Assembly: GCA_963735115.1 (NCBI GenBank)
Contig: CAVTJR010000001.1
Coordinates: 401,958 to 465,957 of the forward strand
DNA length: 64,000 bases
Source of the DNA: an uncultured Actinomycetota bacterium
GTDB lineage: Bacteria; Actinomycetota; Acidimicrobiia; Acidimicrobiales; Bog-793
Direction of reading: 5' to 3'
Position 1 is the stretch's first letter; every line of letters starts with the position of its first letter. The translations under genes were made by a program, and so were the position numbers. Below are positions 1 through 64,000 of the stretch, piece after piece. Under the pieces are notes generated by a model. It did not search any database. It was not told where the DNA came from and saw only the letters and a list, made by a program, of their open reading frames with translations.

Positions 1-119
1 ATCCGGCGTCGATCGACTTCTTCTTCAACGCCGGCCTCGACTACGTGAGCTGCTCGCCCTACCGCGTTCCGATCGCCCGCTTGGCGGCGGCCCAGTCGGT
101 GCTGGCCGCCCGCGGGTAG
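1..119 (+). CDS. ppdK: pyruvate,phosphate dikinase, C-terminal end (5' part outside window)
   Basis: Frame 3 reads [38 protein letters not shown], then TAG at 117-119. The [20 protein letters not shown] tail is the conserved C-terminus of PPDK as I recall it. Confidence 0.6.
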
Positions 120-255
120 GTGGCGGCGGCGGGAGGGGTTTCTCTTCCTCGGGCCGCTCGCCGCAGGTCGTTCTGGGTGGGTGAACGGGACACATGCTGT
201 CCCAAACGACCCGCCAGAATGCCGCCTGCCGTCAGCTGACGGCTCAGCTGACGGC

Positions 256-651
256 TCAGGCCAGGTCGTAGTCGAGAAAGAGCGTGTGGGCGCCGTCGGA
301 GCCGATCTCAATGCGTCCCTCGCCGGAGATGCCCGCCAGCTCGCCCGTGCCCGAACCAGGCGCGATGGGCCACTTCGCCCACGAGCCGGCGGCCGTCATC
401 GTCCCCACGTGCAACAACGCGAAACCCCCCACCTTTCCGTCCACCCTCCCGCTGACCCGCTCGAGGGCGACATAGCCAGCGCCGCCGGCCTCCGCCCGCA
501 CCGAGAGCATCTCCACGGTGCTCGTCGCCTCGATGTCGCCGGTGAAGGTCTTGGTGATCCGGGTGCGCCCGTACTGCACGCCCGAGTCCTCGTGGAAGGG
601 CGGCTCGGCCTCGAACGAGTCGAGCGTGAAGGCGGCGACGGTGTGCTCCAT
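256..651 (-). CDS. DUF3224-like small protein
   Basis: 131-aa ORF. The pattern TKTFTGDIEATSTVEML...GYVALERVSG...GGFALLHVG resembles the DUF3224 family, from memory only. Confidence 0.5.
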   Translation of the reverse strand: MEHTVAAFTLDSFEAEPPFHEDSGVQYGRTRITKTFTGDIEATSTVEMLSVRAEAGGAGYVALERVSGRVDGKVGGFALLHVGTMTAAGSWAKWPIAPGSGTGELAGISGEGRIEIGSDGAHTLFLDYDLA

Positions 652-745
652 GGCGTCACCCTACGCGGTCGGCCACGGCGGACCGGTGCCCTCGTCGGGC
701 GAGGCAGGGTGCCCCGACGTCGAGCCAGGCGTTACCGTGCGCTCG

Positions 746-2569
746 ATGGGCATTCCCGACGAGGACGTGGCGCAGGTTCGGTCGTCGACCGACATCGTGG
801 CACTCATCAGCGAGTACACACCGCTGAAGCGCGTCGGTCGAAGGTTCGTCGGGCTGTGTCCCTTCCACGCCGAGAAGACCGGGTCGTTCAGCGTCAACGG
901 CGAGGAGGGCCTCTATTACTGCTTCGGGTGCCAGGCCTCGGGCGACGCCATCACGTTCCTGCGAGCGATTGAGGGATGCGATTTCGTCGAGGCGGTGGAG
1001 CGCCTGGGCGCCCGCGCCGGCATCACCGTGCGCCAGGAGTCCGGGGGCAAGACCCAGCACGACCGCGACCAGACTGAAGCGCTCAAGGAGGCGATGCGAC
1101 GGGCCGTCGCCTTCTACCATGAGCGCCTCCTCGGCCACGCCGACGCCAACCGCGCCCGTCAGTACCTGCGATCTCGCGGCTACGACGGCGACGTCGTGCG
1201 GCAATTCCGCCTCGGCTGGTCGCCGGAGCGGGGCACCAACCTCGCCAAGGTGCTCGGGATGCCGGCCGCCGTGCTCGCCGCCGCCGGGCTTGCCCACGAG
1301 GGCAACTACGGCCCGCAGGACAGCTTCCGGGGCCGGGTGATGTTCCCCATCTTCGACCCGTCGGGCACGCCGATCGCCCTCGGCGGGCGCATCCTGCCCG
1401 GCAGCGACCAGACCTCCGAAGGGGCCGGCCCCGGTCCGAAGTACCGCAACTCCAAAGAGACCGCCATCTATTCCAAGCGCCGCACCCTCTACGGTCTCAA
1501 CTGGGCGCGCCAGGGGATCGTGCAAGCCGGCGAGATCGTCGTCTGCGAGGGCTACACCGACGTCATCGGCCTCTTCACGGCCGGCATCCCTCGAGCCGTC
1601 GCCACGTGCGGAACGGCCCTCACCGACGAGCACTTTCAGGTGATCGCCCGTTTCGCCAAGCGCGTCGTGCTCGCCTTCGACGCCGACGCCGCCGGGCAGT
1701 CGGCGGCATCGCGCTTTTATGAGTGGGAGCGGCTGCACGACCTCGAGGTGGCCGTGGCGGCGCTGCCGCCGGGAAGCGATCCCGGAGAGCTGGCGCAGAT
1801 CGACCCGGAACGGCTGCAGAAGGCGATCGAGGAGGCGCAGCCGTTTCTCGGCTTCCGGGTGGAGCGGGCACTCTCCTCATGTGACCTGCGATCACCTGAA
1901 GGGCGCGCCCGGGCGGCGGCGGCGGCCGTGGCCATGATCGCCGAGCACCCGAACGAGCTCGTGAGAGACCAATACCTCGTCACGATCGCCGACCGCACCC
2001 ACATCGCGGTGGAGCGACTGCGTCCGTACCTCGATCGCCCGGTGCTCGACCCGAAGACGGTGGCAGCGGCAGCACCGAGGCCGCAGAGAGGCCCGGGCCA
2101 GCGCGCCGCCAGGGACGGTCTCGCCCTCGCAATTCACGCGCCGGCAACGATGGCCGGCCGGCTGGACGAGTCGCTCTTCGCCGACTCCCTGCAGCGTGCC
2201 GCCTATCTCGCCCTCGCCGGCGCCACCAGCCTGCACGAAGCGATCGAAGGCTCCGACGAGGCGGTCGCCGACCTTCTCCGTCAGCTTGCGGTGAGCGAGC
2301 CCGAGGCCGACGCCGATCCCACGATCGTGCAACTCGTGCGAGCGGCGGCCACACGGGCCCTCGGAGATCTCGAGGCCGACGCCCGTACTGCCGAGGCCGA
2401 CGGCGACCAGGAGCGCCTCCTCACCGCCGGCGCCGACATCGCCCTGTTGAAAGCCGAGCTCGAGGTGATGCAAGAACCCGGCGTGAACCAATCGCCGCCC
2501 CAGCCCGTGATCGACGCTGCCGACCGGTTGTTAGGGTGGCTGCGGAGTCGCCGAGGGGAGGGGGCTTGA
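746..2569 (+). CDS. dnaG: DNA primase
   Basis: Zinc ribbon [13 protein letters not shown]...[14 protein letters not shown]-polymerase core and TOPRIM motifs ([18 protein letters not shown]). Start taken at the ATG at 746 ([12 protein letters not shown]); the upstream part of ORF 518.. overlaps the opposite-strand gene. Confidence 0.9.
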
Positions 2570-3615
2570 GCAGTCCAAGCGAACCGATCGACCCGACTGC
2601 CGAGAACGCTCGCTCGGGCGAGGCGCGGCGAGCCCGGATCGCTTCGGCTCTGAGCCTGCGGGACTACAGCGGACCGTCCAGTTCGGGCACGGACCCGGTA
2701 CGGGCCTACCTGAAGGAGATCGGGCGGGTATCCCTCCTCACGCCCGAGCTCGAAGTCCTCTGCGCCCAGCAGATCGAAGCCGGCGTCGAAGCCTCAGCCA
2801 TCTACGAGTCCTGGGAGGCCGAGGGAACCCTCGCCGAGGTGCCCTTCGCCGAACGCCGCAAGGTCGAGCGCGTCATCCGTCAGGGCCAGGACGCCAAGGA
2901 CCTGCTCATCGAAGCCAACCTCCGTCTCGTCGTGTCGATCGCGAAGCGGTACCGCAACCGAGGGATGCCCTTCCTCGACCTCATCCAGGAGGGCAATCTC
3001 GGCCTCATGCGGGCCGTGGAAAAGTTCGACCACCGCCGGGGCTTCAAATTCTCGACGTACGCAACCTGGTGGATACGCCAGGCCATCACCCGAGCCGTCG
3101 CCGACCAGGCCCGAACGATCCGCATCCCGGTCCACCTCGTCGAGACGATCAACAAAGTCACCCGATCGCAGCGCCAGCTGTCTCAGGAGCTGGGGCGGGA
3201 GCCCACGGTCGAAGAGATCGCCGCCCGCATCGAATACCCCGTCGACCGCGTTCGTGAGCTGCAGCGGATCAGCCAGGACACGATCTCCCTCGAACAACCC
3301 CTCGGCGACGAGGAGGATTTCAGCCTCTCGGATCTCCTCGAGGACCAGACGGCCGAGGTCCCGTCGGACGCCGCCACCCGCATCCTCCTCAACGAGGCGG
3401 TCAAGCGCGCCCTCGGAGAGCTGAGCGAGCGGGAGCAGGAAGTCGTGCGATTGCGTTTCGGGTTGGATGACGGCCGCATCCGAACGCTGGAGGAGGTCGG
3501 GCAAATCTTCGGTGTCACGCGTGAGCGCATCCGCCAGATCGAGATGAAGACTTTGGCGAAGCTGCGGCACCCGCAAGTCTCCCGACCCTTGCGCGACTAC
3601 GTCGAAGGCGACTGA
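2536..3615 (+). CDS. sigma-70 family RNA polymerase sigma factor (group 1/2, RpoD/SigA-like)
   Basis: Region 1.2 [12 protein letters not shown]. Region 2 [18 protein letters not shown]...[16 protein letters not shown]. Region 3 and region 4 ([13 protein letters not shown]...[20 protein letters not shown]) are present. It lies directly after dnaG. The GTG start overlaps the dnaG end and is uncertain. Confidence 0.9.
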
Positions 3616-3642
3616 ACGGCGCCAGCACTGCGATCATGTGGC

Positions 3643-4485
3643 ATGTCGGTGACGGTCGAAGCGACACAGAGCGCCTCCGAGGTGCTCGAGCGGGCAGGGA
3701 GGTTTCTGGCGTCGCGCCCGGTTCATCACAACCTCCTCCTCACGCTGCTGCATGAACGGGCAGCCAACCCCGAGCCGGGCAGGTATTGGATCGCTCGGGA
3801 GGAAGCCGACGTCGGCGGAGTCGCCTTCCAGTCACCCCTGGACTTCCCGGCGACGCTGAGCCCCATGAACCCGCACTCCGCCCGCGCCGTGGCGGAGGCG
3901 GCCTCAAGTGCTGGCGCAGAGCTTCCGGGCGTCTCGGGCGAAGCCGCCACGGCGGCGGCCTTCACCGGGCATTGGACCGAGGTCCGAAAGACGAGTGCGC
4001 AACCGATCTCGGGCCAGCGCCTCTACCACCTGGGCGACCTCAGGCTACCGGACGGCGTCAACGGCCGACTCCGTCCCGCCACCGAGGCAGACCACGCCCT
4101 CGTGGCGGCCCTTGTCTCCGAATTCGCCGAGTTCATCGGCGAGTCGCCCCCCAACCCTGCCGTACTGGCGCGCCGGCTCGCGAGCGGCCAGGCCTGGCTG
4201 TGGGTCGACCACGAGCCGGTCACCCTAGCCCTGCACTCCCTGCCCGTTGAAGGCGTCACCCGCATTCACACCGTGTACACGCCGCAGGCGCGGCGACGGC
4301 GCGGTTACGCCAGTGCGTGCGTCGGCCACCTCTCGAAACGCCTGCGCGACGCCGGTCTCGAGTGCGTCCTCTACACCGACCTCGGCAACGCCACGTCCAA
4401 CTCCGTCTATCGAGGACTCGGTTACGAGGCAGTCATGGAGCTGCTGCGGTACGGCTTCACCGGGCCAGAGCCGCCGACTGGCTGA
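3643..4485 (+). CDS. GNAT-family N-acetyltransferase (two-domain type)
   Basis: C-terminal acetyl-CoA binding signature RRRGYASACVGHLSKRLRDAG...SNSVYRGLGYE. Confidence 0.7.
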   Translation: MSVTVEATQSASEVLERAGRFLASRPVHHNLLLTLLHERAANPEPGRYWIAREEADVGGVAFQSPLDFPATLSPMNPHSARAVAEAASSAGAELPGVSGEAATAAAFTGHWTEVRKTSAQPISGQRLYHLGDLRLPDGVNGRLRPATEADHALVAALVSEFAEFIGESPPNPAVLARRLASGQAWLWVDHEPVTLALHSLPVEGVTRIHTVYTPQARRRRGYASACVGHLSKRLRDAGLECVLYTDLGNATSNSVYRGLGYEAVMELLRYGFTGPEPPTG

Positions 4486-4495
4486 GCCGCCCGCG

Positions 4496-4807
4496 CTAAC
4501 TGGGCCGGCGAGGTTGAGCGCCGTTCGCACGCCCGGAGGAAGCGCTCAGCATCTCGCCCATGCGAGCGCGGGCGAGACCGCCGAGAGGGCTCGCAAGGAG
4601 CCCGCTGAACCGATCTCGAGCGAGGTCGCCGAGCGCCCGGACTCTCTCGGCCGTCGCTTCGGCATTGACAGCCTCCGCTCGCGAGCTGGCCACCCGCGGC
4701 CAGTCCGCCCGGGGGTGACCCGATTTCTTGAGCTGCGACGCTTTGGAGGCCGCCCACGCTCCGGCGGCGCATCCGAGAACGAAACCCACCTTGAACCGCA
4801 TCCACAC
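4496..4807 (-). CDS. small hypothetical protein with N-terminal hydrophobic helix
   Basis: 103-aa ORF with MWMRFKVGFVLGCAAGAWAA followed by a charged helical tail. I recognise no family. Confidence 0.4.
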   Translation of the reverse strand: MWMRFKVGFVLGCAAGAWAASKASQLKKSGHPRADWPRVASSRAEAVNAEATAERVRALGDLARDRFSGLLASPLGGLARARMGEMLSASSGRANGAQPRRPS

Positions 4808-4946
4808 CTTCTACCCTTCCGGAGCGCCGCCCGCCACTCGGGACCCTCTGCGACGCGTGCGCAGAACGGCAATCTCGCCGGCTCGAGGCGGGCCGACTAG
4901 GTTGCGACGGGTGATCGCCCCCCCTGCAACTTGCGCTCAGCGCGTG

Positions 4947-6194
4947 ATGGCCCTGACCGCCCGTGGCTTCCTCGCAACCCTCGTGCTCGTGAGCGTCTCC
5001 CTGCTCGGGGCCGCCGACGCATGGGCGGCCGGCAATGCCACGCTCGAGCCCTACATCCTCTCGAACCCGGTACCGGGCTGGACTCCTGCCCCGACCTCGG
5101 TGTCGCAGAGGGTCGACACCGAGGTCTCAGGCCCGCTCGTCGCGAGAACTCACGAGAACGTCACGACGGCGCTCGGGGTTTGGGAAGGGCCCGGCGGCAA
5201 CGGGGTGCTCATCATCATCCTCGTGCGCTTCCCGGGGTCCAGCATCCCAGCTTCATTTTCGAATTCCACCTCGGCCATCAACGGCGTCTGCGGCGGTGCA
5301 GGACAGTCCCCCGGCACGGTGACCCCGATCGCGGGCATTCCCGGAGCCGCCTCTGAGACCTGCCAATCCTCGAGCGGCAATCCGCTCACGGTGGCGGCCT
5401 GGCCGAAGGGAAACGTGGTCGCCTTCGTCGAGGCGGAAGGGCTCGGGGCGACCGAGGTCGACCAGGTAGCCGTGAACGAAGACGACAAGCTGCCAGCCAA
5501 CGGGATCGGTGAAGCCAGCAGCTCGTCCTCGAGCGGGCTCGAGGCTGGAATCGGAGTGGTGGTCGTCGCCGCCGTCGTCATCGGCATCATCGTTGCCCGT
5601 CGACGTTCGAAGGCGCAGGTGGCTCCGGCCGCCGGCGGCCAGTGGGCGCCCCCAGGGGCAGCACCCCCGTGGGGATACGAGGGCGCGCAGGCTGCCTCTC
5701 CGGGCGCTACGCCGTACGGCGGCCCCGGCGGCTATGCGGCTGGGCCGCCCGCTTACCCGGCCGGCGGGTACCCGGCCGGCGGGTACCCGGCCGGTTCGAG
5801 CGTTCCGCCGGCGGGGGCACCGGCCGGCGGCTACGCGGCAGGCTCCGGCGGCTACCCGTCGGGTTCGGGCTTCGACGCAGGTGCTGCGCCAGCGGAAGCA
5901 AGCGGACCCGTGCCCTACCAGCGGCCGCGACCCTCCGAGGGCGGCGATGCCGGGTTCTACGGTGGGACGCAGCCGGCGGCAGCTCCGACCCCTGTCAGGC
6001 AAGCGCCTCCGGTGGTGGGGGGCAACGATGCCACCGTGATCGACGCTCCGCCGCCGGCGGCGGCGCCGGATCACCCTGTCGAAGCGGGCTGGCATGCCGT
6101 CGAGGGCGATCCCAACCGGCAGAGGTATTGGGACGGAACTGCCTGGACCTCCCACCTCCGCTGGGACGGAACCGCCTGGGTGAACGACTCCTGA
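4947..6194 (+). CDS. membrane-anchored protein with Gly/Pro/Tyr-rich linker and C-terminal DUF2510-like repeat
   Basis: Signal-like N-terminus MALTARGFLATLVLVSVSLLGAADAWA at the ATG at 4947. One TM segment (GIGVVVVAAVVIGIIVA). GGYPAGGYPAG repeats. C-terminal GWH..DP..QRYWDGTAWTSH..WDGTAWV motif typical of DUF2510. Confidence 0.65.
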   Translation: MALTARGFLATLVLVSVSLLGAADAWAAGNATLEPYILSNPVPGWTPAPTSVSQRVDTEVSGPLVARTHENVTTALGVWEGPGGNGVLIIILVRFPGSSIPASFSNSTSAINGVCGGAGQSPGTVTPIAGIPGAASETCQSSSGNPLTVAAWPKGNVVAFVEAEGLGATEVDQVAVNEDDKLPANGIGEASSSSSSGLEAGIGVVVVAAVVIGIIVARRRSKAQVAPAAGGQWAPPGAAPPWGYEGAQAASPGATPYGGPGGYAAGPPAYPAGGYPAGGYPAGSSVPPAGAPAGGYAAGSGGYPSGSGFDAGAAPAEASGPVPYQRPRPSEGGDAGFYGGTQPAAAPTPVRQAPPVVGGNDATVIDAPPPAAAPDHPVEAGWHAVEGDPNRQRYWDGTAWTSHLRWDGTAWVNDS

Positions 6195-6251
6195 GGTCCG
6201 TGCGCCAAGAGTAGGATGAGGGCGCCTTCAGGACCGCTAGGGCCGAAGCAT

Positions 6252-6323
6252 TCCGGGGTAGCTCAATGGCAGAGCACGCGGCTGTTAACCGTGTGGTTGA
6301 GAGTTCGAGTCTCTCCCCCGGAG
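6252..6323 (+). tRNA. tRNA-Asn (GTT)
   Basis: Cloverleaf read by eye. Acceptor TCCGGGG/CCCCGGA, D arm GCTC..GAGC, anticodon loop CTGTTAA, T arm GAGAG-TTCGAGT-CTCTC, discriminator G. CCA is not encoded. Confidence 0.9.
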
Positions 6324-6639
6324 CCCATCCGAGTCGAATACCGGCTGCGGTGATGCTGACGGCCGGGTCTCCGTGGGCATGCCAGCTCACCTTTTGCGAG
6401 GGTTAAAAAGGGAGGGCGAAACGCGGAGACCCGGCCGGTCAGCAGGCCTGTGCATGACCATTCGGGGTGGGAAGGTGGTTGTGGTGCGAAAGTGCGTCCC
6501 GTGCCGGCAACTGTGTGCCCAACATGGCGTGCGAACGCACACTCTCGCCACGTTGGGCACACAGTTCGCTCGGGGAACGCGAGGGTGATGAGGCACCGCC
6601 AGATGAGCTCGGCGGGACGCCCGCAGCCGACACGGTTCG

Positions 6640-8070
6640 TCATGACTTGCCCGGATCGGCGACGATGGCATCAGACACGATGGCTCCGGTGGCACGGTCG
6701 CGGATGACGAAGAGGAAGGGATGATCGAAGGAGATCGTCTCGATGTGGCCGTGTTGCAGGGTCGGTCCGCTGCGGACGCCCGAGACAGACGAGGTGTCCG
6801 TGCCCCGCTCGTCGACCGTGAGAGAGTCTGCCTGAGCGATGGCCTGCAGCTGGAGACCGAGGGCTGTCGTGATGCCCGTGTAGTTGGCCCTGAGCCCGAA
6901 CGCCCCGGCGATACCCATGGCTCGCAGGGTTTCATCGAGGTTCGCCTCTGAGGAGATCGAGAACTTCGGCATCGTCAGCGTGACGGAGCCGACGCGGGCG
7001 GAGCTCGCCAGCTTCGTGAGCTCGGCAGAATCCAGCGAGTCCACGACCGAGCTGAGCGAGCCGCCGCGGGCTTCGACAGCGACGGCCTCGAACCCCTCGC
7101 CGGCGTACGGCAGCACGACCGCCTCCAGCCGGTTGGTGGAGACATACGCCAACGAGCTCGATTCGAGCTTCATCATCGTCACGGGCACGCGAGCCCCGCT
7201 GGCGGTGACAAAGGACCCGGGCGTATCGAGGGAGGTCAGGAAGTCGACCTCCGGCGCCCATCGGGCCGCGAAGCGGACGGCGTCGGTCAACACCAGCTCC
7301 GTCATGTAGGGCAAGGGCTCCGCGAAGAGCTGCGGCACGGCACCACGGGTGCTGTTCGCAATCCAGGCGTTGACGGCCGCCGCCGCGTGCGGAGCGGCAA
7401 AGTCGACGCGCTCCAAGCCGGTATCGAAGTACCGCTGGAGGGCGTCCAGATACGCCGGCTTCACCGCCAGGCTCCGTTGCAGGAACAAACACGTCTCGTC
7501 GGTCAGCTGAACGCGGGAGGCAGCCGCGTCCGACTGCAGCCTGGCGACGAGGGCGTCCCAACCGACCGCCTGCGCCGCGGCAGTCGATCGGCCCTCGCCG
7601 AGGGCGCTCGCTATCTCTTGCTGCGTGGCTCCCGCGGCGCCGAGCTCGAGCATCGTGAGCGCCACGCCCAAACTCTCCGGCGAGACGACGATGTTGCTGC
7701 TGCCGGCGCTCGAGAGGAGCCTCTGTGTGAGGGCGAGCGCGAAGCCCTGCTCGGCGTGCTCGACGGCCAACTCAGCCGGAGAACCCGGGGGAACCTGCTC
7801 GAAGGCCGTGCGGCTGACAAGCCGGCTGATCACCGCCTGGCCGCCGACCACCGCCGGCCGCCGTGGGGCCGTCGATGGAAGTGCCAGCGCCGCCACCAGG
7901 GATACAGCCACGATGACGGAGGCTGCCGACCCGACGGCAAGGCGACGTCGGCGAAGACGCCGTTCCGCCCGTCGGCGAATCTCCGCAGGCGGCGTCCACC
8001 CGACTTCAGGCAGGCTCGCGGCGAACCGGACGACGACGTCTCCCCACGGGTCGCTCTGCTGGCTGCTCAT
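6640..8070 (-). CDS. membrane-anchored serpin (short cytoplasmic N-terminus, one TM helix, extracytoplasmic serpin domain)
   Basis: N-terminus ...EIRRRAERRLRRRRLAVGSAASVIVAVSLVAALALP. Serpin core NIVVSPESLGVALTMLELGA... Hinge/RCL DERGTDTSSVSGVRSGPTLQHGH, then the C-terminal FDHPFLFVIRD. GAGG Shine-Dalgarno sits 6 nt before the ATG at 8070. Confidence 0.85.
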   Translation of the reverse strand: MSSQQSDPWGDVVVRFAASLPEVGWTPPAEIRRRAERRLRRRRLAVGSAASVIVAVSLVAALALPSTAPRRPAVVGGQAVISRLVSRTAFEQVPPGSPAELAVEHAEQGFALALTQRLLSSAGSSNIVVSPESLGVALTMLELGAAGATQQEIASALGEGRSTAAAQAVGWDALVARLQSDAAASRVQLTDETCLFLQRSLAVKPAYLDALQRYFDTGLERVDFAAPHAAAAVNAWIANSTRGAVPQLFAEPLPYMTELVLTDAVRFAARWAPEVDFLTSLDTPGSFVTASGARVPVTMMKLESSSLAYVSTNRLEAVVLPYAGEGFEAVAVEARGGSLSSVVDSLDSAELTKLASSARVGSVTLTMPKFSISSEANLDETLRAMGIAGAFGLRANYTGITTALGLQLQAIAQADSLTVDERGTDTSSVSGVRSGPTLQHGHIETISFDHPFLFVIRDRATGAIVSDAIVADPGKS

Positions 8071-8587
8071 TTCGAACCTCCGACTCGCCTGGCAACGTGT
8101 CGTTCATCCGGTCGAGCTCGCTCGCCAGTTGGGTGCGGCCCCGATGCAGCCATGACGTCACGGTCCCAGCGGGAACCGACATCTCGTCGGCCACTTCGCT
8201 CACCGTCAAGCCCACGAGGTGATACAGGATCAGGGCGCGCCTCTGGTCTGGTGTCAGCTGGTCGAGCGCCTGACGAAAGTCCATCATCGACTGCTCGTCT
8301 TCGATCGTGTCGGTGCTGCGTTCCGGTACCTCCGCGCTCGAAACAAGCTGGCGGGCGTGCCGGCGGTGGTTCTTGGCAAGGTTGAAGGCGACGAGCCGTA
8401 CCCACGCCTCCGGGTCCTGCAACGTTCGTAGGCGACGCCAGCGCATCCAGGCCTTCTCGAATGCCTGTTGAACAAGGTCTCGCGCCTCGTTCTCGTCGCC
8501 GGTGAACACGTAGATCTGGCGAATCAAACGGTCGCGACAGGACACGTAGAGGTCGTCGAAGCCCTCGCTGGCCGTCTTCAAGGTCAC
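8006..8587 (-). CDS. ECF-type RNA polymerase sigma factor
   Basis: Region 2 (ARDLVQQAFEKAWMRWRRL..PEAWVRLVAFNLAKNHRR) and region 4 (LTPDQRRALILYHLVGLTVSEVADEMSVPAGTVTSWLHRGR). The 3' end overlaps the serpin gene start by 65 nt. Confidence 0.9.
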   Translation of the reverse strand: MTLKTASEGFDDLYVSCRDRLIRQIYVFTGDENEARDLVQQAFEKAWMRWRRLRTLQDPEAWVRLVAFNLAKNHRRHARQLVSSAEVPERSTDTIEDEQSMMDFRQALDQLTPDQRRALILYHLVGLTVSEVADEMSVPAGTVTSWLHRGRTQLASELDRMNDTLPGESEVRNEQPAERPVGRRRRPVRREPA

Positions 8588-8749
8588 ACCTCACCATTAA
8601 GTAACACACGTGACGGGTGCCTCTGACTGCAGCAAACGCAAAGAAAATCAAGAAACTTTGCCGGGAATGCAGAAGTCTCGACGGCTCGCACGTCGCTCGG
8701 TACGGTCAGCGATGGAGGTACGAAATCCGTCAGTCCTAAAGGGGATGCC

Positions 8750-10072
8750 ATGTCAATGAAATCACAGAGCGCTCACCGCTTCTCGGGCTCCAGGCGGGTG
8801 GTCCTCGCCATCGTTCTCGCCGTGGCCATGACGATCACTTGGGCCGCGGCGGCAAGCGCAAGCAAGGACGTAACCGCCACCGATCACGCCAGGCTAGCCA
8901 CCGCGCTCGTCACGCCGACAGCAAAGCAAGTCTCGGCTCTCATCGTGCCCGCCAGCCAGGGCGACCCGCTGAGCGAACTCCAACTCCATCTGATGTCGAG
9001 GTTCTCCGGCAGCTTCGGCGGAATCTACGTCGACAAGAGCGGTCAGTTCGTGGTTGCCACCGACGGCTCACCGCCTGCTGCGATGCGGCAATCAGTCGAG
9101 GACGGTTTTGCCACCGTGGCGCGCGTCCTGGGTAGCAGGGCAGGTCCGCGACCGTTGCTCCGCGTGGGCTACGCCGACACGGGGGCAACGCTCCAGCACC
9201 TCTATGAGCTGAAGGCTGCAATCCTGGACAACCCCTCCCTCCGCCGCGACGGCATCGATGGGGCGGGTCTCGACGTCGAGCGCGGTCGTGTCGTTGTGAT
9301 GACAGGCCGAGCGAGAGGGGCCGCCGCGGTCAAGGCGGACTACGGCTCTCAAGTCGAGGTGTTGCGCGACTCCGGATCAGCACTCACCGACGGCCGGTAC
9401 AACGACTCACCCGCCTGGAATGGCGGCGACGAGATCGTCACGCCGAGCTACGGGGAGACGACGTGCACTTCCGGCTTCGGCATGCAGGACGCCGAGACAG
9501 GCCAGACGTACTTGCTGACGGCGGGACACTGCGGAAGCGCCACCTGGTACAACACCGGCACGAACGACCCTGTCTACGACAGCGGCACCCTCATCGGAAA
9601 GACGCTGGCCGGTTCGGTGATGACGCGGACGATCGATGCACAGCTGGTCACGACGGACTCGTCGTGCATCTCGTGGGGTGACAAGAGCACGAAGACGTCG
9701 AACGACGTCCGCATCTACGTCTCCGGTTGGGACGACCCACCGCAAGGGGCGGCGATCGAGACGGAGGGAGCCGTGAGCCTCGAGGAGAAAGGCACCGTCG
9801 CCTACTACGACGTCTCGAAGGTGATCGCCGGCGAGAGCCTCGACGACCTCGACCTCGTGACCGCCGTGGGCATCGGCGGTGACTCGGGCGGCCCGCTCAT
9901 CTACCCCACCATCTTCGGCCCGCTCGCCGGCGGAACGGAGGTCGGCTGGTACGAGTCCGGTGACAACTCTTGGGGCGTCTTCCAGCTCATCGACGCCGAG
10001 ATGTACGTGTTCACGGCCCTCACGGGCGACCAGATCGTGCCGGTCACCGCCAGCACCCCCAGCAGCTGCTGA
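8750..10072 (+). CDS. secreted S1-family serine protease (streptogrisin/alpha-lytic type, with pro-region)
   Basis: Signal peptide (VVLAIVLAVAMTITWAAAASA). Long pro-region. Catalytic His in LLTAGHCG and Ser in GIGGDSGGPL. Confidence 0.85.
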   Translation: MSMKSQSAHRFSGSRRVVLAIVLAVAMTITWAAAASASKDVTATDHARLATALVTPTAKQVSALIVPASQGDPLSELQLHLMSRFSGSFGGIYVDKSGQFVVATDGSPPAAMRQSVEDGFATVARVLGSRAGPRPLLRVGYADTGATLQHLYELKAAILDNPSLRRDGIDGAGLDVERGRVVVMTGRARGAAAVKADYGSQVEVLRDSGSALTDGRYNDSPAWNGGDEIVTPSYGETTCTSGFGMQDAETGQTYLLTAGHCGSATWYNTGTNDPVYDSGTLIGKTLAGSVMTRTIDAQLVTTDSSCISWGDKSTKTSNDVRIYVSGWDDPPQGAAIETEGAVSLEEKGTVAYYDVSKVIAGESLDDLDLVTAVGIGGDSGGPLIYPTIFGPLAGGTEVGWYESGDNSWGVFQLIDAEMYVFTALTGDQIVPVTASTPSSC

Positions 10073-10150
10073 ATGCCGGCCGCATTCACCGTCGCCGACC
10101 GGACCACGACTCCGGCGGCGACGGTGGCCTGCTGCCCCGACACCGAGGGC

Positions 10151-10324
10151 TCAGGGGGCCTCCCGCCCGGGCCGCTCACGGTGCTCACGTTCCTCCAGCA
10201 GCCGTCGGAGCTGTTCGAGGACTCCGAGGGCCCTCTCGCGGGACAGCCCCTGCGGAGATTCGGACGGCAGCATCGCCACCGAGCGCCGAAGCCGCTCGAC
10301 TTCCCAAGATGTCAGATCGGCCAT
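10151..10324 (-). CDS. small hypothetical protein (57 aa) behind an SOS box
   Basis: ORF MADLTSWEVERLRRSVAMLPSESPQGLSRERALGVLEQLRRLLEEREHRERPGREAP. Start placed at the ATG at 10324 because the longer ORF would include the palindrome. No family recognised. Confidence 0.4.
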   Translation of the reverse strand: MADLTSWEVERLRRSVAMLPSESPQGLSRERALGVLEQLRRLLEEREHRERPGREAP

Positions 10325-10337
10325 GCGCCCATGGTAG

Positions 10338-10351
10338 CGAACACGTGTTCG
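10338..10351. promoter_or_regulatory. candidate LexA (SOS) box
   Basis: Perfect palindrome CGAACACGTGTTCG. It matches the Gram-positive/actinobacterial GAAC-N4-GTTC box and lies 14 nt upstream of the small minus-strand ORF. Confidence 0.55.
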
Positions 10352-10416
10352 ATTCATCTACTTGAGCCGGACCCAGGCGCACCGCCTCATCAGAGCGACC
10401 GCCGGCGAGGCGGAGC

Positions 10417-10872
10417 TCACTCCTGCTGGGCGTAGACGAGCTCAGCACGCAGATTCAGCAGACCAGCCTCGGTGGGCGTGAAGCCGCAGCTCTCCAGATA
10501 GAAGCCGGCGACCTCGCGGTCGAAGTCTGCGTGCAGCCACTCGCACCCGGATCGGCGCGCCGCCTCCGCCGCCAGCCTGACCAGCTCCGAGCCGATCCCC
10601 TGGTGCCGCTCACCCGGCCGAACCATGGTGTCGAGGAGGACGGCATGCACGCCCCCATCCCAGAGCACGTTGACGAAACCCACCAGCTCCTCGTCCAGTC
10701 GGGCGCACACCCAGCCAAGAGAGTGATTCTCCAGCTGGCGTTGCCACTGCGCGGGCTTCGGCGGATGATCAAACGCCTCGGCGTGAAGCCAGTCGAGCTC
10801 GAGCTCCTCTGCGGCGCCCCGCCACTCGTAGCTGACGGCAGCTTCCGTGATCACGAGAACAGTATTTCGCAC
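10417..10872 (-). CDS. GNAT-family N-acetyltransferase
   Basis: VRPGERHQGIGSELVRLAAEAARRSGCEWLHADF...FYLESCGF, the acetyl-CoA binding motif A. Confidence 0.8.
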   Translation of the reverse strand: MRNTVLVITEAAVSYEWRGAAEELELDWLHAEAFDHPPKPAQWQRQLENHSLGWVCARLDEELVGFVNVLWDGGVHAVLLDTMVRPGERHQGIGSELVRLAAEAARRSGCEWLHADFDREVAGFYLESCGFTPTEAGLLNLRAELVYAQQE

Positions 10873-10932
10873 GCCGGGCCGAAACGTGGTCTTTTGCCGA
10901 GCCGCCTGACCTGCGCCGGGACGGCCGAGCGG

Positions 10933-11142
10933 CTAGCCGCCGGAGGAATCGGACTCGGCACCCTCGGCGTAGTCAAGCGCCCAGCGGGCGGCCGCCTCCG
11001 CCACGTGCTCCTCAGCCTCGCGAAGCTTCTCGAGAAACGGCCCTCGTGGGTTCTCGATGACTTGCTCGACCAGCGCTTGGTAGGAGGCCGATGCCTCGCG
11101 AAGCGCCTGCTGGGCAGCCTTTGCCTTCTCGGAGAGGTTCAT
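10933..11142 (-). CDS. small acidic helical hypothetical protein
   Basis: 69-aa ORF with genome-typical codon usage in an otherwise empty gap. No family recognised. Confidence 0.4.
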   Translation of the reverse strand: MNLSEKAKAAQQALREASASYQALVEQVIENPRGPFLEKLREAEEHVAEAAARWALDYAEGAESDSSGG

Positions 11143-11222
11143 CGTCGACGAGGATACGCCGACATGCCCCGCCGCCCGTGGCGGGGGCGCCGGCAGAGTC
11201 CGGCGCCCCCTCGACGGGTTGC

Positions 11223-13325
11223 TCAGAACTTCGAGAGAGCCCAGATGAAGGCGCCGCCGACGGATCCGAGCCCTGTCATGCTGTCGAACCCGGCAGCGGT
11301 CGTCAGCGTGACGGGACGCGTCGCGCAGTTGCCGGTTCCATCGCAGTAGGTCTCCGGCCCCTGGTAGTCAAAGACGCGAAGGCTGACGATGTATCCGGCC
11401 GAGTTGTTGACGCTGTTGGCGTAGTCGACCCGGATGACGGCGGCCGAGTCCGGGCTGGACGGCGGCACGATGTCGTTGAATGCAGTCGGGTATTCCGAGT
11501 ACGCCTTGTACAGGGTCGGGTTGAGGAACCCCAGGGCTATCCCGGCCGCCTGATCGGCGTCGGCAACGACACCGGCGAGCAGCGGCGAGGCGAGGCTGGT
11601 GCCACCCTCCTTGAATTGGTCGTAGTACACCCCGTCCGGGAACGTCTGCGTCAGCCCGATGAGCATGCCGGTCTGGGCGTCGGCGTCCATGGAGATGTCA
11701 GGTAGCACGCGAAGCGGCACAGGTCCGAAGAGTGGCTCGTTTCTCAGCGCGAGGTCGCTCGGGACCACACTGGCCTGGTAGTAGGGCTGGGTGTAGTAGT
11801 AGCTCGTTCCACCGCCACCGCCTACCTGGAAGGCAAGGGCGCCCGCCGGGGCAGTCGAGGAACCGCAGGAGGTCGTCGATGACGAGGTCTCGCACAGCAC
11901 CTGCTTGCCGGTCGACCAGCCGTACTCGGCCGTCCGAGCGTTCGCCCCGTTGATCTCGAGCGTCGTGCCCCCGACGGCAGTCACGTACGGGCTGCTCGCT
12001 GGGTAATCCGGCGCCGCAATTCCGCTGATGGCGAAGTTGTCCCCGTCGTCGCCACTCGAGAACAGAACGCTCACGCCGGTGACGTCGGCCATCATGAACG
12101 TGTCGTCGAAGGCCGCGTGCGTGGCTGCGTCGTCGAAGAGGTCACCGAGGGTGTCGCCCCACGAGTCGGTGACCACCGACGCCCCGCTCTCAACGGCGGT
12201 CGTCAGAGCGGTGAGGAGGCTCGAGTCAAAGCAGTCCTGCGCTCCCACGAACAAGATGTCGGCCCCCGGGGCCATCGTGTGCGACGCCTCGACGTCAAGG
12301 GCCTGCTCCGGGTACCAACCGCTCCCGTCACACTCCGCCTGGTCGTCGACCGTCGACGGAGGCAGGTTGATGAACTGGCTTGACTTCAGCGGAATCGCCG
12401 GGTCGTTCTGCTGGAAGTACCTGTGGGTGTCGGAGAACAACGTCGGTGAGTCGTAGGCGTCGACGATGGCGATGGCGACGCCACTGCCGTTGTCGCCCGC
12501 CTTGATCTCCCCCGACAGCCCGTAGGCACCCTCGAGCTGAGCCGGCTTGTAGCCGCAGGTGTCGTACGGCAGCGGAGCCGTGTACGGCGCGTACAGCGAG
12601 GAGGCGTCTGCGGTGTCAGTCTTCTGACCCCAGTAGCTCGAGCAGGGCTGCGGGTTGCGGAATCCGGCCGGCGGTGCGGGCTCCTGTGCCGGCTTCGCCT
12701 TCTTCTTGGCTGGAGCCTGCGACTCGAGCGCCAGGTCGGTTGTCGCCAGGTACTGGTTGACGCCGAGCACGCCGGAGACGATGCCGGCAAGCGAGGCGGG
12801 AATCGAGAGGGCGCCGTTGGCGAGACGCACGGTGTGGCCGTTCACGTCGAAGTAGCCAAGAGTGACGCCGAACGCCAGCTCGACCTGCAAGGCCGTGCCC
12901 TTGGCGGACACGAAGAGGCGGTCCTTCGGCACGGAACCGACGACGAAACCTTCCTTGCGCAGCCAGCTCTCGGCTCGCGCCACGTCGGCCCGGCTCGGCG
13001 CGAAGCGGGCGTTCCACTGCGCGTCGCTCAGGTAGTGACGGTAGAGGGCGGAGCCCGGGTCCGAGACGGCCTTGACGAACGCCTCCGCCCCGGAGGCGTT
13101 GCGAAGCGTGAGCAGGAGGTCAAATTTCACCTGGGTGTTCAGTGAGACCTTCCCCCTCGGATGAGCGCGCTCGGCGGCGGGCGCGAGCGATCCGCGCAAC
13201 TCGACACGACGCGGTGCCGATCTGGCGGAGGTGGCGGAGGCGGCGGACGGCACCGCCATTGCCACCACAACGGACACGACCAGCCCTACTGATCCCAGCA
13301 AGGCCCACGATCGGGCAGCTTTCAT
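11223..13325 (-). CDS. S53 (sedolisin/kumamolisin-like) secreted peptidase with pro-domain
   Basis: Signal peptide. Pro-kumamolisin-type activation domain (YRHYLSDAQWNARFAPSRADVARAESWLRKEGF). Catalytic Ser motif GGTSLASPLLAG. Confidence 0.85.
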   Translation of the reverse strand: MKAARSWALLGSVGLVVSVVVAMAVPSAASATSARSAPRRVELRGSLAPAAERAHPRGKVSLNTQVKFDLLLTLRNASGAEAFVKAVSDPGSALYRHYLSDAQWNARFAPSRADVARAESWLRKEGFVVGSVPKDRLFVSAKGTALQVELAFGVTLGYFDVNGHTVRLANGALSIPASLAGIVSGVLGVNQYLATTDLALESQAPAKKKAKPAQEPAPPAGFRNPQPCSSYWGQKTDTADASSLYAPYTAPLPYDTCGYKPAQLEGAYGLSGEIKAGDNGSGVAIAIVDAYDSPTLFSDTHRYFQQNDPAIPLKSSQFINLPPSTVDDQAECDGSGWYPEQALDVEASHTMAPGADILFVGAQDCFDSSLLTALTTAVESGASVVTDSWGDTLGDLFDDAATHAAFDDTFMMADVTGVSVLFSSGDDGDNFAISGIAAPDYPASSPYVTAVGGTTLEINGANARTAEYGWSTGKQVLCETSSSTTSCGSSTAPAGALAFQVGGGGGTSYYYTQPYYQASVVPSDLALRNEPLFGPVPLRVLPDISMDADAQTGMLIGLTQTFPDGVYYDQFKEGGTSLASPLLAGVVADADQAAGIALGFLNPTLYKAYSEYPTAFNDIVPPSSPDSAAVIRVDYANSVNNSAGYIVSLRVFDYQGPETYCDGTGNCATRPVTLTTAAGFDSMTGLGSVGGAFIWALSKF

Positions 13326-13699
13326 CTTTCCTCCTTCGAGCAGCGTTGCTACGAAGATCCCGCCGGTTCAGCGAGTCGATGGGAACCCTACCGACGCTCC
13401 GCCCGGGAGGCAACGGGTGAAAATTCGACGCTTCGCCGCTCGAGGTGACCGACGCTCAGCGAGGCGGTTTCGCGGTGGACAGCTCGAGGATCGCCCATCG
13501 TCCACCTCCCTGCCGAGCGCCCGCCTGTCGCCCGCTTGAGCGCTCAATCTAGGATTTCGGAATCAGCACGCCGCGCCGCCGCCACCTTCAAGACGGCTCC
13601 GAGCCGACCAGGAGCGACCAGCCTGGCGAGCCGCGCAGCCGTCCTGCGCCGCCCGGGGGGGACGAGGGCCCCTTCTCGCCCGACCGATGGGCAAGCCCG

Positions 13700-14893
13700 G
13701 TGCGGGGCCCGTGGCTGACCTCGGTGTTCGGGCTCGTGCTGCTGATCGGCATCCCGATCGAGTTCGTCACAGGGCTTCTCTCCTACGATGCCTACAACCC
13801 GAGGCTGGCCGGTGAGCCCAACCCGAATCACGGGTTGTTCGGGCTCTACCTGTTCAACTGGTTGACGACGCCGAGCTGGTTTTACCGCCTCAACGAGGGC
13901 GTCCACGTGATGCTCGGCCTGGCCCTCGTGCCAGTCGTGCTCGCCAAGCTGTGGTCGGTGATCCCGAAACTGTTCACCTGGCCGCCGTGGCGGTCGGTGG
14001 CACAGCTCTTGGAGCGCGTCAGTCTCGTCCTCGTCGTCGGCGGCATCGTCTTCGAGATGAGCACCGGGATCCTGAACATCGACTACAAGAACCCGATCGA
14101 GTTCTACAGCGGGCACTTCTACGGTGCCTGGGCCTTTATGGCGGGCTTCGTCCTGCACGTCTCCGTGAAGTTCGTAGACATGGTTCGCGCCCTCCGCTCG
14201 AGGCGCTTCAGGACCGAGCTGCGGACCGGGCTGGCCGACACGCTGCCCGAGACGGTCCACGACGATCTCGTGGCGCAGAACCCGGCGGCGCCGACCATCT
14301 CACGCCGGGGGATCCTCGCCTTCGTGGGTGGCACGTCCCTCACCGTCGTGCTGTTGACCGCCGGCGAAACCATCGGCGGCGCCATGCGGCGGTTGGCGCT
14401 CTTCGGCACGCATTACCGCTCACCTGACGTCGGAGCCAACCACTTCCCCGTCAACCACACGGCAGCCTCCCGAGGCATCACGGCCTCGAACACTGGTCCC
14501 GACTGGCGCCTCGTCCTTGTAGGTGGCCGCCGCCTCTCGCTCAGCAGGACGGACCTGTTGGCCATGCCGCTCACGACGGCGGACCTGCCGATTGCCTGCA
14601 CCGAGGGCTGGTCGACAACGCAGCGTTGGACAGGCGTCCCCCTTGCCGACCTCGCTCGCCTCGCCGGTGTCGAGAACCCAGGCACCTTGCAGCTCACGTC
14701 GCTCGACACCGACGTCGTGACCCTGTCGGGTTCACAGGTGTCGGCGCCCGAATCGATGCTGGCTTTGCGGGTGAATGGAGCCGACCTCTCCTTGGACCAC
14801 GGGTTCCCGGCCCGGGTCATCGTCCCGTCGGCGCCCGGGACGCTCAACACCAAATGGATGTCGGAGATTGTCTTCTCCGAAGGGCCGTCCTGA
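13700..14893 (+). CDS. membrane-bound molybdopterin-dependent oxidoreductase (sulfite-oxidase fold)
   Basis: N-terminal TM helices plus a C-terminal Mo-cofactor domain (IACTEGWSTTQRWTGVPLADL...LALRVNGADLSLDHGFPARVIVP). The conserved lead-in FSPDRWASPVRGPWLTS continues upstream without a start codon. It joins ORF 13536.. only across a G7 run, so the N-terminus is probably frame-disrupted. Confidence 0.8.
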   Translation: MRGPWLTSVFGLVLLIGIPIEFVTGLLSYDAYNPRLAGEPNPNHGLFGLYLFNWLTTPSWFYRLNEGVHVMLGLALVPVVLAKLWSVIPKLFTWPPWRSVAQLLERVSLVLVVGGIVFEMSTGILNIDYKNPIEFYSGHFYGAWAFMAGFVLHVSVKFVDMVRALRSRRFRTELRTGLADTLPETVHDDLVAQNPAAPTISRRGILAFVGGTSLTVVLLTAGETIGGAMRRLALFGTHYRSPDVGANHFPVNHTAASRGITASNTGPDWRLVLVGGRRLSLSRTDLLAMPLTTADLPIACTEGWSTTQRWTGVPLADLARLAGVENPGTLQLTSLDTDVVTLSGSQVSAPESMLALRVNGADLSLDHGFPARVIVPSAPGTLNTKWMSEIVFSEGPS

Positions 14894-14894
14894 G

Positions 14895-15365
14895 GTGCAG
14901 TGGCTTCGCCGCCATTACGGAGCGGGCCCCCTCCACCTCGTGGGGGTGCTGGCCTGCTTCGCCGTCGCCGCCTACGCCGTCACCCGCGTCCTGGGCCAAA
15001 GCGGATGGAAGGGAATCTTCTTGTGGTTCGTGGCCTGCCTGATCGGTCACGACCTCATCGGCTGGCCGATCTACTCAGCGGCCGACCGCGCCTTGGTCCG
15101 CATGCAGCGCCGCCGCGAGAGGCGGCGTCCCCTCGTGCCCTGGATCAACCACGTCCGGGTTCCCACCGTCATTTCTGGCGTCCTGCTGGCCATGTTCTTC
15201 CCGCTGATCTTCCGCCTCTCCAACACCTACTATGAAGGCAGCACCGGATTCAGCGAGAACGTCTACCTCGCCAACTGGCTCGTCGTGACCGGGATCCTCT
15301 TCGCCGCATCGGCCCTGATCTACCTACTGCGCCTAGGGCTGGCTCGCAAGCGAGCCCTCGGCTGA
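14895..15365 (+). CDS. integral membrane protein, unknown function
   Basis: GTG at 14895, 2 nt after the upstream stop. About 4 hydrophobic helices (LHLVGVLACFAVAAYAV, FLWFVACLIGHDLIGWPIY...). Confidence 0.5.
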   Translation: MQWLRRHYGAGPLHLVGVLACFAVAAYAVTRVLGQSGWKGIFLWFVACLIGHDLIGWPIYSAADRALVRMQRRRERRRPLVPWINHVRVPTVISGVLLAMFFPLIFRLSNTYYEGSTGFSENVYLANWLVVTGILFAASALIYLLRLGLARKRALG

Positions 15366-15407
15366 GCCGACAGCCCCTCATCCGCGTGATCCGCGCCGAG
15401 GAGAAGG

Positions 15408-16145
15408 CTATGCGGCGTAGTTCACGACGAACTCGGTGCCGCCGACCTTCAGACGCGTTGGCTCGGCGAGCACCTTCCCCTTCGGGGTTGTGGCGTCGAC
15501 CTTGACGAGTGGGTAGCTCCCCAACGACTTGCCATCGACCTTGCTGTCGGAGAACTTGACGTCGCTCCACTTGGGCCCCGAGGCAGCGGCTGGCTCTACG
15601 ACGACACCGACAAGGGTGGCGGTGGCCACGAACCCTGGGCCGGTGAACTTATGGGCGTGGCCCTTGACGGAGACGGTCACGGAACTGCTCGACGCCGTGT
15701 CGGTGATCTTGATGGTGATCTTGTCGCCCGACGCAATTCCCGTCAGGTACTTACCCTTCGTCTGGGGAGGGAAGATGACGAGTGCGATGTATTCGGCGCC
15801 CTTGGCACCGCACGCGCCAATGAACGACACCACCGCGCCCTGCTCCGGCGTGCCGTCGGTGCTCGATTTGCCCACCTCGAGATTCTCGTCAACGAAGCCC
15901 GACGTCGCCTTCGAGCACTTCAGCGCTGGGACCGTAAAAGCTGTTGTGGCGGACGTCACGCCCGACTTCTTCAGCCAGTAACCGGCAAAAATGCTGCCGG
16001 GCAGCGTCTTTGCCGGGGCGATGACGGACGGCGGCTGGCTGGCCGACGCGTGCGCGGCCGATGCCGGGATCGCCGTCGTCGCCAGAGTGCCGAACGCAGC
16101 CAGGACCGTCACCACCCCTGCGGCAACCGCGCGGTTCATGGTCAT
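15408..16145 (-). CDS. secreted protein; weak resemblance to the G1/A4 (eqolisin) peptidase fold
   Basis: Signal peptide MTMNRAVAAGVVTVLAAFGTLATTAIPASA at the ATG at 16145. FAGYWL...TSATTAFTVPAL resembles the NWAG..VTGTFTVP opening of G1 peptidases. No catalytic residues could be assigned. Confidence 0.5.
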   Translation of the reverse strand: MTMNRAVAAGVVTVLAAFGTLATTAIPASAAHASASQPPSVIAPAKTLPGSIFAGYWLKKSGVTSATTAFTVPALKCSKATSGFVDENLEVGKSSTDGTPEQGAVVSFIGACGAKGAEYIALVIFPPQTKGKYLTGIASGDKITIKITDTASSSSVTVSVKGHAHKFTGPGFVATATLVGVVVEPAAASGPKWSDVKFSDSKVDGKSLGSYPLVKVDATTPKGKVLAEPTRLKVGGTEFVVNYAA

Positions 16146-16342
16146 CGCACAGATTGATAGCACCGGACGGCGACCCACTCCAGTCTCGTCACCGTTCGGC
16201 CCTGTTCGACCTCCCCACCGGTCGTGGACGGGCAGATCGGATTGCCGACAGGAGCATGGCGCCTCGAGACGGCTCACCCCGAGCCCGGAGGCTTGGCGGC
16301 AGTGAGCAAGGGTCCGCTCGCCGTCCGTCGGCTTGACGAGCG

Positions 16343-16648
16343 CTAGTCGATGGCGGCGACGAGAAGACGAGACCCTGGCGGAGCAATCTGCTGAAAGTCC
16401 CCCGCCGTCGCTTGTCCTTCAGGAGACCCCAGTGCGCCCCCGAGCGCCTCCTGGTCGGCGAAGTACAGCTCGGCGATACGAAAGTACGGCTGATCCCCTC
16501 CGTCTGCTGCCGCCACCAGTCGCGCGCTCTCCCATCGTTCGAGACCGGGAATCTTCTCAACGAGGGGGGCATGCACAGCGAGATAGTGGCTGTCGAACGC
16601 CTCGGGATCCGCCGGCTGGGTGTAGAGCACTACGAGTTTTATCGTCAT
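16343..16648 (-). CDS. EthD-family protein
   Basis: 101-aa MTIKLVVLYTQPADPEAFDSHYLAVHAPLVEKIPGL...AELYFADQEAL, a typical EthD/TIGR02118 pattern. Confidence 0.7.
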   Translation of the reverse strand: MTIKLVVLYTQPADPEAFDSHYLAVHAPLVEKIPGLERWESARLVAAADGGDQPYFRIAELYFADQEALGGALGSPEGQATAGDFQQIAPPGSRLLVAAID

Positions 16649-16811
16649 GGAGACTCACCGTATTACGTCCGATCTGGCGCGTGAGGGGTCGCGGGCGCCT
16701 CGCCCGCGCGGGACTGACTCGGTGAGCCCGACCGCAAATGACACCGATGAGGGCTGGCTGACGGGATACCCTCTCGGCCGAAACGGCGGAATCGAGAGCG
16801 AGGAGCCTGCG

Positions 16812-18296
16812 ATGACGCGCAATTCGATGATGACAGTGGTGGCGGGAGTGCTCGGCGCAGCGAGTGTGCTCGCACTGGCGTCACCCTCCTCGGCGACCGT
16901 GCGACCCTCGGCGAAGGCGCCCGTGTCGGGTGCCCTCATCGCGGCTGGGGAATCAACCACGCAGGCGTTCGGTTCTGTAGCGACGTCCTCGCCTCATTCG
17001 CTCGGCACGGTGATCAGCGAAGACAGCGACCTGTCCGGTACGGCGTACAGCCCGTCCGGCGCGAACGCGCTCGTGGCGTTGGGCACTGCCGGACTCGAGG
17101 TGATCTCAAACCCGCTCACTAAGCCGAAGATCTCGCGCGTCCTGGATCTGGGCAGCTTCGGAGGCGAGGGCGGGCCCGATTACAGCTTTTACGACTCGGG
17201 CGTCGCCATCGCCGGCACGACCGCCCTGGTCACCGGTGATGAGCAGGGTCTCGTGCAGCTGACAGAGTCTTCGGGCAGCTGGAAGGTCGACACGCGGGTC
17301 CACTCGAAGGGGCTCGCCGACGGCGGCTGGCCGCAGCAGCCGGGATGGATCGCGTTCAAGCTGACCGGGGCCGAGGCGACGACGTTCGACGGGGTCGCAA
17401 TCAGCCCGGTGCGGCTCAAGAGCGGCGGGTACGAGGCGGTCACCATCGATCGAGACTTCTCGAGCGGCGACCCCGGAGCGATCGCCGTGATCACGGGCGT
17501 CGGGACGGCTGACCCCAAGGTCACGGCTATCGCCTCCAGCTTGGCCTTCGGCCGTATCGGCGACGGGGACGTAGGCAACGGCGGCATTGCCTTCTCGCCT
17601 GTGACGCCAACGCGCGCCGTCATCGCCAGCCCGTCGGGTGTGGCGGTGCTCAACCTCGCCAACCCAGCCAACCCCGTCGTTCAGAACACCACGATCGTCG
17701 GCTCAGATGACGACGTCGAGGCGGTGGCAGTGAGTCCCGGCGGTAACGATGTAGCTGTCGCGGAGGGCGACACCGTGGAAGTCCTGAGCGGTGTCCTGCA
17801 GGCCTCAACGACCGCACCACTCGCCGAGGTCGAGACGTTCACGCCGGCGAGCGGCGACGACGTGACCGACCTCGCCTATCTCGCCGACGGCGACCTCGTC
17901 ACCGCGGACGGCGTGCAACTCGAGACTTGGACGGCGACCACGACCCCAACGGCCGCGCTCTTGGGGTCCGTTGCGCTGGCGGGCTCACCGGAAGCTGCGA
18001 ACTCGCTGTCGGTGCGGCCCGCAGAGCCCGGGCCGGCGATCGAGCCCGCGACGCTTCCTGGACCATTCCGCGTCGGAACCAAGGTCGACGACAAGCTCAC
18101 CGTCATCGGACCAGCAGGCACCTACATGTTCTCGGTCTCCTCGGGGCGTCTCCCGGCCGGGCTCAAGCTCGTAAGCAACGCCATCGCTGGCAAGCCGACC
18201 GCCGCAGGCACAAGCAAGGTGACGATCTCCGCCACGAACCAGTACGGCGGGAGCGCGTCAAACGCCTACGTGATCAAGGTGCTCGCCAAGGCCTGA
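16812..18296 (+). CDS. secreted repeat (beta-propeller-like) protein with C-terminal Ig-like domain
   Basis: AGGAG plus the ATG at 16812. Signal peptide MTRNSMMTVVAGVLGAASVLALASPSSA. The C-terminal segment LPAGLKLVSNAIAGKPTAAGTSKVTISATNQYG looks like the 'putative Ig' (He_PIG-like) domain. Confidence 0.65.
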   Translation: MTRNSMMTVVAGVLGAASVLALASPSSATVRPSAKAPVSGALIAAGESTTQAFGSVATSSPHSLGTVISEDSDLSGTAYSPSGANALVALGTAGLEVISNPLTKPKISRVLDLGSFGGEGGPDYSFYDSGVAIAGTTALVTGDEQGLVQLTESSGSWKVDTRVHSKGLADGGWPQQPGWIAFKLTGAEATTFDGVAISPVRLKSGGYEAVTIDRDFSSGDPGAIAVITGVGTADPKVTAIASSLAFGRIGDGDVGNGGIAFSPVTPTRAVIASPSGVAVLNLANPANPVVQNTTIVGSDDDVEAVAVSPGGNDVAVAEGDTVEVLSGVLQASTTAPLAEVETFTPASGDDVTDLAYLADGDLVTADGVQLETWTATTTPTAALLGSVALAGSPEAANSLSVRPAEPGPAIEPATLPGPFRVGTKVDDKLTVIGPAGTYMFSVSSGRLPAGLKLVSNAIAGKPTAAGTSKVTISATNQYGGSASNAYVIKVLAKA

Positions 18297-18485
18297 CGAC
18301 GCCACGGCCTCGGCGGGAGGCAGCGAGCGGACGACGAACTGCTCGAAGTAGTCGCGAACGCCCTGCTGAGGCGCATAGTCGGGCGCCACGTTCCAAGCTT
18401 GCCAACATACGATCTCACCACCATCGTCAATAACTGATCCGTGCGTACGTCCGGTTTACACGGAGGGCTCTTGGAGACCTAGGTT

Positions 18486-18522
18486 TGGGCGCCCTGCAGA
18501 GCCCCGGCCGAGAGACTACAAG
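18486..18522. repeat. possible decayed copy of the tRNA-Met 3' half (outermost att remnant)
   Basis: TGGGCGCCCTGCAGAGCCCCGGCCGAGAGACTACAAG aligns with gaps to TGGGCCCGGCAGGGATCGAACCTGCGACCGAAGGATTATGAG. It is followed by the same conserved flank as the 25.86-kb copy. Confidence 0.35.
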
Positions 18523-18660
18523 TCCCGGCCAGGGAACCGCTTTCCCCTGCTCAGAATGGCGGCGAGTTGCGTCCCTCGCAGGTCATCACGAGTAACCGGC
18601 ACCCGGCCGGATCAAGCCCACAACCGGGTGCGACGAGTTGGAAGGAGAATGCAGGGACGC
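18523..18660. repeat. conserved non-coding module S, copy 1 (partner 25911-26048)
   Basis: Shared blocks GTTGCGTCC(C)TC.CAGGTCAT.A.GAG and CAACCGGGTGCGACGAGTTG.AAGG...GGGACGC. A non-conserved spacer of identical length (28 nt) separates them. Confidence 0.7.
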
Positions 18661-18887
18661 CAGCCGCAAGCATCTCGGCCGCCTCACCGGCGCTACCGGA
18701 ATGGCGAGGACGACTGGGAGATTCGAGTAACCTGTTGTGGCATCCATTACGATTTGGCGGCGTTGGCGTGGACTGGACAAAGCTCCCGACCGCAGACTTA
18801 CTTGACGATCGACACCGAAGGGCTGGATCGGATCCATCGTGGGATTCCATCTGGGAAGACTTTGTTTTTTTCGAGGATTGATTGAAT

Positions 18888-19559
18888 ATGGGCAACGGAC
18901 GACTGGGACAACCCGATCCCGACCCCGAAGGGCTGCTGGCACAAGCCAGAAGGATTGCCAAGATCTCACGAAAAGCTACGGATAGCGTACATGGCAGCTA
19001 CCTCGTCGCAAGGACTGAAGAGCAGTACAAGTATGCTATGGAAGCATTCGATAGCAGACATAGGACTCGGGAAGCAATTGAGACACGTGCAGAGTTGGAA
19101 CAATTTTCCAGGCAATCGGTCTTCATTGTACACGCGCCACTCCTATTAGATAGTTCGTCCTTTAGAAGGTTCTTCGATGCATTAGCAGCTTCCAAGAAGG
19201 TCGGGCGATTCTTCAATGGAACAGACAATGTTGATGAAATAGTGGCTCTCGCCAGAAGGCGTATGGAGAACCTGGACCGCTTACCTGCAGCCGAAGATGC
19301 TAATAGGGCTGCCACATGCATGCTATGGCGTGCCCACAGAGAGGAAGAGGCAATTGTCCTCTATGATGAATACACTGATGCGCTTGTGAGAGATATAATA
19401 GCAAACATTAGTAGAGGTGTTCTTTATCTAGTGGAGGCGAGATCCAAAATAGCAAGAAGACGACTACGATTGACGGGCAGGAAGGATGAAGCTGGTCAAC
19501 TATTCACAGTCGTGTATGAAGCGCTACAACCCCACCCTATGAGCAATTCAGGTTCATGA
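18888..19559 (+). CDS. low-GC orphan protein, all-helical, unknown function
   Basis: GAGGA 10 nt before the ATG at 18888. Its composition is clearly AT-richer than the surroundings. No motif recognised. Confidence 0.5.
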   Translation: MGNGRLGQPDPDPEGLLAQARRIAKISRKATDSVHGSYLVARTEEQYKYAMEAFDSRHRTREAIETRAELEQFSRQSVFIVHAPLLLDSSSFRRFFDALAASKKVGRFFNGTDNVDEIVALARRRMENLDRLPAAEDANRAATCMLWRAHREEEAIVLYDEYTDALVRDIIANISRGVLYLVEARSKIARRRLRLTGRKDEAGQLFTVVYEALQPHPMSNSGS

Positions 19560-19807
19560 CAGCACGCCTCTCGGCACGTTCCGCCTGAACCGCGATGCGG
19601 ACAACCGCCACCCGCAAGTTATTCCGCTGCAGACTAAAGCAGCGCTCCGGCGCGCCGCCGGAGCTCCGCCTGGTCGTGCTGGCCCGGCCGGATGGCCAGA
19701 ACGATGAGGTCTGTGGCGTCGATGGCGAAGAGGAGGCGCGAGCCGACCACAAGGTCACTGAGCGCTGGGAGGGCGGTCGAGCCGACCTCGCGTCTCGGGT
19801 CGCCCAC

Positions 19808-20197
19808 TCAGGCGCCCGGCGATACCACTGAGATCTGGGCGGCCTTTGCGCCGAGGATCATGCGCCCGTCGTAGGTGACGACACCCTCCAAATCGTCGCC
19901 GAACTCGAGGGCCGCCGCCAGATGCAACGCGTCGAGCGAACGAAGCTCTGGCGGTTCCAAGCGACCGGCGGTGAGGAATGTCGAGACGGCCGGCAGGACT
20001 AGCGATACCGCGGCCAACGCTCTTTCAATCGTCGTGTCATCGATCTCCAATCGGCTTGCGGCCCGTAGGGCTTCCGTTCGCAGAAGTTGTGACGACCACA
20101 ATGGTTCGTGGGCAGCGAACCACTCCCGCAGCGCAGTCGTTTCGCCTTCCTGAATGAGCAGTTTCAAGAACGCGGAGGTGTCGAGGTACCAGGTCAC
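19808..20197 (-). CDS. PIN-domain toxin (VapC-like)
   Basis: VTWYLDTSAFLKLL...SQLLRTE...LRSLDALHLAAALEFG...VVTYDGRM contains the PIN acidic residues. GTG start lies 7 nt after the antitoxin stop. Confidence 0.8.
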   Translation of the reverse strand: MTWYLDTSAFLKLLIQEGETTALREWFAAHEPLWSSQLLRTEALRAASRLEIDDTTIERALAAVSLVLPAVSTFLTAGRLEPPELRSLDALHLAAALEFGDDLEGVVTYDGRMILGAKAAQISVVSPGA

Positions 20198-20204
20198 GCC
20201 GGCC

Positions 20205-20468
20205 TCAGCTGTCGTCGCGCAACTCGTTGAGCACCTCACCAGTCCGACGGCGCGCCGCTGCAGGCTTGGGCAGGTCCGCAGCCGAGGACTGGGCAGGCTG
20301 GACGCGCCCCGCTGCGATCAGCGCGCCGACTCCTCCCGCCACCGACGGCGGGGCGAGTATGGCAACGAGTCGACCCCGATCGGTGACACCGAGCGTTTCG
20401 CCGCGCTCGACCCGGCGTAACGCCGCAGACGCTCGCTGCTGTAACTCTCGTACCCCGATAGTTTCCAT
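20205..20468 (-). CDS. Phd/YefM-type antitoxin
   Basis: METIGVRELQQRASAALRRVERGETLGVTDRGRLVAILAP, the classic Phd/YefM N-terminus. Confidence 0.8.
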   Translation of the reverse strand: METIGVRELQQRASAALRRVERGETLGVTDRGRLVAILAPPSVAGGVGALIAAGRVQPAQSSAADLPKPAAARRRTGEVLNELRDDS

Positions 20469-20753
20469 GTGCTGCAAGTGTAGCACATCGGAGACTCTTC
20501 TGGCGTTACCCGCCGACAGAAGCCAGCACGACGAGGGCTCGCCGCCTTTTGACGATCGATTTGTCCGTCTTCCCCACACCGCGCCGCACGATACGCTGCG
20601 GCTGGGCGCCTTCCTCGTCGATGAGCCGCCGGTCGCGAAACAGGTTTGCTCACCCAGTCTCAGCGCGGGGCCGGCGAAGTGGTGGACGTACCTGCAAAGG
20701 TTGGTGGTCAGGGGTTGGTGGCCAGGGCACCAGGAGCTGCGGGCGCAGGTGGC

Positions 20754-21905
20754 TTAGACGTCCCGCTTCATCATCCGACGGGCCCCGATCACACTCCAGG
20801 CCACCAGCCAGCAGACGATCACGAACGCCGCCTCTTTCGTCGTCTCGGGCACCGAGTGACTGACTGCGCCAGGCCCGCCGCCGCCGCCGAATACCGGAAC
20901 GAGGGCTTTAGGCTCGAGATGGGCCGTTGAGACTCCCACGATGGCACGCTGCAGGTTGACGAGGTGCGGTATGGGCGTCCGAGCAACGATCGGGGTCACG
21001 ATGAGTTCGAGGACGATCATCAGGATCACCGACACCGTTCGCTGGCCTATGAGCGAGCCCAACCCTAACCCGATCATGAATCCAGTAAGGGCCTCCAACT
21101 CCACCCACAGTCCGCTCTCAATCATGAGGGACACAGGCGGAACCAAGAAGGTGTTCTTGTAAGAGTCGTAGTTGAACCTGGCGATCTTGACGGCGGCGGC
21201 CTTGTACTCGGCCGTCGGGGTCGTGGTCACGCCACCCGCAGCTGCTCCCGTCGGACTGATCAGGCCGTTCGGCCCGCATGGGAAGTTGCCAAGGTTGCCT
21301 GGATACGGAAAGTCACAGATCACCTCGCTGTAGTGGGCTTCCGCCCATGTCTCGAAACCCGTGACTGACAGACCTTGGGGCACGGCAACGCCCTGGTAGC
21401 TGAGGGTGGTCGGTGCGGCGTAGACGCAGACCACGCACACGATGGCAAACCCGACCGCCACCAAAGGGGCGAATATCGCCGTGCCGGCTGGAATCCGAGC
21501 GAGGTACAACGCTAAGCGAGAGCGGCCTGTCACAACCAAGTGCCTAAAGACGCCATCGGACAAGTCCGAACATCCGGCCGTGCACCCCAAGGTGGCGGCA
21601 ACGATAAACCCGAATACGTACATCAAGTTGCTCACGAGAGGTGTAAAGACGTCGTAGCCGCCAGCAGGACCATAGGACTTCGGGTCTACTGCGTGACTGA
21701 TCAGGCGTACCGCTAGGAAGATAGCCGGAAGCCCGATGTCGACGGCGATGAGGGCGATCATGAGACCCCGCCTCTTGCGCAGTTCCAAGATCTTCGCCGC
21801 GATCATCCTGCCGTTGGGGATCCACGATCCCCGCCGATCTCGTCCGGCGGGCTGCATCCCGGGCATCTGTGGGCCGGCTGGGCTGGCTTCGATTGCGATT
21901 GTCAT
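20754..21905 (-). CDS. ABC-2 type transporter permease
   Basis: Multi-TM protein. Its ATG overlaps the ATPase stop (ATGA), so it pairs with the upstream ATPase. Confidence 0.7.
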   Translation of the reverse strand: MTIAIEASPAGPQMPGMQPAGRDRRGSWIPNGRMIAAKILELRKRRGLMIALIAVDIGLPAIFLAVRLISHAVDPKSYGPAGGYDVFTPLVSNLMYVFGFIVAATLGCTAGCSDLSDGVFRHLVVTGRSRLALYLARIPAGTAIFAPLVAVGFAIVCVVCVYAAPTTLSYQGVAVPQGLSVTGFETWAEAHYSEVICDFPYPGNLGNFPCGPNGLISPTGAAAGGVTTTPTAEYKAAAVKIARFNYDSYKNTFLVPPVSLMIESGLWVELEALTGFMIGLGLGSLIGQRTVSVILMIVLELIVTPIVARTPIPHLVNLQRAIVGVSTAHLEPKALVPVFGGGGGPGAVSHSVPETTKEAAFVIVCWLVAWSVIGARRMMKRDV

Positions 21906-22846
21906 GACTGCGCCCCAAAGCGACTCGTAGCCTCGAGGAACCACGACTCGAGCGACGTCTGCATCGGCTGCACTCGGTAAATCGAAATGCCTCCGTCTGC
22001 GAGATCACGCACAAGCGTGGCGATGACCTCCCGCGACGTCCCGGTTGGGAGTGTCACCCGGATGCCCTCGGGCCCGCTCGTCACCTGGGTCGCCGGCCTC
22101 CCCTGCTCGACGAGTGACCTTGCCTGCTCCGAGTCCGAGCACTCGATCTCGACGACGAGCGAGGAACCCGCAAGCAGTTCCGAGATCGATCCCTGCCGGA
22201 TCACTCGGCCTTTGTCGACTATGGCCACGGCATCGCACGTGCGTTCCACTTCGTCGAGCAAGTGAGACGAGAGAACGACGGTGCGCCCCTCTTCAACCAG
22301 GGACTTGATCATCTCCCGCATGTCTTGCATCCCCGCGGGATCGAGGCCGTTCATCGGCTCGTCGAGCATGAGGAGCTGAGGATCTCCGATCAGGCAAGCC
22401 GCCACACCAAGGCGTTGGCGCATGCCCATTGAGTACTCCGCCACGCGGTCGTCGGCTCGCTGGCTGAGGCCGACCCGCTCGAGTGCCGGGGCGATGCGGC
22501 GGCGCGACTCTGGCTCTCGGGAGGCGGAGAGGATCTCAAGGTTCTGCCTGCCCGTCAGATGGGCGTGAAAGCGAGGTTCGTCGACGATGGCGCCGACCCT
22601 TGCTAGGGCGATATCGCGGTGCTTCGGCACTTCGTGGCCGAGCAGGGACATCGTGCCTGAGTCGACCTCGGTCAAACCGAGCAGGACCCGAATGAGCGTG
22701 GTCTTGCCAGCACCATTCGGGCCTAAGTAGCCGAAGGCACAGCCTCTTGGCACGCGGAGCTCGACGTCGTTCACGGCGACGTTCTGCCCGAAACTCTTTG
22801 TAAGTCCGTGGGTTTCGACTGCCCACTCAGTCCCTGTTGCCGTCAT
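21902..22846 (-). CDS. ABC transporter ATP-binding protein
   Basis: Walker A GPNGAGKTT, signature YSMGMRQRL, Walker B LLMLDEP. GGAGGAG lies before the ATG at 22846. Confidence 0.9.
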   Translation of the reverse strand: MTATGTEWAVETHGLTKSFGQNVAVNDVELRVPRGCAFGYLGPNGAGKTTLIRVLLGLTEVDSGTMSLLGHEVPKHRDIALARVGAIVDEPRFHAHLTGRQNLEILSASREPESRRRIAPALERVGLSQRADDRVAEYSMGMRQRLGVAACLIGDPQLLMLDEPMNGLDPAGMQDMREMIKSLVEEGRTVVLSSHLLDEVERTCDAVAIVDKGRVIRQGSISELLAGSSLVVEIECSDSEQARSLVEQGRPATQVTSGPEGIRVTLPTGTSREVIATLVRDLADGGISIYRVQPMQTSLESWFLEATSRFGAQS

Positions 22847-23574
22847 CCGCTCTCCTCCGTCTGGGACTCTGGCAGTGGTCGACTCCCTGTCATTAGGGTC
22901 GCATTCCAGTGCGTCCGTGTCGTCGGCTCGCGGGAGGTTTCTCGCGTAAGCCGTAGGGGGTAGAGCAGTGGCTGGCGCGTACATCGAGGGGCGTAGCCGC
23001 GACCCCGGAGGCTGACGACGTGGCCCGACTCGTTCTGTAACGTCGAGGGGGTGAGTGGTTCAGAGCAATCAGTGCTGAGTCCGTGGCCGGGGCTCCTCCA
23101 TCGGGTCACGGCACGGCCACTGATTGTCGACTTGGTTCCGGCTGCATAGGCCCCTACCGAATCGGGCCCCACCACCGCCACATGCTCGGAAGGACTCGGA
23201 GGACTTCGGCTCGGCGTTCTGGACGATGCCGACCCCTTGCATCGAGCGGTCGCGCTCGTGGTTGTTGCCTGCCCGCGAACGGGACCTTAGGGACGCTCTC
23301 AGGCAACGGAGCGATCGCAATATTGGGGCAGGAACAGACTTTGCCGAATCAGGACTCTCAAGCGAACCGGCTCTCCGGTGAACCCGGCCCGACGCCGATT
23401 TAGCATGCCTGCCGGCGCAGGCTCCGAGCGTCACTCTGTGACCCCCGACCCCGCGATGGGGGCAGCTGATCACCCGATCACCTTCCGCAATTCGTAATCG
23501 AACTCCCTTGGGTCGATCGGGGCCGACAGCGATGACCGGCCGGTGGGGAGGCCACGCACTAGCTTTTTCTGATT

Positions 23575-24555
23575 GTGGAGGATTCGGCTGATGTGACGAC
23601 CTCTCAAGCCACCACCACGGCGAAGAAGCCGTCCAGCATCGAACGAATTCAGCGGTTGGAGAAGCTTGAGCAGGAGCGCCTCGAAGAGAAGGCGCACAAG
23701 GAGGAACGTCGGCGCCAGGTGATCGCCGGGGCGAAGCCCTCCGGCGGGCGCCACGATCTCGTCGACCGAATCGAACGGATCACGAAGTTCCCGATGACCC
23801 TCCTGGGGGTCGCCTGGCTCGTCCTCGCCATCGTCGTGCTCAGCACTGGCTTCAAAGGTTCGGCCTCTAAAGTCCTCGTCGGCGGCCTTTTCGTGCTCTG
23901 GGTGGTCATGCTGGCGGAGTACCTCGTGCGCCTAGTGGTCACCCCTGACACGCCCGGCTATCTCAGGCGGCGGTGGGTAGAGCCGGCGACCGTGTTGGTG
24001 CCTGTCCTCCAGGGCTGGCACGTCGTAGGAATCGAGAAGATGAGCCTCCTTTTGCATGAGGGGGAGCTGCGAGTGGAGTCCATCCTGAAGCACCACAGCC
24101 TCTTTCGGGTGCTCATCGCCGTCGTCGTAACCCTCCTCCTTGGGGCCTGGCTCGTTCTTCTCTTTGAAGAGAAGGCCAAAGGGAGCAACATCCACGATTA
24201 CCCCGACGCGCTGTGGTGGGCCATCGTTACTGTCACCACCGTGGGTTACGGGGACCGGTTCCCCGTCACCGAAGGTGGACGGGTCGTGGCCGTGATCCTG
24301 ATGCTGGTAGGAATCGGCCTCATCGGCGTGCTGACCGCGACGGTTGCGTCCGTGTTCATCAAGGAACACACCGACGACAACAAGGAAGAGTTCAAGAAGG
24401 GCCACGCCGACCTGGGCCAGCAGCTATCGGTGATCAGCGACCGGCTGGCCGACGTCGAACGCCGGCTCGGCGCCACGCCAGCTGAGGTGGCGGCGGTGGA
24501 TGCGGTCGCAGACGCCGAGGCTGCGGCGAACGGGCCGGTCGAACCAGATCCGTGA
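23575..24555 (+). CDS. potassium channel (6-TM-like, ion_trans_2 pore)
   Basis: Selectivity filter TVTTVGYGD. Several TM helices and a charged coiled N-terminus. The GTG start is uncertain. Confidence 0.85.
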   Translation: MEDSADVTTSQATTTAKKPSSIERIQRLEKLEQERLEEKAHKEERRRQVIAGAKPSGGRHDLVDRIERITKFPMTLLGVAWLVLAIVVLSTGFKGSASKVLVGGLFVLWVVMLAEYLVRLVVTPDTPGYLRRRWVEPATVLVPVLQGWHVVGIEKMSLLLHEGELRVESILKHHSLFRVLIAVVVTLLLGAWLVLLFEEKAKGSNIHDYPDALWWAIVTVTTVGYGDRFPVTEGGRVVAVILMLVGIGLIGVLTATVASVFIKEHTDDNKEEFKKGHADLGQQLSVISDRLADVERRLGATPAEVAAVDAVADAEAAANGPVEPDP

Positions 24556-24787
24556 GCGTCGTCAGTCGGCCCACGGACATCGTCAGAATCAGCTTTTGTG
24601 TTGCTCCTCCGCGACGAGGTTCCTCGAAAGGAGACCGATGCAAGGAGCCAGTGATCCCACATCAATGACGTTGACACAATCCCGTGTGATACTTCTTGGA
24701 CGGTGAGGGAGCTGGGCCTGTTGAATCAGTGAGGTAGCGAAGAGCTTTCTGGAGCGAACGTTAAATCGAAAGGTCGGGAGAAGGGTT

Positions 24788-25165
24788 ATGAGGCGAGGTC
24801 TTACTATCGGCTTGCTGCTTGTCCTAGTTGGTTTCTTAATACTCGTCGTTGTCTTCTGGACTGACTCTGCTCATTGGTTCCTGCGCTACACCGGTGCGGA
24901 TGCCGAGTCGGGAACCTGGTACGGGTTCTGGTCTGGGTTCGGTGGTGCGATTCCTGACTTTCTCATCCTTGGCAGCATCATCACCATCTACCGCCACCAC
25001 AATTGCCACGTTAAGGGATGTCTACGACTTGGGAAGCCGGTCGAAGGCACCCCGTATATTGCTTGCCCGGCGCACCATCCGGCGCACGAAGGCAACAAGA
25101 GATCAGTGTCAGAGGACATCATCAAGCTCGCTCACGAGGCCCACCTCAAGCGAGCGGCGTCGTGA
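24788..25165 (+). CDS. small membrane protein with Cys/His-rich tail, unknown function
   Basis: Low-GC ORF with two TM helices, then HHNCHVKGCLRLGKPVEGTPYIACPAHHP. Confidence 0.45.
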   Translation: MRRGLTIGLLLVLVGFLILVVVFWTDSAHWFLRYTGADAESGTWYGFWSGFGGAIPDFLILGSIITIYRHHNCHVKGCLRLGKPVEGTPYIACPAHHPAHEGNKRSVSEDIIKLAHEAHLKRAAS

Positions 25166-25342
25166 TTCTGAGGACTTTGAGACCCTGGAGTCTGAGCGGC
25201 TGACATGCAAATCGACCAAGGCAGCCAAACTGTCCCGACGAAACGGTGAGAACCATCCACTTCGCATACCCTGGGTGACAGCCTTAGTCATGCTGCAGTT
25301 CTCGAGCACGGACCGAACTCCGTGAGCCCTTGATCGCGCCGC

Positions 25343-25810
25343 TCATTGTGGGGATCCTCCTTGGTCTGACAGCGCGCCGCTCGACTGCCCCTGGCCGCTT
25401 CGCTTCAGCTCGCGATACCAGCGCTCGAGGTCGTAGGAGGACAACGATGCAATGCGGCGCCGTCCGATGTCGTCACGTATGTGGACATCCCAGAGGCTCT
25501 GGTAACGCTTGGTCGTGTACGGACTGAGGTCCTCCCAGCCGTTCGCCTGCCAGGCGGCGAGGGCGTCGTTGAGCGTGGTCGTGGGACCCCAGGTGCGAGG
25601 ACCCTCCTCCGGCATAACGGCGGGCACCGCCTCCTGCTCGGCCACGAGCCGGGCGAGCTGACGCTCGGCAGCTCGCTCGGTACCGCGGAACGTGACACTG
25701 TGATGGCGGATGCGACCGTTGGAGTCGCGGCCGACGAAGACGCGCAATTCCCAGGCATTTGCTCCGCGATCTGCTCCGCGATCCGGGCGCTGTCGGATGC
25801 TGCCAGCCAC
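25343..25810 (-). pseudogene. tyrosine integrase, N-terminal fragment only
   Basis: (V)AGSIRQRPDRG..AWELRVFVGRD...TFRGTERAAERQLARLV...TLNDALAAWQ... is the arm-binding plus SAM-like N-domain of phage-type integrases. The ORF stops before any catalytic R..HxxR..Y region. Its start is about 50 bp from att copy A. Confidence 0.65.
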
Positions 25811-25863
25811 GGCGCCTCCATTCCCCTGCCAGCGGCACTGCATAGGCCGTGAACTGGACTTTT

Positions 25864-25910
25864 AACGGTGGGCCCGGCAGGGATCGAACCTGCGACCGAA
25901 GGATTATGAG
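25864..25910 (-). repeat. att copy A: 47-bp copy of a tRNA-Met 3' half (anticodon loop to 3' end)
   Basis: AACGGTGGGCCCGGCAGGGATCGAACCTGCGACCGAAGGATTATGAG is identical to 28534-28580. No tRNA 5' half is adjacent. Confidence 0.9.
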
Positions 25911-26048
25911 GCCCGGCTGGAGCAGCTCGTTCTTCTGCGCAGACTGGCGCCGGGTTGCGTCCTCACAGGTCATAAAGAGCGCGAGGCGAGCAACAGCGAA
26001 CAGGATGCAACCGGGTGCGACGAGTTGCAAGGTAATTGTCGGGACGCG
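25911..26048. repeat. conserved non-coding module S, copy 2 (partner 18523-18660)
   Basis: See copy 1. It lies immediately inside att copy A. Confidence 0.7.
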
Positions 26049-26116
26049 AGCGACGTCGGCACCACGCGTCCAGGCCGCCGATCGACCTCCAGGGCTTCGC
26101 GAAGACGCCGCCAGGC

Positions 26117-26149
26117 GTTCCATAGTGCTACCATGTAGCACTATGGAAC
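26117..26149. promoter_or_regulatory. candidate antitoxin operator
   Basis: Perfect 14-bp inverted repeat GTTCCATAGTGCTA-ccatg-TAGCACTATGGAAC. The right arm contains the antitoxin ATG (26143). Confidence 0.5.
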
Positions 26150-26409
26150 GGATCGGGGTCAGAGAGCTTCGCCAGCATGCCAGTCGCTACCTTGCCCGGG
26201 TTGCGACGGGAGAGACGATTGAGGTGACCGACCGAGGCCGGCCGGTCGCGCTGCTCGTTCCCACCCACGAAGACCGGTGGCAGGACCTGGTGGCCAGCGG
26301 TCAGGTTCTCGCCGCGACCGGTGAGGGCCATGTGGTCGACGACGCACCAAGCGACTACGGTATCGACGCCTCCGCGCGACTGGCGGCGATGCGCGCGGAG
26401 GAACGATGA
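26143..26409 (+). CDS. Phd/YefM-type antitoxin
   Basis: MERIGVRELRQHASRYLARVATGETIEVTDRGRPVALLVP. It is a paralogue of the gene at 20205-20468. Confidence 0.8.
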   Translation: MERIGVRELRQHASRYLARVATGETIEVTDRGRPVALLVPTHEDRWQDLVASGQVLAATGEGHVVDDAPSDYGIDASARLAAMRAEER

Positions 26410-26804
26410 GGCTCTACCTCGACTCGTCCGCGTTGGTGAAGCTCGTCCAGCGAGAGAAGGAGTCGGACGCTTTGCGACGGTTCCTCCGCCGTCACCGTGC
26501 CGACCAGCTCGTGACGAGCGCACTCGCGCGAGTCGAGGTGGTGAGAGCGGTCCTCATCGGGGGCCCTGCCGCTCTCGCGCAGGCGCGTCGACAGCTCTCC
26601 CGCCTCGACCAGATCCTGCTGAGCACCGAAGTGCTCGACCGCGCCGCGACGTTAGCCCCGAACGTCCAATTGCGAAGTCTCGATGCGATCCATCTTGCAG
26701 CCGCGCAGCTCGTCGGAGGGGACCTGCGAGCTGTCGTCACCTACGACCGTCGGATGGCGAACGCCGCCCAGGATCTTGGCTTTGCGGTCGAGAGGCCAGG
26801 CTGA
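26406..26804 (+). CDS. PIN-domain toxin (VapC-like)
   Basis: MRLYLDSSALVKL...TSALARVE...LRSLDAIHLAAAQLVG...VVTYDRRM. It overlaps the antitoxin stop by 4 nt. Confidence 0.85.
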   Translation: MRLYLDSSALVKLVQREKESDALRRFLRRHRADQLVTSALARVEVVRAVLIGGPAALAQARRQLSRLDQILLSTEVLDRAATLAPNVQLRSLDAIHLAAAQLVGGDLRAVVTYDRRMANAAQDLGFAVERPG

Positions 26805-27074
26805 ACCAACCGGCATGAGGCCGACTTGAGCCGCCTCCGTTCCGGCCGAACCACGGTCACCCTGTTCTTCTCCTCTCTCGCCGGTCCAACCCAGCACGAT
26901 CCGGCGGCTGAAGGCGGGCGGCCGGATCGGTGAGTGATCCCGCCGACAGCGCAGGACCACAGGCTGCGATGACATGGCGCCACTCTGTGGCCGTCGGTTC
27001 GATCAACAACGACGGCCACGGCAACGTCGTCGCCACCACGAGCGCCACGAGCACGACGGCGACGCGGAGCAGGA

Positions 27075-27281
27075 TCAGCAAGAACAAGGGGGAACGCTCT
27101 TGCCAACGTGACCGGCTGTGCGCTGCCGGATGAACCGGGTCTGAGCGAGCGCATACTCGAGGCACTCCGCCACGACGTCGCAGCGCCAACACAATGCCTT
27201 CGCCTGAGTCGTCGAGTCGCCTCTCTCGGCGACGCTTGCCTGAGCAGTGGCTCGTCCTGCCTGCGATGAGCACGTGTTCAT
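27075..27281 (-). CDS. WhiB-like (Wbl) protein, atypical C-terminus
   Basis: Cys pattern C-X26-C-X2-C-X5-C (TCSS...LCWRCDVVAECLEYAL) matches the Wbl Fe-S cluster motif. The usual G[VI]WGG turn is absent. Confidence 0.35.
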   Translation of the reverse strand: MNTCSSQAGRATAQASVAERGDSTTQAKALCWRCDVVAECLEYALAQTRFIRQRTAGHVGKSVPPCSC

Positions 27282-27312
27282 ATCCCACGCTGCCGCGTGC
27301 CGGCAGGAGAGA

Positions 27313-28383
27313 ATGGCCGACATGGACGGTCATCTGATCCTGGTGGACGGCTCCGAGCGCGACGTCACCGCGGAGAACGTCAAAAGCCTGCTTGATTCCT
27401 CAGCCCGCTTTTGGCTGGACTTGGCCGGCCTTGACCAAGAAACCGGAACGGGGTTGCTGCGCGACACCTTCGGGTTTCACCCCCTCGCGGTCGAAGATGC
27501 CGAGCATTTCGGGCAACGCCCAAAGCTCGACTCTTACGATGGGTTCGCACTGCTCGTCGTGTACGGCGCCACGCCGACCGGGCAACTGCTAGAAGTCCAC
27601 TGCTTCTACGCCGAGAACTATCTGGTCACCGTCCACCACGACCCGTGCCTGGACCTGATCGCCCTGGCCGACCGACTGCGACGGCAAGCCGGTCCTCAGC
27701 CGGACCACGTCATGCTTCTCTACCGGGTGGTCGACGCCCTGGTGGACGGCTACTTTCCCGTGCTCGCCAGTCTCGACGACCGGATCGACGAACTGGAAGA
27801 CGAAATCCTCCAGCGACCGACAGAGCAGCAGCTCGGCCAGCTGTTCGACCTGAAGCGGTCCCTGATCGCGCTGCGCAAGGTGGTGACCCCCCAGCGGGAC
27901 ATGTTTGCCACACTGCTGACCGGCGCAGACCTGTTACCGGGTATGACGCCGGACGCCGAGCGCTACTTCCGTGACCTGTACGACCACCTCATTCGGATCA
28001 GCGACCTCGTCGACAGCTACCGCGATCTGACGAGCGGCGCTCTCGACACTCACCTGTCCACAGTCTCCAACCGACTGAACGTGGTCATGAAGCAGCTCAC
28101 CATCATCGCCACCATCTTCCTGCCGATGAGCTTCTTGACCGGGTTCTTCGGCCAGAACTTCACGTGGATGGTCAACCGGCTGAGCTCCGTGCTGGTTTTT
28201 CTTGTGGTTGGCATCGGCTTGCAGCTTGTCACCGCAGCCGCACTGGTCGTCATGTTCCGCCGCCGCGGCTGGCTGACCTCGGACGGCACCGTGCCACCCG
28301 CCACCCCGGCGGACCGACCCCGGGTGGGACACGACCAACGCTGGTACTTGCTCCACCCGCCGAAACGGTCGAATGCGCCCTAG
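27313..28383 (+). CDS. corA: CorA-family divalent cation transporter
   Basis: Cytoplasmic funnel domain plus two C-terminal TM helices. The signature loop is FLPMSFLTGFFGQNF, a GMN-type motif present as GQN. Confidence 0.8.
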   Translation: MADMDGHLILVDGSERDVTAENVKSLLDSSARFWLDLAGLDQETGTGLLRDTFGFHPLAVEDAEHFGQRPKLDSYDGFALLVVYGATPTGQLLEVHCFYAENYLVTVHHDPCLDLIALADRLRRQAGPQPDHVMLLYRVVDALVDGYFPVLASLDDRIDELEDEILQRPTEQQLGQLFDLKRSLIALRKVVTPQRDMFATLLTGADLLPGMTPDAERYFRDLYDHLIRISDLVDSYRDLTSGALDTHLSTVSNRLNVVMKQLTIIATIFLPMSFLTGFFGQNFTWMVNRLSSVLVFLVVGIGLQLVTAAALVVMFRRRGWLTSDGTVPPATPADRPRVGHDQRWYLLHPPKRSNAP

Positions 28384-28533
28384 CGCCACCCCCACGCCTC
28401 GCACTTGGGGGAGTGTTCGGCTCGAGGAGGGACGCATGTGCTCAATGATCCAGCGTACTGGCCGCCGCTCTTGCCGTTCGGCGCCGCTCTATTACCCCTC
28501 GCCGGCTGAGCAAGCGGATTCCACCTGAATTTC

Positions 28534-28580
28534 AACGGTGGGCCCGGCAGGGATCGAACCTGCGACCGAAGGATTATGAG
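28534..28580 (-). repeat. att copy B: 47-bp copy of a tRNA-Met 3' half
   Basis: Identical to 25864-25910. It differs from the intact tRNA at 44697-44769 only by a compensatory T-stem pair change and the trailer. Confidence 0.9.
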
Positions 28581-28598
28581 TGCCGTGGGGGCCATTTC

Positions 28599-28717
28599 GG
28601 TCACCAGCAGATTTTGACGTAAGTCCAGGTCACAGGCCATTTCTGAGTGACCGGTAGTGACCCCTAGAACCCCTCTGTGACCCACCGTTGGGTCACGTTT
28701 GGGTCACGCCGGGTCAC
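28599..28717. repeat. cluster of 8 GGTCAC/GTGACC motifs (candidate integrase arm-type sites)
   Basis: ...TCGGTCACC..CAGGTCACAGG..GAGTGACCGG..TAGTGACCCC..CTGTGACCCA..TTGGGTCACGTTTGGGTCACGCCGGGTCACGCG. The tandem TTGGGTCACGtTTGGGTCACGCC recurs at 44615-44637. Confidence 0.6.
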
Positions 28718-28794
28718 GCGGATGGTGTCCTCCTAGCCGTTGACAGCGCTGATGGCGTCACTCGCACTCTCCGAGCCCAGCTGGAAATGCTCGA

Positions 28795-29070
28795 TCATCT
28801 CCGGTACGCGTCACGCCGGTGGCGAATGGCGGCGACTTGAACCTCGCGGGCGTTGTCGTCGATGAGGTAGAGCACCCGATAGCTCCCCCTCCTCGCCGAC
28901 CAGGCGGGCGCGAGCGGAGGCGCTAGCGGCTTTCCAACCCGATGCGGGTTGTCCAGCAGAGGCCCGGTGATGAACGCGTAGACCGCCACGGCCACCGTCT
29001 CGGGCAATACCTCAGCAAGCGCTCGTGCGGCCGGCCGGGCGATCCGTAGCCGGTAGGGCTCGCCGCTCAC
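28795..29070 (-). CDS. RelE/ParE-family toxin
   Basis: 91 aa, ...RRGSYRVLYLIDDNAREVQVAAIRHRRDAY. It overlaps the upstream antitoxin stop. Confidence 0.8.
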   Translation of the reverse strand: MSGEPYRLRIARPAARALAEVLPETVAVAVYAFITGPLLDNPHRVGKPLAPPLAPAWSARRGSYRVLYLIDDNAREVQVAAIRHRRDAYRR

Positions 29071-29357
29071 TCAGCGGCGGGAAGACGGCCGGCGGCTCTC
29101 ATGACAGAGGTGAGTTCGTCTCTGTCGAGGCTGTCACTCTGGTTCAACGACTCGACACCCACTAGATGGTCACGTAGGAGATCGGCGTCGGCGAGCACGG
29201 CGATCGTCTCGCGTAGGGCGTCGTAGTCGTCGGCGCCGAGGAGCACGGCGACCCTCTGACCGTTCCGAGTGATCTCGAACCTCTCGTGGGTCGATGAGGC
29301 TTCCTCGACCAGCCTCGACAGCTGGGCCCGAGCCTCCGCTACGGGTAAGGTCGTCAT
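29067..29357 (-). CDS. Phd/YefM-family antitoxin
   Basis: MTTLPVAEARAQLSRLVEEASSTHERFEITRNGQRVAVLLGADDYDALRETIAVL. Confidence 0.85.
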   Translation of the reverse strand: MTTLPVAEARAQLSRLVEEASSTHERFEITRNGQRVAVLLGADDYDALRETIAVLADADLLRDHLVGVESLNQSDSLDRDELTSVMRAAGRLPAAE

Positions 29358-29502
29358 GTACAGAATTATAGCGCATCAGAGCTGACCACTGGCTGCTGAG
29401 CCCAGCCAAGACATGCGCAGCGAACAGCTAAACCGGCACTTCGGAATTGGCGGGGGCATGACGATCCACCAGCTCGCCTGAGCCCGCTGCCAGCGTTGGG
29501 CG

Positions 29503-30046
29503 ATGTCCGCCACACGCAAGCTCCCGGCCCGACTTGAGACCGACCCGGCGAAGGCTCTCGAGCTCCTCGTCGGACTGCCGGAGGTGAACGTGCTCGGCAT
29601 CTTCGTCGACAAGGCCCACACCGAGCTGCATGTCGAGACGCGAACCGAGACGGCGGGCTGTCCCGAGTGCGGTGTCGTGGCGAGGTTCAAGGGCTTCCGC
29701 GAGGTACTCCTCACCGACCTGCCTGCCTTCGCCAAGCCGACGAGGCTGCACTGGCACAAGCGGCGCTTCTCCTGTGTGGAGGCTGCCTGCCCAAAGGGGC
29801 ACGTCACCGAGGAGGATCGGCGCATCGCACCACCGCGCATGAAGCTCACCGACAGAGCCGGACGTGCCGCCACCAAGGAGGTGGGGTTCCACGGCCGCAC
29901 GGTCAACGAGGTGGCGACGAGCTTCGGCTGCGACTGGCACACCCTCAACGACGCCGTCATGGCATATGGGCGAGCACTCGTCGATGCGCCCGGCCGCTTC
30001 GGCGAAGTGGAGGCGATCGGTCTCGACGAGGTCGCCTTCGTACGGG
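29503..30046 (+). pseudogene. ISL3-family transposase, 5' fragment (split by IS21 insertion)
   Basis: zf-ISL3-like CPECG and ...KRRFSCVEAACP... The reading frame continues exactly at 36323 once one TACGGG copy is removed (..EVAFVR|AAPYGVTQFSTSIVDV..). Confidence 0.8.
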
Positions 30047-30052
30047 TGTCGA

Positions 30053-30148
30053 CCGTCACGTAATTCCCTCGCTTCTTCGATTCTCCGTCACGTAATTCCC
30101 TCGCTCGCCGTCACGTAATTCCCTGACGCCCCCGTCACGGAATTCCCT
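30053..30148 (+). repeat. IS21 left-end multiple terminal repeats (4 copies of CCGTCACG[TG]AATTCCCT)
   Basis: Copies at 30053, 30085, 30108 and 30132. Two inverted copies lie at the right end (36270-36286, 36294-36310). Multiple subterminal repeats are typical of IS21 ends. Confidence 0.85.
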
Positions 30149-30225
30149 CTGGCGGCGAGGGGACATCCACTCCTCCGGCGGCTGTCCGACCGAGGATTCC
30201 TCCCGTCGAGAGATCGGGAGGGGAG

Positions 30226-31788
30226 ATGGCAAGGAGAACGATGAAAGTGATCGACATCGTCGAGGTCCTCACGCACTGGCATGCCGGGCGGAGGATGGGC
30301 GAGCTCTGCTCGTCGCTCGGCATCGACCCGAAGACCGTGAGGAAGTACACCGCACCGGCCATGGCGGCGGGCATCTCGCCCGGCGGCCCGCCGCTGTCGC
30401 CAGACGAGTGGTCGCAGCTGGCGCGGGGCTGGTTCCCCGAGCTCACCGACGACTCGTCCCGCCAGACGACCTGGCCCGAGATCGAAGGACACGCCGAGCT
30501 GATCAAGTCCTGGCTCGGGCTCGTGACGATCTCGACCATCCATCAACGGCTCCGGGACGATCACGGCCTTGTCGCCTCGGAGTCCTCACTGCGGCGCTAC
30601 CTCGAGGCGAACATGCCCGAGGAGGTGAGACGCGCCCAGGTGACGGTGCTGAGAGAGACGCCTCCGCCCGGCGAAGAGGCACAGGTGGATTACGGCCTGC
30701 TCGGCCGCTGGGTCGACCCGGCCACGGGCAAGGTGCGCCGGGTGTGGGGTTTCATCATGGTGCTCGCCTTCAGCCGCCTCATGTTCGTGCGCCCGGTGCT
30801 GAAGATGGACTCCCGCAACTGGGTCGAGTGCCACGTCGCCGCCTTCGAGTTCCTCGGCGTCGCCCGCCGGATCGTGCCCGACAACCTGAAGACCGGAGTC
30901 GTCAAGCCTGATCTCTACGACCCGCTCATCAACAAGGCCTTCTCCGAGATGGCCGCCCACTACGACTGCCTCATCGACCCCGCCAGGGCTTTGAAGCCGA
31001 AGGACAAGGCACGCGTCGAGCGGCCGGTGCCCTATGTGCGGGACTCGTTCTTCGCCGGGCGATCCGCCGAGTTCGCCGACCTCGAGTCCATGCAGGCCGA
31101 TGCCCTTCGCTGGTGCCGGGCTGTCGGCAACCTGCGCCAGTGCCGGGGACTCGACCGGTTCTCGCCCCAGGCTGTCTACGACACCGAAGAGCGCGACGCC
31201 ATGACGGCCGTGCCCATGCTCCCCTTCGAGATCGCCTCCTGGTCGAAGGTCACGGTCAGGAACGACATCCACGTCAAGGTGGGAAAGGCCATCTACTCCA
31301 TGCCGTGGCGCCTCATCGGCCAACGCCTCGACGTCCGCGAGGGCTACCGGGTCGTCGAGGCCTATCTGGACGGCGTCCTCGTGAAGACCCATGCCCGCAT
31401 CGAGAAGGGCAAGCAGACCGACCCGGCGGACTATCCGCCCGAGAAGATCGCCTTCTCGATGCGATCCGCCGTCTGGTGCAAGAAGCGAGCCGAGGAGGCG
31501 GGCGCCAGTGTGGCGGCGGTGATCGCCGTGCTCTTCGAGGTGAACGCCCTCTACCGCCTCCGCCAGGCACAAGGGGTCATCCGCTTAGGCGAGCTGCACG
31601 GCAACGACCGCCTCGATGCCGCCTGTGCCCGCGCACTTGCCTTTGGTGACCCGAGCTACCGCACCATAAAGGGCATCCTTCGCGCCGGTCTCGAGAACGA
31701 CGGCGCCGATGCGCCACAGGTCCCGGAGGTGCCCGCCCACCTGCACGGGCCGCTCGCCCTGTTCGAGATCGAGGGGGCGGTGTCATGA
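30226..31788 (+). CDS. istA: IS21-family transposase IstA
   Basis: N-terminal HTH (IDIVEVLTHWHAGRRMGELCSSLGIDPKTVRKY), a DDE integrase core and typical length (520 aa). The stop overlaps the istB start. Confidence 0.9.
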   Translation: MARRTMKVIDIVEVLTHWHAGRRMGELCSSLGIDPKTVRKYTAPAMAAGISPGGPPLSPDEWSQLARGWFPELTDDSSRQTTWPEIEGHAELIKSWLGLVTISTIHQRLRDDHGLVASESSLRRYLEANMPEEVRRAQVTVLRETPPPGEEAQVDYGLLGRWVDPATGKVRRVWGFIMVLAFSRLMFVRPVLKMDSRNWVECHVAAFEFLGVARRIVPDNLKTGVVKPDLYDPLINKAFSEMAAHYDCLIDPARALKPKDKARVERPVPYVRDSFFAGRSAEFADLESMQADALRWCRAVGNLRQCRGLDRFSPQAVYDTEERDAMTAVPMLPFEIASWSKVTVRNDIHVKVGKAIYSMPWRLIGQRLDVREGYRVVEAYLDGVLVKTHARIEKGKQTDPADYPPEKIAFSMRSAVWCKKRAEEAGASVAAVIAVLFEVNALYRLRQAQGVIRLGELHGNDRLDAACARALAFGDPSYRTIKGILRAGLENDGADAPQVPEVPAHLHGPLALFEIEGAVS

Positions 31789-32288
31789 CGAGGCCGCACC
31801 AGATCGAAGAGAGCCTGAAGTCACTTCGCCTCTCGGGCATGCTCGAGACCCTCGATGCACGACTCGCCCAGGCCAAGGCGGGCGAACTCGGCCACCTCGA
31901 ACTCCTGCAGGTGCTCTGCGAGGACGAGATCGCACGGCGGGAAGCAGCCGGGCTCGCCAACCGCCTGGCCGCTGCCCGCTTCGAGAAGGCCTGCACCATC
32001 GAGGAGTTCGACTTCTCCTACAACACCAAGGTGCCGGTCGCCCAGATACGCGACCTCGCCACCCTCCGCTTTGTCGAATCGGGCGAGGGGGTGATCATCC
32101 ACGGGCCCGTCGGTGTCGGCAAGACCCACATCGCCCAGGCCCTCGGCCATGCCGCCTGTCGGCGGGGGCACCACGTCATCTTCACCAAGACCTCCCGCCT
32201 GCTCGCCGAGCTCGGCGGCGGCCATGCGGACCGGACTTGGGCCCAGCGCCTCCGGCGCCTCGCCAAGCCGGCTGTGCTGATCCTCGAC
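31785..32288 (+). pseudogene. istB: IS21 helper ATPase IstB, 5' fragment (split by RIT insertion)
   Basis: Walker A GPVGVGKTH. The frame ends at ..PAVLILD, where the RIT inverted repeat begins, and continues at 35692 (DFAMRDFT...). Confidence 0.85.
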
Positions 32289-32439
32289 TAATACCGAGGG
32301 CGAGATAACCCCGACGCGGGAGCGGCGACTCGCGGTCGGCGCTGCTCACGACACGTGGGCGGGCTGCGACACTCGGCATAATCCCACTCGGCCCTGAAGC
32401 CTTGTAGTTGGAGCGCTCTGCTCCGACAAAGGAGGAACG

Positions 32440-33651
32440 ATGGGCAAGGTTTCATGGACACGGGGCGATGGCCCCCTGGCGCCGTTCGCAGAGGGCTTCG
32501 AGTCGGAGCTCCGTCGGCTCGGCCACCCGCCGAGCGCCGCGAGGCATCACATGCACCTGATGGGCCAGCTGAACCGCTGGCTCACGGGCAAACACCTCGG
32601 TGTCGGCGATCTCAACCCCGTTGAGGCCGAGCTGTTCTTCTCATCACTCCGAGCCGCCGGCGTACAGCGAGTGCCGACGCTGGCCAGCTTGGTACCTCTG
32701 TTCGCTTTCCTCAGGCAACAGTGTGCAATTGCGCCGGTGGCGGCCCCAACACGGACACCACGGACGGAACTACTCGATCGCTATCGCCACCACTTGGTCA
32801 ACGACCGTGGCCTGACGCCGGTCACCGTGCGGCGCTACGACACCTTCGCCAGACGCTTCCTCGCGAACAGGGCAGCCGCGCGGGGTGCCGGGATCGGCAC
32901 CGAAGGGCTGTCAATCGCAGAGATCAACGGCTACCTGCTTGACACCTGCTCTCGGTTAGTCGTCGAATCGGCCAAGCGGGAAGCGGCTGACCTGCGTTCG
33001 CTGCTCCGCTTCCTGTACCTAGAGGGGCTCATTGAGACAGACCTCGGGCTCGCCATGGCGCCCGTGGCCACCTGGCGGGGTACCCGTCTGGTACCGACGC
33101 TGAGCGCTGCTGATGTCTCAGCGGTTCTGGCTTCCTGTGATCGTTCGACCGTGAGCGGCCGTCGTGACTACGCGATCTTGATTCTCCTGGCCAGGCTGGG
33201 GCTCCGCTCCGGAGAGGTGGCCGCATTGAGGCTCGCTGACGTTGACTGGCGCGCCGGTCAGCTGCTCGTGCGAGGAAAGGCACGGCGCCAGGATGTGCTC
33301 CCGCTGCCGGTCGAGGTAGGAGAGGCACTGGTGGCCTACTTGGAAGCCGGCCGCCCGTCGTCTCAGTACCCAGAGGTCATACTCACGCTCTACGCACCGC
33401 CGCGCCCGATCCGACCATCCTCGATCACCAACGTCGTCTACCACGCCAGCCAACGAGCTGGGCTCGCTCGCGTTGGTGGGCACCGCCTCCGTCATGCGCT
33501 CGCCAGCGAAATGCTGCGCCAGGGTGGGAACCTGATCGAGATCGCCCAGGCTCTTCGGCAGTCGGATCTCGCCACGACCTCGGGATACGCCAAGGTCGAC
33601 CGCGAAGCCCTGCGGGCGGTCGCTCAGCCGTGGCCGGGAGAAGGCCGATGA
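32440..33651 (+). CDS. tyrosine recombinase, RIT subunit A-like
   Basis: 403 aa. Catalytic region ...GLRSGEVAALRL...HRLRHALASEMLRQGGNLIEIAQALRQSDLATTSGYAKV. Confidence 0.85.
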   Translation: MGKVSWTRGDGPLAPFAEGFESELRRLGHPPSAARHHMHLMGQLNRWLTGKHLGVGDLNPVEAELFFSSLRAAGVQRVPTLASLVPLFAFLRQQCAIAPVAAPTRTPRTELLDRYRHHLVNDRGLTPVTVRRYDTFARRFLANRAAARGAGIGTEGLSIAEINGYLLDTCSRLVVESAKREAADLRSLLRFLYLEGLIETDLGLAMAPVATWRGTRLVPTLSAADVSAVLASCDRSTVSGRRDYAILILLARLGLRSGEVAALRLADVDWRAGQLLVRGKARRQDVLPLPVEVGEALVAYLEAGRPSSQYPEVILTLYAPPRPIRPSSITNVVYHASQRAGLARVGGHRLRHALASEMLRQGGNLIEIAQALRQSDLATTSGYAKVDREALRAVAQPWPGEGR

Positions 33652-34568
33652 CCGAGTTCGCCGTGAGAGCACAGGAATACCTGCGCCTGCGCCGATCGCT
33701 CGGGCACGAACTCGATGACGCCGTTCGCCTCCTTCCCCGCTTCGTCGCCCACCTGGAAGCGATAGGCGCTCCGGCGATCACGACTGAGATCGGGCTCCAG
33801 TGGGCACAGCGCCCTGACGCCGATCCCGCCAGTTCGATCTGGCTGCGACGCATGACGGTTGTCCGAGGCTTCGCCCACTACATGTCGGGCATCGACCCGA
33901 GGACCGAGGTGCCGCCACTCGGGCTGGTGACCTTCCGCCCGCGCTGGCGGCCGCCGTTCATCTACTCCGAGGACGACGTCGTAGCGCTGATGAACGAAGT
34001 CCCACGAGTCGTCCCAACGCCCTTTCGGGCTCTCACGCTCCAAACAATGATCGGCTTGCTGGCTGCGACCGGCATGCGGATCGGCGAGGCCATCGGCTTG
34101 TCGCGGTCCGACGTCGATTGGTCCGACGGCGTCGTGATCGTGCGGGAATCGAAGTTCAACAAGTCAAGAGAGATACCACTGGCCCCGAGCTCGGTAGCCG
34201 CGCTCCGGGTTTACGCCGAGGTGCGTGACGGGAACGTGCCCGAGCCCGGGAGTCCAGCCTTTTTCATCTCGGGTCGCGGAACTCCCGTCATATATGGGGT
34301 CTTCGGCGACATCTTCCGCCGGCTGCTGGCGGCCTCGCGAGTCGGCGAGGACTCGCCGGTTCGGCCGCGGGTTCATGATCTGCGACATTCTTTCGCTGTC
34401 CACACCCTCGTCCGATGGTATCGAGCAGGAGAAGATGTCGGCGCTCTCCTGCCACGACTCTCCACCTACATGGGGCACATCGAGGTGCGGTACACCTATT
34501 GGTACCTCTCGGCTGCCCCGGAGCTGTTGGCTCTAGCGGCCGACCGCCTTGAAAGGGGCGAGAGATGA
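33648..34568 (+). CDS. tyrosine recombinase, RIT subunit B-like
   Basis: ATGA overlap with the upstream gene. GMRIGEAIGL...VHDLRHSFAVHTL...LSTYMGHIEVRYTYWYL. Confidence 0.85.
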   Translation: MTEFAVRAQEYLRLRRSLGHELDDAVRLLPRFVAHLEAIGAPAITTEIGLQWAQRPDADPASSIWLRRMTVVRGFAHYMSGIDPRTEVPPLGLVTFRPRWRPPFIYSEDDVVALMNEVPRVVPTPFRALTLQTMIGLLAATGMRIGEAIGLSRSDVDWSDGVVIVRESKFNKSREIPLAPSSVAALRVYAEVRDGNVPEPGSPAFFISGRGTPVIYGVFGDIFRRLLAASRVGEDSPVRPRVHDLRHSFAVHTLVRWYRAGEDVGALLPRLSTYMGHIEVRYTYWYLSAAPELLALAADRLERGER

Positions 34569-35554
34569 GTTCGGTCGCGCCCACCATGCAGATGTTCTTC
34601 ACCGATCGACTCGCCAAGCAGCGCCAGGTGAGCCCAGCCACTGTGAAGTCCTATCGGAACACCTTCGTGCTCCTGCTGCGCTTTGTGCACGGCCAGACGG
34701 GAAAGGCGCCGTCCACGCTCGACTGGTCGGACCTCGGGGCGGGTGTCATCTCGGACTTCTTGGACCATCTCGAGCACGACAGGCACAACAGCGCCCGCAG
34801 TCGGAACACTCGCCTTGCCGCAGTGCGATCGCTGTTCCGGTATGCGGCACTTCGACATCCCGAGCACGCACACCTGATCCAGCAGGTGCTTGCCATACCG
34901 CAGAAGCGTTACGACCGGACACTGGTTCCCTTTCTGGAGCCGGGCGAGGTCGCCGCGTTGCTTGCCGCTCCGGACCGCAGCCGGTGGGAGGGTCGACGTG
35001 ACCATGCACTGATCTGCTTCGCCGTGCAGACCGGGCTGCGTCTCTCCGAGCTCACAGGCGCCAAGTGTGGCGACATCGAGCTAGGGACTGGGGCGCATGT
35101 GCGCTGCATCGGAAAGGGGCGTAAGGAACGCTGTGTCCCGCTGACTTCAGACACCATCGCCGTCCTGCAGGTCTGGCTACAGGAGCGGGGCGGGCTTCGC
35201 GACGAACCGCTATTCCCGACTCGAACGGGACGTCGCCTCAGCGACGACGCAGTTGAGGCTCGTCTCGGTGTCCACAAACAGACGGCCGCCCGCCTTCTCC
35301 CTTCGATTGGTGCGAAGAAGCTGACGCCGCACGTACTGCGCCACACCTGCGCCATGAACCTCCTTCGAAGCGGCGTCGAGGTCGTTGTCATCAGCCTCTG
35401 GCTTGGCCACGCAGATATCCGTTCCACCCATTGCTATTTGCACGCCGACATGAGCATCAAGGAACGGGCGTTGGCCCGAGCGGCGCCAACCTCATCGAAG
35501 CCGGGACGCTACAAGGCGCCGGACAAGTTGCTCGCCTTCTTGGAGAGTCTGTGA
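34565..35554 (+). CDS. tyrosine recombinase, RIT subunit C-like
   Basis: ATGA overlap. GLRLSELTGAKCGDI...PHVLRHTCAMNLLRSGVEVVVISLWLGHADIRSTHCYLH. Confidence 0.85.
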   Translation: MSSVAPTMQMFFTDRLAKQRQVSPATVKSYRNTFVLLLRFVHGQTGKAPSTLDWSDLGAGVISDFLDHLEHDRHNSARSRNTRLAAVRSLFRYAALRHPEHAHLIQQVLAIPQKRYDRTLVPFLEPGEVAALLAAPDRSRWEGRRDHALICFAVQTGLRLSELTGAKCGDIELGTGAHVRCIGKGRKERCVPLTSDTIAVLQVWLQERGGLRDEPLFPTRTGRRLSDDAVEARLGVHKQTAARLLPSIGAKKLTPHVLRHTCAMNLLRSGVEVVVISLWLGHADIRSTHCYLHADMSIKERALARAAPTSSKPGRYKAPDKLLAFLESL

Positions 35555-35691
35555 TAATCCCGACGGCTTAAGTGTCCCAGCACTGCCGGGCGCCACCGAG
35601 CACTCGGGGCCAGTAGGCCCAACCCTCCGACTATCGGGGTTATCCCGCCCTCGGTATTAGTCGAGTAAACCCGAAGTCGGCTTTACTCGAC

Positions 35692-35934
35692 GATTTCGCC
35701 ATGCGGGACTTCACCGTCGCCCAGGCCGACGACCTCTACGAGCTTGTGACCGAGAGAGCCGGCAAGGCGACGATCTTTACGGCCAACAGGATGGGCCAGG
35801 ACTGGTACGGGCTGTTCCCGAACCCCGTCGTGGCCGAGTCGATCCTCGACCGCATCGTCAACACCGCCCATCACGTCCATATGGACGGCAAGTCCTACCG
35901 ACCGAAGAACCGGCCGAATCGAGCAGGATCGTGA
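35692..35934 (+). pseudogene. istB: IstB, 3' fragment
   Basis: DFAMRDFTVAQADDLYELVTERAGKATIFTANR...WYGLFPNPVVAESILDRIVNTAHHVHMDGKSYR is the conserved IstB C-terminus. Confidence 0.85.
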
Positions 35935-36248
35935 GACGGACCTGCGCGGCAAAGGGGTGCGAGAACGAAGTGCCGCCGAGGAACGGGCGCTTCGGGCGCA
36001 ACCCGATCTACTGCTCGCCCTCGTGTCGAAAGGTCCCGCCGGCGAATCTCCCCGTCGCCGTCGAGATCGCCCACGAGCCGACTGACGATGCTCGTCCCGC
36101 CGGCCGCATCTTCTCGGTGAAGCTCAGCCGCGGCGACAAGACCGTGACGGTCGCCGAGGGACTCGGACGCCCCTCGGCCGAGCACCTCGCCGGTGAGATC
36201 CTCTCGATCCTGGCACCGTCGCGACCGAGAGGAGGAACGATCAGCTAG
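35931..36248 (+). CDS. small Cys-rich (zinc-ribbon-like) protein inside IS21, downstream of istB
   Basis: GTG overlaps the istB stop (GTGA). CAAKGCENEV...IYCSPSC. It ends about 20 bp before the right-end repeats. Confidence 0.4.
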   Translation: MRRTCAAKGCENEVPPRNGRFGRNPIYCSPSCRKVPPANLPVAVEIAHEPTDDARPAGRIFSVKLSRGDKTVTVAEGLGRPSAEHLAGEILSILAPSRPRGGTIS

Positions 36249-36322
36249 ACATGAGTTGCACGCCGGATGAGGGAATTACTTGACGGAATCGTCAGGGAAT
36301 TACGTGACGGTTGACATACGGG

Positions 36323-36770
36323 CGGCCCCCTACGGGGTCACCCAGTTCTCCACCTCCATCGTCGACGTGAGAGCCGGCCAGCTCCTCGACGTCGTGCCCG
36401 GCAGGGGCGGGGCCGAGCCGGCGGCCTGGCTGCGCAGTCGCAGCGAGGACTTCCGCTCCTCGATCCGCTACGGCACCTTGGACCTCTCCGGCGCCTACCG
36501 GGCCGTCTTCGAGGAGGTACTTCCCGGTGCCGTCCTCGTCGCCGACCCGTTTCATGTCGTCAAGCTCGCCAACGAGCGTCTCGACGACTGCCGCCGCCGC
36601 GTGCAGAACGACGTCCTCGGCCACCGCGGACGGAAGGGAGACCCTCTCTACCGGTGCCGTCGCCTGCTCACGCGGGCCGACGAGCGGCTGAGCGACAAAG
36701 GGCGTACCAAGCTCGTCGGGCTGCTGCGGGCCGGCGACCCACACGGCGAGGTGGCCCCTATGCCGAATGC
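36323..36770 (+). pseudogene. ISL3-family transposase, central fragment (3' end missing)
   Basis: AAPYGVTQFSTSIVDVRAGQLLDVVPGRGGAEPAAWL...FHVVKLANERLDDCRRRVQ...RLLTRADERLS...DPHGEV. Similarity to the family ends at about 36765, where composition drops. Confidence 0.7.
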
Positions 36771-37249
36771 TCAACGGGGTTTGCTGTCAACAGCAGTTCG
36801 TTCGGAAATAGGCCGCTACACCTATCAATAGACGTTCAGATTGGTGTGTTTGTAAGATTGTATGAGCAGTTCCGGGGCTCCGGAGCCTCGACCACAGTCA
36901 TGTTCCGGTGACCACCCGAGGTCGCTCGGCAGATGACGCCAACTTTCCGTTACGTCCATCGACGCCACCGTCTGCGCGCACTCAGCCATCAGGCCTTGCA
37001 CGATCCAAGCCGGGTATTCCGCTAGTCCGCGTCTGGGCGCATGCAAACACGCCAAGCTCACCTCCAGCACGTCGAGCCATAACCCTGTCCGCGGCCCCGA
37101 GCGAGCTACAACCGCGGACCGTCAACGGCAGACTAGCGGCGAAGGCTCACGAGCTCCTTGACGCGCCGTTCGCTTGCGCGTACACTCCCAGCGTGAGGCG
37201 GACTGGGATGGTCGGTAAGTAACGGTCTTTATGATCTCCCAGGCGCTTA

Positions 37250-38056
37250 ATGTGCCACTTTCCTCTGCGGTACTCTTGCTCTGGGAAGCTGGGCGAAAGT
37301 CTCAATGTCGGTCAGAACACAGGCAGCTTGTTCGTTGGAATCATTGGTTCACTTACGGCTCCAGGTCCCTCGCAAGTTGATACTTCAGATGATCAGGCGC
37401 TGCTGCTTTGGCTTGGAATGGAAGAGTATTCCACTCCTACGGGTTACTACTGTGACTTGGATGGCGAGCTTACCCATTACTGCTGGACCCAGGTAGGCCT
37501 AGCAATGGGCACGTTCGGAGATCCGTATTGCCCAGGCAATCCGCGGACCACGACTTCGGACACGAGCTACGAGGTCTACTTCGAACGGTACGATATCAAC
37601 GGTTGCGCGGACGTGCTGAGCACTGTCGACATTGATACGAGCGACGCTGTTCCATTTCAAGACAACTGGACAGGCGAGTATATCGATGGAGGCTACCAAT
37701 ACGAATCTCAGGTTGTCGACAGCTCTGACCACTACGTTGAAATCGGCACTGGTGACCTCTACTACCTCGACATTCACGCGGAAGCACAGGCAGAGATTCA
37801 CACTGGGAGCGATACAACCTGTCCCACGCTAACCGGTGGCTCGCCGTATCAGCACTTCGGCGATCAAGTCGATGGTAGCTGGGATGGTGGATCCGCCAAA
37901 CTTCAGGTCGAGAACTCCTCGACCGATACATTCAGTCCGTGGTCGACTGCTGATGGACCCAGTGCTCCCTTCTCGGATAGCCCCTATTGGGTAACTGAAG
38001 GAGGTCATTGGCCAGCTGATTTCCAAACTAACGGCCCAGGGGGTGGACCCCCGTGA
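37250..38056 (+). CDS. low-GC acidic Cys/Tyr/Asp-rich protein, unknown function
   Basis: 268-aa ORF with no recognisable motif. The start is uncertain. Its stop overlaps the next gene's start, which suggests an operon. Confidence 0.45.
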   Translation: MCHFPLRYSCSGKLGESLNVGQNTGSLFVGIIGSLTAPGPSQVDTSDDQALLLWLGMEEYSTPTGYYCDLDGELTHYCWTQVGLAMGTFGDPYCPGNPRTTTSDTSYEVYFERYDINGCADVLSTVDIDTSDAVPFQDNWTGEYIDGGYQYESQVVDSSDHYVEIGTGDLYYLDIHAEAQAEIHTGSDTTCPTLTGGSPYQHFGDQVDGSWDGGSAKLQVENSSTDTFSPWSTADGPSAPFSDSPYWVTEGGHWPADFQTNGPGGGPP

Positions 38057-39327
38057 TTCGAGTTGGATCACCGGACAGGGAGAGGCGTAATAGGCTAGCA
38101 ATTCTGGGTATCGTCTGCCTTTGCGCCGTGACGCTGTCCGCATGTGGAAGAGGGATCGAAACGAGCAACGGTCATTCCCGCATTAGCAAACCACCCAACC
38201 AAGCTGCGTACCGCTATCTCACTCGGTCAACAGTTGTGCCAGCCAACGGACCTTCTTGGTTGCTCCCAGCCGGATTCAGCACTTTGCAGAGCCTGACCGG
38301 TGACCCGAACGGAACTGGCGCCTGGTTCTGGGACAGTACCTCCAACGAAGACGTGATTTTCAACTCAAGCGCAGGCAATATCTCAGAGTGGCCTGTGCTA
38401 TCGGGTAGCAACTTTCAGCAGAGCGAACAGGCGGGCGGGTTGGCAGTCGACCCGCAAGGCAACGTTTGGTTGGCTATTAACCTGACGCTCATCGAGTTGG
38501 ACCCGGCGACGGGAGCCACGGAGACTTGGACAATTCCCACTCCGAGTGCAAATCTCGCGGCTGCTAGCTTCGAACCGTCGGGCGCGGCTGAGATCGCAGT
38601 GACCGGCTTGGCGGCGAGCCCTTTGGGGACGATCGCCATATTGACCAGTAATTCGAGCACAGTTGAGGTATTCGACCCTCGATCGTCCGAATTCGACAGC
38701 ATCTCAATGCCGACCGATGACGACCTTCCGACCGCTGCGGCGTTCTCAGGAGACGGGACCTTGTGCATTGGCTTCTCAGCAGTCGAGGAAGGCACGGGCG
38801 GTACTGCTTCCAACCTGATGATCCTGAGCCCTAATGGTCAAGCCGCAACTTACTCACTTCTCACACCGGGATCAGCCTGGGACATCGCCCCCTTAGGATC
38901 GTCGAGCTTTGTCGTCGGAGATGAATCGCCTGAGTTGGCGACCACTTCTGGAACTATCACGAGCATCAATTCACCGAGTGCCTTGGTGGGAAGCGGGCAG
39001 CCAATGACGCCCCTTGTCGTCGCAGGCGGCGACGTCCTAGTCGGACACGCTCAAGGTGGACTGGTTGCGTTTCCCGACGATGCAAGTTCTGTTGCCCAAG
39101 CTACAGAGGAGTCGACGTTCATTCCGTCGGCCCAGGTTTGCGGCCCCAGCGGAGACGCTCCCGGTCCGGGCACGTCCACCGAGGGGACAGTCTGTGGCGC
39201 GCCTGGATATTTTGATGTCGTTGCCGACGGCGATGGAGACCTCTGGACCGTCGGAAGCGGCGGCGTCTCCGAGGTACCGCCTCAAACGGTTAGCGCTGCC
39301 ATCACGAGGGCCACTAACAGGGCCTGA
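38053..39327 (+). CDS. low-GC lipoprotein, beta-propeller-like repeats, unknown function
   Basis: Lipobox LAILGIVCLCAVTLSAC. Repeated ...G..WF/WL..., ...DPQGNVWLA..., ...DGDLWTV... strands resemble NHL/Vgb-lyase-type propellers. Confidence 0.6.
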   Translation: MIRVGSPDRERRNRLAILGIVCLCAVTLSACGRGIETSNGHSRISKPPNQAAYRYLTRSTVVPANGPSWLLPAGFSTLQSLTGDPNGTGAWFWDSTSNEDVIFNSSAGNISEWPVLSGSNFQQSEQAGGLAVDPQGNVWLAINLTLIELDPATGATETWTIPTPSANLAAASFEPSGAAEIAVTGLAASPLGTIAILTSNSSTVEVFDPRSSEFDSISMPTDDDLPTAAAFSGDGTLCIGFSAVEEGTGGTASNLMILSPNGQAATYSLLTPGSAWDIAPLGSSSFVVGDESPELATTSGTITSINSPSALVGSGQPMTPLVVAGGDVLVGHAQGGLVAFPDDASSVAQATEESTFIPSAQVCGPSGDAPGPGTSTEGTVCGAPGYFDVVADGDGDLWTVGSGGVSEVPPQTVSAAITRATNRA

Positions 39328-39573
39328 CGGATACGGACCCCCTTCACCAGCGGCTGGGCTCGGATGCCGAACCTTGCATGTGACCGTCGAGAACCCTCCC
39401 GCATCGCAGGCGACGAAGTTGCCCACATCCCGCCGCGGCACCGTCGTCGCACAACTGCCAGCCGTCGGGCACAAGTAACTCCGTGGACTGCCGTCGTCCT
39501 TCGAGTGGATGACCCCGCCGGCCAGGGGTCAGTTCCCCGCTGACGATTCTGCACAGCGCAGCCTGAGAAACGG

Positions 39574-42500
39574 CTACAGCCCCGGGCCGAGCTGCGGCCG
39601 CGGCGGCTCGTGATGGGGTGTCGGATCGGGGCGTCGTAGCTGGCGGTTCCCAGCGGGTACGGGTTGGGGAGCTGACCTTCTTCGGATGCCGTCGAGTCGG
39701 TCCCGGTGGGCATCGAGGCCGGCAGCTAGTCCATCGGCGGTCCGACATAGATCCCACGTTCGCTCGCGCGAGAGGCGGGAACGAGCCTCCTGGCGCTCCA
39801 GGCGGGCGGCGAGCCGCTCGACGTCTCCTCGGTGGCGAGCGATCTCGGCGTCGAGACGGGCGGCTTCGGGGACGACGTGAGTCTGCGAGCGCTGCTCGGC
39901 GTCCTTCGCCCGCTCGGCCCAGCTGCCTGCTTCTCTGTTGGCCACACGGCGTTCGCGCCAACGACTCGCGTGCTCTGCTCGCCAGCGTGCCGAGGCCATC
40001 CCAACTGTGGCCTCGGCAAGATCGACGACGGCGCTGCCGGCCTCGGAGTACGCGTAGCTGCCCGAACCTGTGTCCAGATCGGCCCTGGCCTGCTGGGCTT
40101 GGCCCAAGGCAGCTTGAGCCTCGCCGAGGGCCGGGGCGAGATCGGGCGGTCTGATCCTCGCATTGGCCTGGGCGACGATCGTGGTCTCGGCGTGGACGAT
40201 GGCGGCGATCTGGAACTTTTGCTCGTCGCCCATACCGGCGACGGCCTCGGCGGTGAGCTTCTCGTGATCGAGCAGACCGGTGTCGATGGCCCAGGTTGGC
40301 GTGCGCTGCGTCGACCAGTCACGTCTCAGGTCCTCGGCGGCCTGGGCGAGACCGTCGGCAACGGTCCAGGCGTGTGAGGATTCGCGACCGCGGCTCATGG
40401 CCACGTAGGCGAGCTCGCGTCCCTCGCCGTCGGCGAAGAGGTGGGCTCGGGTCACCGTGGCGCCTTGACTGCGGTGAACCGTTGTGGCGTATCCGTAGCC
40501 GAGGCGTTCGGCGCCGGCCTGCTCGCCGGTGAGCCGGACCTCTCGGCCGTCGCTCGTGCGGAGATCGATCGCTCCGGTGGCTGGATGAACGGCATGCACG
40601 ACGGCCCGCTCGGAGGTGACGAGTCTGCCGCCCGGGCCTGGGGCGAGGGTGACCACTTCGTCGCCGGCGCGGTAGGCGTTGCCGCCGGGGCAGACGAGCT
40701 CGGGGCCGGAGAGGCGGGCCGTTGCGTCCATCCAGCTCCTCGCCCGTTCGTTGAGCTCGGAGACGTTCGCCCGTCGCCAGGCGTAGAGGCCGACGTCGTG
40801 CCCCGCTGCGACATCGGCGCTCCAGGCGTCCACGGCTGCCTGCAAGGCTGTTCCTCTATCGGCTTCGGCGTGGATGCGCTCGCGCTCGACATAGAACGAG
40901 ATCGCCTCGGCCACCTCGCCGTCGCGAAGTGCCGCCAGAGCTTGGCGCTCCTCGGGGTCGTGCTGGCGTCGGTTCTCGCTGAGATGATGGACGGCATCCG
41001 GGTGGCGGGATACCAGTGCGCCGAGGGCGCCGCCGGGGCCGACCGGCCCGATCTGATGGTGGTCGCCGACGAGGATCAACTTGGCGCCGGCCGCTTCCAC
41101 ATGGGCTGCCAGGCGGACGAGGTCGACGTCGTCGGTCATCCCCACCTCGTCGAGGATGACGGCCGTTCGTTCGCTGAGGCTGAGTTGATGGTGGTCGAGT
41201 CGCCAGATCAAGCTGGCGAGGGTGCGCGACTCGCCGATCTCGGCTTCGCTCGACAGGGTGCGAGCGGCCTGGCCCGAGGTGGCGGTGCCGAGCACCTGGT
41301 AGCCGGCCTCGGTGAAGGCGGCCGCCACCACCTTCAACATCGTCGTCTTGCCGGCGCCGGCGACTCCCTCGACGAGCTCGGCGCCTCGACCGGAGGTGCA
41401 GATGGCCACGGCCGCCGAGCGCTGCTCCTCCGAGAGCTCGGCCCCGAGGCTCGCCTCGGCCTCGTCGATAGCCGCCTCCGCCTCGACCTCGGTGACCGCC
41501 GGGGCGTCATCGCGTGCGAGTTGGCGCTGCAGGCTCTCGGCGATGGCCGTCTCGCGGGCAAGTACCGAGGCGAGGGAGTACACCTGCTCTCTGGCGCCGC
41601 TCACCCCGACGAGGGGGACGCACTCGGGATCGGCGAGGGCGCGGTCGACGAAGGCGTCGAGGAGGGCCGGTCCCCGCCCGTAGAGGTGGGGAGCAAGGAC
41701 GACGACCACGTGTCGCCGGGAGAACACCTTGCGGCGGGCAAGCTCGCCGTCGTGTCCGAGGACCTCGGACAGGAGCCGGCGGCCATCCTTGGGCGTCAGC
41801 GACCGAACCTCGTCCCGGGCGGCCTCGACCGATGCCAGCAGCCGCTCGACCGGCCAGCCGGCAGCTTCGAGCTCGGCGCGCCAGCGGTCCACCAGCTCCC
41901 TCTCTGCCTCGTGCTCCTTGGAGGACCGGGTGGTGCGGGCGGCGATGCCTCGGGCGCGATAGGACGTCGCGCCGCGGCGCTGGCACTCGGCCTCGATCTC
42001 GGCTGCGCGCTTCGAGTGCAGTGCGAGGACCTCGTCGGGGATGCCGGCGATCCGCCAGTGTCCGAGTTTCCCGGACGGACCCGGATCGGCTTCGATCCCA
42101 TAACCCAGCCCGACGGCTACGCGGGCAGAGGCCACCCGCCCCACCATGGTGGCGGCATGCAGGTGCTCTCGCCACAAGGTCGTGTCGGCTGCCTTCCAGC
42201 CGCCACGGTCGTCCCGCATCTCGACGAGATTGCCCACAAGGACGTGATCGTGCGGGCTGGGATCGCCTGCCCGCGAGGTGGCGTGACGGGTGTGGGCGTA
42301 GATGAGCCCTCCCGTCTGGCTCGCCGTTGCGGCTCTCCCTCGCCGGCCGCCCATCTGACGGGTGACCCGGTCGAGATAGGCCAGGGTGGCGTCTCGCTCG
42401 GCGTCCATGATGGCGTGCATGTCCTCGGCTCGGCCGATCACGCCCAGCTCTGCGACGCTCTTGTGGCCCGAGATGACGAGCTCCATGCCCGGACGGCGGG

Positions 42501-42807
42501 TGGCCACCAGCCGATCCAACGTGGCGGGATGCCGGGCACCACCCGCCCCGAAGACTGCTTCGTAGGACTCGGGCGATACCGACTCGGACAGACCGAGCGA
42601 CATCGCGCCAGAGCCGCCCCACACGAGCGGAGTCTCGCCCCGAGAGGCGTAGTACTGAAGTGCCATGCCGGGAAAGTCGTCGGCGCGTTCGAGCACCGTG
42701 GCCCGGTGGTACTCCACCGACTCGGCCCCCATCATCCGCATCCACGCCACTGCTCTGTCACCACTTCCGTACGACGGTCCGGCCTTTGGCAACCTCAAAG
42801 GTTGCAA
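39574..42807 (-). CDS. MobF-family relaxase/helicase (TrwC/TraA-like)
   Basis: N-terminal TrwC relaxase domain (YYASRGETPLVWGGSGA, histidine cluster HTRHATSRAGDPSPHDHVLVGN). C-terminal RecD-like helicase (Walker A GVAGAGKTT, DEVGM, ...ATTVHRSQGATV). The true start may be M23 (42741). Confidence 0.9.
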   Translation of the reverse strand: MQPLRLPKAGPSYGSGDRAVAWMRMMGAESVEYHRATVLERADDFPGMALQYYASRGETPLVWGGSGAMSLGLSESVSPESYEAVFGAGGARHPATLDRLVATRRPGMELVISGHKSVAELGVIGRAEDMHAIMDAERDATLAYLDRVTRQMGGRRGRAATASQTGGLIYAHTRHATSRAGDPSPHDHVLVGNLVEMRDDRGGWKAADTTLWREHLHAATMVGRVASARVAVGLGYGIEADPGPSGKLGHWRIAGIPDEVLALHSKRAAEIEAECQRRGATSYRARGIAARTTRSSKEHEAERELVDRWRAELEAAGWPVERLLASVEAARDEVRSLTPKDGRRLLSEVLGHDGELARRKVFSRRHVVVVLAPHLYGRGPALLDAFVDRALADPECVPLVGVSGAREQVYSLASVLARETAIAESLQRQLARDDAPAVTEVEAEAAIDEAEASLGAELSEEQRSAAVAICTSGRGAELVEGVAGAGKTTMLKVVAAAFTEAGYQVLGTATSGQAARTLSSEAEIGESRTLASLIWRLDHHQLSLSERTAVILDEVGMTDDVDLVRLAAHVEAAGAKLILVGDHHQIGPVGPGGALGALVSRHPDAVHHLSENRRQHDPEERQALAALRDGEVAEAISFYVERERIHAEADRGTALQAAVDAWSADVAAGHDVGLYAWRRANVSELNERARSWMDATARLSGPELVCPGGNAYRAGDEVVTLAPGPGGRLVTSERAVVHAVHPATGAIDLRTSDGREVRLTGEQAGAERLGYGYATTVHRSQGATVTRAHLFADGEGRELAYVAMSRGRESSHAWTVADGLAQAAEDLRRDWSTQRTPTWAIDTGLLDHEKLTAEAVAGMGDEQKFQIAAIVHAETTIVAQANARIRPPDLAPALGEAQAALGQAQQARADLDTGSGSYAYSEAGSAVVDLAEATVGMASARWRAEHASRWRERRVANREAGSWAERAKDAEQRSQTHVVPEAARLDAEIARHRGDVERLAARLERQEARSRLSRERTWDLCRTADGLAAGLDAHRDRLDGIRRRSAPQPVPAGNRQLRRPDPTPHHEPPRPQLGPGL
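42789..42805. promoter_or_regulatory. inverted repeat GCAACCT-caa-AGGTTGC just upstream of (or in the first codons of) the relaxase gene; oriT-type hairpin candidate
   Basis: Perfect 7-bp arms with a 3-nt loop, positioned next to the relaxase start. Confidence 0.3.
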
Positions 42808-42839
42808 TCGTGTTCTGCTCTAGTTGGGTATATAGGAGC

Positions 42840-42950
42840 TGGTGAGGGATGTAAAGGGGTTGATTTGTGAGCGGTAAGTAGCGGTGAGTAATGGTAAATG
42901 ATGGTGAGGAAGAAGTGGTGGGATTGGTGATGGCGGGTGGCTGCTGGGGC
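42840..42950 (+). repeat. C-depleted G/T/A-rich tract with phased GGTRA repeats
   Basis: Only 3 C in about 110 nt on the + strand. GGTAA/GGTGA occurs at 42873, 42883, 42893 and 42903 (exact 10-bp phase), with further copies at 42841, 42917 and 42926. Confidence 0.7.
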
Positions 42951-43138
42951 TGGGGCAGTGAGCAAGGAGCTGAGCCGGTCGCGCAGATAGCTTGGATGTG
43001 CCATCGCGCAGTAATTGTAGGACCGAGGCGACTGACGGCTCCTGCCGGGCCGCCATCGGTCCATATGTGGAGCGGCACACGGTCATGCGTCAGAGCCGTC
43101 GGGCAGCGGCGGACAAACCGTCATCAAAGGAGTCAGCC

Positions 43139-43342
43139 ATGACCGCGCCAGACCCGCTTCCTCACCTCCTCACCATCGACGAGCTCGCCGACCACCTCGG
43201 CGTGAATGTCCGCCACATCCGCCGGCTCATCGCCGAACGCCGCGTGCCGTACTTCAAGGTCGGTCGACTGATTCGCTTCGACCCGGCCGACGTGGCCAGC
43301 TGGCTCGCTCGGACTCGGGTCGATGGGCACCGCAGCGCCTGA
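43139..43342 (+). CDS. xis: excisionase-family HTH DNA-binding protein
   Basis: AAAGGAG plus the ATG at 43139. LLTIDELADHLGVNVRHIRRLIAERRVPYFKVGRLIRFDPADVASWL is a typical Xis/MerR-type winged HTH upstream of int. Confidence 0.85.
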   Translation: MTAPDPLPHLLTIDELADHLGVNVRHIRRLIAERRVPYFKVGRLIRFDPADVASWLARTRVDGHRSA

Positions 43343-43449
43343 CCGGCTGACACAGCCGCGGACTACGGTGGTGCCCACATCGCAGACCTCTCACGACGGT
43401 CAGCCCGTAGCAACCAGTCCTCACAGCACTACGCACGGGAGGTATCTCC

Positions 43450-44673
43450 ATGGGTCGCCGCCTCTCCGGATCGGTTGACCGACTGCCCTCCGGCCGTTGG
43501 AGAGCTCGCTACCGCGGGCCCGACGGTCACCGCCATACCAGTGGGTTTCGAACGAAGGCAGATGCCGACGCGTGGCTGGCGGCCCAGCAGACTGATCGCC
43601 GGCGCGGCGCATGGATGGATCCGAGGCTTGGACAAATCACCATCGCCGATTGGGCCGGCGCATGGATGCAGACAACGGTGCACCTGCGTCCCTCGACCCG
43701 TGCGGGGTACGAGGGCAAGCTGCGAGCCCACGTGTTGCCGCGGTTGGGCGGCGTTCCGGTCATCAGCCTCGACACGCCGGCGATTCGCCGCTTCGTGGCC
43801 GAGATGGCCGCCGACGGGGTCAGCCCTGCGACCATCCTCGGCGTGCGAGCCGTGCTTCGGCTGCTGCTCGGGACGGCGGTCGAGGCCGGCGCCATCGTCG
43901 TCAATCCCTGCGCTGGCATCAAGGTGCAACGACCGAAACGCCTGGAGATGCACTTCCTCACGGCCGACCAAGTAGAGGACCTGGCCGAGACCATTGCCGT
44001 CCCCGCGCCCAAGACCGCCGGCCATGGCGCCGGACCACACTGGCGCACCGATCTCCCGGAGTACGGGCTATTGATCCGGTTCGCCGCCTACACCGGTCTC
44101 AGGGCGGGCGAGATCGGCGCCCTGCGGGTCGGGAGGCTCGACTTCCTCCGCTCCACCGTGGAAGTCGCAGAATCGGCGACCGAGGTCAACGGCCAGCTCG
44201 TCTACGGGCCAACCAAGAACTATCACCGGCGTGCCGTGCCGCTCCCTCCGTTCCTTAGGGACGACCTCGCCGCTCTCCTCCGGACCCGACCGCACGATCC
44301 GGACAGCTTCGTCTTCGCCGCACCTGAGGGTGGTCCGCTGCGGCACAACAACTTCTACCGCCGCCACTTCAAGCCCGCAGTGCTGCAAGCGGGCCTCCCG
44401 GCGGATTTGCGGTTTCATGACCTCAGACATTCCTTTACGGGATTCCTCATCGCTCAGGGAGCCCACCCGAGGGCGATCATGGAGCGACTCGGGCACTCCT
44501 CGATCCAGGTCACACTCGGCACCTACGGCCACCTCCTGCCGGGCATCGACGAGCGCCTCACAGTCGGTCTCGACGACCTCGGACGAGCCGCTCGCGCCGC
44601 CTCATCCGATTCCCGTGGGTCACGCTTGGGTCACGCCCCCGTGACGACCCTGCCGGTGGCTTCACATAAATAG
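43450..44673 (+). CDS. int: tyrosine-type site-specific integrase
   Basis: N-terminal arm-binding/SAM-like domains. Catalytic GLRAGEIGALR...FHDLRHSFTGFLIAQGAHPRAIMERLGHSSIQVTLGTYGH. The stop lies 24 bp from the tRNA 3' end. Confidence 0.95.
   Translation: MGRRLSGSVDRLPSGRWRARYRGPDGHRHTSGFRTKADADAWLAAQQTDRRRGAWMDPRLGQITIADWAGAWMQTTVHLRPSTRAGYEGKLRAHVLPRLGGVPVISLDTPAIRRFVAEMAADGVSPATILGVRAVLRLLLGTAVEAGAIVVNPCAGIKVQRPKRLEMHFLTADQVEDLAETIAVPAPKTAGHGAGPHWRTDLPEYGLLIRFAAYTGLRAGEIGALRVGRLDFLRSTVEVAESATEVNGQLVYGPTKNYHRRAVPLPPFLRDDLAALLRTRPHDPDSFVFAAPEGGPLRHNNFYRRHFKPAVLQAGLPADLRFHDLRHSFTGFLIAQGAHPRAIMERLGHSSIQVTLGTYGHLLPGIDERLTVGLDDLGRAARAASSDSRGSRLGHAPVTTLPVASHK
44615..44637 (+). repeat. tandem TGGGTCACG motif inside the int 3' end (partner 28688-28710)
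   Basis: GTGGGTCACGCTTGGGTCACGCC versus TTGGGTCACGTTTGGGTCACGCC at the opposite end of the element, in the same orientation. Confidence 0.6.
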
Positions 44674-44696
44674 CCACTGAACTGGGCTTTATTGCG

Positions 44697-44769
44697 TGGG
44701 CCCGGTGGGGATCGAACCCACGACCGAAGGATTATGAGTCCTCTGCTCTAACCACTGAGCTACGGGCCC
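44697..44769 (-). tRNA. tRNA-Met (CAT) (elongator type; Ile2-lysidine type cannot be excluded)
   Basis: Reverse complement GGGCCCG-TA-GCTC-AGTGGTTA-GAGC-A-GAGGA-CTCATAA-TCCTT-CGGTC-GTGGG-TTCGATC-CCCAC-CGGGCCC-A forms a full cloverleaf. Confidence 0.9.
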
Positions 44770-45007
44770 TGCCTGGACATCTCGGGTTTCGATGTACGTC
44801 ACCCTTGTCCATCCACGACTGGCCGTGCTGAGAGGTCCCAGGCGTCAGGCCGGCCAAGAGTCGGAGAACTTCGAGTGTACGCAGACCATGACTGAGGCGA
44901 CGGGCGTACCTACGTTCGGGGCCGACCGGCGTAGGTCATCAGGTGGACCCGCCCACGGCCTCACCGATGCTAACCGTGACAGTGTCGCACCACGACCGTG
45001 GCGTCGT

Positions 45008-45892
45008 TCAAGACTGCCACCTCGACGATGTGACGCTCGTCAGTGGAATGACCGACGTGCTCTCGGTCCGATGCAGAGCGCTGACCCCCGCCACTGCCAC
45101 GATTGCGCTCGCCGTCGCCCGCACTTCGGCGACGATGTCACGATGGGTGCGACTGACCTTGCGTTGCCGAATCGAGAGCGTCAGCTGTGAGGTCAACACG
45201 GCGCCATCGGCCCCGATCTCTCGCGTGCGCGACCCCAGTTGATGACGAGCATCCTGCCGTGCCGCTTGCACGAGCTGGCTGACTCCGAGAACCTCGCACG
45301 ATGACCTCAACCGGGCACGTGCGCGGCGCTCCCGGAACGTGTCGTGCCGTATGGCGAATGACAACCCGAGCACGATTGACGCTGGCATCCATCCGGCCGT
45401 CATGAGCTTGGCGACGTCACTACCCGAAAGCGTCGTCGTGAACGGGGACCGCAAATGAGTCATTGCTTTCGAGCGCACGGCCGTGCCGGTCACGATGAAC
45501 TCGCGTACTTCGGCCTTGGCGCGCTTCTCCGTCAGCACGACATCGACGACTCCGTCAGCTCCGAGGCTCGACGCTTCCAGCACCATCCGGTCGATGGCGG
45601 AGCGCCAGGCGGAGTAGGCGGGGGCTGCGTAACTGACGTGACTCGGTGCGAGAATCGGACCGCCCTTGGCCGAGGCCACGAAGCCGCAGCCGACCTCTCC
45701 AAGACCGAACTCTCCCCAGTCCAACCACTTCGCGGCGCATCCGACGACGGGACCGATCGGTTCAAGACCGCAGGACTCAACAGCGAGGTGGCCCGCTGCC
45801 GGCAACGGACTGAAGCGAAAGCCGGACTCGGTCGCTGTCCGGATGCGGGCGAGCGCGGACGGAGGAAGGCCTGATCCGAGCCATTCAGCCAC
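45008..45892 (-). CDS. tandem YbjQ/UPF0145-like domain protein
   Basis: Two repeats of the pattern ...GADGVVDV.../...REFIVTGTAV... seen in UPF0145 proteins. From memory, moderate. Confidence 0.45.
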   Translation of the reverse strand: MAEWLGSGLPPSALARIRTATESGFRFSPLPAAGHLAVESCGLEPIGPVVGCAAKWLDWGEFGLGEVGCGFVASAKGGPILAPSHVSYAAPAYSAWRSAIDRMVLEASSLGADGVVDVVLTEKRAKAEVREFIVTGTAVRSKAMTHLRSPFTTTLSGSDVAKLMTAGWMPASIVLGLSFAIRHDTFRERRARARLRSSCEVLGVSQLVQAARQDARHQLGSRTREIGADGAVLTSQLTLSIRQRKVSRTHRDIVAEVRATASAIVAVAGVSALHRTESTSVIPLTSVTSSRWQS

Positions 45893-46050
45893 GGCCGATC
45901 ACCCTCGCCCGGTGAGGAAAGAACTCGCCACAACTTCGAGCTAATCACAGCTCCCCCAAAGGTGTGGGCGATGACTGCGCACCGCTTCGGAGGCGCAGAC
46001 CGCCTTCGGCGTCGTCACCTCTCCGAGCGGTCCCCCTACGATGAAGCGAG

Positions 46051-47784
46051 ATGATCGCGAGTCCGGACCGCTACAAGTGGGTCGCCTTGTCGAACACGAC
46101 CCTGGGCGTGCTCATGGCGACGATCGACACGTCCATCATGCTCATCGCGCTGCCGGACGTCTTCCGGGGCATCGGGATCGACCCCTTGCTCCCGGGCAAC
46201 AGCTTCTACCTGCTCTGGATGATCCTCAGCTTCATGGTCGTCACGAGCGTGCTCGTCGTCAGCCTCGGGCGCCTCGGCGACATGTTCGGCCGAGTCCGGA
46301 TCTACAACCTCGGTTTCGCCGTCTACACATTCTTCTCCCTGCTCCTGACCGTGACGTGGATGTCGGGGAGCAGCGCCGCCATCTACCTCGTCGTGATGCG
46401 GGTGTTCCAGGGTGTGGGGGCGGCAATGCTCATCGCCAACTCGGCCGCCATCCTCACCGACGCCTTCCCGGAGGACCAGCGCGGCATGGCGCTCGGTATC
46501 AACCAGGTAGCAGGCATCAGCGGCTCATTCATCGGACTCGTGCTTGGGGGCCTTCTCGGACCGATCCAATGGCGGCTCATCTTCCTCGTCTCGGTTCCCA
46601 TCGGCCTCTTCGGCACCGTCTGGGCTTACAAGAAGCTGCGGGAGCTCCCCCGGAAGCTCGACACGCACATCGACTGGCCCGGGAACGTGACGTTCGCACT
46701 TGGCCTGGTGGCCGTGATGGCAGGCATCACGTATGGCATCCAGCCGTATGGCCACCGCACGATGGGCTGGACGAGCCCGATGGTGCTGTCGTTTCTCGGA
46801 TCGGGTGTCGTGTTGCTCGTGGCCTTCTGTTTCATCGAGATCCACTCACCGGACCCGATGTTCCGGCTGCCGTTGTTCCGGATCCGGGCCTTCACCGCCG
46901 GCAGCCTCTCGAGCCTGCTGGCGTCGATTGGACGCGGCGGTCTCATGTTCATGCTGATCATCTGGTTACAGGGGATCTGGCTACCACTGCACGGCTACGA
47001 CTTCGCCCGCACCCCGCTCTGGGCTGGCATCTACATGCTGCCACTGACGGCAGGGTTTCTCATCGCCGGGCCGATCTCCGGCTACCTCTCCGACCACTTC
47101 GGGTCGCGACCATTCGCCACGGGCGGCATGCTCGCTGCCGCCGTCTCGTTCGGCTTGCTCGAGCTGCTGCCCGTGAACTTCGGCTATCCGGTCTTCGCCA
47201 GCCTGCTGCTCTTGAACGGGCTATCCATGGGGGCATTCGCCGCCCCCAACCGGGCCGGCGTCATGAACAGCCTCCCGCCGCAGCACCGCGGCGTCGGGTC
47301 GGGCATGAACTCGACGTTCCAGAACTCCGGACAGGTCTTGTCGATCGGCGTCTTCTTCACGCTGATGATCATCGGGCTCTCCGCCACGCTCCCGTCGGCC
47401 CTCTACCACGGGCTGCTGGCACATGGCGTGCCGGCTGCGGCCGCCCACCGAGCGGCCGGGCTGCCGCCCGTGTCGACGCTGTTCGCGGCGTTTCTCGGAT
47501 ACAGCCCCGTGAGCCATCTCCTTGGCCCAGGCGTCCTCTCCCATCTTCCGGCGGCTCAGCAACGACTGCTGAACGGTCGGAGCTTCTTCCCCTCACTCAT
47601 CAGCCAGCCGTTCCACCACGGACTGCATGAGGCCTTCGACTTCTCCATCATCGCCTGCCTCGTGGCAGCGGCAGCCTCCTGGCTCCGGGGCGGCAGGTTC
47701 GTCTACCACGACCCCGAAGAGGCACGCACCAGCGATGAGGCGCCTGGGCTCGTCAGCACCACGGTCGCCGCCGCCGAGCGGTAA
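46051..47784 (+). CDS. MFS transporter, 14-TMS DHA2 (EmrB/QacA-like)
   Basis: ALSNTTLGVLMATIDTSIMLIALP opening. Motif A GRLGDMFGRVRIY. Length and helix count fit DHA2. Confidence 0.85.
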   Translation: MIASPDRYKWVALSNTTLGVLMATIDTSIMLIALPDVFRGIGIDPLLPGNSFYLLWMILSFMVVTSVLVVSLGRLGDMFGRVRIYNLGFAVYTFFSLLLTVTWMSGSSAAIYLVVMRVFQGVGAAMLIANSAAILTDAFPEDQRGMALGINQVAGISGSFIGLVLGGLLGPIQWRLIFLVSVPIGLFGTVWAYKKLRELPRKLDTHIDWPGNVTFALGLVAVMAGITYGIQPYGHRTMGWTSPMVLSFLGSGVVLLVAFCFIEIHSPDPMFRLPLFRIRAFTAGSLSSLLASIGRGGLMFMLIIWLQGIWLPLHGYDFARTPLWAGIYMLPLTAGFLIAGPISGYLSDHFGSRPFATGGMLAAAVSFGLLELLPVNFGYPVFASLLLLNGLSMGAFAAPNRAGVMNSLPPQHRGVGSGMNSTFQNSGQVLSIGVFFTLMIIGLSATLPSALYHGLLAHGVPAAAAHRAAGLPPVSTLFAAFLGYSPVSHLLGPGVLSHLPAAQQRLLNGRSFFPSLISQPFHHGLHEAFDFSIIACLVAAAASWLRGGRFVYHDPEEARTSDEAPGLVSTTVAAAER

Positions 47785-47824
47785 CGGCGCTTATGGGATG
47801 CGGCCGGCGGTCCAGGGCGCCCGG

Positions 47825-47998
47825 TTACAGCCCGAAGACGCGAAGGACCTTACGAATCCCGGAGTTGCCCTTGCGATAGGCGGCGCGGCGCGCCACGCGC
47901 TTGCCGTACGCACCGGGGCCCTTGGCGGCAGCTTGCACGTTGCCGAGGTCACGGGCCGCCCGATACAACTGTCCGCGCATGCTCTTCCGTCTCGGCAT
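47825..47998 (-). CDS. small basic conserved hypothetical protein (57 aa)
   Basis: GGAGGG precedes the ATG at 47998. MPRRKSMRGQLYRAARDLGNVQAAAKGPGAYGKRVARRAAYRKG... is a motif I recall from actinobacterial genomes, function unknown. Confidence 0.5.
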   Translation of the reverse strand: MPRRKSMRGQLYRAARDLGNVQAAAKGPGAYGKRVARRAAYRKGNSGIRKVLRVFGL

Positions 47999-48071
47999 CG
48001 AAAGCCCTCCACTCAATGAAGCCCTCACGACATCGTACGGGTCGATGCACGAGCGAGGGCAGGTGCGGGCC

Positions 48072-48503
48072 TCAGTCGGCGGGATCGAGGACGACGACGG
48101 GGATTTGTCGGTCCGTCTTCGTCTGGTAGGAGCCGTAGTTCGGGTGTGCGGCCGACAGCCGTTTCCAGAGGTCGGCGCGCTCGTCTCCGGTGGCGATCCG
48201 CGCGACCATCTTCCGGGTCCGACTCCCGATGGTGGCCTCCACCTCCGGCTGGTCACGAAGATTGAGGAACCAGGCCGGATGACGGTCGTCACCACCGAAG
48301 GAGGCGACGAGCACGAAGGAGTCCCCGAGCTCGAGCGGCGTCGTCAGCATCGAGCGGCGTGTCTTGCCGCTCTTGCGGCCAGTCGTCGTCAACATCACGA
48401 CCGGCATGCCGACGAGCCTGCCGGCCAGGCGGCCGCGCGAGGAGACGAACAACAGACGGTGGAAGTCGGTAAACCCTTTGAAGTAGAGGTCTTTGAAGGC
48501 CAC
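48072..48503 (-). CDS. deazaflavin (F420)-dependent nitroreductase-family protein (DDN-like)
   Basis: TTGRKSGKTRRSMLT...GGDDRHPAWFLNLRDQPEVEATIG...ERADLWKRL...YQTKTDRQIPVVVL is the typical DDN/PPOX-split-barrel signature. Confidence 0.8.
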   Translation of the reverse strand: MAFKDLYFKGFTDFHRLLFVSSRGRLAGRLVGMPVVMLTTTGRKSGKTRRSMLTTPLELGDSFVLVASFGGDDRHPAWFLNLRDQPEVEATIGSRTRKMVARIATGDERADLWKRLSAAHPNYGSYQTKTDRQIPVVVLDPAD

Positions 48504-48690
48504 GACCGCCCCTTGTCGCCGGAGGCCCGAAGCTTAGGCGGCAACCGTCCCGCACGGGCAGCCAGGCAGCCTGCAGCTGGGCGGGCCAGAGGGCTGGCCG
48601 AGGCTCGTTGAGCATGCGGGCGTCCGCCGCTGGGCAGAGCCACGGTGCGAGGTGTAAGGCTCGGGCTCCACACGACAAGGAGCAGAGCTG

Positions 48691-49698
48691 ATGCCCGAAG
48701 CGAACCGCCGAATCGTTCTAGCCGCCCGCCCCACGGGCATGGTCGATGAGGCGACTGTGCGTCTCGAGACCGACCCCCGCCCGGAGCCGGCGCCGGGAGA
48801 GGCACTCGTGCGGGTGAACCACCTCTCGATCGATCCGACGATCCGCACCTGGATGAACGACTCCCCCGGCTACCTGCCGCCTATCGGCATCGGGGACGTC
48901 ATCCGCAGCGGGGGCATCGGCGAGGTCGTCGAAACGAAGAGCGATCGCTACCGGCTCGGCGATCTCGTCTTCGGGATGACAGGTTGGCAGGAGTATGCCA
49001 TCGCCGACGAGGCCGACCGCTCGATGCAGCCGATCCCGGAAGGGCTCGACCCGCCGACGGCACTCAACCTGTTCGGCATCAACGGCATGACGGCGTACTT
49101 CGGCCTGCTTGACGTCGGAGCGCTGCAGGAGAAGGACACCGTCGTCGTCTCGGGCGCCGCCGGCGCCACGGGCTCGACGGTGGGCCAGATCGCCAAGCTG
49201 AAGGGGGCATCGAAGGTCGTCGGCATCGCAGGCGGGCCGGAGAAGTGCGCCTACGTGGTCGACGAGCTGGGCTTCGACGGGGCCGTGGACTACCGGGCAC
49301 CGAGCCTTGGCGCCAGGCTGCACGAGCAGTGCCCGGCCGGGATCGACGTCTACTTCGACAACGTAGGCGGGACCATCCTCAACACGGCGCTCGCGCAGCT
49401 GGCAATGCGCGGTCGCGTCGTGCTGTGCGGGGCGATCGCTGCCTACAACGCCACCGAGCCCGTGCCCGGACCTGGCAACTACGTCAACCTCATACGGCGG
49501 CGGGGCCGCATGGAGGGCTTTATCATCCTCGACTACGCCAGCCGGTTCCCGCAGGCCCAACGGGAGATCTTCGCCTGGCTGCTGGAGGGCAAGCTCAAGC
49601 ACGCGGAGCACATCGTCGAAGGCCTCGAGCACGCTCCCGAGGCGCTCAACCTCCTCTTCACGGGTGGCAACACCGGCAAGGTGGTCGTGAAGCTATGA
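48691..49698 (+). CDS. NADP-dependent medium-chain oxidoreductase (YncB/PTGR1-like)
   Basis: RIVLAARPTG...LSIDPTIRTWM...VVVSGAAGATGSTVGQIAKLKGA...GKLK..EHIVEGLE.APEAL..LFTGGNTGKVVVK. Confidence 0.8.
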   Translation: MPEANRRIVLAARPTGMVDEATVRLETDPRPEPAPGEALVRVNHLSIDPTIRTWMNDSPGYLPPIGIGDVIRSGGIGEVVETKSDRYRLGDLVFGMTGWQEYAIADEADRSMQPIPEGLDPPTALNLFGINGMTAYFGLLDVGALQEKDTVVVSGAAGATGSTVGQIAKLKGASKVVGIAGGPEKCAYVVDELGFDGAVDYRAPSLGARLHEQCPAGIDVYFDNVGGTILNTALAQLAMRGRVVLCGAIAAYNATEPVPGPGNYVNLIRRRGRMEGFIILDYASRFPQAQREIFAWLLEGKLKHAEHIVEGLEHAPEALNLLFTGGNTGKVVVKL

Positions 49699-50672
49699 GC
49701 GACCCAGAGCGCCATCGCGACTTCGAGCACGACGGCATCACCATCCATGCGGTCTCACAGGGCGAGGGCCCGATCGTCCTGCTGGTGCACGGCTACCCCG
49801 AAACCTCTCACTCCTGGCGGCACCAGCTGCCGGTGCTGGCGGCAGCTGGCTATCAGGCGGTCGCCATCGACGTTCGCGGTTACGGAAGGTCGTCGCGGCC
49901 CAACGCCATCGAGGACTACTCCATGGGGCGTCTCGTCGCCGACAACGTCCGCATCGCCGAAGCCCTCGGAGCTGACGAGGTCGTGATCGTCGGGCACGAC
50001 TGGGGCGCTCCGATCGCCTGGTGCTCCGCACTGCTGCGCCCGGATCTCTTCTCGGCCCTCGTCATGCTGAGCGTGCCCTACGCACCCCCGAGCGTGCAGC
50101 AACCGACGAAGGTGTTCGCCAAGCTATTCGGGCCGGATGCCGAGTTCTACATGACGTACTTCCAGGAGCCAGGCCGTGCCGAGGCGGAGGCGGAGTCCGA
50201 CGTGCGGGCGTGGCTGTTGGGTTTCTATTACGGAGCTGCCGCCGGCGCTCCTCCCGAAGCCACCCGCTTCGCCGTCGTACCGAAGGGCCAGCGGATGAAG
50301 GACCTCCTCGTTCAACCAGAAGGCGAGCTTTCCTGGCTGCCGACGGCCGACCTCGACCACTACGTGACCGAGTTCGAGCGCTCCGGGTTCAGGGGAGGCT
50401 TGAACCGCTATCGCAACCTCGACCGCGACTGGTCAGACCTGGCGGCGTTTCGCGGCCGGCCGATCACGGTGCCGGCGTTGTTCATCGGCGGTGACAAGGA
50501 CGGGCCTACGCAGTGGGGCGCCGGTGCGATCGCCCGCTTCGGCGAGACCTTGCCTCGTTTGCGGGGCTCGCACATCCTCGAGGACTGCGGACACTGGGTG
50601 CAGCAGGAGAAACCGGACGAGGTCAATGCCCTGCTGCTCGGCTTCCTCGGCGAGGTTCGGCCGCTCGGCTGA
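49695..50672 (+). CDS. alpha/beta hydrolase (epoxide-hydrolase-like)
   Basis: ATGA overlap with the upstream gene. LLVHGYPETSHSWRHQ, nucleophile elbow GHDWGA, C-terminal ..CGHWVQQEKPDEVN. Confidence 0.85.
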   Translation: MSDPERHRDFEHDGITIHAVSQGEGPIVLLVHGYPETSHSWRHQLPVLAAAGYQAVAIDVRGYGRSSRPNAIEDYSMGRLVADNVRIAEALGADEVVIVGHDWGAPIAWCSALLRPDLFSALVMLSVPYAPPSVQQPTKVFAKLFGPDAEFYMTYFQEPGRAEAEAESDVRAWLLGFYYGAAAGAPPEATRFAVVPKGQRMKDLLVQPEGELSWLPTADLDHYVTEFERSGFRGGLNRYRNLDRDWSDLAAFRGRPITVPALFIGGDKDGPTQWGAGAIARFGETLPRLRGSHILEDCGHWVQQEKPDEVNALLLGFLGEVRPLG

Positions 50673-50724
50673 GCTCGCTACCGGCCGGCGGGCGGGTCCT
50701 GGAGGTCCTGGAGGTCCTGGGGGC

Positions 50725-53086
50725 TCAGCTGGGCTCGCCGTCGCGAGACTCCCCCGCGGCCACCGTGACGGCGAGCGTCTCCGGCACCTGCGAGCCCGCT
50801 GCCCCGGGGTAACCCATCCCCGCCTCCACCTGCCGAGGCCACCAGTTCCAACGGCCGAGGAGCGCCACGGTCGAAGGAACGAGCAGCGTACGCACGAGGA
50901 AGGTGTCCATCAGGATGCCCGCGGCCAGCCCGGACCCGATGTCTCGGATTCTGGCTGCCGCCGGAACCGCTCGAGCCCGCATACGTCAACACGGCGAAGG
51001 TCCCGGCAAGCACGAGTCCGGCCGACGTGATCGCCGGCCCCGTGAACCCGACCGCTCGGACGACGGCCTCCTTGAGCGTGTGGTCGTGCGCCTCCTCACG
51101 GATGCGCGTCATGACGAGGATGTTGTAGTCCTCGCCGAGGGCTAAGAGGAAGATGAACATCAAGAAGGGTAAGAGGAACGTCAGGCCTCCGCTGTGGCCC
51201 AGCACGATGAACACGAACGAAGCGAGGCCGAGGGCTGCGAGGTAGCTGAGTACGACGCTGGCGATCAGGTAGAAGGGCGCCACGGCGCTGCGAAGAACGA
51301 GCGCCAGCAGAATCGCGATGGCGATCACGGCAAGCGGGATGATGTGCACGAGGTCGCTGTCCGAGGTGGCGCTGATGTCGTAGAGGGCGGGCGCCTCACC
51401 GGCGACGCCATCGGCCGTGGCACCGGACGCGGTCGCCGCTTTGGCAACGACCGTGCGGATCAAGGGCACGGCGTCGAGAGCGGCCGTACTCCCAGGGTTG
51501 CCGTTGCCGGCTTTCAGGGTCGCTTCGAACTGCACGATCCGGCCCGAGGAGCTCACGAACAACGCTTCGGCTCGATATTCCTCGTAGGAGGCGAGCGAGA
51601 CCCCTTTTGGCGGCGTCGGTGACAGGGTCTTCGGTGCTCCGAATCGGGTGTGCAACTGCTGCAACTCGGCGGGCGTGAAGGGAGCGCCCCCGGGTGACAG
51701 CGGTCCGTCGATCGAGAGAAACTGACCGGAGGACCGAAGCGACTGCTCGGCGCGAACGAGGACGGACGGGTCGTTCCAGACCGAGTTCGGGTATTCGAAG
51801 ATGAGGTTCGTCGGGTTCGTGGAGGCGTGCGGGAAGTGGGCGGCGATGAGCTGGTCGCCCTGGGCGGCCTCGGTGCCAGCAGGGGCGCTTGTCGCCCCTC
51901 CGAAACCGGCCGGTTTGTAGAACGCCACCCCCGTCGCCAGCGCCCCGAACGCCACGAGACCGATCAGCAGGGTCGGCACGGGGTGCTGCACGATGCGCCC
52001 TGCCACCCGTCCCCAGGCGCCGCCCTGTGCCTGCCCGGGCCGAGGACGAGACGGCCAGAAGACTGCCCGACCGAGGATGGCCAGCAAGGCCGGCAGCAGC
52101 GTGAGACCTGCCAGCAGCATCGTGGCGATCCCGATCGCCAACGGGATGCCGAGGTCGTGATAGATGCCGAAGGAGGCGAACAGCAAGCTCAGCAATGCCA
52201 GGATGACGGTGCCGGCCGAGGCCGTGATCGATTCCCCGACACGGGCGACGGCGAGAGAGACGGCCTCCCTCGGGTCGAGGCCGTCCCGGAACCCCTCACG
52301 CACTCGGAATACGAGGAAGAGCCCGTAGTCCGTTCCCGCCCCGAGCACGATGACGATGAGGAGCAGCTGGGAGATCTGTGACACCTGCAAGCCGGCGTGA
52401 GTGCCCAGCTCGCCGATGATGGACCCGGAGAGCTCGAGGACCACGATGGCGGGCAGCAGCGTGACGAACGGGGCCAGCGCTGATCGGAAGATGAGCAGCA
52501 GGAGCACGAGGATGAACAGGATCGAGAGATCCTGGGTCTTGTTGCCGGTCGAGTTGGACTGCTTGTTCTGGTAGACGGCGTCGGCCACCTGCCCACCGAG
52601 ATAGAAGTGGAGACCCGGGGGTGGGTTCACCTTGACGAAGGTGCCTAGGAGTGCGTTCACGGTGTTCTCCGCCTTGACGGGGCTGAAACCCGCTACGTCG
52701 GCGAGCGCTGACAGCTGGATTGCCTTGTGGTCGGATGAGATGCCGACGAATTGCACGCGCTGGACGTTTTGCACCCCGCGCGCAAGGGCCGCTTCCCGCT
52801 CGATGGCGGCGAGGTCGGTGGCCGTCAGCTGGGCGTTCTTCTCATAGGCGTAGGCAACAATGGCAACGGGCTCGAGATTCTCCGTGCCGCCGAGCGGCGC
52901 CGCCAGGTTGGTGGCCCTCACGTCGGGGGCGTTCGCGGGCAGGAACGCCGTGTTGTTGTTGTTCACGACGCTCCCGAGCGAGGGGAGGAAGTAGGTGGCG
53001 AGGAATGTCCCGAGCAACCAGACGACGACGAGCACCCAGCGGAAGCGAACGGAGAAGCGACCGAGGGCCGCGAAGAAGGCGTGCAT
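50725..53086 (-). pseudogene. MMPL/RND-superfamily transporter with an apparent +1 frame disruption near the 3' end
   Basis: Starts at MHAFFAALGRFSVRFRWVLVVVWLLG (TAATG overlap with the GNAT gene). The conserved C-terminal IGSGLAAGILMDTFLVRTLLVPSTVALLGRWNWWP is only in the other frame (ORF 50725-50982). The frames switch around 50945-50955. Confidence 0.75.
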
Positions 53087-53571
53087 TACCCCGAGCCTGC
53101 CTCGCGGAGCACCGCCTCGTAAAAGCGGGCAGTTGGCAGCGGGTTGTGTCGGTACGGCTCGATCTCCACGAAGCCGACCTTGCGGTACACCTCCACGGCT
53201 TCGATCATGTCCGCCACCGTGTCGAGGCGGACTCGCTCGTAGCCGAGCCGAGCGGCAGCCTCGAGCGCACCCTCGGCCAGCTCCCGTCCGAGCCCTCGCC
53301 CGCGCGCCTGCGGCCGCAGGTACATCCGCTTCAGCTCGGCGACCACCGGCGGCTCCAGCGGGCGGATGCCGACGCACCCGACGGGCGCACCGGCCACTTC
53401 GGCCAGCAGGGCCGCCCCGGCGGGGGGGCCGTACTCGTCCTCGAGGGCCGCCAGCTCCCGGTCGATGTCCTGGAAGTCGAGTGCGAAGGGGAGCGATGCC
53501 ACGTACTCGCGAACAAGCGTGCCGAAAGCTGTGTAGTCGTCCCCCGTGGTGGCGAGGCGGATAGAAGCCAC
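53086..53571 (-). CDS. GNAT-family N-acetyltransferase
   Basis: LRPQARGRGLGRELAEGALEAAARLGYERVRLDT...VYRKVGF. Confidence 0.8.
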   Translation of the reverse strand: MASIRLATTGDDYTAFGTLVREYVASLPFALDFQDIDRELAALEDEYGPPAGAALLAEVAGAPVGCVGIRPLEPPVVAELKRMYLRPQARGRGLGRELAEGALEAAARLGYERVRLDTVADMIEAVEVYRKVGFVEIEPYRHNPLPTARFYEAVLREAGSG

Positions 53572-53682
53572 GCCCTGCAGTGTTGCAGCAGCTACACGCG
53601 GGTGCCCTTCCCTCGCCGGCGCCTCAAGGTGCTTCGGCGTTCTGCCGATAGGGAACTGTTACCGCACGAAGGTGAGGGCGTG

Positions 53683-54774
53683 ATGGCGGAAGCAACCGAG
53701 GCGAGTGGGACGCGTGTGTCCTCCGTCAGCCGGTGGAAGCGATTTGGCAGGGATCGGCTGTACGTCAACGCCTCCGACGGGCGCTCGATCGGTTGGCTCG
53801 ACCTCACCACCGGAGAATGCGTCCTCGAGCGGCCAGCCATGCTGCCGGCCTTCGAGGAGGCGATCGAGCGCTGGAGGGCTGCGCAGCTCATCAAGTCGGC
53901 GGGCGCCGACACCGTCGGGACTGGGCCGAGGTCGGCGGGCGCCCCGCCTGACCCGGACGGGGCGAGCATCCTCCAGTTTGCGACTCGCGAGCACGAAACC
54001 AGCGCCGACGAAAGCGAGCGGGACGGCGCCCCGATCGTCAGCATGAAACGGCGACGGCTCCACGCCATGCCGGGACGCTACGAAACGCCGCCCGAGGTGA
54101 CCCCTGGCGGATCGGTCGCCTTCCAGCCATTGACGGTGGTCCCTCCCGCAGGCGAGGAGTCGAATGACGTTGCAGCCAGCCTCGCCGGCCAACCTGTCCC
54201 GCCGACCTCCGAACCACGACAGCAAGCTGCGCCGGCACGGACGTGGCTGGCCCGCCTCTTCGGCCTGAGCGTCGCCGAGCGGGGCTGGCACTCCGGCGCG
54301 ACAGGTGACTCCACCCTCGCAAACGAGCTCTCCAGGCTGGGGAGCGGATGGCACGTGCTGCACTCCGTCCCGATCGGTCACCGCGGTGCCGACATCGACC
54401 ACGTCGTGATCGGGCCTGCGGGCGTCTTCACCGTCAACGTCAAGCACCATCCCAACGCCAAGGTGTGGGTCGCCGAGGACACGATCCTCGTGAACGGCTA
54501 CAGGAAGTTCTACGTTCGCAACAGCCGTCACGAAGCGGGCAGGGCGAGTCGGCTCCTTTCGGCCGCCTGCCGCTTCCCGATTCCGGCCACTGGAGTGGTC
54601 GTCTTCGTCAACGCGGGTGGCTTCACGGTCAAAGCCGAACCGAGAGACGTGCAGGTGATCAACCGGCTGGCGTTCGTGCCCTGGCTGCGATCGCTGCCGC
54701 GCCGGCTCAGCGCCGACGAGATCGGAACCATCTTCGACGCCGCCCGGCAGTCGTCGACCTGGAAGGAGACGTAG
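53683..54774 (+). CDS. NERD-domain protein
   Basis: Start at the ATG at 53683 after GAAGGTGAGGG. The C-terminal GWHVLHSVPIGHRGADIDHVVIGPAGVFTVNVKHH...VNGY is the NERD nuclease-like core. The long upstream extension of ORF 52720.. is antisense to the MMPL and GNAT genes. Confidence 0.75.
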   Translation: MAEATEASGTRVSSVSRWKRFGRDRLYVNASDGRSIGWLDLTTGECVLERPAMLPAFEEAIERWRAAQLIKSAGADTVGTGPRSAGAPPDPDGASILQFATREHETSADESERDGAPIVSMKRRRLHAMPGRYETPPEVTPGGSVAFQPLTVVPPAGEESNDVAASLAGQPVPPTSEPRQQAAPARTWLARLFGLSVAERGWHSGATGDSTLANELSRLGSGWHVLHSVPIGHRGADIDHVVIGPAGVFTVNVKHHPNAKVWVAEDTILVNGYRKFYVRNSRHEAGRASRLLSAACRFPIPATGVVVFVNAGGFTVKAEPRDVQVINRLAFVPWLRSLPRRLSADEIGTIFDAARQSSTWKET

Positions 54775-54848
54775 CCCTCGCCAAGTTGCCCGCGCGAGCC
54801 GGCCGCGACATGCTCGGCGGGGGCAGCCCTCTCCTGAAAGGACAGATC

Positions 54849-55331
54849 ATGGCGATCGCAGTTGGTGACCTCATCCCTGACGTCGAGGTGCAGACAATGA
54901 CTGAACGAGGGCCGAAGCCGGTTCGCACGGGCGAGGTGCTCGGCAAGGGCAAAACGGTGCTCTTCGCCGTACCGGGAGCGTTCACTCCGACGTGCTCTGA
55001 CTACCACTTGCCGGGTTTCGTGCGCCGTGCCGAGGACTTGAGGGCCAAGGGCGTCGACACCATCGCCTGCATCTCTGTCAATGACGCTTTCGTCATGGGC
55101 GCATGGGGCCGGGACCAGAACGTGGGGTCGAGCGTCCTCATGCTCGCCGACGGCAACGGTGCCTTCACGAAGGCGGTCGGCCTCGAGATGGACGGCAGCG
55201 GCTTCGGCCTCGGCCAGCGGTCGCAGCGGTACGCCCTCGTCATCGATGACGGCATCGTCAGCCACGTCCTCGTGGAGCCCAAGGGCGGCCTCGACGTCAG
55301 CTCGGCTGACTCGGTCCTCGCCTCCCTCTGA
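54849..55331 (+). CDS. peroxiredoxin (Prx5/atypical 2-Cys type)
   Basis: VLFAVPGAFTPTCS peroxidatic Cys motif. 160 aa. Confidence 0.85.
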   Translation: MAIAVGDLIPDVEVQTMTERGPKPVRTGEVLGKGKTVLFAVPGAFTPTCSDYHLPGFVRRAEDLRAKGVDTIACISVNDAFVMGAWGRDQNVGSSVLMLADGNGAFTKAVGLEMDGSGFGLGQRSQRYALVIDDGIVSHVLVEPKGGLDVSSADSVLASL

Positions 55332-55406
55332 GCGCCCTCGCCTACGGCGCCGCGGCCCCCGGCCGACGCAGGGCGAACGCGCACCCCCTGAGTATCCTCA
55401 CGGCTC

Positions 55407-56072
55407 ATGGCGATGGACTTCGGGCTGGTGCCGTCCTGGCGCGCGGTCGAGCCACGTCCTGCCGGCATACCGGAGGACATCGCCGCTCGATACGTCTCTC
55501 GGGAGTGGCGCAACGCCATCGCCGTCCTCCGAGGCGCCTATCCCGGCGAATGGGACGATCTCCTTTCTGTGCTGCGCGACTTCAGACTGTGCCGCACGGC
55601 CCTTCAGACAGGAGGCGGTAACAAGACCGAGATCGCCAGGTCTATCGACGAGCACTTCAGAGCACTCGGTTGGCAGGAGACCGACTTCGACACCCGCGTG
55701 TCGGTTCGCCAGCACCCGAACGTGGGCTCGGAGGAGGTATTCGAGTACAAGAGCCCGACGCACAAGGTCGACAGCTTCAAGAACCATGTCGGTGTCGAAG
55801 TGGAGTGGAACAATAAGGACACGTTCTTCGATCGCGACCTGAACAACTTCCGCCTGCTCTTCGAGCTGCGGGTGATCGGAGTGGGAGTCATCATCACGAG
55901 AGGCGAGGACGTCCGCGACTTGGCGATCGCTCTGGGGCGAAGCCCCGGGACATATGGAGCGACTACGACGCGCTGGAGCACCCTCGTGCCGAGGATGGAA
56001 GGCGGCGGCGGGGGCGGTTGCCCGCTGCTCGCTTTTGCGATCACGAAGGACTGCTATGACCCGGACTGCTGA
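55407..56072 (+). CDS. type II restriction endonuclease, BglII/BstYI-like fold
   Basis: THKVDSFKNHVGVEVEWNNKDTFFDRDLNNFRLLFELRVIGVGVIITRG resembles the D...(E/Q)V(E/Q)-x-N core of the BglII family. It sits adjacent to a methylase. Confidence 0.55.
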   Translation: MAMDFGLVPSWRAVEPRPAGIPEDIAARYVSREWRNAIAVLRGAYPGEWDDLLSVLRDFRLCRTALQTGGGNKTEIARSIDEHFRALGWQETDFDTRVSVRQHPNVGSEEVFEYKSPTHKVDSFKNHVGVEVEWNNKDTFFDRDLNNFRLLFELRVIGVGVIITRGEDVRDLAIALGRSPGTYGATTTRWSTLVPRMEGGGGGGCPLLAFAITKDCYDPDC

Positions 56073-56670
56073 GCAGTCGCTGCTCGAGCTGCCGGGAGGC
56101 CCGTTTGCGACCGTGCTGGCTGACCCGCCCTGGCGGTTCCAGAACCGGACCGGCAAGGTTGCACCTGAGCACCGGCGGCTCTCGCGCTACGACACGATGA
56201 CGGCGAAGGAGATCGCTTCCCTGCCAGTAGCCGAGATCGCCTCCCCGCGGAGCCACCTCTACCTCTGGGTGCCCAACGCCCTCCTGGCAGATGGCCTGAT
56301 GGTCCTCGAGGAGTGGGGTTTCACCTACAAGGCCAACCTCGTCTGGCACAAAGTGCGCAAGGACGGTGGATCAGATGGGCGGGGTGTGGGCTTCTATTTC
56401 CGCAACGTCACCGAGATCGTGCTTTTCGGCGTGCGGGGCACGATGCGGACGCTGCCTCCGGGACGCAGCCAGGTCAACCTGTTGGCAACGCGAAAGCGCG
56501 AGCACTCCCGCAAGCCCGATGAGCAGTACGGGATCATCGAGAGCTGCTCACCCGGTCCCTACCTCGAGCTGTTCGCCCGTTACCCGCGCCCGGGGTGGTC
56601 CGCCTGGGGCCACGAAGCGGACGGCGAGATCACGCCCCGTGGGAGGCTGCACAAGGGCTACGGCGGCTAG
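56056..56670 (+). CDS. MT-A70-family DNA N6-adenine methyltransferase
   Basis: Catalytic DPPW (VLADPPWRF). SHLYLWVPN...EWGF. HSRKPDE near the C-terminus. It overlaps the endonuclease 3' end by 17 nt. Confidence 0.8.
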   Translation: MTRTAEQSLLELPGGPFATVLADPPWRFQNRTGKVAPEHRRLSRYDTMTAKEIASLPVAEIASPRSHLYLWVPNALLADGLMVLEEWGFTYKANLVWHKVRKDGGSDGRGVGFYFRNVTEIVLFGVRGTMRTLPPGRSQVNLLATRKREHSRKPDEQYGIIESCSPGPYLELFARYPRPGWSAWGHEADGEITPRGRLHKGYGG

Positions 56671-56745
56671 CGGTCGGCGCTCTCGCCCCGCTGCAGCGAC
56701 GTCGGCTCGTTGTGATGTGAGCGTCCTTGCCCTTCTGGAGGGGTT

Positions 56746-56768
56746 AAAGGGTCGCATACCGTCCCTTT
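56746..56768. terminator. candidate bidirectional hairpin between convergent genes
   Basis: AAAGGG-tcgcataccgt-CCCTTT followed by TT. The stem is weak and the loop long. Confidence 0.3.
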
Positions 56769-56821
56769 TTGCTTCCAGAATCGGACCAACCGGCGTCGGG
56801 TCGAGGCCGGCTCCGTCGCAT

Positions 56822-59800
56822 TCAGCGGTAATCCCTCGACGGCGTGACGGCGAGCACGCAGTCGACCTCCTCCAGGTACTCGGCCACCAGGTTCGCCCCT
56901 GAGGGTGCCTCCGGATGGGCTCCGGTCGCTCGCTCGAGGCGTCCCCGCACCAGCATCACGACTGCCGAACGAGCTGCCCGTCGGTAGCGCACCCACAGTC
57001 CCGCCGAGCAGATGACATTGACAAGGCCGGTCTCGTCCTCGATGTTCAAGAACGTGACTCCGCCGGCCGTTGCCGGCCGTTGCCGGTGGGTGACGATCCC
57101 GGCGATCGTGACCTTTGCGCCATCAGGCACGTCCATGAGCGCCGAGATGGGGACGGCTCCCCTGCGATCGAGCTCTGCCCTGGCAAAGCTCATCGGCGAC
57201 GAGTGCGGCGACAGGCCAAGTGTCTGCAGATCGGCTGCCATCTCCTCGGCCGAGCTCATGGGCGGCAGCGGAGGCGCGTCGGTCCCTAGGATCACACCCG
57301 GGATCCGGTCAGGACGGGACTCAGCGGCTGCACCAGCCGCCCAGAGCGCCTCACGCCGGCCGTAGCCGGGAACCCTCACGTCCGCACCAGGACTCGCCGA
57401 GGAATCGTCGAGGGCGCTGACGGCTCCGGCCGTCGCCAGCGACTCGAGCACCGTCCGGTTGGCTCCGGTCCGCCGTGCGAGATCCTCCAGATCGCCATAC
57501 GGCCGGCCGGCGGCGATCTCCTCGGCCAGCTCGTTCCCAATGCCCTTTATGGAGTTGAGACCGAGACGTACGACGAGCGTGGGCTCGGCACGATCCACCT
57601 CCAGCGATGCCACTGCCTCGCTCCGGTTCACGTCCGGGCCGAGCACGCTCACCCCATGGCGGCGGGCGTCGGCCACGAGCGTGTGCGGCGCCCAGAAACC
57701 CATCGGCTGCGAGTTCAACAGCGCCGCCAGGAATTCTGCCGGGTACCGCAGTTTCAGCCAGGCGCTCACATAGACGAGATAGGCGAAGGAGACCGAGTGG
57801 CTCTCGGGGAAGCCGAAGCTGGCGAAAGCCCGCAGCTTGTCCCAGATCTCCTCGGCAACCTCGCCGGTGATGCCTCGTTCAGCCATGCCTCCGAACAGGC
57901 GGGCGCGGAGGCGTTCCATGCGGTCCGCCGAGCGTTTCGATCCCATGGCTTGACGTAGCTGATCGGCTTCGGCCGCCGAGAAACCCGCCGCATCGATCGC
58001 CATTTCCATCAATTGCTCCTGGAACAACGGCACGCCGAGGGTCTTGGCGAGGCAGCGCTCGAAGATGGGATGCAGGTACGTCACCGGCTCCAGGCCGTTC
58101 CGCCGCCTGATGTACGGGTGCACCGATCCCCCTTGAATCGGCCCCGGACGGATGAGAGCGACCTCGACGACGAGGTCGTAGAAGCATCTCGGCTGCAGCC
58201 TCGGCAGCGTCGCCATCTGCGCCCGGCTCTCGACCTGGAAGACGCCCACCGAGTCGCCCCGGCAGAGCATCTCGTAGACAGCCTCCTCCTGCGGGATCGT
58301 GGCGAGCTCGAGCTCGACTCCATGGTGGGCCTTCACGAGATCGACGGCTCGATGGATCGCCTCGAGCATCCCGAGGCCGAGGAGATCGAACTTCACAAGG
58401 CCGACGGCGGCGCAGTCGTCCTTGTCCCACTGAAGGACAGTGCGACCTTCCATGCGCGCCCACTCGACCGGGCACACCTCCGAGACGGGACGATCGCAGA
58501 TCACCATTCCGCCGGGGTGAATCCCGAGGTGCCGGGGGAAGCCTTCGAGCTCGGTCGCCGTGGCGAGCACCGCCGGCGGGATGCCGAGCTCGTTGTCACC
58601 TCGGCTGGCCGTGCCACCGGCAGGAGAGCCCGTCGTCCACGGCATCGGCTCGGGGGCGACGTCGTCACGGCCCGGAAGCTCGGGCCCATCGGGGGCTGTT
58701 GACTTGCGGGTCTTGCCGGACTTGCGCGCCGCCTCCCGCTCGGCGAGGTCACGCGCCACCGCCCCGCTCCACCACGACCAGTGCCCACTCCGGCCCCCGG
58801 TATTGACCGGTCGGTGGCCGCCGAGACCGCTCCAACGGTCGATCTGTTTCGACCATTTGTCCACCTGGCCCTGCGGGTGCCCGAAGGCCTTGCCCGTGTC
58901 CCGCACCGCCGACCGTGCCCGGTAGGTCACGACTACGGCGACGAGTGCCGCTTGCTCACGGCCGTAGCGCTCGTAGACGTATTGGATGACCTCCTCCCGC
59001 CGTCCGCTCTCGATGTCGACGTCGATGTCGGGCGGCCCGTCACGCTCGGGCGACAGGAACCGCTCGAACAGCAGGCCGAGGGTGACGGCGTCGGCATTCG
59101 TGATGCCGAGGACGTAGCAGACCGCTGAGCTGGCGGCCGAGCCCCGGCCCTGGCAGAAGATGTTGCTCCGACGGCAGAACTCGACGATGTCGAAGACGAC
59201 GAGGAAGTACCCCGGGAAACCCAGCTCCTCGATCAAGCTCATCTCGTGATCCAGCTGCTGCCAAGCGCCGGGCACCCGCTCGGCGTGGCGTGGGCCGTAG
59301 CGGATCGCCCCACGCACTTCGACGAGAGAGCGGAGGTAGCCCATCTCCGTCTCGCCGGCGGGGACGGGAAAGTCAGGCAACCGCGGGGCGACGAGCTTCA
59401 GGTCGAAAGCGCACGCTCGCCCGAGCTCGCCGGCGAGCTCGACGGCTCCGGGGTAACGGGCGAACCGCCTCGCTTGCTCGGCCCCGGACCGCAGATGGGC
59501 CATCCCGGCGGCCGGCAACCAGCCGTCGAGGTCATCGAGCGGCTTGCCTGATCGCACCGCTGCCAGCACCGTCGCCATCCTGCGGTTGGCCGGGACGGCA
59601 TAGTGCACGACGTTCGTGGCGACGATCCCGACACCGCGACGAGCGGCGATCTCGGCGAGGGCATCGTTGCGGGCTCCGTCGAGTGGGTCGCCGTGATCCC
59701 ACAGTTCGACCACGACGTTGTCCTGCCCGAAGATCGCCACCAGCTTGTCCAGCTCCCGTGCCGCCGCTGCGGGGCCCGCATCGACAAGAGCGGCCGGGAC

Positions 59801-60334
59801 AGTCCCCTTCCGGCACCCGGATAGGACGAGGAAGTGGCCGCCCGAGAGCTCCCCCAGCCGGAAGAGGTCGTGACGAGGCCTCCCCTTCTCCCCTCCGGCA
59901 AGGTGCGCCTCGCTGAGAGCGCGGGCAAGGCGTGTGTAGCCCTCCGGGTCGCGGGCGAGCACGACGAGGTGGGCACCCTGCGGGTCGGGGATGCGGGTCC
60001 GCGCCGGTGCCGGTGCCGGTGCCGGTGTTGCTGGTGCCGGTGCCGGTGCCGGTGCCGGTGTTGCCGGTCCTGCTGGGCCTGACCCCGTTGCTGGCGCCAG
60101 CGTCAGCTCCGAACCGAAGACGGTGCGCACCCCGAGCTCCCGTGCCGCCTCGAAGAAACGCACCACCCCATACAGCCCGTCATGGTCCGTCAGGGCTAAG
60201 GCCGCGAGCTGGAGGCGTGCCGCCTCGGCGACGAGCTCGTCAGGGTGTGAAGCTCCGTCTAGGAAGCTGAAGCTCGAGTGGCAGTGCAGCTCGGCGTACG
60301 GAGTAGGGGCCTTGACCGTCCCCCTCGGTGTCAC
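56822..60334 (-). CDS. dnaE2: error-prone DNA polymerase III alpha-like subunit
   Basis: PHP domain opening YAELHCHSSFSFLDGASHPDELV. Pol III alpha core and OB fold, about 1170 aa. An SOS box lies upstream. GTG start at 60334. Confidence 0.85.
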   Translation of the reverse strand: MTPRGTVKAPTPYAELHCHSSFSFLDGASHPDELVAEAARLQLAALALTDHDGLYGVVRFFEAARELGVRTVFGSELTLAPATGSGPAGPATPAPAPAPAPATPAPAPAPARTRIPDPQGAHLVVLARDPEGYTRLARALSEAHLAGGEKGRPRHDLFRLGELSGGHFLVLSGCRKGTVPAALVDAGPAAAARELDKLVAIFGQDNVVVELWDHGDPLDGARNDALAEIAARRGVGIVATNVVHYAVPANRRMATVLAAVRSGKPLDDLDGWLPAAGMAHLRSGAEQARRFARYPGAVELAGELGRACAFDLKLVAPRLPDFPVPAGETEMGYLRSLVEVRGAIRYGPRHAERVPGAWQQLDHEMSLIEELGFPGYFLVVFDIVEFCRRSNIFCQGRGSAASSAVCYVLGITNADAVTLGLLFERFLSPERDGPPDIDVDIESGRREEVIQYVYERYGREQAALVAVVVTYRARSAVRDTGKAFGHPQGQVDKWSKQIDRWSGLGGHRPVNTGGRSGHWSWWSGAVARDLAEREAARKSGKTRKSTAPDGPELPGRDDVAPEPMPWTTGSPAGGTASRGDNELGIPPAVLATATELEGFPRHLGIHPGGMVICDRPVSEVCPVEWARMEGRTVLQWDKDDCAAVGLVKFDLLGLGMLEAIHRAVDLVKAHHGVELELATIPQEEAVYEMLCRGDSVGVFQVESRAQMATLPRLQPRCFYDLVVEVALIRPGPIQGGSVHPYIRRRNGLEPVTYLHPIFERCLAKTLGVPLFQEQLMEMAIDAAGFSAAEADQLRQAMGSKRSADRMERLRARLFGGMAERGITGEVAEEIWDKLRAFASFGFPESHSVSFAYLVYVSAWLKLRYPAEFLAALLNSQPMGFWAPHTLVADARRHGVSVLGPDVNRSEAVASLEVDRAEPTLVVRLGLNSIKGIGNELAEEIAAGRPYGDLEDLARRTGANRTVLESLATAGAVSALDDSSASPGADVRVPGYGRREALWAAGAAAESRPDRIPGVILGTDAPPLPPMSSAEEMAADLQTLGLSPHSSPMSFARAELDRRGAVPISALMDVPDGAKVTIAGIVTHRQRPATAGGVTFLNIEDETGLVNVICSAGLWVRYRRAARSAVVMLVRGRLERATGAHPEAPSGANLVAEYLEEVDCVLAVTPSRDYR
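60003..60068. repeat. 2 x 33-bp tandem repeat ((GCCGGT)4 GTTGC[TC]GGT) inside dnaE2
   Basis: It encodes the PATPAPAPAPA PATPAPAPAPA insertion in the PHP region. Confidence 0.85.
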
Positions 60335-60357
60335 TCAAACAAGGATAGCCTCTTTCA

Positions 60358-60371
60358 CGAACGCTTGTTCG
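60358..60371. promoter_or_regulatory. candidate LexA (SOS) box upstream of dnaE2
   Basis: CGAACGCTTGTTCG (GAAC-N4-GTTC palindrome), 24 nt upstream of the dnaE2 start. Confidence 0.6.
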
Positions 60372-60532
60372 TAGACCGTAACCCGGCTACGCCTCCCGCC
60401 CTCTACCCGGTCGCCGACCCCTCACTCTCGGCGACTCGAGCCGTTCACGCCGAACTGGTAGCGGATTGGGACGCCCGCCGTCCCAAACTGCTACCAGAAC
60501 CTCGCCGGCGGCGGCGACCAACGCCGATGGCG

Positions 60533-62345
60533 CTACTCGGCGACCTCGGCCGGGCTGGCAGCGTCGGCTGCATCGTTGCCGGGGGCCGGCGTGGCGGACG
60601 TCGCCGGAGTCACCGGTTCGGCCGGCTCAGCCGGCTGGGGCGGGGCGGGCGAGGCCGGCGGGGCGGGCGAGGCCGGCGGAGCGGGCGAGGCCGGCGGAGC
60701 GGCGGGGAACTCGACGACGAAGGTGGCTCCTCCCCCAGGCGTCTGGCGGATCGCCACCTCACCCCCGTGGGCCGCCACGACGGCGGCGACGATGGAGAGC
60801 CCGAGACCGGTACCCCCGCTCGACCGCTGGCGCGACTGGTCCGCCCGCCAGAAGCGCTCGAACACGTACGGCATCTCCTCAGAAGGGATGCCAGGCCCGT
60901 GATCGATCACGGAGACCGCCACCCGGGTTCCTTGCCACATGGAGCTATCGGCCGTGACCGGCGAAGCACCGACCCCGCCAGCAGCTGTCCCGTTCTCCTG
61001 ACCAGCGCCATCGCGATCCCCGACGACGAGATCGGACGCACCCAGCGGTCGCACGGGCTGACCCTGGGAGTCGGTCGGTCCATACGGTCGAGCCGAGCGG
61101 CTGAGGCGACCGAACACGCCGACCGTCGGAAGGGTCGGGGCCCCCGGCAACCCGGTGACGTCCACTGGTGCCCGATCCAGGTGGATCGCCACCTCGATCG
61201 GTGACCCTGCCGGTGTGTAGGTCATGGCGTTCATGATGAGGTTGCTCAGCACCTGACGAAGTCGCTGTTCGTCGCCGATGACGAAGCACGGCCCCGTCGA
61301 GACGAGGCGGATCGAACGGGCCGGCTCCACGACGCCGGCGTCCTGCACGGCATCGGCCGCGAGCTGGGCGAGATCCACCCGGTCGTGCCCGAGTGGCCGG
61401 CCTTGATCGAGCCGTGCCAGCAGCAGGAGGTCGTCCACGAGGCCGCCCATGCGGGCCGACTCGCTCTCGATACGACTGAGCGCCGCCGCCAGGTCCTCCG
61501 GGCGCCCGATAGGGCCGTTCTTGAACAGCTCGGCGTAGCCGCGGATAGAGGTGAGCGGCGTTCGCAGCTCGTGAGAGGCATCGCCCACGAAGCGCCGTAA
61601 CCGCTCCTCCGATGCTTGTCTCTCCCGGAAAGCTCGTTCGATCTGGGTCAACATGGCGTTCAGGGCCGCCCCCAACTGCCCGACCTCGGTGCGTTCGTCG
61701 GTGTCCTCGACGCGACGCGACAGAATCTCCCGCTGCGATCTCACCTGCGGTCTGGGCCATCTTTTCAAGCGGACGCAGGCCGAGCCACACGAGCGCGCCG
61801 GTTGCAAGGACGAGGGCTAGCAGGACGAGGAGACTGACGATGAGGTCGACGGTCCGGTGGTGATTGAGGGTGGTGTCGACTGCTGTCAGGGGCACACCGA
61901 AGGCCACGACGGGAAATGGCGCATTGAGCTCCGATCCCGGCTCGACAAGGACCCGGTAGCTCTGACCGCGTTGATCGACGCTCGTGAAGACCACCCGGTT
62001 GCCCGCAAACGCCTCCGTGAGGGCCCAGGCTGGGATGTTCGGCGCGTACCCGCTGTTCTGATTGCAGACAACCTGAATGGCGGCGGTCAAAGTCGAGGTC
62101 GGGCTCTGTTCATAGGCCCGTGCGAAGGTGTTCAGCTGGATCCCGTCGCAGGCGTCCGGGGGCGCCTCCCCGCGTATCGCTCCAATGACGACGTGGTTGA
62201 GCGAGACGGCGCTCTGTTGCAGACCCTGGTCAGTCTGAGAGATGAGGGAGGACTTGAGGGAGCTGTACGTGATGGCGTCAGTGACGAAGAGAGCCGCCGC
62301 TCCGAGAACGACGAGAAGCAGGATGAGTCGTGTGCGGAGGGGCAC
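60533..62345 (-). pseudogene. sensor histidine kinase (MprB/MtrB-like) with a single-base frame disruption after the HAMP region
   Basis: N-terminal half in one frame (two TM helices, ..LRPLEKMAQTAGEIAAGD). H-box SHELRTPLTSIRGYAEL and the ATPase domain (GGTGLGLSIV) in another. The frames join only if one T of GGAGATTCTGTCG (61721-61730 on the + strand) is removed. Confidence 0.8.
60643..60696. repeat. 3 x 18-bp tandem repeat in the kinase 3' end
   Basis: GGGCGGGCGAGGCCGGCG x3 (last copy has 1 mismatch). It encodes PPASPA x3. Confidence 0.85.
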
Positions 62346-62367
62346 GGTCGGCCTTCGCCCGCCGGCT

Positions 62368-63075
62368 TAGTCCCGCGGCGGGCGCAGCACGTAGCCGACG
62401 CCGCGCACGGTGTGGATGAGATGCGGCTCGACGAAGTCGACTTTCTTGCGGAGGTAGCTCACGTAGGTCTCGAGGACGCCGGCGTCGCCGCCGAAGTCGT
62501 AGCTCCAGACGTGATCGAGGAGCTGCGCCCGCGTCGAGCACGCGACGAGCGTTCACCAGCAGGTAGTGGAGCAGGCGGTACTCCGTCGCCGTCAAGTCGA
62601 TGAGCTGTCCGGCGCGTCGGACCTCGTGGGCGTCATCGTCCATCTCTAGGTCGGCGAGGACGAGCTTGTGGGCCGCCTCGCCGTGTCCGGTGCGTCGCAG
62701 GACGGCGTGGATGCGGGCGACGAGCTCGGCGACGCTGAAGGGTTTCGTGACGTAGTCGTCACCGCCGATCGTGAGTCCGCGGACCTTGTCCTCGGTTCCA
62801 TCCCGGGCAGTGAGGAACAGGACGGGAACGTCGTGGCGGTCCCGCCGCACACGCTCGGCGATGCTGAAGCCGTCGAGGTCGGGCAGCATCACGTCGAGCA
62901 CGAGCAGGTCCGGGCGGAAGTCCTCCAGCCGCTGGAGCGCCGGGTAGCCGGCGTTCGCCGTCTCAACCGTGAAACCCTCGTACCGCAGGGCCATCGCCAC
63001 GAGCTCGGTGATCGACTCCTCGTCGTCCACCACGAGCACGCGGCGGCCATTTCCTTGGCCTTCGGCGAGCATCAC
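62368..63075 (-). pseudogene. OmpR-family response regulator (MprA-like) with a frame disruption in the DNA-binding domain
   Basis: Receiver domain intact (VLVVDDEESI..DLLVLDVMLPDLDG..LTARD..KPF). After ..LLHYLLVNARRVL the conserved RAQLLDHVWSYDFGGDAGVLETYVSYLRKKVD...VRGVGYVLRPP continues in another frame to the TAA at 62368. The shift is near 62531-62545. Confidence 0.8.
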
Positions 63076-63163
63076 CCTCTCAATTTGCCAGGAAAAGCTG
63101 TGAGATTGCTGAGAATAGCTGGAGAGCCGTCGCAGATACTGGTCGCAAGGTAGCCAGCTCGCC

Positions 63164-64000
63164 TCAGGGCGCCGGCCCGTCGATGAGGCGAACCGTCACG
63201 GTCCGCGTGCCTGCCGGCCCGTCGAAGGTGACCTTCGCCGTCTCGCCGGGTCGTTCCGCCGTGACGAGGGACCTCAAGACGAAGACCGTCGCTGTTGGCG
63301 TGCCGTTGAAGTCGACGATGACGTCGCCTGGCTCGATGCCGGCTCGGGCGGCGGGGTCGCCGAGCACGATCCGGGTCACGGGAACTCCCGTCGTGGCGTC
63401 CCCGGACTCCGGCGGCTGCCCCACGACCCCAAGAAACGCCGGCAGCCCGAGCACCACGCCGGCCCCGCTGTGTCGCTCTTCGATGGCGCCGGCGATGGTC
63501 GAGACGCGGTTGATCGGCAGTGCGAAGCTCACCAAGCCGTCGGCCGCGACCGCCGTGTTCATTCCGATGACCTGGGCGTCATCGTCCACAAGGGGCCCAC
63601 CGGAATTGCCGGCTCTGATCGTGGCGTCGGTTTGAATGAGGCCGCTGAGCTGCTCCGGCCTCGAGATGAGCTCGTCGCTGGCAGAGATCGAGCGTCCGAG
63701 GGCGGTGACGGCTCCGGTCGTCACGGCGGGTGTGCCGCCACGCCCGAGGGCGTTGCCGATGGCGACGACGGTGGTGCCGATGGCGACCGTTGCCGAATCG
63801 CCGAAGTGGACTGTCGGCAACCCGCCCAGTCCGCCCACCTTGATGACCGCAACGTCGGCGGACGGGTCAGCTCCGACGAAGGACGCCGCGTAGGGAGTCT
63901 GGTGACCGTCGATCGACACCTTGATGCTCGTGGCGTCTTCGACGACGTGGTTGTTCGTCACGATGTAGCCGTCGCTCGAGACGATCATCCCTGTCGCCGC
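63164..64000 (-). CDS. HtrA/PepD-like S1C serine protease with PDZ domain (5' end outside window)
   Basis: GYIVTNNHVV, catalytic GNSGGPLVD and a C-terminal PDZ (GIEPGDVIVDFNG). Confidence 0.85.
   Translation of the reverse strand, partial: AATGMIVSSDGYIVTNNHVVEDATSIKVSIDGHQTPYAASFVGADPSADVAVIKVGGLGGLPTVHFGDSATVAIGTTVVAIGNALGRGGTPAVTTGAVTALGRSISASDELISRPEQLSGLIQTDATIRAGNSGGPLVDDDAQVIGMNTAVAADGLVSFALPINRVSTIAGAIEERHSGAGVVLGLPAFLGVVGQPPESGDATTGVPVTRIVLGDPAARAGIEPGDVIVDFNGTPTATVFVLRSLVTAERPGETAKVTFDGPAGTRTVTVRLIDGPAP

Follow-up and report, generated by a model that had tools for sequence, protein, structure and literature searches.

RIT elements are said to have been described in Cupriavidus metallidurans CH34 and in C. 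necator pHG1 by Van Houdt in 2009 and 2012, Janssen in 2010 and Ricker in 2013. In Tn916, the coupling-sequence hexamers come in part from the site occupied before, by way of a circular intermediate. Published RIT elements present inverted repeats and, at one end, a palindrome, show "sequence variation at the ends" (PMC3414803), and have been found inside mobile-element genes, namely an IS66 tnpA, a Tn6049-like transposase gene and radC (PMC2864759, PMC3414803). Their target specificity and movement have been listed as not tested, movement never having been shown by experiment; when Tn554 or an SE element inserts, one side of the insertion carries six base pairs that flanked the element at its former site (PMC10214605). 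From approximately 100 copies, the present comparison yields a defined istB target motif, ends at base resolution and a pattern of apparent hexamer carry-over.

The locus considered here lies in a stretch of 64,000 nucleotides (the window) from an uncultured Actinomycetota bacterium and consists of a three-layer nest, in which an ISL3 element is split by an IS21 element, whose istB is in turn split by a 3.4-kb RIT element (Table 1). This nesting, proposed in an earlier sequence-only reading, was confirmed at base resolution by comparison with uninterrupted host elements. Indeed, empty sites were found for both inner layers, namely IS21 without the RIT and ISL3 without IS21, and the restored ORFs and DNA proved colinear with intact family members. 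Every feature placed by that reading was found at the position given or within a few bases of it. The account as a whole, comprising the nest, a RIT lineage that targets a motif in istB and the recombination mechanism proposed below, is one that we consider likely.

Table 1. Features of the nested locus, with positions counted from the first nucleotide of the window.
Feature	Position	Strand	Remarks
ISL3 element	29435-36756	+	3' end lost; IS21 inside
ISL3 left end, inverted repeat starting GGCACTTCGGAATTG, to transposase start codon	29435-29502	+	L126 homology from 29435
ISL3 transposase gene, 5' part, codons 1-181	29503-30046	+	Zn_ribbon_ISL3, DDE_Tnp_ISL3, NF033550
TACGGG, copy 1 of IS21 target duplication	30041-30046	+	Final bases of ISL3 5' part
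IS21 element	30047-36316	+	TG...CA ends, TACGGG duplication
IS21 left end: 23-bp inverted repeat TGTCGACCGTCACGTAATTCCCT and three more subterminal CCGTCACGTAATTCCCT copies	30047-30148	+	
istA, IS21 transposase, 520 aa, intact	30226-31788	+	NF033546, rve, Mu-transpos_C_2
istB, 5' part, codons 1-168, ending ..PAVLILD	31785-32288	+	Restored IstB full length
Target hexamer H1, CTCGAC, final six bases of istB 5' part	32283-32288	+	
RIT left inverted repeat, TAATACCGAGGGCGAGATAACCCCGA	32289-32314	+	26 bp
ritA, 403 aa	32440-33651	+	PF00589, pHG1 RitA
ritB, 306 aa	33648-34568	+	PF00589, pHG1 RitB
ritC, 329 aa	34565-35554	+	PF00589, Phage_int_SAM_1, pHG1 RitC
RIT right inverted repeat	35634-35659	-	25/26 match to left
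Right-end module of RIT insert	35660-35691	+	Missing from intact IS21 empty site
Inverted hexamer H2', GTCGAG	35660-35665	+	
20-bp palindrome, TAAACCCGA-AG-TCGGCTTTA	35666-35685	+	
Hexamer H3, CTCGAC	35686-35691	+	
istB, 3' part, DFAMRDFT... to stop codon	35692-35934	+	
Third IS21 ORF, 105 aa, Cys-rich	35931-36248	+	Also in intact L020, L021
IS21 right end: one subterminal repeat and 23-bp inverted repeat, ...GTTGACA	36270-36316	-	
TACGGG, copy 2 of IS21 target duplication	36317-36322	+	Single in L126
ISL3 transposase gene, middle part	36323-36756	+	Ungapped alignment to L126

In the ISL3 family, the inverted repeat usually starts GGCTCTTCG. The window copy resembles the family in its left inverted repeat, which starts GGCACTTCG, and in encoding one transposase with Zn-ribbon and DDE_Tnp_ISL3 domains (NF033550, 205 bits versus a cutoff of 180), 96% identical to an intact protein of 439 residues (P0241). 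It differs in being dead, split by IS21 and, relative to the intact ISL3 of locus L126, lacking its last ~114 codons and right end. Once IS21 and one TACGGG are removed, 1,046 bp align ungapped with L126 at 95.4% identity, from window position 29435 (L126 position 333) to 36756 (L126 position 1378, within a gene at 401-1720), and residues 42-318 of the restored protein match NF033550 model positions 2-268 of 370 in a single stretch. TACGGG, of which two copies flank IS21 in the window, occurs once in L126, and the frame resumes at 36323 as had been proposed. Loss of the ISL3 3' end was likewise borne out, but at 36756/36757, where L126 homology stops, rather than at ~36765; the open frame that continues to 36831 is fortuitous.

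IS21 family members encode the IstA transposase and the AAA+ helper IstB, and generate target duplications of 4-8 bp. The window element shares with the family overlapping istA and istB, TG...CA ends, multiple subterminal repeats and a 6-bp duplication within this range, with IstA (NF033546, 187 bits versus a cutoff of 160) and restored IstB (NF038214, 230 bits) scoring above NCBIfam equivalog cutoffs. It differs in its conserved third ORF, for the 105-residue product of which no Pfam or NCBIfam match was found. The terminal and subterminal repeats noted earlier were found as a 22/23 match between the 23-bp ends and as a 17-mer present four times at the left end and twice at the right (chance expectation, 0.01). 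The restored IstB (248 residues) covers Pfam IstB_IS21 positions 2-235 of 238 and is 99% identical to an intact protein (P0001), while the restored 2,867-bp IS21 aligns end to end with the intact copies L020 and L021 (98.3% identity), which are flanked by another 6-bp duplication, GTCGAC. Here, the empty site reads ...GCTGATCCTCGAC/GATTTCGCC, with a single CTCGAC at the point occupied in the window by an additional 3,403 bases. These intact copies place the interruption of istB at 32288/35692 and, in agreement with the sequence-only reading, allow the RIT insertion site to be read at base resolution. As its istB is disrupted, the window IS21 should be non-autonomous.

The 3,403-bp insert is, as judged from its sequence, a RIT element with intact ritA, ritB and ritC. 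Like the Cupriavidus elements, it is ~3.4 kb long, carries ritA-ritB-ritC in this order on one strand with ATGA overlaps (ritB start with ritA stop, ritC start with ritB stop) and has terminal inverted repeats of two 9-mers; the published size, inverted repeats and palindrome are matched as well (PMC3414803). The three proteins belong to distinct recombinase subfamilies, each pairing reciprocally with its pHG1 counterpart, namely RitA (205 bits versus at most 62 to pHG1 RitB or RitC), RitB (208-227 bits versus at most 48.5 to RitA or RitC) and RitC (342 bits and 52% identity versus at most 62 bits to RitA or RitB), as anticipated from the overlapping gene trio. Catalytic residues are kept in all three, with GLRSGE, HRLRH and Y383 being present in RitA, and the RitC tail KPGRY..LLxFLxxL is conserved. 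By contrast with the Cupriavidus elements, the window copy comes from an Acidimicrobiales-type actinobacterial lineage, its proteins sharing no more than 36-52% identity with the pHG1 trio.

The 26-bp inverted repeats with one mismatch stand as first described, but the right repeat is not the end of the insert, since 32 bases, corresponding to GTCGAG, TAAACCCGAAGTCGGCTTTA and CTCGAC, lie beyond it. The presence of CTCGAC on either side leaves a 6-bp ambiguity as to where the insert begins and ends. The left repeat contains two 9-mers, TAATACCGA and TAACCCCGA, spaced by 8 bp, with a third nearby in inverted orientation (32373-32381); an inner 9-mer lies near the right end (35555-35563), and the two ends carry eight. 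The motif occurs nine times in the 3.4-kb insert versus three times in the remaining 60.6 kb of the window. Related RITs have the same right-end module, invariably positioned towards the C-terminal side of istB.

Approximately 100 related RIT copies, belonging to a large and mainly actinobacterial lineage, were compared, 70 of which (69 loci and the window) have classifiable flanks; most loci are metagenome contigs, in which a 3.4-kb repeat can be mis-joined by short-read assembly. In 45 of these 70 copies, istB is interrupted at one Walker-B aspartate codon, and in another 19, a different transposition gene is interrupted after the equivalent codon, with one copy lying in a sulfatase gene and five in unknown flanks. 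Twenty of the loci (L026-L045) came from two protein look-ups only and do not count as independent samples; in the 80-locus scan alone, where loci were not selected by context, 27 of 51 targets are IstB. Restored IstB fragments, scanned against Pfam with one representative per flank cluster, match in a single stretch spanning the junction. The targets share the DNA consensus TC/NTCGAY/GAnnTnG, which overlies the final Walker-B codons of istB (hhhhD, then D/E), with hexamer positions G4 and A5 being invariant and 56/60 target-left sequences ending in [VLIC]D. The single sulfatase site presents the same DNA motif (GTGCTCGAC/GACTTC), and the look-alike aspartate codons entered by related subclades are those of AAA_22 ATPases and of IS630, ISL3 and IS701-like transposases. 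Finished plasmids of cultured strains, namely R. opacus pR1CP1 and pROB02 and S. parvus pG-2_2, agree. The window's exact RIT was found at one site only, in 21 contigs. Ten 3,364-bp cores differing by 0-2 nt lie at different genomic loci, in both orientations and in IS21 types with ~35% IstB identity, and would represent recent independent insertions. This suggests that the position of the window RIT in istB is not due to chance but that the lineage repeatedly inserts at one short motif. In our reading, the RIT would be a site-specific element homing into transposons. The insertion had been presented earlier as a rare case; rather, this lineage is habitually found at exactly this istB codon, and the site is not arbitrary.

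Read in the direction of the target gene, integrated copies are arranged as target-left, H1, core, H2', 20-bp palindrome, H3 and target-right, with the core being bounded by two inverted repeats and containing ritABC in either orientation, and the palindrome comprising two 9-mers that resemble the inverted-repeat termini. The palindrome is on the istB C-terminal side in every IstB target with both flanks. When both ends could be read (48 copies), exactly one palindrome was seen in 38 copies (21 at the ritA end, 17 at the ritC end), two in seven and none in three. The two-palindrome and no-palindrome copies may be assembly artefacts; palindrome-less copies also occur in the finished plasmids pHG1 and pR1CP1.

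As H1 and H3 are both CTCGAC in the window, this copy, taken by itself, is as compatible with carry-over as with a 6-bp duplication. Across related copies, H1 equals H3 in 15/37 and differs from H3 in 22/37, and the hexamers are therefore not a target duplication; instead, they have the appearance of sequence brought along from the site occupied before. In the ten near-identical copies, H1 is constant per IS21 type (5/5 and 3/3), whereas H3 is variable and takes its forms from among the H1 hexamers of other sites, with the same locus in two samples (L038 and L043) presenting different H3 hexamers. A related uninterrupted istB in pROB02, from a divergent IS21, carries a hexamer matching H3 and not H1, a result that does not support H1 being the native hexamer. 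The H3 pattern is like the six-bp flank carry-over of Tn554 and SE, which, together with GInts, are multi-recombinase transposons of the tyrosine recombinase type like RIT and integrate site-specifically with no true target duplication. These elements differ in their protein sets (TnpA/B/C or IntA/Tfp/IntB/Srap rather than RitA/B/C), in lacking the symmetric inverted repeats and palindrome of RIT, and in having chromosomal targets, such as att554 in radC, where RIT enters a transposon ATPase gene. Flanking hexamers may also mismatch in Tn916, yet this is a conjugative transposon with one integrase and Xis and a weak target preference, and its donor hexamer may lie on either flank, whereas the target-left hexamer of RIT appears always to be native.

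A mechanism can be proposed in which the Rit tyrosine recombinases would bind the 9-mers and carry out conservative site-specific recombination across a 6-bp overlap, with the element probably moving through a circular form. The circle junction would comprise right repeat, H2', palindrome, H and left repeat, and would thus offer two back-to-back 9-6-9 core sites, either of which could recombine with the target. Two usable core sites would explain why both gene orientations are seen with the palindrome always target-right. H1 would be the target's own hexamer, while H3 and H2' would have been acquired where the element was inserted before, in the manner of Tn554, SE elements and Tn916, and would not represent a target-site duplication. 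Insertion would inactivate istB and would leave the RIT housed in a safe site that is present in multiple copies and spreads horizontally. We infer the circle, the strand order and the choice between core sites; no circular RIT junction was seen among the comparison loci.

Were the RIT to have entered istB by chance during ordinary nested transposition, its location would be uninformative as to target choice. Nested insertion sequences are common, and the window, with its exact RIT at this site only, represents a single event. Still, such an explanation is highly improbable when 45 of 70 copies share one istB codon boundary and 19 more follow the equivalent aspartate codon, when near-identical cores lie in IS21 elements with only 35% IstB identity, and when the flanks have a DNA consensus with invariant positions in common. 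The link to istB could alternatively be inherited from one ancient insertion, with an IS21::RIT composite having spread and diversified with IstB provided in trans. Composites of the same IS21 type do occur at several genomic loci (L036, L037 and L042), and that of the window is fixed in many samples. However, cores 0-2 nt apart over 3,364 nt sit in IS21 types with ~35% IstB identity that can be aligned only over ~326 bp, at 82% DNA identity, and this speaks against hitch-hiking because, under co-divergence, RIT and host would have diverged equally. The occurrence of both gene orientations and of different H3 hexamers within one IS21 type, the sulfatase and other transposon genes struck at the same motif, and the existence of uninterrupted copies of the same IS21 also argue against common descent, which we deem unlikely; RIT/host incongruence in the P0216 family opposes it as the main cause. 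Composite hitch-hiking is, nonetheless, probably a secondary route of spread. The order ISL3, then IS21, then RIT is the simplest, as was first put forward, but is not proven by geometry, because an IS21::RIT composite could move as a unit with IstB in trans. The ISL3 3' truncation cannot be placed within this sequence of events.

With regard to the hexamers, a staggered-cut transposition with a true 6-bp duplication, after which mutation or assembly error had altered some hexamers, would fit the window, where H1 equals H3 and removal of the insert and one hexamer restores istB exactly, as well as the 15 of 37 related copies with equal hexamers. We give this little credence, given the 22 copies in which they differ, the 15 of 60 positions at which H1 and H3 disagree in ten cores no more than 2 nt apart over 3,364 bp, and the exact correspondence of the variant H3 hexamers to H1 hexamers present at other sites within the same community. 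One read length, moreover, is enough to span any of the junctions, such that mis-assembly cannot place a foreign hexamer beside its own flank. Tyrosine recombinases are not known to generate duplications by fill-in repair. As for the two gene orientations, it is conceivable, if less likely than not, that they are set only after integration, through a site-specific inversion that would flip the core in place, by recombination between H1 plus the left repeat on one side and the right repeat plus H2' on the other. The hexamer-plus-repeat units at the core ends are mutual inverted repeats (32 bp in the window), and L036 and L042 share IS21 type, H1, H2' and H3 with cores in opposite orientation. 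Yet these two are different genomic copies, no before-and-after pair was found at a single locus, and the H1 site has a 9-mer on one side only. Such inversion and the choice of core site at integration are not mutually exclusive.

A look-alike of the RIT target, CTCGAC/GAGGTCG, is found at the first DDE aspartate of the window ISL3 transposase (30023-30035), where it is unoccupied.

Examination of the nested locus by ORF listing, repeat finding and junction reading reproduced the split ISL3 transposase frame that the sequence-only reading had described (positions are collected in the table). When IS21 and one copy of TACGGG were removed, the restored ISL3 proved to be colinear with an intact family member, aligning without gaps over 1,046 bp (95.4% identity) with the ISL3 of comparison contig L126, where a single TACGGG is found at the corresponding site. 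The restored protein is 96% identical to the 439-aa transposase encoded in L126 (P0241) and yielded an equivalog match to NF033550 (205 bits versus a cutoff of 180), with coverage of the model being partial (positions 2-268 of 370) because ISL3 is truncated. Homology to L126 begins at the left inverted repeat and ends within the transposase gene, such that ISL3 lacks ~114 codons together with its right end and only the left terminus can be placed. The reported loss of the 3' end was thus borne out, although the actual break lies a few bases upstream of the position initially proposed (~36765). The drop in GC content past this point was likewise confirmed, going from ~67% to 53-60% in a block that contains two ORFs without clear family, encoding 268 and 424 aa, the latter with a faint SGL match. 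No partner repeat for the truncation point was found. The sequence CTATGCCGA at the truncation was considered as a remnant of a RIT end and rejected, being without a second 9-mer, a hexamer or a partner repeat. No order relative to the other events can be given for the truncation.

The block that separates the two parts of ISL3 spans 6,270 bp, ends in TGTCGACCGTCACGTAATTCCCT and its inverted copy (22 of 23 positions matching), runs TG...CA and is bordered on both sides by TACGGG. The subterminal repeats noted previously were also seen, with four copies of the 17-mer from the terminus lying at the left end and two at the right, where 0.01 would be expected by chance. In this IS21, istA (NF033546, 187 bits; cutoff 160) is followed by istB, encoding the AAA+ helper, the frame of which is broken between ...PAVLILD and DFAMRDFT..., with 3,403 bp filling the break. 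Restored IstB (248 aa; NF038214, 230 bits; cutoff 200) has a full-length counterpart of 99% identity (P0001), and the contigs encoding this protein (L020-L022) contain the same IS21 without the RIT insert. The restored IS21 (2,867 bp) is colinear with intact copies from end to end (98.3% identity, one single-base gap), and at the RIT site intact copies read GCTGATCCTCGAC joined directly to GATTTCGCC, with one CTCGAC. The IS21 copies of L020 and L021 lie between duplicated 6-bp sequences (GTCGAC), so that the 6-bp TACGGG of the window represents the normal IS21 signature; the 6-bp target duplication was hence confirmed both against an empty site, namely, the ISL3 of L126, and at a second insertion. 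IS21 elements have two genes as the norm. Here, a third ORF of 105 aa follows istB in the window, L020 and L021; its product has many Cys residues (..CAAKGCENEV...YCSPSCRK..), might contain a zinc ribbon and yielded no match in Pfam or NCBIfam.

Positions of features in the window and in comparison loci
Feature	Contig	Position	Detail
Flanking genes upstream of the nest	Window	27247-29357	PhdYeFM/PIN lies further upstream than PhdYeFM/ParE
PhdYeFM/ParE toxin-antitoxin pair	Window	28795-29357	
Start of homology to L126	Window	29435	ISL3 left inverted repeat, GGCACTTCGGAATTG
ISL3 transposase frame	Window	29503-30046	resumes at 36323
Unoccupied RIT-target look-alike	Window	30023-30035	CTCGAC/GAGGTCG
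IS21	Window	30047-36316	
ritA-ritB-ritC	Window	32440-35554	
ATGA overlaps	Window	33648; 34565	
Right RIT inverted repeat, last base	Window	35659	
Inserted DNA, last base	Window	35691	
Third IS21 ORF	Window	35931-36248 (+)	105 aa
Third IS21 ORF	L020	6176-6493	
Third IS21 ORF	L021	2945-3262	
End of ISL3 homology	Window	36756/36757	truncation
Rejected RIT-end candidate	Window	36758-36766	CTATGCCGA
Block of lower GC content	Window	36757-39330	
ORF without clear family	Window	37250-38056	268 aa
ORF without clear family	Window	38053-39327	424 aa
Neighboring genes on the other side of the nest	Window	39574-42807 (-)	
Split ritA	L017	3878-5087	ORFs of 166 and 198 aa
RIT inside RIT	L024	5380-8920	R. 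opacus pR1CP1
RIT inside RIT	L025	5529-9873	C. necator pHG1
Truncated ritC and uninterrupted istB site	L128	6450-6700	R. oxybenzonivorans pRB29

The DNA that splits istB carries 26-bp inverted repeats matching at 25 of 26 positions (32 bp if the flanking hexamers are counted) and encodes, on one strand and in the order ritA-ritB-ritC, three PF00589 tyrosine recombinases of 403, 306 and 329 aa, the genes of which overlap at ATGA. In BLASTP comparisons with RitA, RitB and RitC of Cupriavidus necator plasmid pHG1, a plasmid named as RIT-rich (PMC3414803), each protein matched its namesake (A-A, 205 bits; B-B, 208-227 bits; C-C, 342 bits), with cross pairs scoring at most 62 bits. The catalytic R...HxxR...Y is found in all three (RitA, GLRSGE/HRLRH/Y383; RitB, GMRIGE/HDLRH/YWYL; RitC, GLRLSE/HVLRH/Y291). 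Overlaps of 4-8 bp between ORFs and terminal inverted repeats of ~28-34 bp are characteristic of RIT elements. ATGA overlaps have been described (PMC2864759; PMC3414803), and published units measure ~3.5 kb and combine an inverted repeat of 28-29 bp with an overlapping palindrome (PMC3414803), with the window insert resembling such a unit in its 4-bp overlaps, size, inverted repeats and palindrome at one end. Judged on its sequence, the insert is a RIT element, as had been recognized. Two hallmarks of the group, namely, a RitA with two successive core-binding domains and a RitC with an extra conserved C-terminal helix (Smyshlyaev 2021), may be present, the predicted models being weak in these regions. 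In RitA, ~110 residues precede the region alignable with Xer models, and a single-sequence AlphaFold model of unusable pLDDT (40.6) offers a mere hint of helical bundles at residues 14-95 and 108-194; when the N-terminal halves were compared with each other by BLASTP, no match was obtained. RitC extends 19 aa past the end of the XerC model, with the tail motif KPGRY..LLxFLxxL being kept in pHG1 RitC and a helix being predicted at residues 320-328 with pLDDT <50. The nested locus was also seen in a metagenome version, L017, in which ritA is broken up into two ORFs, indicating that the RIT is decaying in at least one lineage.

Look-ups of the window IstA and RitC returned 15-21 public contigs, each of which contains this nested locus, such that this copy is fixed in an Acidimicrobiales-type lineage (names as given by the sources). 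These look-ups revealed neither a second site for the exact RIT of the window nor an ISL3::IS21 intermediate without a RIT. A megablast search of plasmids with the whole region detected weak istB similarity only, while a RitB protein scan of genome contigs returned one irrelevant 25% match. ISL3, then IS21, then RIT, initially presented as a dated order of events, is the simplest order; the order of the two inner events is nonetheless likely but unproven, because an IS21::RIT composite could have moved with IstB acting in trans. The RIT inactivates istB. As a nested insertion, the locus is ordinary, and not the rare case it was taken to be; the earlier description was otherwise correct, and its value is in having pointed to a RIT lineage that is site-specific and targets transposons, for which ends are now defined and a model can be tested.

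The right end of the RIT holds more than was first noticed, with the inserted DNA continuing for 32 bp past the right repeat. This stretch comprises H2' (GTCGAG, which inverts the CTCGAC found just before the left inverted repeat), a 20-bp palindrome (TAAACCCGA-AG-TCGGCTTTA) at the ritC end of the insert and H3 (CTCGAC), the hexamer before target-right. The palindrome arms resemble the terminal 9-mer of the RIT inverted repeats. The insert contains nine matches to the motif T[AT]A[ATC]NCCGA, eight being arranged symmetrically at the ends, versus three matches in the other 60.6 kb. A 50-nt inverted repeat reaching into istB was considered as reflecting similarity between target and element, yet was rejected, as it is absent in other families and, the hexamer aside, is a coincidence.

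RitC relatives sharing 62-84% identity are very abundant. The comparison loci consisted of 20 obtained by two exact-protein look-ups, 80 from one metagenome scan and several finished plasmids, with the plasmids serving as the comparison with isolate genomes. Read in the sense of the target gene, all junctions were parsed into the same layout, namely, target-left, H1, the core, H2', the 20-bp palindrome, H3 and target-right, with the core between the inverted repeats measuring 3,333-3,420 bp and ritABC lying in either orientation. In the 48 copies with both ends readable, the palindrome is at the ritA end (21 copies), the ritC end, as in the window (17), both ends (7) or neither (3). IstB fragments are found on both sides of nearly every copy in the first two locus sets; in the 80-locus scan alone, classification assigned 27 of 51 to IstB and 19 of 51 to other transposition genes. 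Target classes were assigned by Pfam scans of a single representative from each cluster of flank peptides. The 70 classifiable targets, corresponding to 69 loci and the window, were IstB_IS21 (45), IS630-type transposase (DDE_3, or its N-terminal domain; 7), the TniB-like ATPase AAA_22 (5), ISL3 transposase (5), IS701-like transposase (DDE_5; 1), IstA (1), a sulfatase (1) and unknown (5). Among the representatives scanned, restored IstB fragments gave one continuous alignment across the junction. The junction follows an Asp codon in 59 of 60 cases, with target-left ending in VD, LD, ID or CD in 56 of 60, and the target DNA conforms to the consensus TC/NTCGAY/GAnnTnG (slashes denote the hexamer borders), with G4 and A5 of the hexamer being invariant. 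The lone sulfatase site (GTGCTCGAC/GACTTC) presents the same motif, arguing that it is the DNA that is recognized, and not the gene. Finished plasmids of cultured Rhodococcus and Streptomyces contain the same architecture in istB. As such, the position of the RIT in istB does not appear to be accidental.

Loci with other targets include L053, L055, L070, L081, L086 and L105 (IS630/DDE_3), L089, L099, L109, L111 and L076 (AAA_22), L096 (DDE_5), L071 (IstA), and L117 and L120 (unknown; ..VD/FIHVLEYLW). Other subclades of this RIT lineage occupy different conserved Asp codons in transposition genes, and their hexamers match their own targets, as in the case of TGCGAC at the IS630 ..CD/N..H site. 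It is suggested that target preference evolves together with the hexamers and palindrome of the element itself. The ISL3 gene of the window contains a sequence resembling the RIT target (coding ..GLD/EVAF..) that is unoccupied; it lies 18 bp upstream of where IS21 inserted, at the aspartate used by ISL3-targeting RIT relatives (L057, L094 and L097).

The association of RITs with istB could, in principle, stem from a single ancestral IS21::RIT composite. Such an origin cannot explain ten copies on long contigs (L036-L045), the cores of which are 0-2 of 3,364 nt apart, yet which reside in IS21 elements with ~35% IstB identity, occupy distinct genomic loci and occur in either orientation, with one being found in the sulfatase gene. 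Mobility as a unit is indicated for these ten relatives, the window element itself being known from one site only, and near-identical copies in unrelated targets argue for current activity. At the same time, composites have probably also spread as units, since one IS21 type carries the RIT at several loci. H1 and H3 are the same in 15 of 37 copies. Across the ten near-identical copies, each IS21 type has a single H1 (ATCGAC, 5/5; CTGGAC, 3/3), whereas H3 varies (CTGGAC, CTCGAC, ATCGAC or ATGGAC), being drawn from the H1 of other sites; the two hexamers differ at 15 of 60 positions, with the cores being essentially identical. L038 and L043 correspond to the same locus in two ENA samples, with flanks that are 98.6% identical, identical cores and the same H1, whereas their H3 sequences differ at two of six positions (ATGGAC versus CTCGAC). 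Of these, ATGGAC resembles a mosaic between ATCGAC and CTGGAC. On this sequence evidence, the flanking hexamers would seem not to be a target duplication.

Tn554 and SE elements deposit six base pairs of donor flank at the new site (PMC10214605), and the RIT relatives are similar in having one H1 per target type and a variable H3 that corresponds to the H1 of sites elsewhere. Since CTCGAC is found as both H1 and H3 in the window, this copy is uninformative on hexamer carry-over, with the pattern being known from the sequences of relatives. The behavior of these hexamers also recalls the coupling sequences of Tn916. Rit and TnpA subgroups have been placed apart (Smyshlyaev 2021). In R. oxybenzonivorans plasmid pRB29 (L128), a truncated ritC is followed by an uninterrupted istB site homologous to the occupied site of pROB02; its hexamer, GTCGAT, is that of H3 of the pROB02 insertion, not H1.

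In the mechanism proposed here, the left and right junctions would recombine across the hexamers to generate an excised or copied circle, the junction of which would read right repeat, H2', left palindrome arm, 2-bp loop, right palindrome arm, H and left repeat, thus forming a near-perfect palindrome with two 9-6-9 core-type sites back to back. Either core site could be used with the target, which would yield both gene orientations and keep the palindrome on the GAnnTnG side, as observed, with H2' and H3 being putative fossils of earlier insertion sites. Alternatively, both orientations might arise by in-place inversion between the two hexamer-plus-repeat units. As to the circle, the predicted junction (right repeat, hexamer, palindrome, hexamer, left repeat) was found in none of the comparison loci. 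A Logan contig of 3,403 bp (L132) was considered as a circle and rejected, being linear and ending at hexamers. Indeed, assemblies break exactly at the hexamers flanking the 3.4-kb RIT repeats (L132 and many contigs of 3.3-3.6 kb), such that stand-alone contigs of element length are common, and linear rather than circular. The copies with two palindromes (one per end) or none are as expected from recombination between two copies in opposite arrangement. Not all copies without a palindrome are assembly artefacts, since they are present in finished plasmids (pHG1 and pR1CP1). In both plasmids, a RIT lies inside another RIT, with the inner element having the palindrome at neither end and being bordered by lengthy duplications, in inverted orientation, of the rit gene it interrupts (87 bp, perfect, in pR1CP1; >300 bp in pHG1). 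On balance, we lean, with some reserve, toward the view that RITs of this lineage are parasites on other transposons, being tyrosine-recombinase transposons that home to the DNA of conserved catalytic aspartates in the proteins of those transposons (the Walker B motif of IstB/TniB-like ATPases; the DDE of IS630, ISL3 and IS701-like transposases), integrate via a palindromic junction at which either of two core sites can be used, and keep the hexamers of their last sites as a molecular record.

To our knowledge, RIT elements are widespread, with a mechanism that is the least understood among the bacterial tyrosine-recombinase transposons. RITs were previously found inside IS66 tnpA, a Tn6049-like transposase gene and radC (PMC2864759; PMC3414803), and their ends were described as variable and not definable (PMC3414803). 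Their movement was never reproduced in the laboratory, and target specificity, empty-site formation and mode of movement were listed as not tested in a 2023 comparison (PMC10214605). In a literature search that did not cover Ricker et al. 2013, no paper linking RITs to istB was found. Were the homing reading true, the RIT class would have, for the first time, a defined attachment site, defined ends and a model of transposition. The window and its relatives provide exact ends, a predicted attachment site (the target consensus), a predicted circle junction and natural before-and-after sequences. If homing is real, then one transposon class lives inside others and disables them, with bearing on IS21 dynamics, on how mobile elements reach safe sites and on annotation, where split 'IstB' fragments around three 'XerC/XerD-like' genes represent a single event.

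Around the nest are toxin-antitoxin pairs together with genes for CorA, a WhiB-like protein and a large TrwC-type relaxase, a wider setting that is suggestive of a conjugative or integrative element. The upstream neighbors vary between contigs (L001 and L011), corresponding to NYN/DUF4747 versus an ion-transport gene.

Follow-up and report, generated by a model that had tools for sequence, protein, structure and literature searches.

A probable origin of transfer with a phased direct-repeat array beside the MobF relaxase gene of an integrative mobilizable element from the Acidimicrobiia

Among the closest described systems, the nick in the origin of transfer (oriT) of plasmid F lies 9 nt (GTGGGGTGT) beyond a hairpin, the layout being GCAAAAAC-TT-GTTTTTGC followed by GTGGGGTGT/GG (PMC3074121), and a second molecule of the F TraI relaxase loads in helicase mode on the single-stranded DNA 3' of the nick (PMC5422253). 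In R388, only the nick-proximal hairpin arm and the 9 nt before the nick are sequence-critical (PMC4176350). Further from MobF plasmids, TraN of pIP501 has its binding site 55 bp from the nick, at a distance of 35 bp upstream from the -35 element of a promoter overlapping oriT (PMC4981023). In ICEMlSymR7A, mobilisation of an oriT plasmid requires the excisionase RdfS, whose gene precedes oriT and rlxS (PMC11963761). Recombination directionality factors have sites made up of direct repeats spaced at one helical turn (PMC7498355), and four head-to-tail repeats are bound by the winged-helix regulator BldC (PMC5859096). A 2017 review gave mobilizable islands that encode a MobF relaxase as an unknown class (PMC5704250).

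Here, a region between a relaxase gene and a divergent xis-int gene pair was analysed within a 64-kb stretch of DNA (the window) and compared with approximately 100 related loci drawn from MAGs of Acidimicrobiia and from metagenomes. To our knowledge, conjugation in the Acidimicrobiia and in high-GC soil Actinomycetota is almost unstudied, and we know of very few origins of transfer for integrative elements. A first-pass annotation, made from the letters of the window, had singled out a C-depleted tract with phased repeats at this location as a candidate oriT or iteron region, and the placement between relaxase gene and xis-int was borne out. The analysis presented below indicates that positions 42789-42933 probably constitute the origin of transfer and relaxase promoter region of an integrative mobilizable element of approximately 16 kb from soil Acidimicrobiia (Table 1). 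The type of site is recognisable; the family of elements is previously undescribed and has some unusual design features.

Table 1. Features of the element and its predicted transfer region (window coordinates)
Feature	Position	Strand	Basis
Left attachment site, direct copy of the 3' part of tRNA-Met	28538..28581	+	blastn, 91% identity over 44 nt
Three GGGTCACG repeats, after the left attachment site	28690-28722		sequence
MobF-type relaxase fused to SF1B helicase, 1058 aa, GTG start at 42750	39574..42750	-	Pfam, NCBIfam, PDB
Inverted repeat, 7-bp stem and 3-nt loop, predicted relaxase recognition hairpin	42789..42805	+	conservation, covariation
Invariant box AATCGTGTTC, immediately 3' of the hairpin, predicted nick region	42806..42815	+	conservation; nick by analogy
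C-depleted, G-rich, low-GC tract	42816..42933	+	C count, folding energies
Promoter-like element towards the relaxase gene: -35 TTTACA (42855 to 42850), 17-nt spacer, -10-like TATACC (42832 to 42827)	42827..42855	-	relatives
Four head-to-tail 10-bp direct repeats CTCACCATCA TTTACCATTA CTCACCGCTA CTTACCGCTC (the GGTRA repeats)	42869..42908	-	matrix scan, relatives
Conserved G-poor block (ATCACCAATCCCACCACTTCTTC), upstream of the array	42909..42931	-	sequences of relatives
Excisionase-family winged-helix gene (xis), 67 aa, divergent from the relaxase gene, candidate array binder	43139..43342	+	Pfam, TIGRFAM, model
Tyrosine integrase (int)	43450..44673	+	Pfam Phage_integrase, 8e-23
Arm-type GGGTCACG repeats, near the right attachment site	44617-44648		sequence
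tRNA-Met gene, 3' part forming the right attachment site	44696..44769	-	ARAGORN

The island spans 28.54-44.74 kb and is inserted in the tRNA-Met gene. Seventy-two related loci, viewed over +/-6 kb, share int, xis and the relaxase gene only, and no genes for a type IV secretion system, mating pore or coupling protein were seen either in the island or within +/-6 kb at those loci. With an integrase, attachment sites, a relaxase and a predicted oriT but none of the mating-pore or coupling genes, the element is very probably of the integrative mobilizable ('iMOB') type, with a conserved core of int, xis, oriT and MobF relaxase/helicase. A mating pore would then have to be supplied by a helper element; no helper conjugation system is visible within the window. 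The element also contains IS and recombinase-trio insertions, and it may have undergone decay.

Assignment of the relaxase follows from Pfam matches to TrwC (7e-48) and AAA_30 (6e-52), a score of 143 bits against the NCBIfam MobF model NF041492 (cutoff 100), and PDB matches to the relaxase domains of F TraI and R388 TrwC (1e-13 to 4e-15). No close relative was found in the plasmid database, where the best matches, from sphingomonads and enterobacteria, are 31-35% identical, and the literature offered nothing usable on the oriT of Rhodococcus traA and no link to a characterised actinobacterial oriT. The position of the start codon bears directly on whether the hairpin is coding. A start at 42807, which would extend the N-terminus of the relaxase across the hairpin, was rejected: this TTG is merely where the open reading frame mechanically begins, whereas the start at 42750 is conserved in 49 of 54 relatives (GTG in 38, TTG in seven, ATG in four). 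The hairpin, moreover, occurs in all three frames relative to the relaxase start among the 54 relatives, 26 of which have in-frame stops between the two. These observations together indicate that the hairpin is non-coding. They also mean that it does not abut the relaxase gene, as had been annotated, but is separated from the GTG by 38 nt.

The hairpin itself, GCAACCT-CAA-AGGTTGC, is exact, as originally described. It occurs once, together with the adjoining motif, 44-73 nt upstream of the relaxase gene in 47 of the 54 genome loci, and 29-76 nt upstream in a further 47 metagenome contigs, three truncated matches excepted. The arm that adjoins the 10-nt box (TTGCAA; 3' on the + strand and relaxase-distal) is invariant among relatives, unlike the loop and the opposite arm. 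Base pairing is nevertheless maintained: pair 25:35 is GC in 14 sequences and CG in 13, pair 26:34 is CG in 16 and GC in eight, and changes on both sides of pairs 25:35, 26:34 and 29:33 are seen in 13, eight and eight of 29 sequences respectively; the stems fall into at least six perfect classes. The box, AA(T/C)CGTGTTC, is invariant or nearly so in both relaxase clades, and the 24-nt stretch comprising the one arm and the box is invariant while the relaxases are only 50% identical. Relaxase-less copies of this core were also observed in metagenomes.

The locus thus has the parts of a MobF nic region, namely a conserved nick-proximal arm with a complementary but variable distal arm and loop, an invariant single-stranded segment of approximately 9 nt between the hairpin and the predicted nick, and an adjoining MobF relaxase gene. 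Since the layout of hairpin plus 9 nt in F and R388 is matched here, the nick is predicted to lie near 42814/42815 on the G-rich + strand; the exact position is an analogy, because the nearest characterised relaxases are only approximately 31-35% identical. Given the position of the box, with the hairpin lying between the predicted nick and the relaxase gene, that gene would be transferred last. We consider it very likely that the region is an oriT with the hairpin and box as its nick core. The original proposal of an oriT is accordingly retained, although its recognisable core is the hairpin together with 42806-42815 and not the repeat tract on which that proposal had centred.

Immediately 3' of the predicted nick, on the strand that would be transferred, lies the C-poor tract. 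The + strand contains three C residues in the 111 nt between 42821 and 42931, against a window mean of 37, which is the lowest count of any such segment across the 64 kb. The depletion is therefore as had been reported, save that the three residues had been assigned to 42840-42950, in which six are counted. GC skew within the tract reaches +0.81 and GC content falls to 0.46-0.52; among 100-nt segments of the window it ranks fourth-lowest in GC. As a consequence of low GC and strand asymmetry, neither strand folds: 120-nt segments starting at 42801 and 42841 have folding energies of -3.5 and -4.3 kcal/mol for the + strand and -1.6 and -2.4 kcal/mol for the - strand, compared with a window mean of -23 +/- 5.4 kcal/mol, and are the least structured of the 64 kb. 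At all 23 repeat-clade genome loci the tract likewise ranks first within its locus for lack of single-strand folding (z of +2.2 to +4.6). Blocks akin to ATCACCAATCCCACCACTTCTTC (CAC(T/C)AATCAC..ACAAT..TTCT) are found at the same place in those relatives whose upstream regions were inspected. The corresponding G-depletion of the complementary strand shows no association with xis (p = 0.46), is weak at some loci that keep the array and is absent from the second relaxase clade, which retains the hairpin, indicating that it is dispensable for the nick site. With these data in mind, a role for the tract as a melting or helicase-loading zone is put forward tentatively, as somewhat less than an even prospect.

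Other accounts of the tract were considered. The suggestion that its G-runs form a G-quadruplex draws on seven runs of at least three G and on a loose motif (loops of up to 12 nt) at about 42920-42958, but no canonical motif of four such runs with loops of 7 nt or less is present in the window sequence or in 24 relatives, and the loose motif recurs in just five of the 25 sequences, the window included, at differing places; a quadruplex is accordingly the least credible of the readings considered, and close to negligible. Cytosine deamination bias alone does not fit the C-depletion, as G plus T and A are enriched on the + strand, and a consistent excess of A over T on the complementary strand is lacking. 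A small open reading frame at 42891-43142 on the G-rich strand, with a stop that overlaps the xis ATG, was set aside as a gene: ORF clustering placed no homologue among the relatives, and it occupies the portion of the intergenic region that is not conserved.

Within the tract, GGTRA copies are found at 42841, 42873, 42883, 42893, 42903 and 42926, a seventh copy annotated at 42917 proving to be GGTGG. The helical phasing that had been noted is genuine in that four copies recur at exactly 10 nt, an arrangement that arose once when the same 140 nt were shuffled 200,000 times. Scanning both strands of the 64 kb with a position weight matrix of the 10-mer identified this array as the only phased one. 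The same matrix, derived from the window sequence only, peaks at -88, -78 and -98 from the nick box in 24 other loci, with the best match in register in 20 of them, such that comparison of regions upstream of homologous relaxases, as proposed at first pass, finds the repeats in related elements at a fixed register. The unit may be written T-N-A-C-C-R-Y-T-A, and the array, which lies beyond the predicted nick, ends 13 bp upstream of the -35 box.

Direct repeats within low-GC DNA could feasibly be the iterons of a replication origin, of theta or rolling-circle type, used by the excised element, and the relaxases of some integrative elements do also drive rolling-circle replication from oriT. However, neither the element nor its relatives, which share only int, xis and the relaxase gene, contain a gene for a Rep initiator, the units are contiguous and of 10 bp rather than of the 17-22 bp typical of iterons, and the array goes with the relaxase and xis genes. 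The iteron idea is on these grounds abandoned as very improbable. Sites for Int, or Xis sites common to the attachment arms, were discarded also, since the arms carry other repeats, GGGTCACG, and no second array exists in the 64 kb. The array comprises instead four direct repeats spaced at one helical turn in a conserved register, beside a gene for a protein of the fold known to bind such arrays. The repeats look like regulator or relaxosome accessory sites of a winged-helix protein, and not like relaxase sites.

The candidate binder is the product of xis, which matches HTH_17 of Pfam (2e-13) and TIGR01764 (4e-13). An AF2 single-sequence model (pLDDT 73.5) has Pukovnik Xis (4j2n) as its best structural match, followed by DNA-bound BldC (6ama), RdfS (8dgl; TM 0.68) and pIP501 TraN (4p0z), and 17 homologues all keep the arginines R25, R28 and R29 of the recognition helix. 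Array and divergent xis within 700 nt go together at 26/38 as against 3/39 loci (Fisher p = 2e-8, odds ratio 26), figures that come from phylogenetically non-independent loci. Pairwise identity of Xis correlates with that of the relaxase (rho +0.49) but not with that of Int (rho -0.46), median identities being 67% for Xis, 79% for the relaxase N-terminal domain and 29% for Int. Adjacency of xis is not obligatory, as four repeat-clade loci (L009, L031, L068 and L047) have no homologue within +/-6 kb and at seven others it is 1-4.5 kb distant. Among the related loci, no conserved accessory gene other than xis was found by the relaxase gene over +/-6 kb. ORF clusters of 16 and 15 loci that cover the region were judged from their position merely to reflect the conserved DNA and the N-terminus of the relaxase, and a small upstream ORF in the second clade, which has no Pfam match, looks spurious.

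Alternatively, the repeats might form a scaffold for the relaxosome, either as binding sites of the relaxase or by virtue of their intrinsic DNA shape, with Xis a mere neighbouring excisionase. The fixed distance between array and nick box in relatives is consistent with such an arrangement, as are the few array loci that have no xis nearby and the C-terminal extension of the relaxase, approximately 250 aa with no assigned function. Yet Pfam detected no DNA-binding domain in that tail, the array tracks xis while Xis in turn tracks the relaxase module and not Int, and contiguous direct repeats at one-turn spacing are a documented binding mode of the winged-helix fold; the scaffold account is therefore considered unlikely. 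A genuine excisionase would be expected to have similar sites in an attachment arm as well, so the lack of any copy of the array near the attachment sites counts against its assignment to Xis. For the array as a binding site of the Xis family we put the chances at about even.

The assignment of a promoter rests on TTTACA and TA(T/A)A(A/C)C boxes, the latter often with an upstream TG (TGnTA(T/A)AAC), that are kept at fixed spacing in divergent relatives. A sigma-70 scan returned no sites, the -10 box lacking the final T, and the identification of TTTACA-17-TAnAnC as the relaxase promoter is for this reason provisional. Transcription would start just before the nick box, so that the hairpin would occupy about +15 to +31 of the transcript. 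Conserved boxes of this kind could also be taken to mean that the region is a plain divergent promoter and operator for the relaxase and xis genes, with the hairpin as a stem-loop that stabilises or regulates the leader of the relaxase mRNA and the repeats as operators for a factor other than Xis, possibly host-encoded; the loci with an array and no nearby xis are in keeping with this, and intergenic promoter DNA is in any case generally lower in GC within high-GC genomes. Such an explanation does not, however, account for the invariant 24 nt and the covarying arm, which are the signature of a nick site recognised by protein, nor for the second relaxase clade, in which hairpin and box are kept but promoter and array are not. 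It is also at odds with a layout and polarity that fit F and R388, with a tract that is the single least foldable segment at every one of the repeat-clade loci, and with the Rfam search, which returned no known RNA family there at E of 1 or less; a scan for intrinsic terminators found none. A promoter and operator with no transfer function is thus not a likely alternative, and the two functions are not exclusive, the pIP501 promoter being one that overlaps oriT (PMC4981023).

Taken as an origin of transfer and promoter region, the locus could operate as follows. After excision, the relaxase would recognise the hairpin, chiefly through the invariant arm TTGCAA and the single-stranded box AATCGTGTTC, and nick the + strand approximately 9 nt past the hairpin, itself staying attached to the 5' end. 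DNA 3' of the nick would melt readily and stay open, perhaps enabling a second relaxase molecule to load in helicase mode as F TraI does, and transfer would proceed towards xis-int, with the relaxase gene the last to enter the recipient. If the tract carries the relaxase promoter, then a transcript that starts near the nick box would allow relaxase bound there to autoregulate. The four repeats would most likely be bound head-to-tail by the divergently encoded excisionase-family protein, and binding by Xis may couple excision to relaxase expression, to relaxosome assembly or to both.

It is possible, though on present reckoning doubtful, that these elements form an undescribed family of MobF integrative mobilizable elements in the Acidimicrobiia with a minimal, self-sufficient oriT of three parts. 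Were this correct, a canonical hairpin and nick core would be joined, firstly, to a stretch of about 100 nt, C-free on the transferred strand and hence unfoldable on either, that provides built-in unwinding and a landing site for the helicase, replacing the melting by accessory proteins of classical plasmids, and secondly to a phased array bound by an excisionase turned relaxosome or promoter factor, which travels with the relaxase as integrases are swapped. The relaxase-less copies of the nick core would then be oriT-only hitchers of the same family. The result is useful rather than startling, since the anatomy will be familiar to a conjugation specialist. It provides a testable oriT, with a nick core of approximately 27 nt and a predicted nick on the + strand, a candidate accessory protein for which an array of 40 bp is defined, and some 100 natural sequence variants that amount to a ready mutational scan. 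The finding also points to the existence of mobilizable islands that encode MobF relaxases, and suggests a testable design rule, namely that the DNA 3' of the nick is strand-asymmetric and free of structure, which could help to predict origins of transfer in high-GC genomes.

Comparison with F and R388 reveals a shared order of hairpin, short invariant single-stranded segment and nick, the last being a prediction here. The pattern of conservation likewise agrees with the sequence-critical nick-proximal arm and segment and the tolerant distal arm and loop of those systems (PMC4176350). The F hairpin also starts GCAA...TTGC and is followed by a G/T-rich segment of 9 nt that ends in GTGT. In all three the hairpin is on the side of the relaxase gene, which is, or here would be, transferred last, and the relaxase carries a fused SF1B helicase, which requires, or here would require, single-stranded DNA 3' of the nick. 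The relaxase domain is, however, only approximately 31-35% identical to those of plasmid MobF enzymes and the sequence of the box differs. Unlike F and R388, there are no TraY, TrwA or IHF-type sites in the approximately 55 nt between the predicted nick and the relaxase gene, and the repeat array is on the leading side of the predicted nick, whereas the accessory sites of the plasmids are on the other (5') side. The element is, furthermore, integrative and has no mating-pore genes.

As in pIP501, the relaxase promoter, provisional here, overlaps oriT, and a small MerR- or excisionase-like winged-helix protein, TraN itself being among the structural matches of the Xis model, would have a unique site near the nick and the -35 element. 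In contrast, pIP501 is a Firmicute plasmid with a MOBQ relaxase, its TraN site has no repeats, and TraN, whose gene closes the tra operon, is an internal dimer. ICEMlSymR7A resembles the present element in that the gene for a winged-helix excisionase adjoins oriT and the relaxase gene rather than int, and its RdfS oligomerises on DNA and binds promoters in addition to attP (PMC11963761). It differs in being a proteobacterial ICE with its own type IV secretion system and a relaxase of another family, in having rdfS co-directional, in an operon upstream of oriT, and in having no evident RdfS consensus motif or phased array. Finally, in contrast to known arrays of the Xis type, the array described here is at the predicted oriT and promoter, with no second copy at the attachment sites, and its unit, for which binding is predicted, is unlike the AATTxxxxC of BldC. 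It nonetheless has in common with the arrays of Xis, Apl, Cox and BldC a run of three to four contiguous direct repeats at one helical turn, those arrays being bound head-to-tail by winged-helix proteins of approximately 60-70 aa that double as transcription regulators (PMC7498355, PMC5859096).

The first-pass annotation, which called the segment between the relaxase gene and xis an origin of transfer (oriT), appears essentially right on comparison with related elements, in which both the hairpin with its adjoining box and the repeats are present. The functional core, however, would be the hairpin and the 10-mer that follows it (AA(T/C)CGTGTTC, the nick box) and not the repeats. A scan of species-representative genomes yielded 72 related loci with relaxases 50-85% identical, all titled Acidimicrobiia, Acidimicrobiales or uncultured Actinomycetota with the exception of one binned as Acidobacteriota. 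Among the 54 loci with a relaxase N-terminus, 47 carry a single occurrence of ACG(A/G)TTGCAA followed by the hairpin, situated 44-73 nt upstream of the start. The stem varies (GCAACC(T/C), GCAAGCC, GCAAGGGG, GCAACG, GCAAC and others) with complementarity remaining perfect, and covaries (GC 14/CG 13 at one pair, CG 16/GC 8 at another, by RNAalifold counts), whereas no variation is seen in the arm TTGCAA or in the 10-mer beside it; the + strand of the window reads hairpin-AA(T/C)CGTGTTC, with the reported hairpin GCAACCT-CAA-AGGTTGC being exact.

In R388, sequence-critical positions are confined to the nick-proximal arm and the 9 nt from hairpin to nick, the distal arm and loop being tolerant, and the same split, with an invariant proximal arm and box and a variable distal arm, is seen in the window's family (PMC4176350). 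The layout in F, GCAAAAAC-TT-GTTTTTGC followed by GTGGGGTGT/GG, also agrees with the hairpin and box (PMC3074121). By analogy, the nick is predicted to lie on the + strand some 9 nt past the hairpin, near 42814/42815. This polarity puts the hairpin on the relaxase side, so that xis-int would be transferred first and the relaxase gene last, which is the usual arrangement.

The hairpin had been described as abutting the relaxase start, but lies 38 nt from GTG 42750. That codon, as opposed to TTG 42807, is the start, GTG, TTG or ATG being found at the same position in 49 of 54 relatives. Since the hairpin-to-start offset falls in all three frames among relatives, with in-frame stops between in 26/54, the hairpin is non-coding; a coding hairpin, as a start at 42807 would imply, is ruled out by start conservation, frames and stops.

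A metagenome scan for the box with GCAA...TTGC returned 120 stretches, 47 of which have a relaxase homologue, located 29-76 nt downstream except in three truncated hits. Fifteen metagenome loci (L088, L152, L106, L173, L141, L089, L097, L123, L150, L191, L110, L137, L177, L189 and L187) have the box, a perfect 6-7-bp hairpin and conserved flanks, followed by neither a relaxase homologue nor a long ORF (L141 offers up to 11 kb of downstream sequence); these may be relaxase-less, hitchhiking oriT copies.

Features of the probable oriT region and the surrounding element
Feature	Coordinates	Strand	Remarks
Hairpin	42789-42805		
Nick box	42806-42815	+	
C-depleted tract	42816-42933	+	
10-bp repeat array	42869-42908	-	
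MobF relaxase (TrwC domain) fused to SF1B helicase	start GTG 42750	-	1058 aa
Promoter-like -35, TTTACA	42855->42850	-	
Promoter-like -10	42832->42827	-	canonical final T missing
Excisionase-family winged-helix gene (xis)	43139-43342		67 aa; right of relaxase
Tyrosine integrase (int)	43450-44673		right of xis
tRNA-Met	44696-44769	-	right of int
tRNA-Met 3' duplicate	28538-28581		91% identity
Second, weaker tRNA-Met 3' copy	25850-25910		85% over 62 nt; 2.6 kb left of element's left end
GGGTCACG repeats, left end	28690-28722		three direct copies
GGGTCACG repeats, right end	44617-44648		two direct and one inverted GTGAC, within int 3' end
Three tandem tyrosine recombinase genes	32440-35554	+	403, 312, 329 aa
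Mu-like rve transposase	30226-31788		
ISL3 transposase fragment	36280-36831		
Beta-propeller protein	38053-39327	+	

Beyond the nick core lies the C-depleted tract, which is G-depleted when read on the relaxase strand. Three C residues had been counted in 42840-42950, where there are in fact six; positions 42821-42931 hold three in 111 nt, the lowest count in the window (mean 37), with a GC skew of up to +0.81 and GC falling to 0.46-0.52 against 66% for the window. The composition does not fit deamination bias alone as the cause. The proposal that the G-runs form a G-quadruplex is rejected also, a canonical motif being found in neither the window nor 24 relatives, and known RNA families gave no match at the region. 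Under DNA energy parameters, the folding energies of the 120-nt windows at 42801 and 42841 are -3.5 and -4.3 kcal/mol for the + strand and -1.6 and -2.4 for the - strand, against a mean of -23 +/- 5.4; for either strand, no other windows in the 64 kb are less structured. In 23/23 loci of the clade carrying the array, the corresponding segment likewise ranks as the least structured window (z +2.2 to +4.6), a rank not found in 16 loci of a second relaxase clade, which keep hairpin and box and are missing array and tract. Counts of G per 115 nt vary between 4 and 27 among loci; G-depletion shows no association with xis, and is therefore separable from the array. Upstream of the nick box (130 nt) in L081, L163 and L105 are extreme G-free, C-rich tracts (4-7 G per 115 nt) with short repeats of their own (e.g. 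CCCTCACCCCTCCAT in L081) and no recognisable TNACC array, indicating that compositional constraint is possible without one. In the MAG contig of L055, a stretch of over 100 consecutive A residues (about 65-170 nt upstream of the box) is most likely an assembly artefact, and this locus was left out of the composition statistics.

In F, a second TraI molecule in helicase mode binds sequence 3' of the nick once single-stranded (PMC5422253). Since the tract sits exactly 3' of the predicted nick, belongs to the window's most readily melting DNA and does not re-fold, it might reasonably, if tentatively, be regarded as a built-in unwinding and helicase-loading zone.

GGTRA motifs were found on the + strand as annotated at 42841, 42873, 42883, 42893, 42903 and 42926, whereas 42917 reads GGTGG. 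On the - strand, the central four read as 10-mers arranged head to tail (CTCACCATCA, TTTACCATTA, CTCACCGCTA, CTTACCGCTC; 42908->42869); shuffling the same 140 nt 200,000 times gave four in-phase copies once. Iterons, the other reading originally offered, are rejected, there being no Rep gene and the units being contiguous and 10 bp long; the repeats are more likely an array of Xis-family sites at the promoter of the relaxase gene. When a matrix derived solely from these four units is applied to 24 other loci, it has its peaks at -88, -78 and -98 from the box, with the best match in register in 20, and diverged arrays (e.g. GTGACCGCCG TCGACCGCCA CCGTCCGGTC) are kept even where loci are not G-depleted. 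Among 77 non-identical loci, 26/38 with an array (at least three in-phase units) have a divergently oriented xis homologue no more than 700 nt away, against 3/39 without (Fisher p = 2e-8, phylogeny uncorrected); of further array loci, seven have xis 1-4.5 kb off and four have none within 6 kb. Pairwise identity of Xis follows that of the relaxase (rho +0.49) but not that of Int (rho -0.46), the medians being 67% for Xis, 79% for the relaxase N-domain and 29% for Int; xis thus belongs to the oriT-relaxase module, with integrases exchanged.

The Xis model (pLDDT 73.5) matched mycobacteriophage Pukovnik Xis best, then BldC-DNA complexes, RdfS, GIsul2 excisionase and pIP501 TraN, with E-values all at least 0.006 because the domain is small; three arginines of the recognition helix are invariant. 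Recombination directionality factors have as their sites direct repeats spaced by one turn of the helix (PMC7498355), four repeats in head-to-tail order are bound by BldC (PMC5859096), RdfS is encoded beside oriT and rlxS and is required for oriT-plasmid mobilisation (PMC11963761), and in CTnDOT, Xis2c and Xis2d activate the tra promoter by binding upstream of it (PMC3809561). Co-occurrence, relaxase tracking, fold matches and this binding mode make the 67-aa protein the favoured candidate binder of the array, at roughly even chances; against it, a weight matrix scan found no second array in the 64 kb, the att arms having different repeats. Between array and xis, L059, L050 and L017 carry two to three ~22-nt direct repeats (CCAAGGGCACCGATCTCAACCC; ~45-50-nt spacing, about 150-300 nt upstream of the relaxase) that the window does not have. 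In the xis-less L031 (5066-5674, -) and L068 (4851-5429, -), a ~200-aa protein with a helix-turn-helix-like segment (…GVRALAVGIGTT… / …GVRDIASAIGTTKDTAARAV…) is encoded divergently upstream of the relaxase.

Between box and repeats, relatives keep TTTACA and, after a 17-nt spacer, TA(T/A)A(A/C)C, in many cases with TG before it; an A-rich stretch lies upstream. A consensus scan found no promoter site, and the element is termed promoter-like only. If active, it would start transcripts just ahead of the nick box, where bound relaxase could autoregulate, as described for pIP501 (PMC4981023).

The second relaxase clade (L013-L016, L019, L020, L025, L027, L028, L030, L033, L037, L039, L041, L048 and L056) has kept the nick box along with a hairpin (GCAAGGGG/CCCCTTGC) located 51 nt from the start, with a conserved GTCACACCCnCTGAATACCTT extension upstream of the relaxase, and has no 10-bp array, G-depleted tract or xis homologue within 6 kb.

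From the tRNA-Met duplication and the GGGTCACG repeats (10-11 nt spacing) at both ends, the element extends over ~28.54-44.74 kb. These repeats, distinct from the oriT array, probably serve as arm-type sites for the integrase or as excisionase sites. Beyond int, xis and relaxase, the only genes common to window and relatives, the element holds IS elements, a tyrosine recombinase trio resembling a recombinase-in-trio insertion with transposase genes beside it, and unannotated cargo; it has no mating-pore or coupling-protein genes, and no T4SS or coupling genes were found within +/-6 kb of related loci. The second tRNA-Met copy, with 27247-28383, suggests an older tandem island remnant with a CorA transporter gene. 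Immediately downstream of the relaxase, both the window and one relative, L004 (9548-11974), encode beta-propeller (SGL/lactonase/NHL) proteins; BLAST detects no homology between the two sets, which may represent recurrent cargo.

The anatomy, as read from sequence, would be of a known kind, namely a MobF oriT with an overlapping promoter and a winged-helix accessory site. It occurs in an undescribed family of mobilizable islands of Acidimicrobiia. The closest plasmid relaxases are only 31-35% identical, and according to a 2017 review, canonical mobilizable islands encoding a MobF relaxase were not then known (PMC5704250). What is unusual is the position of the array on the leading side of the predicted nick and the conservation of the 3' flank as structure-free DNA.
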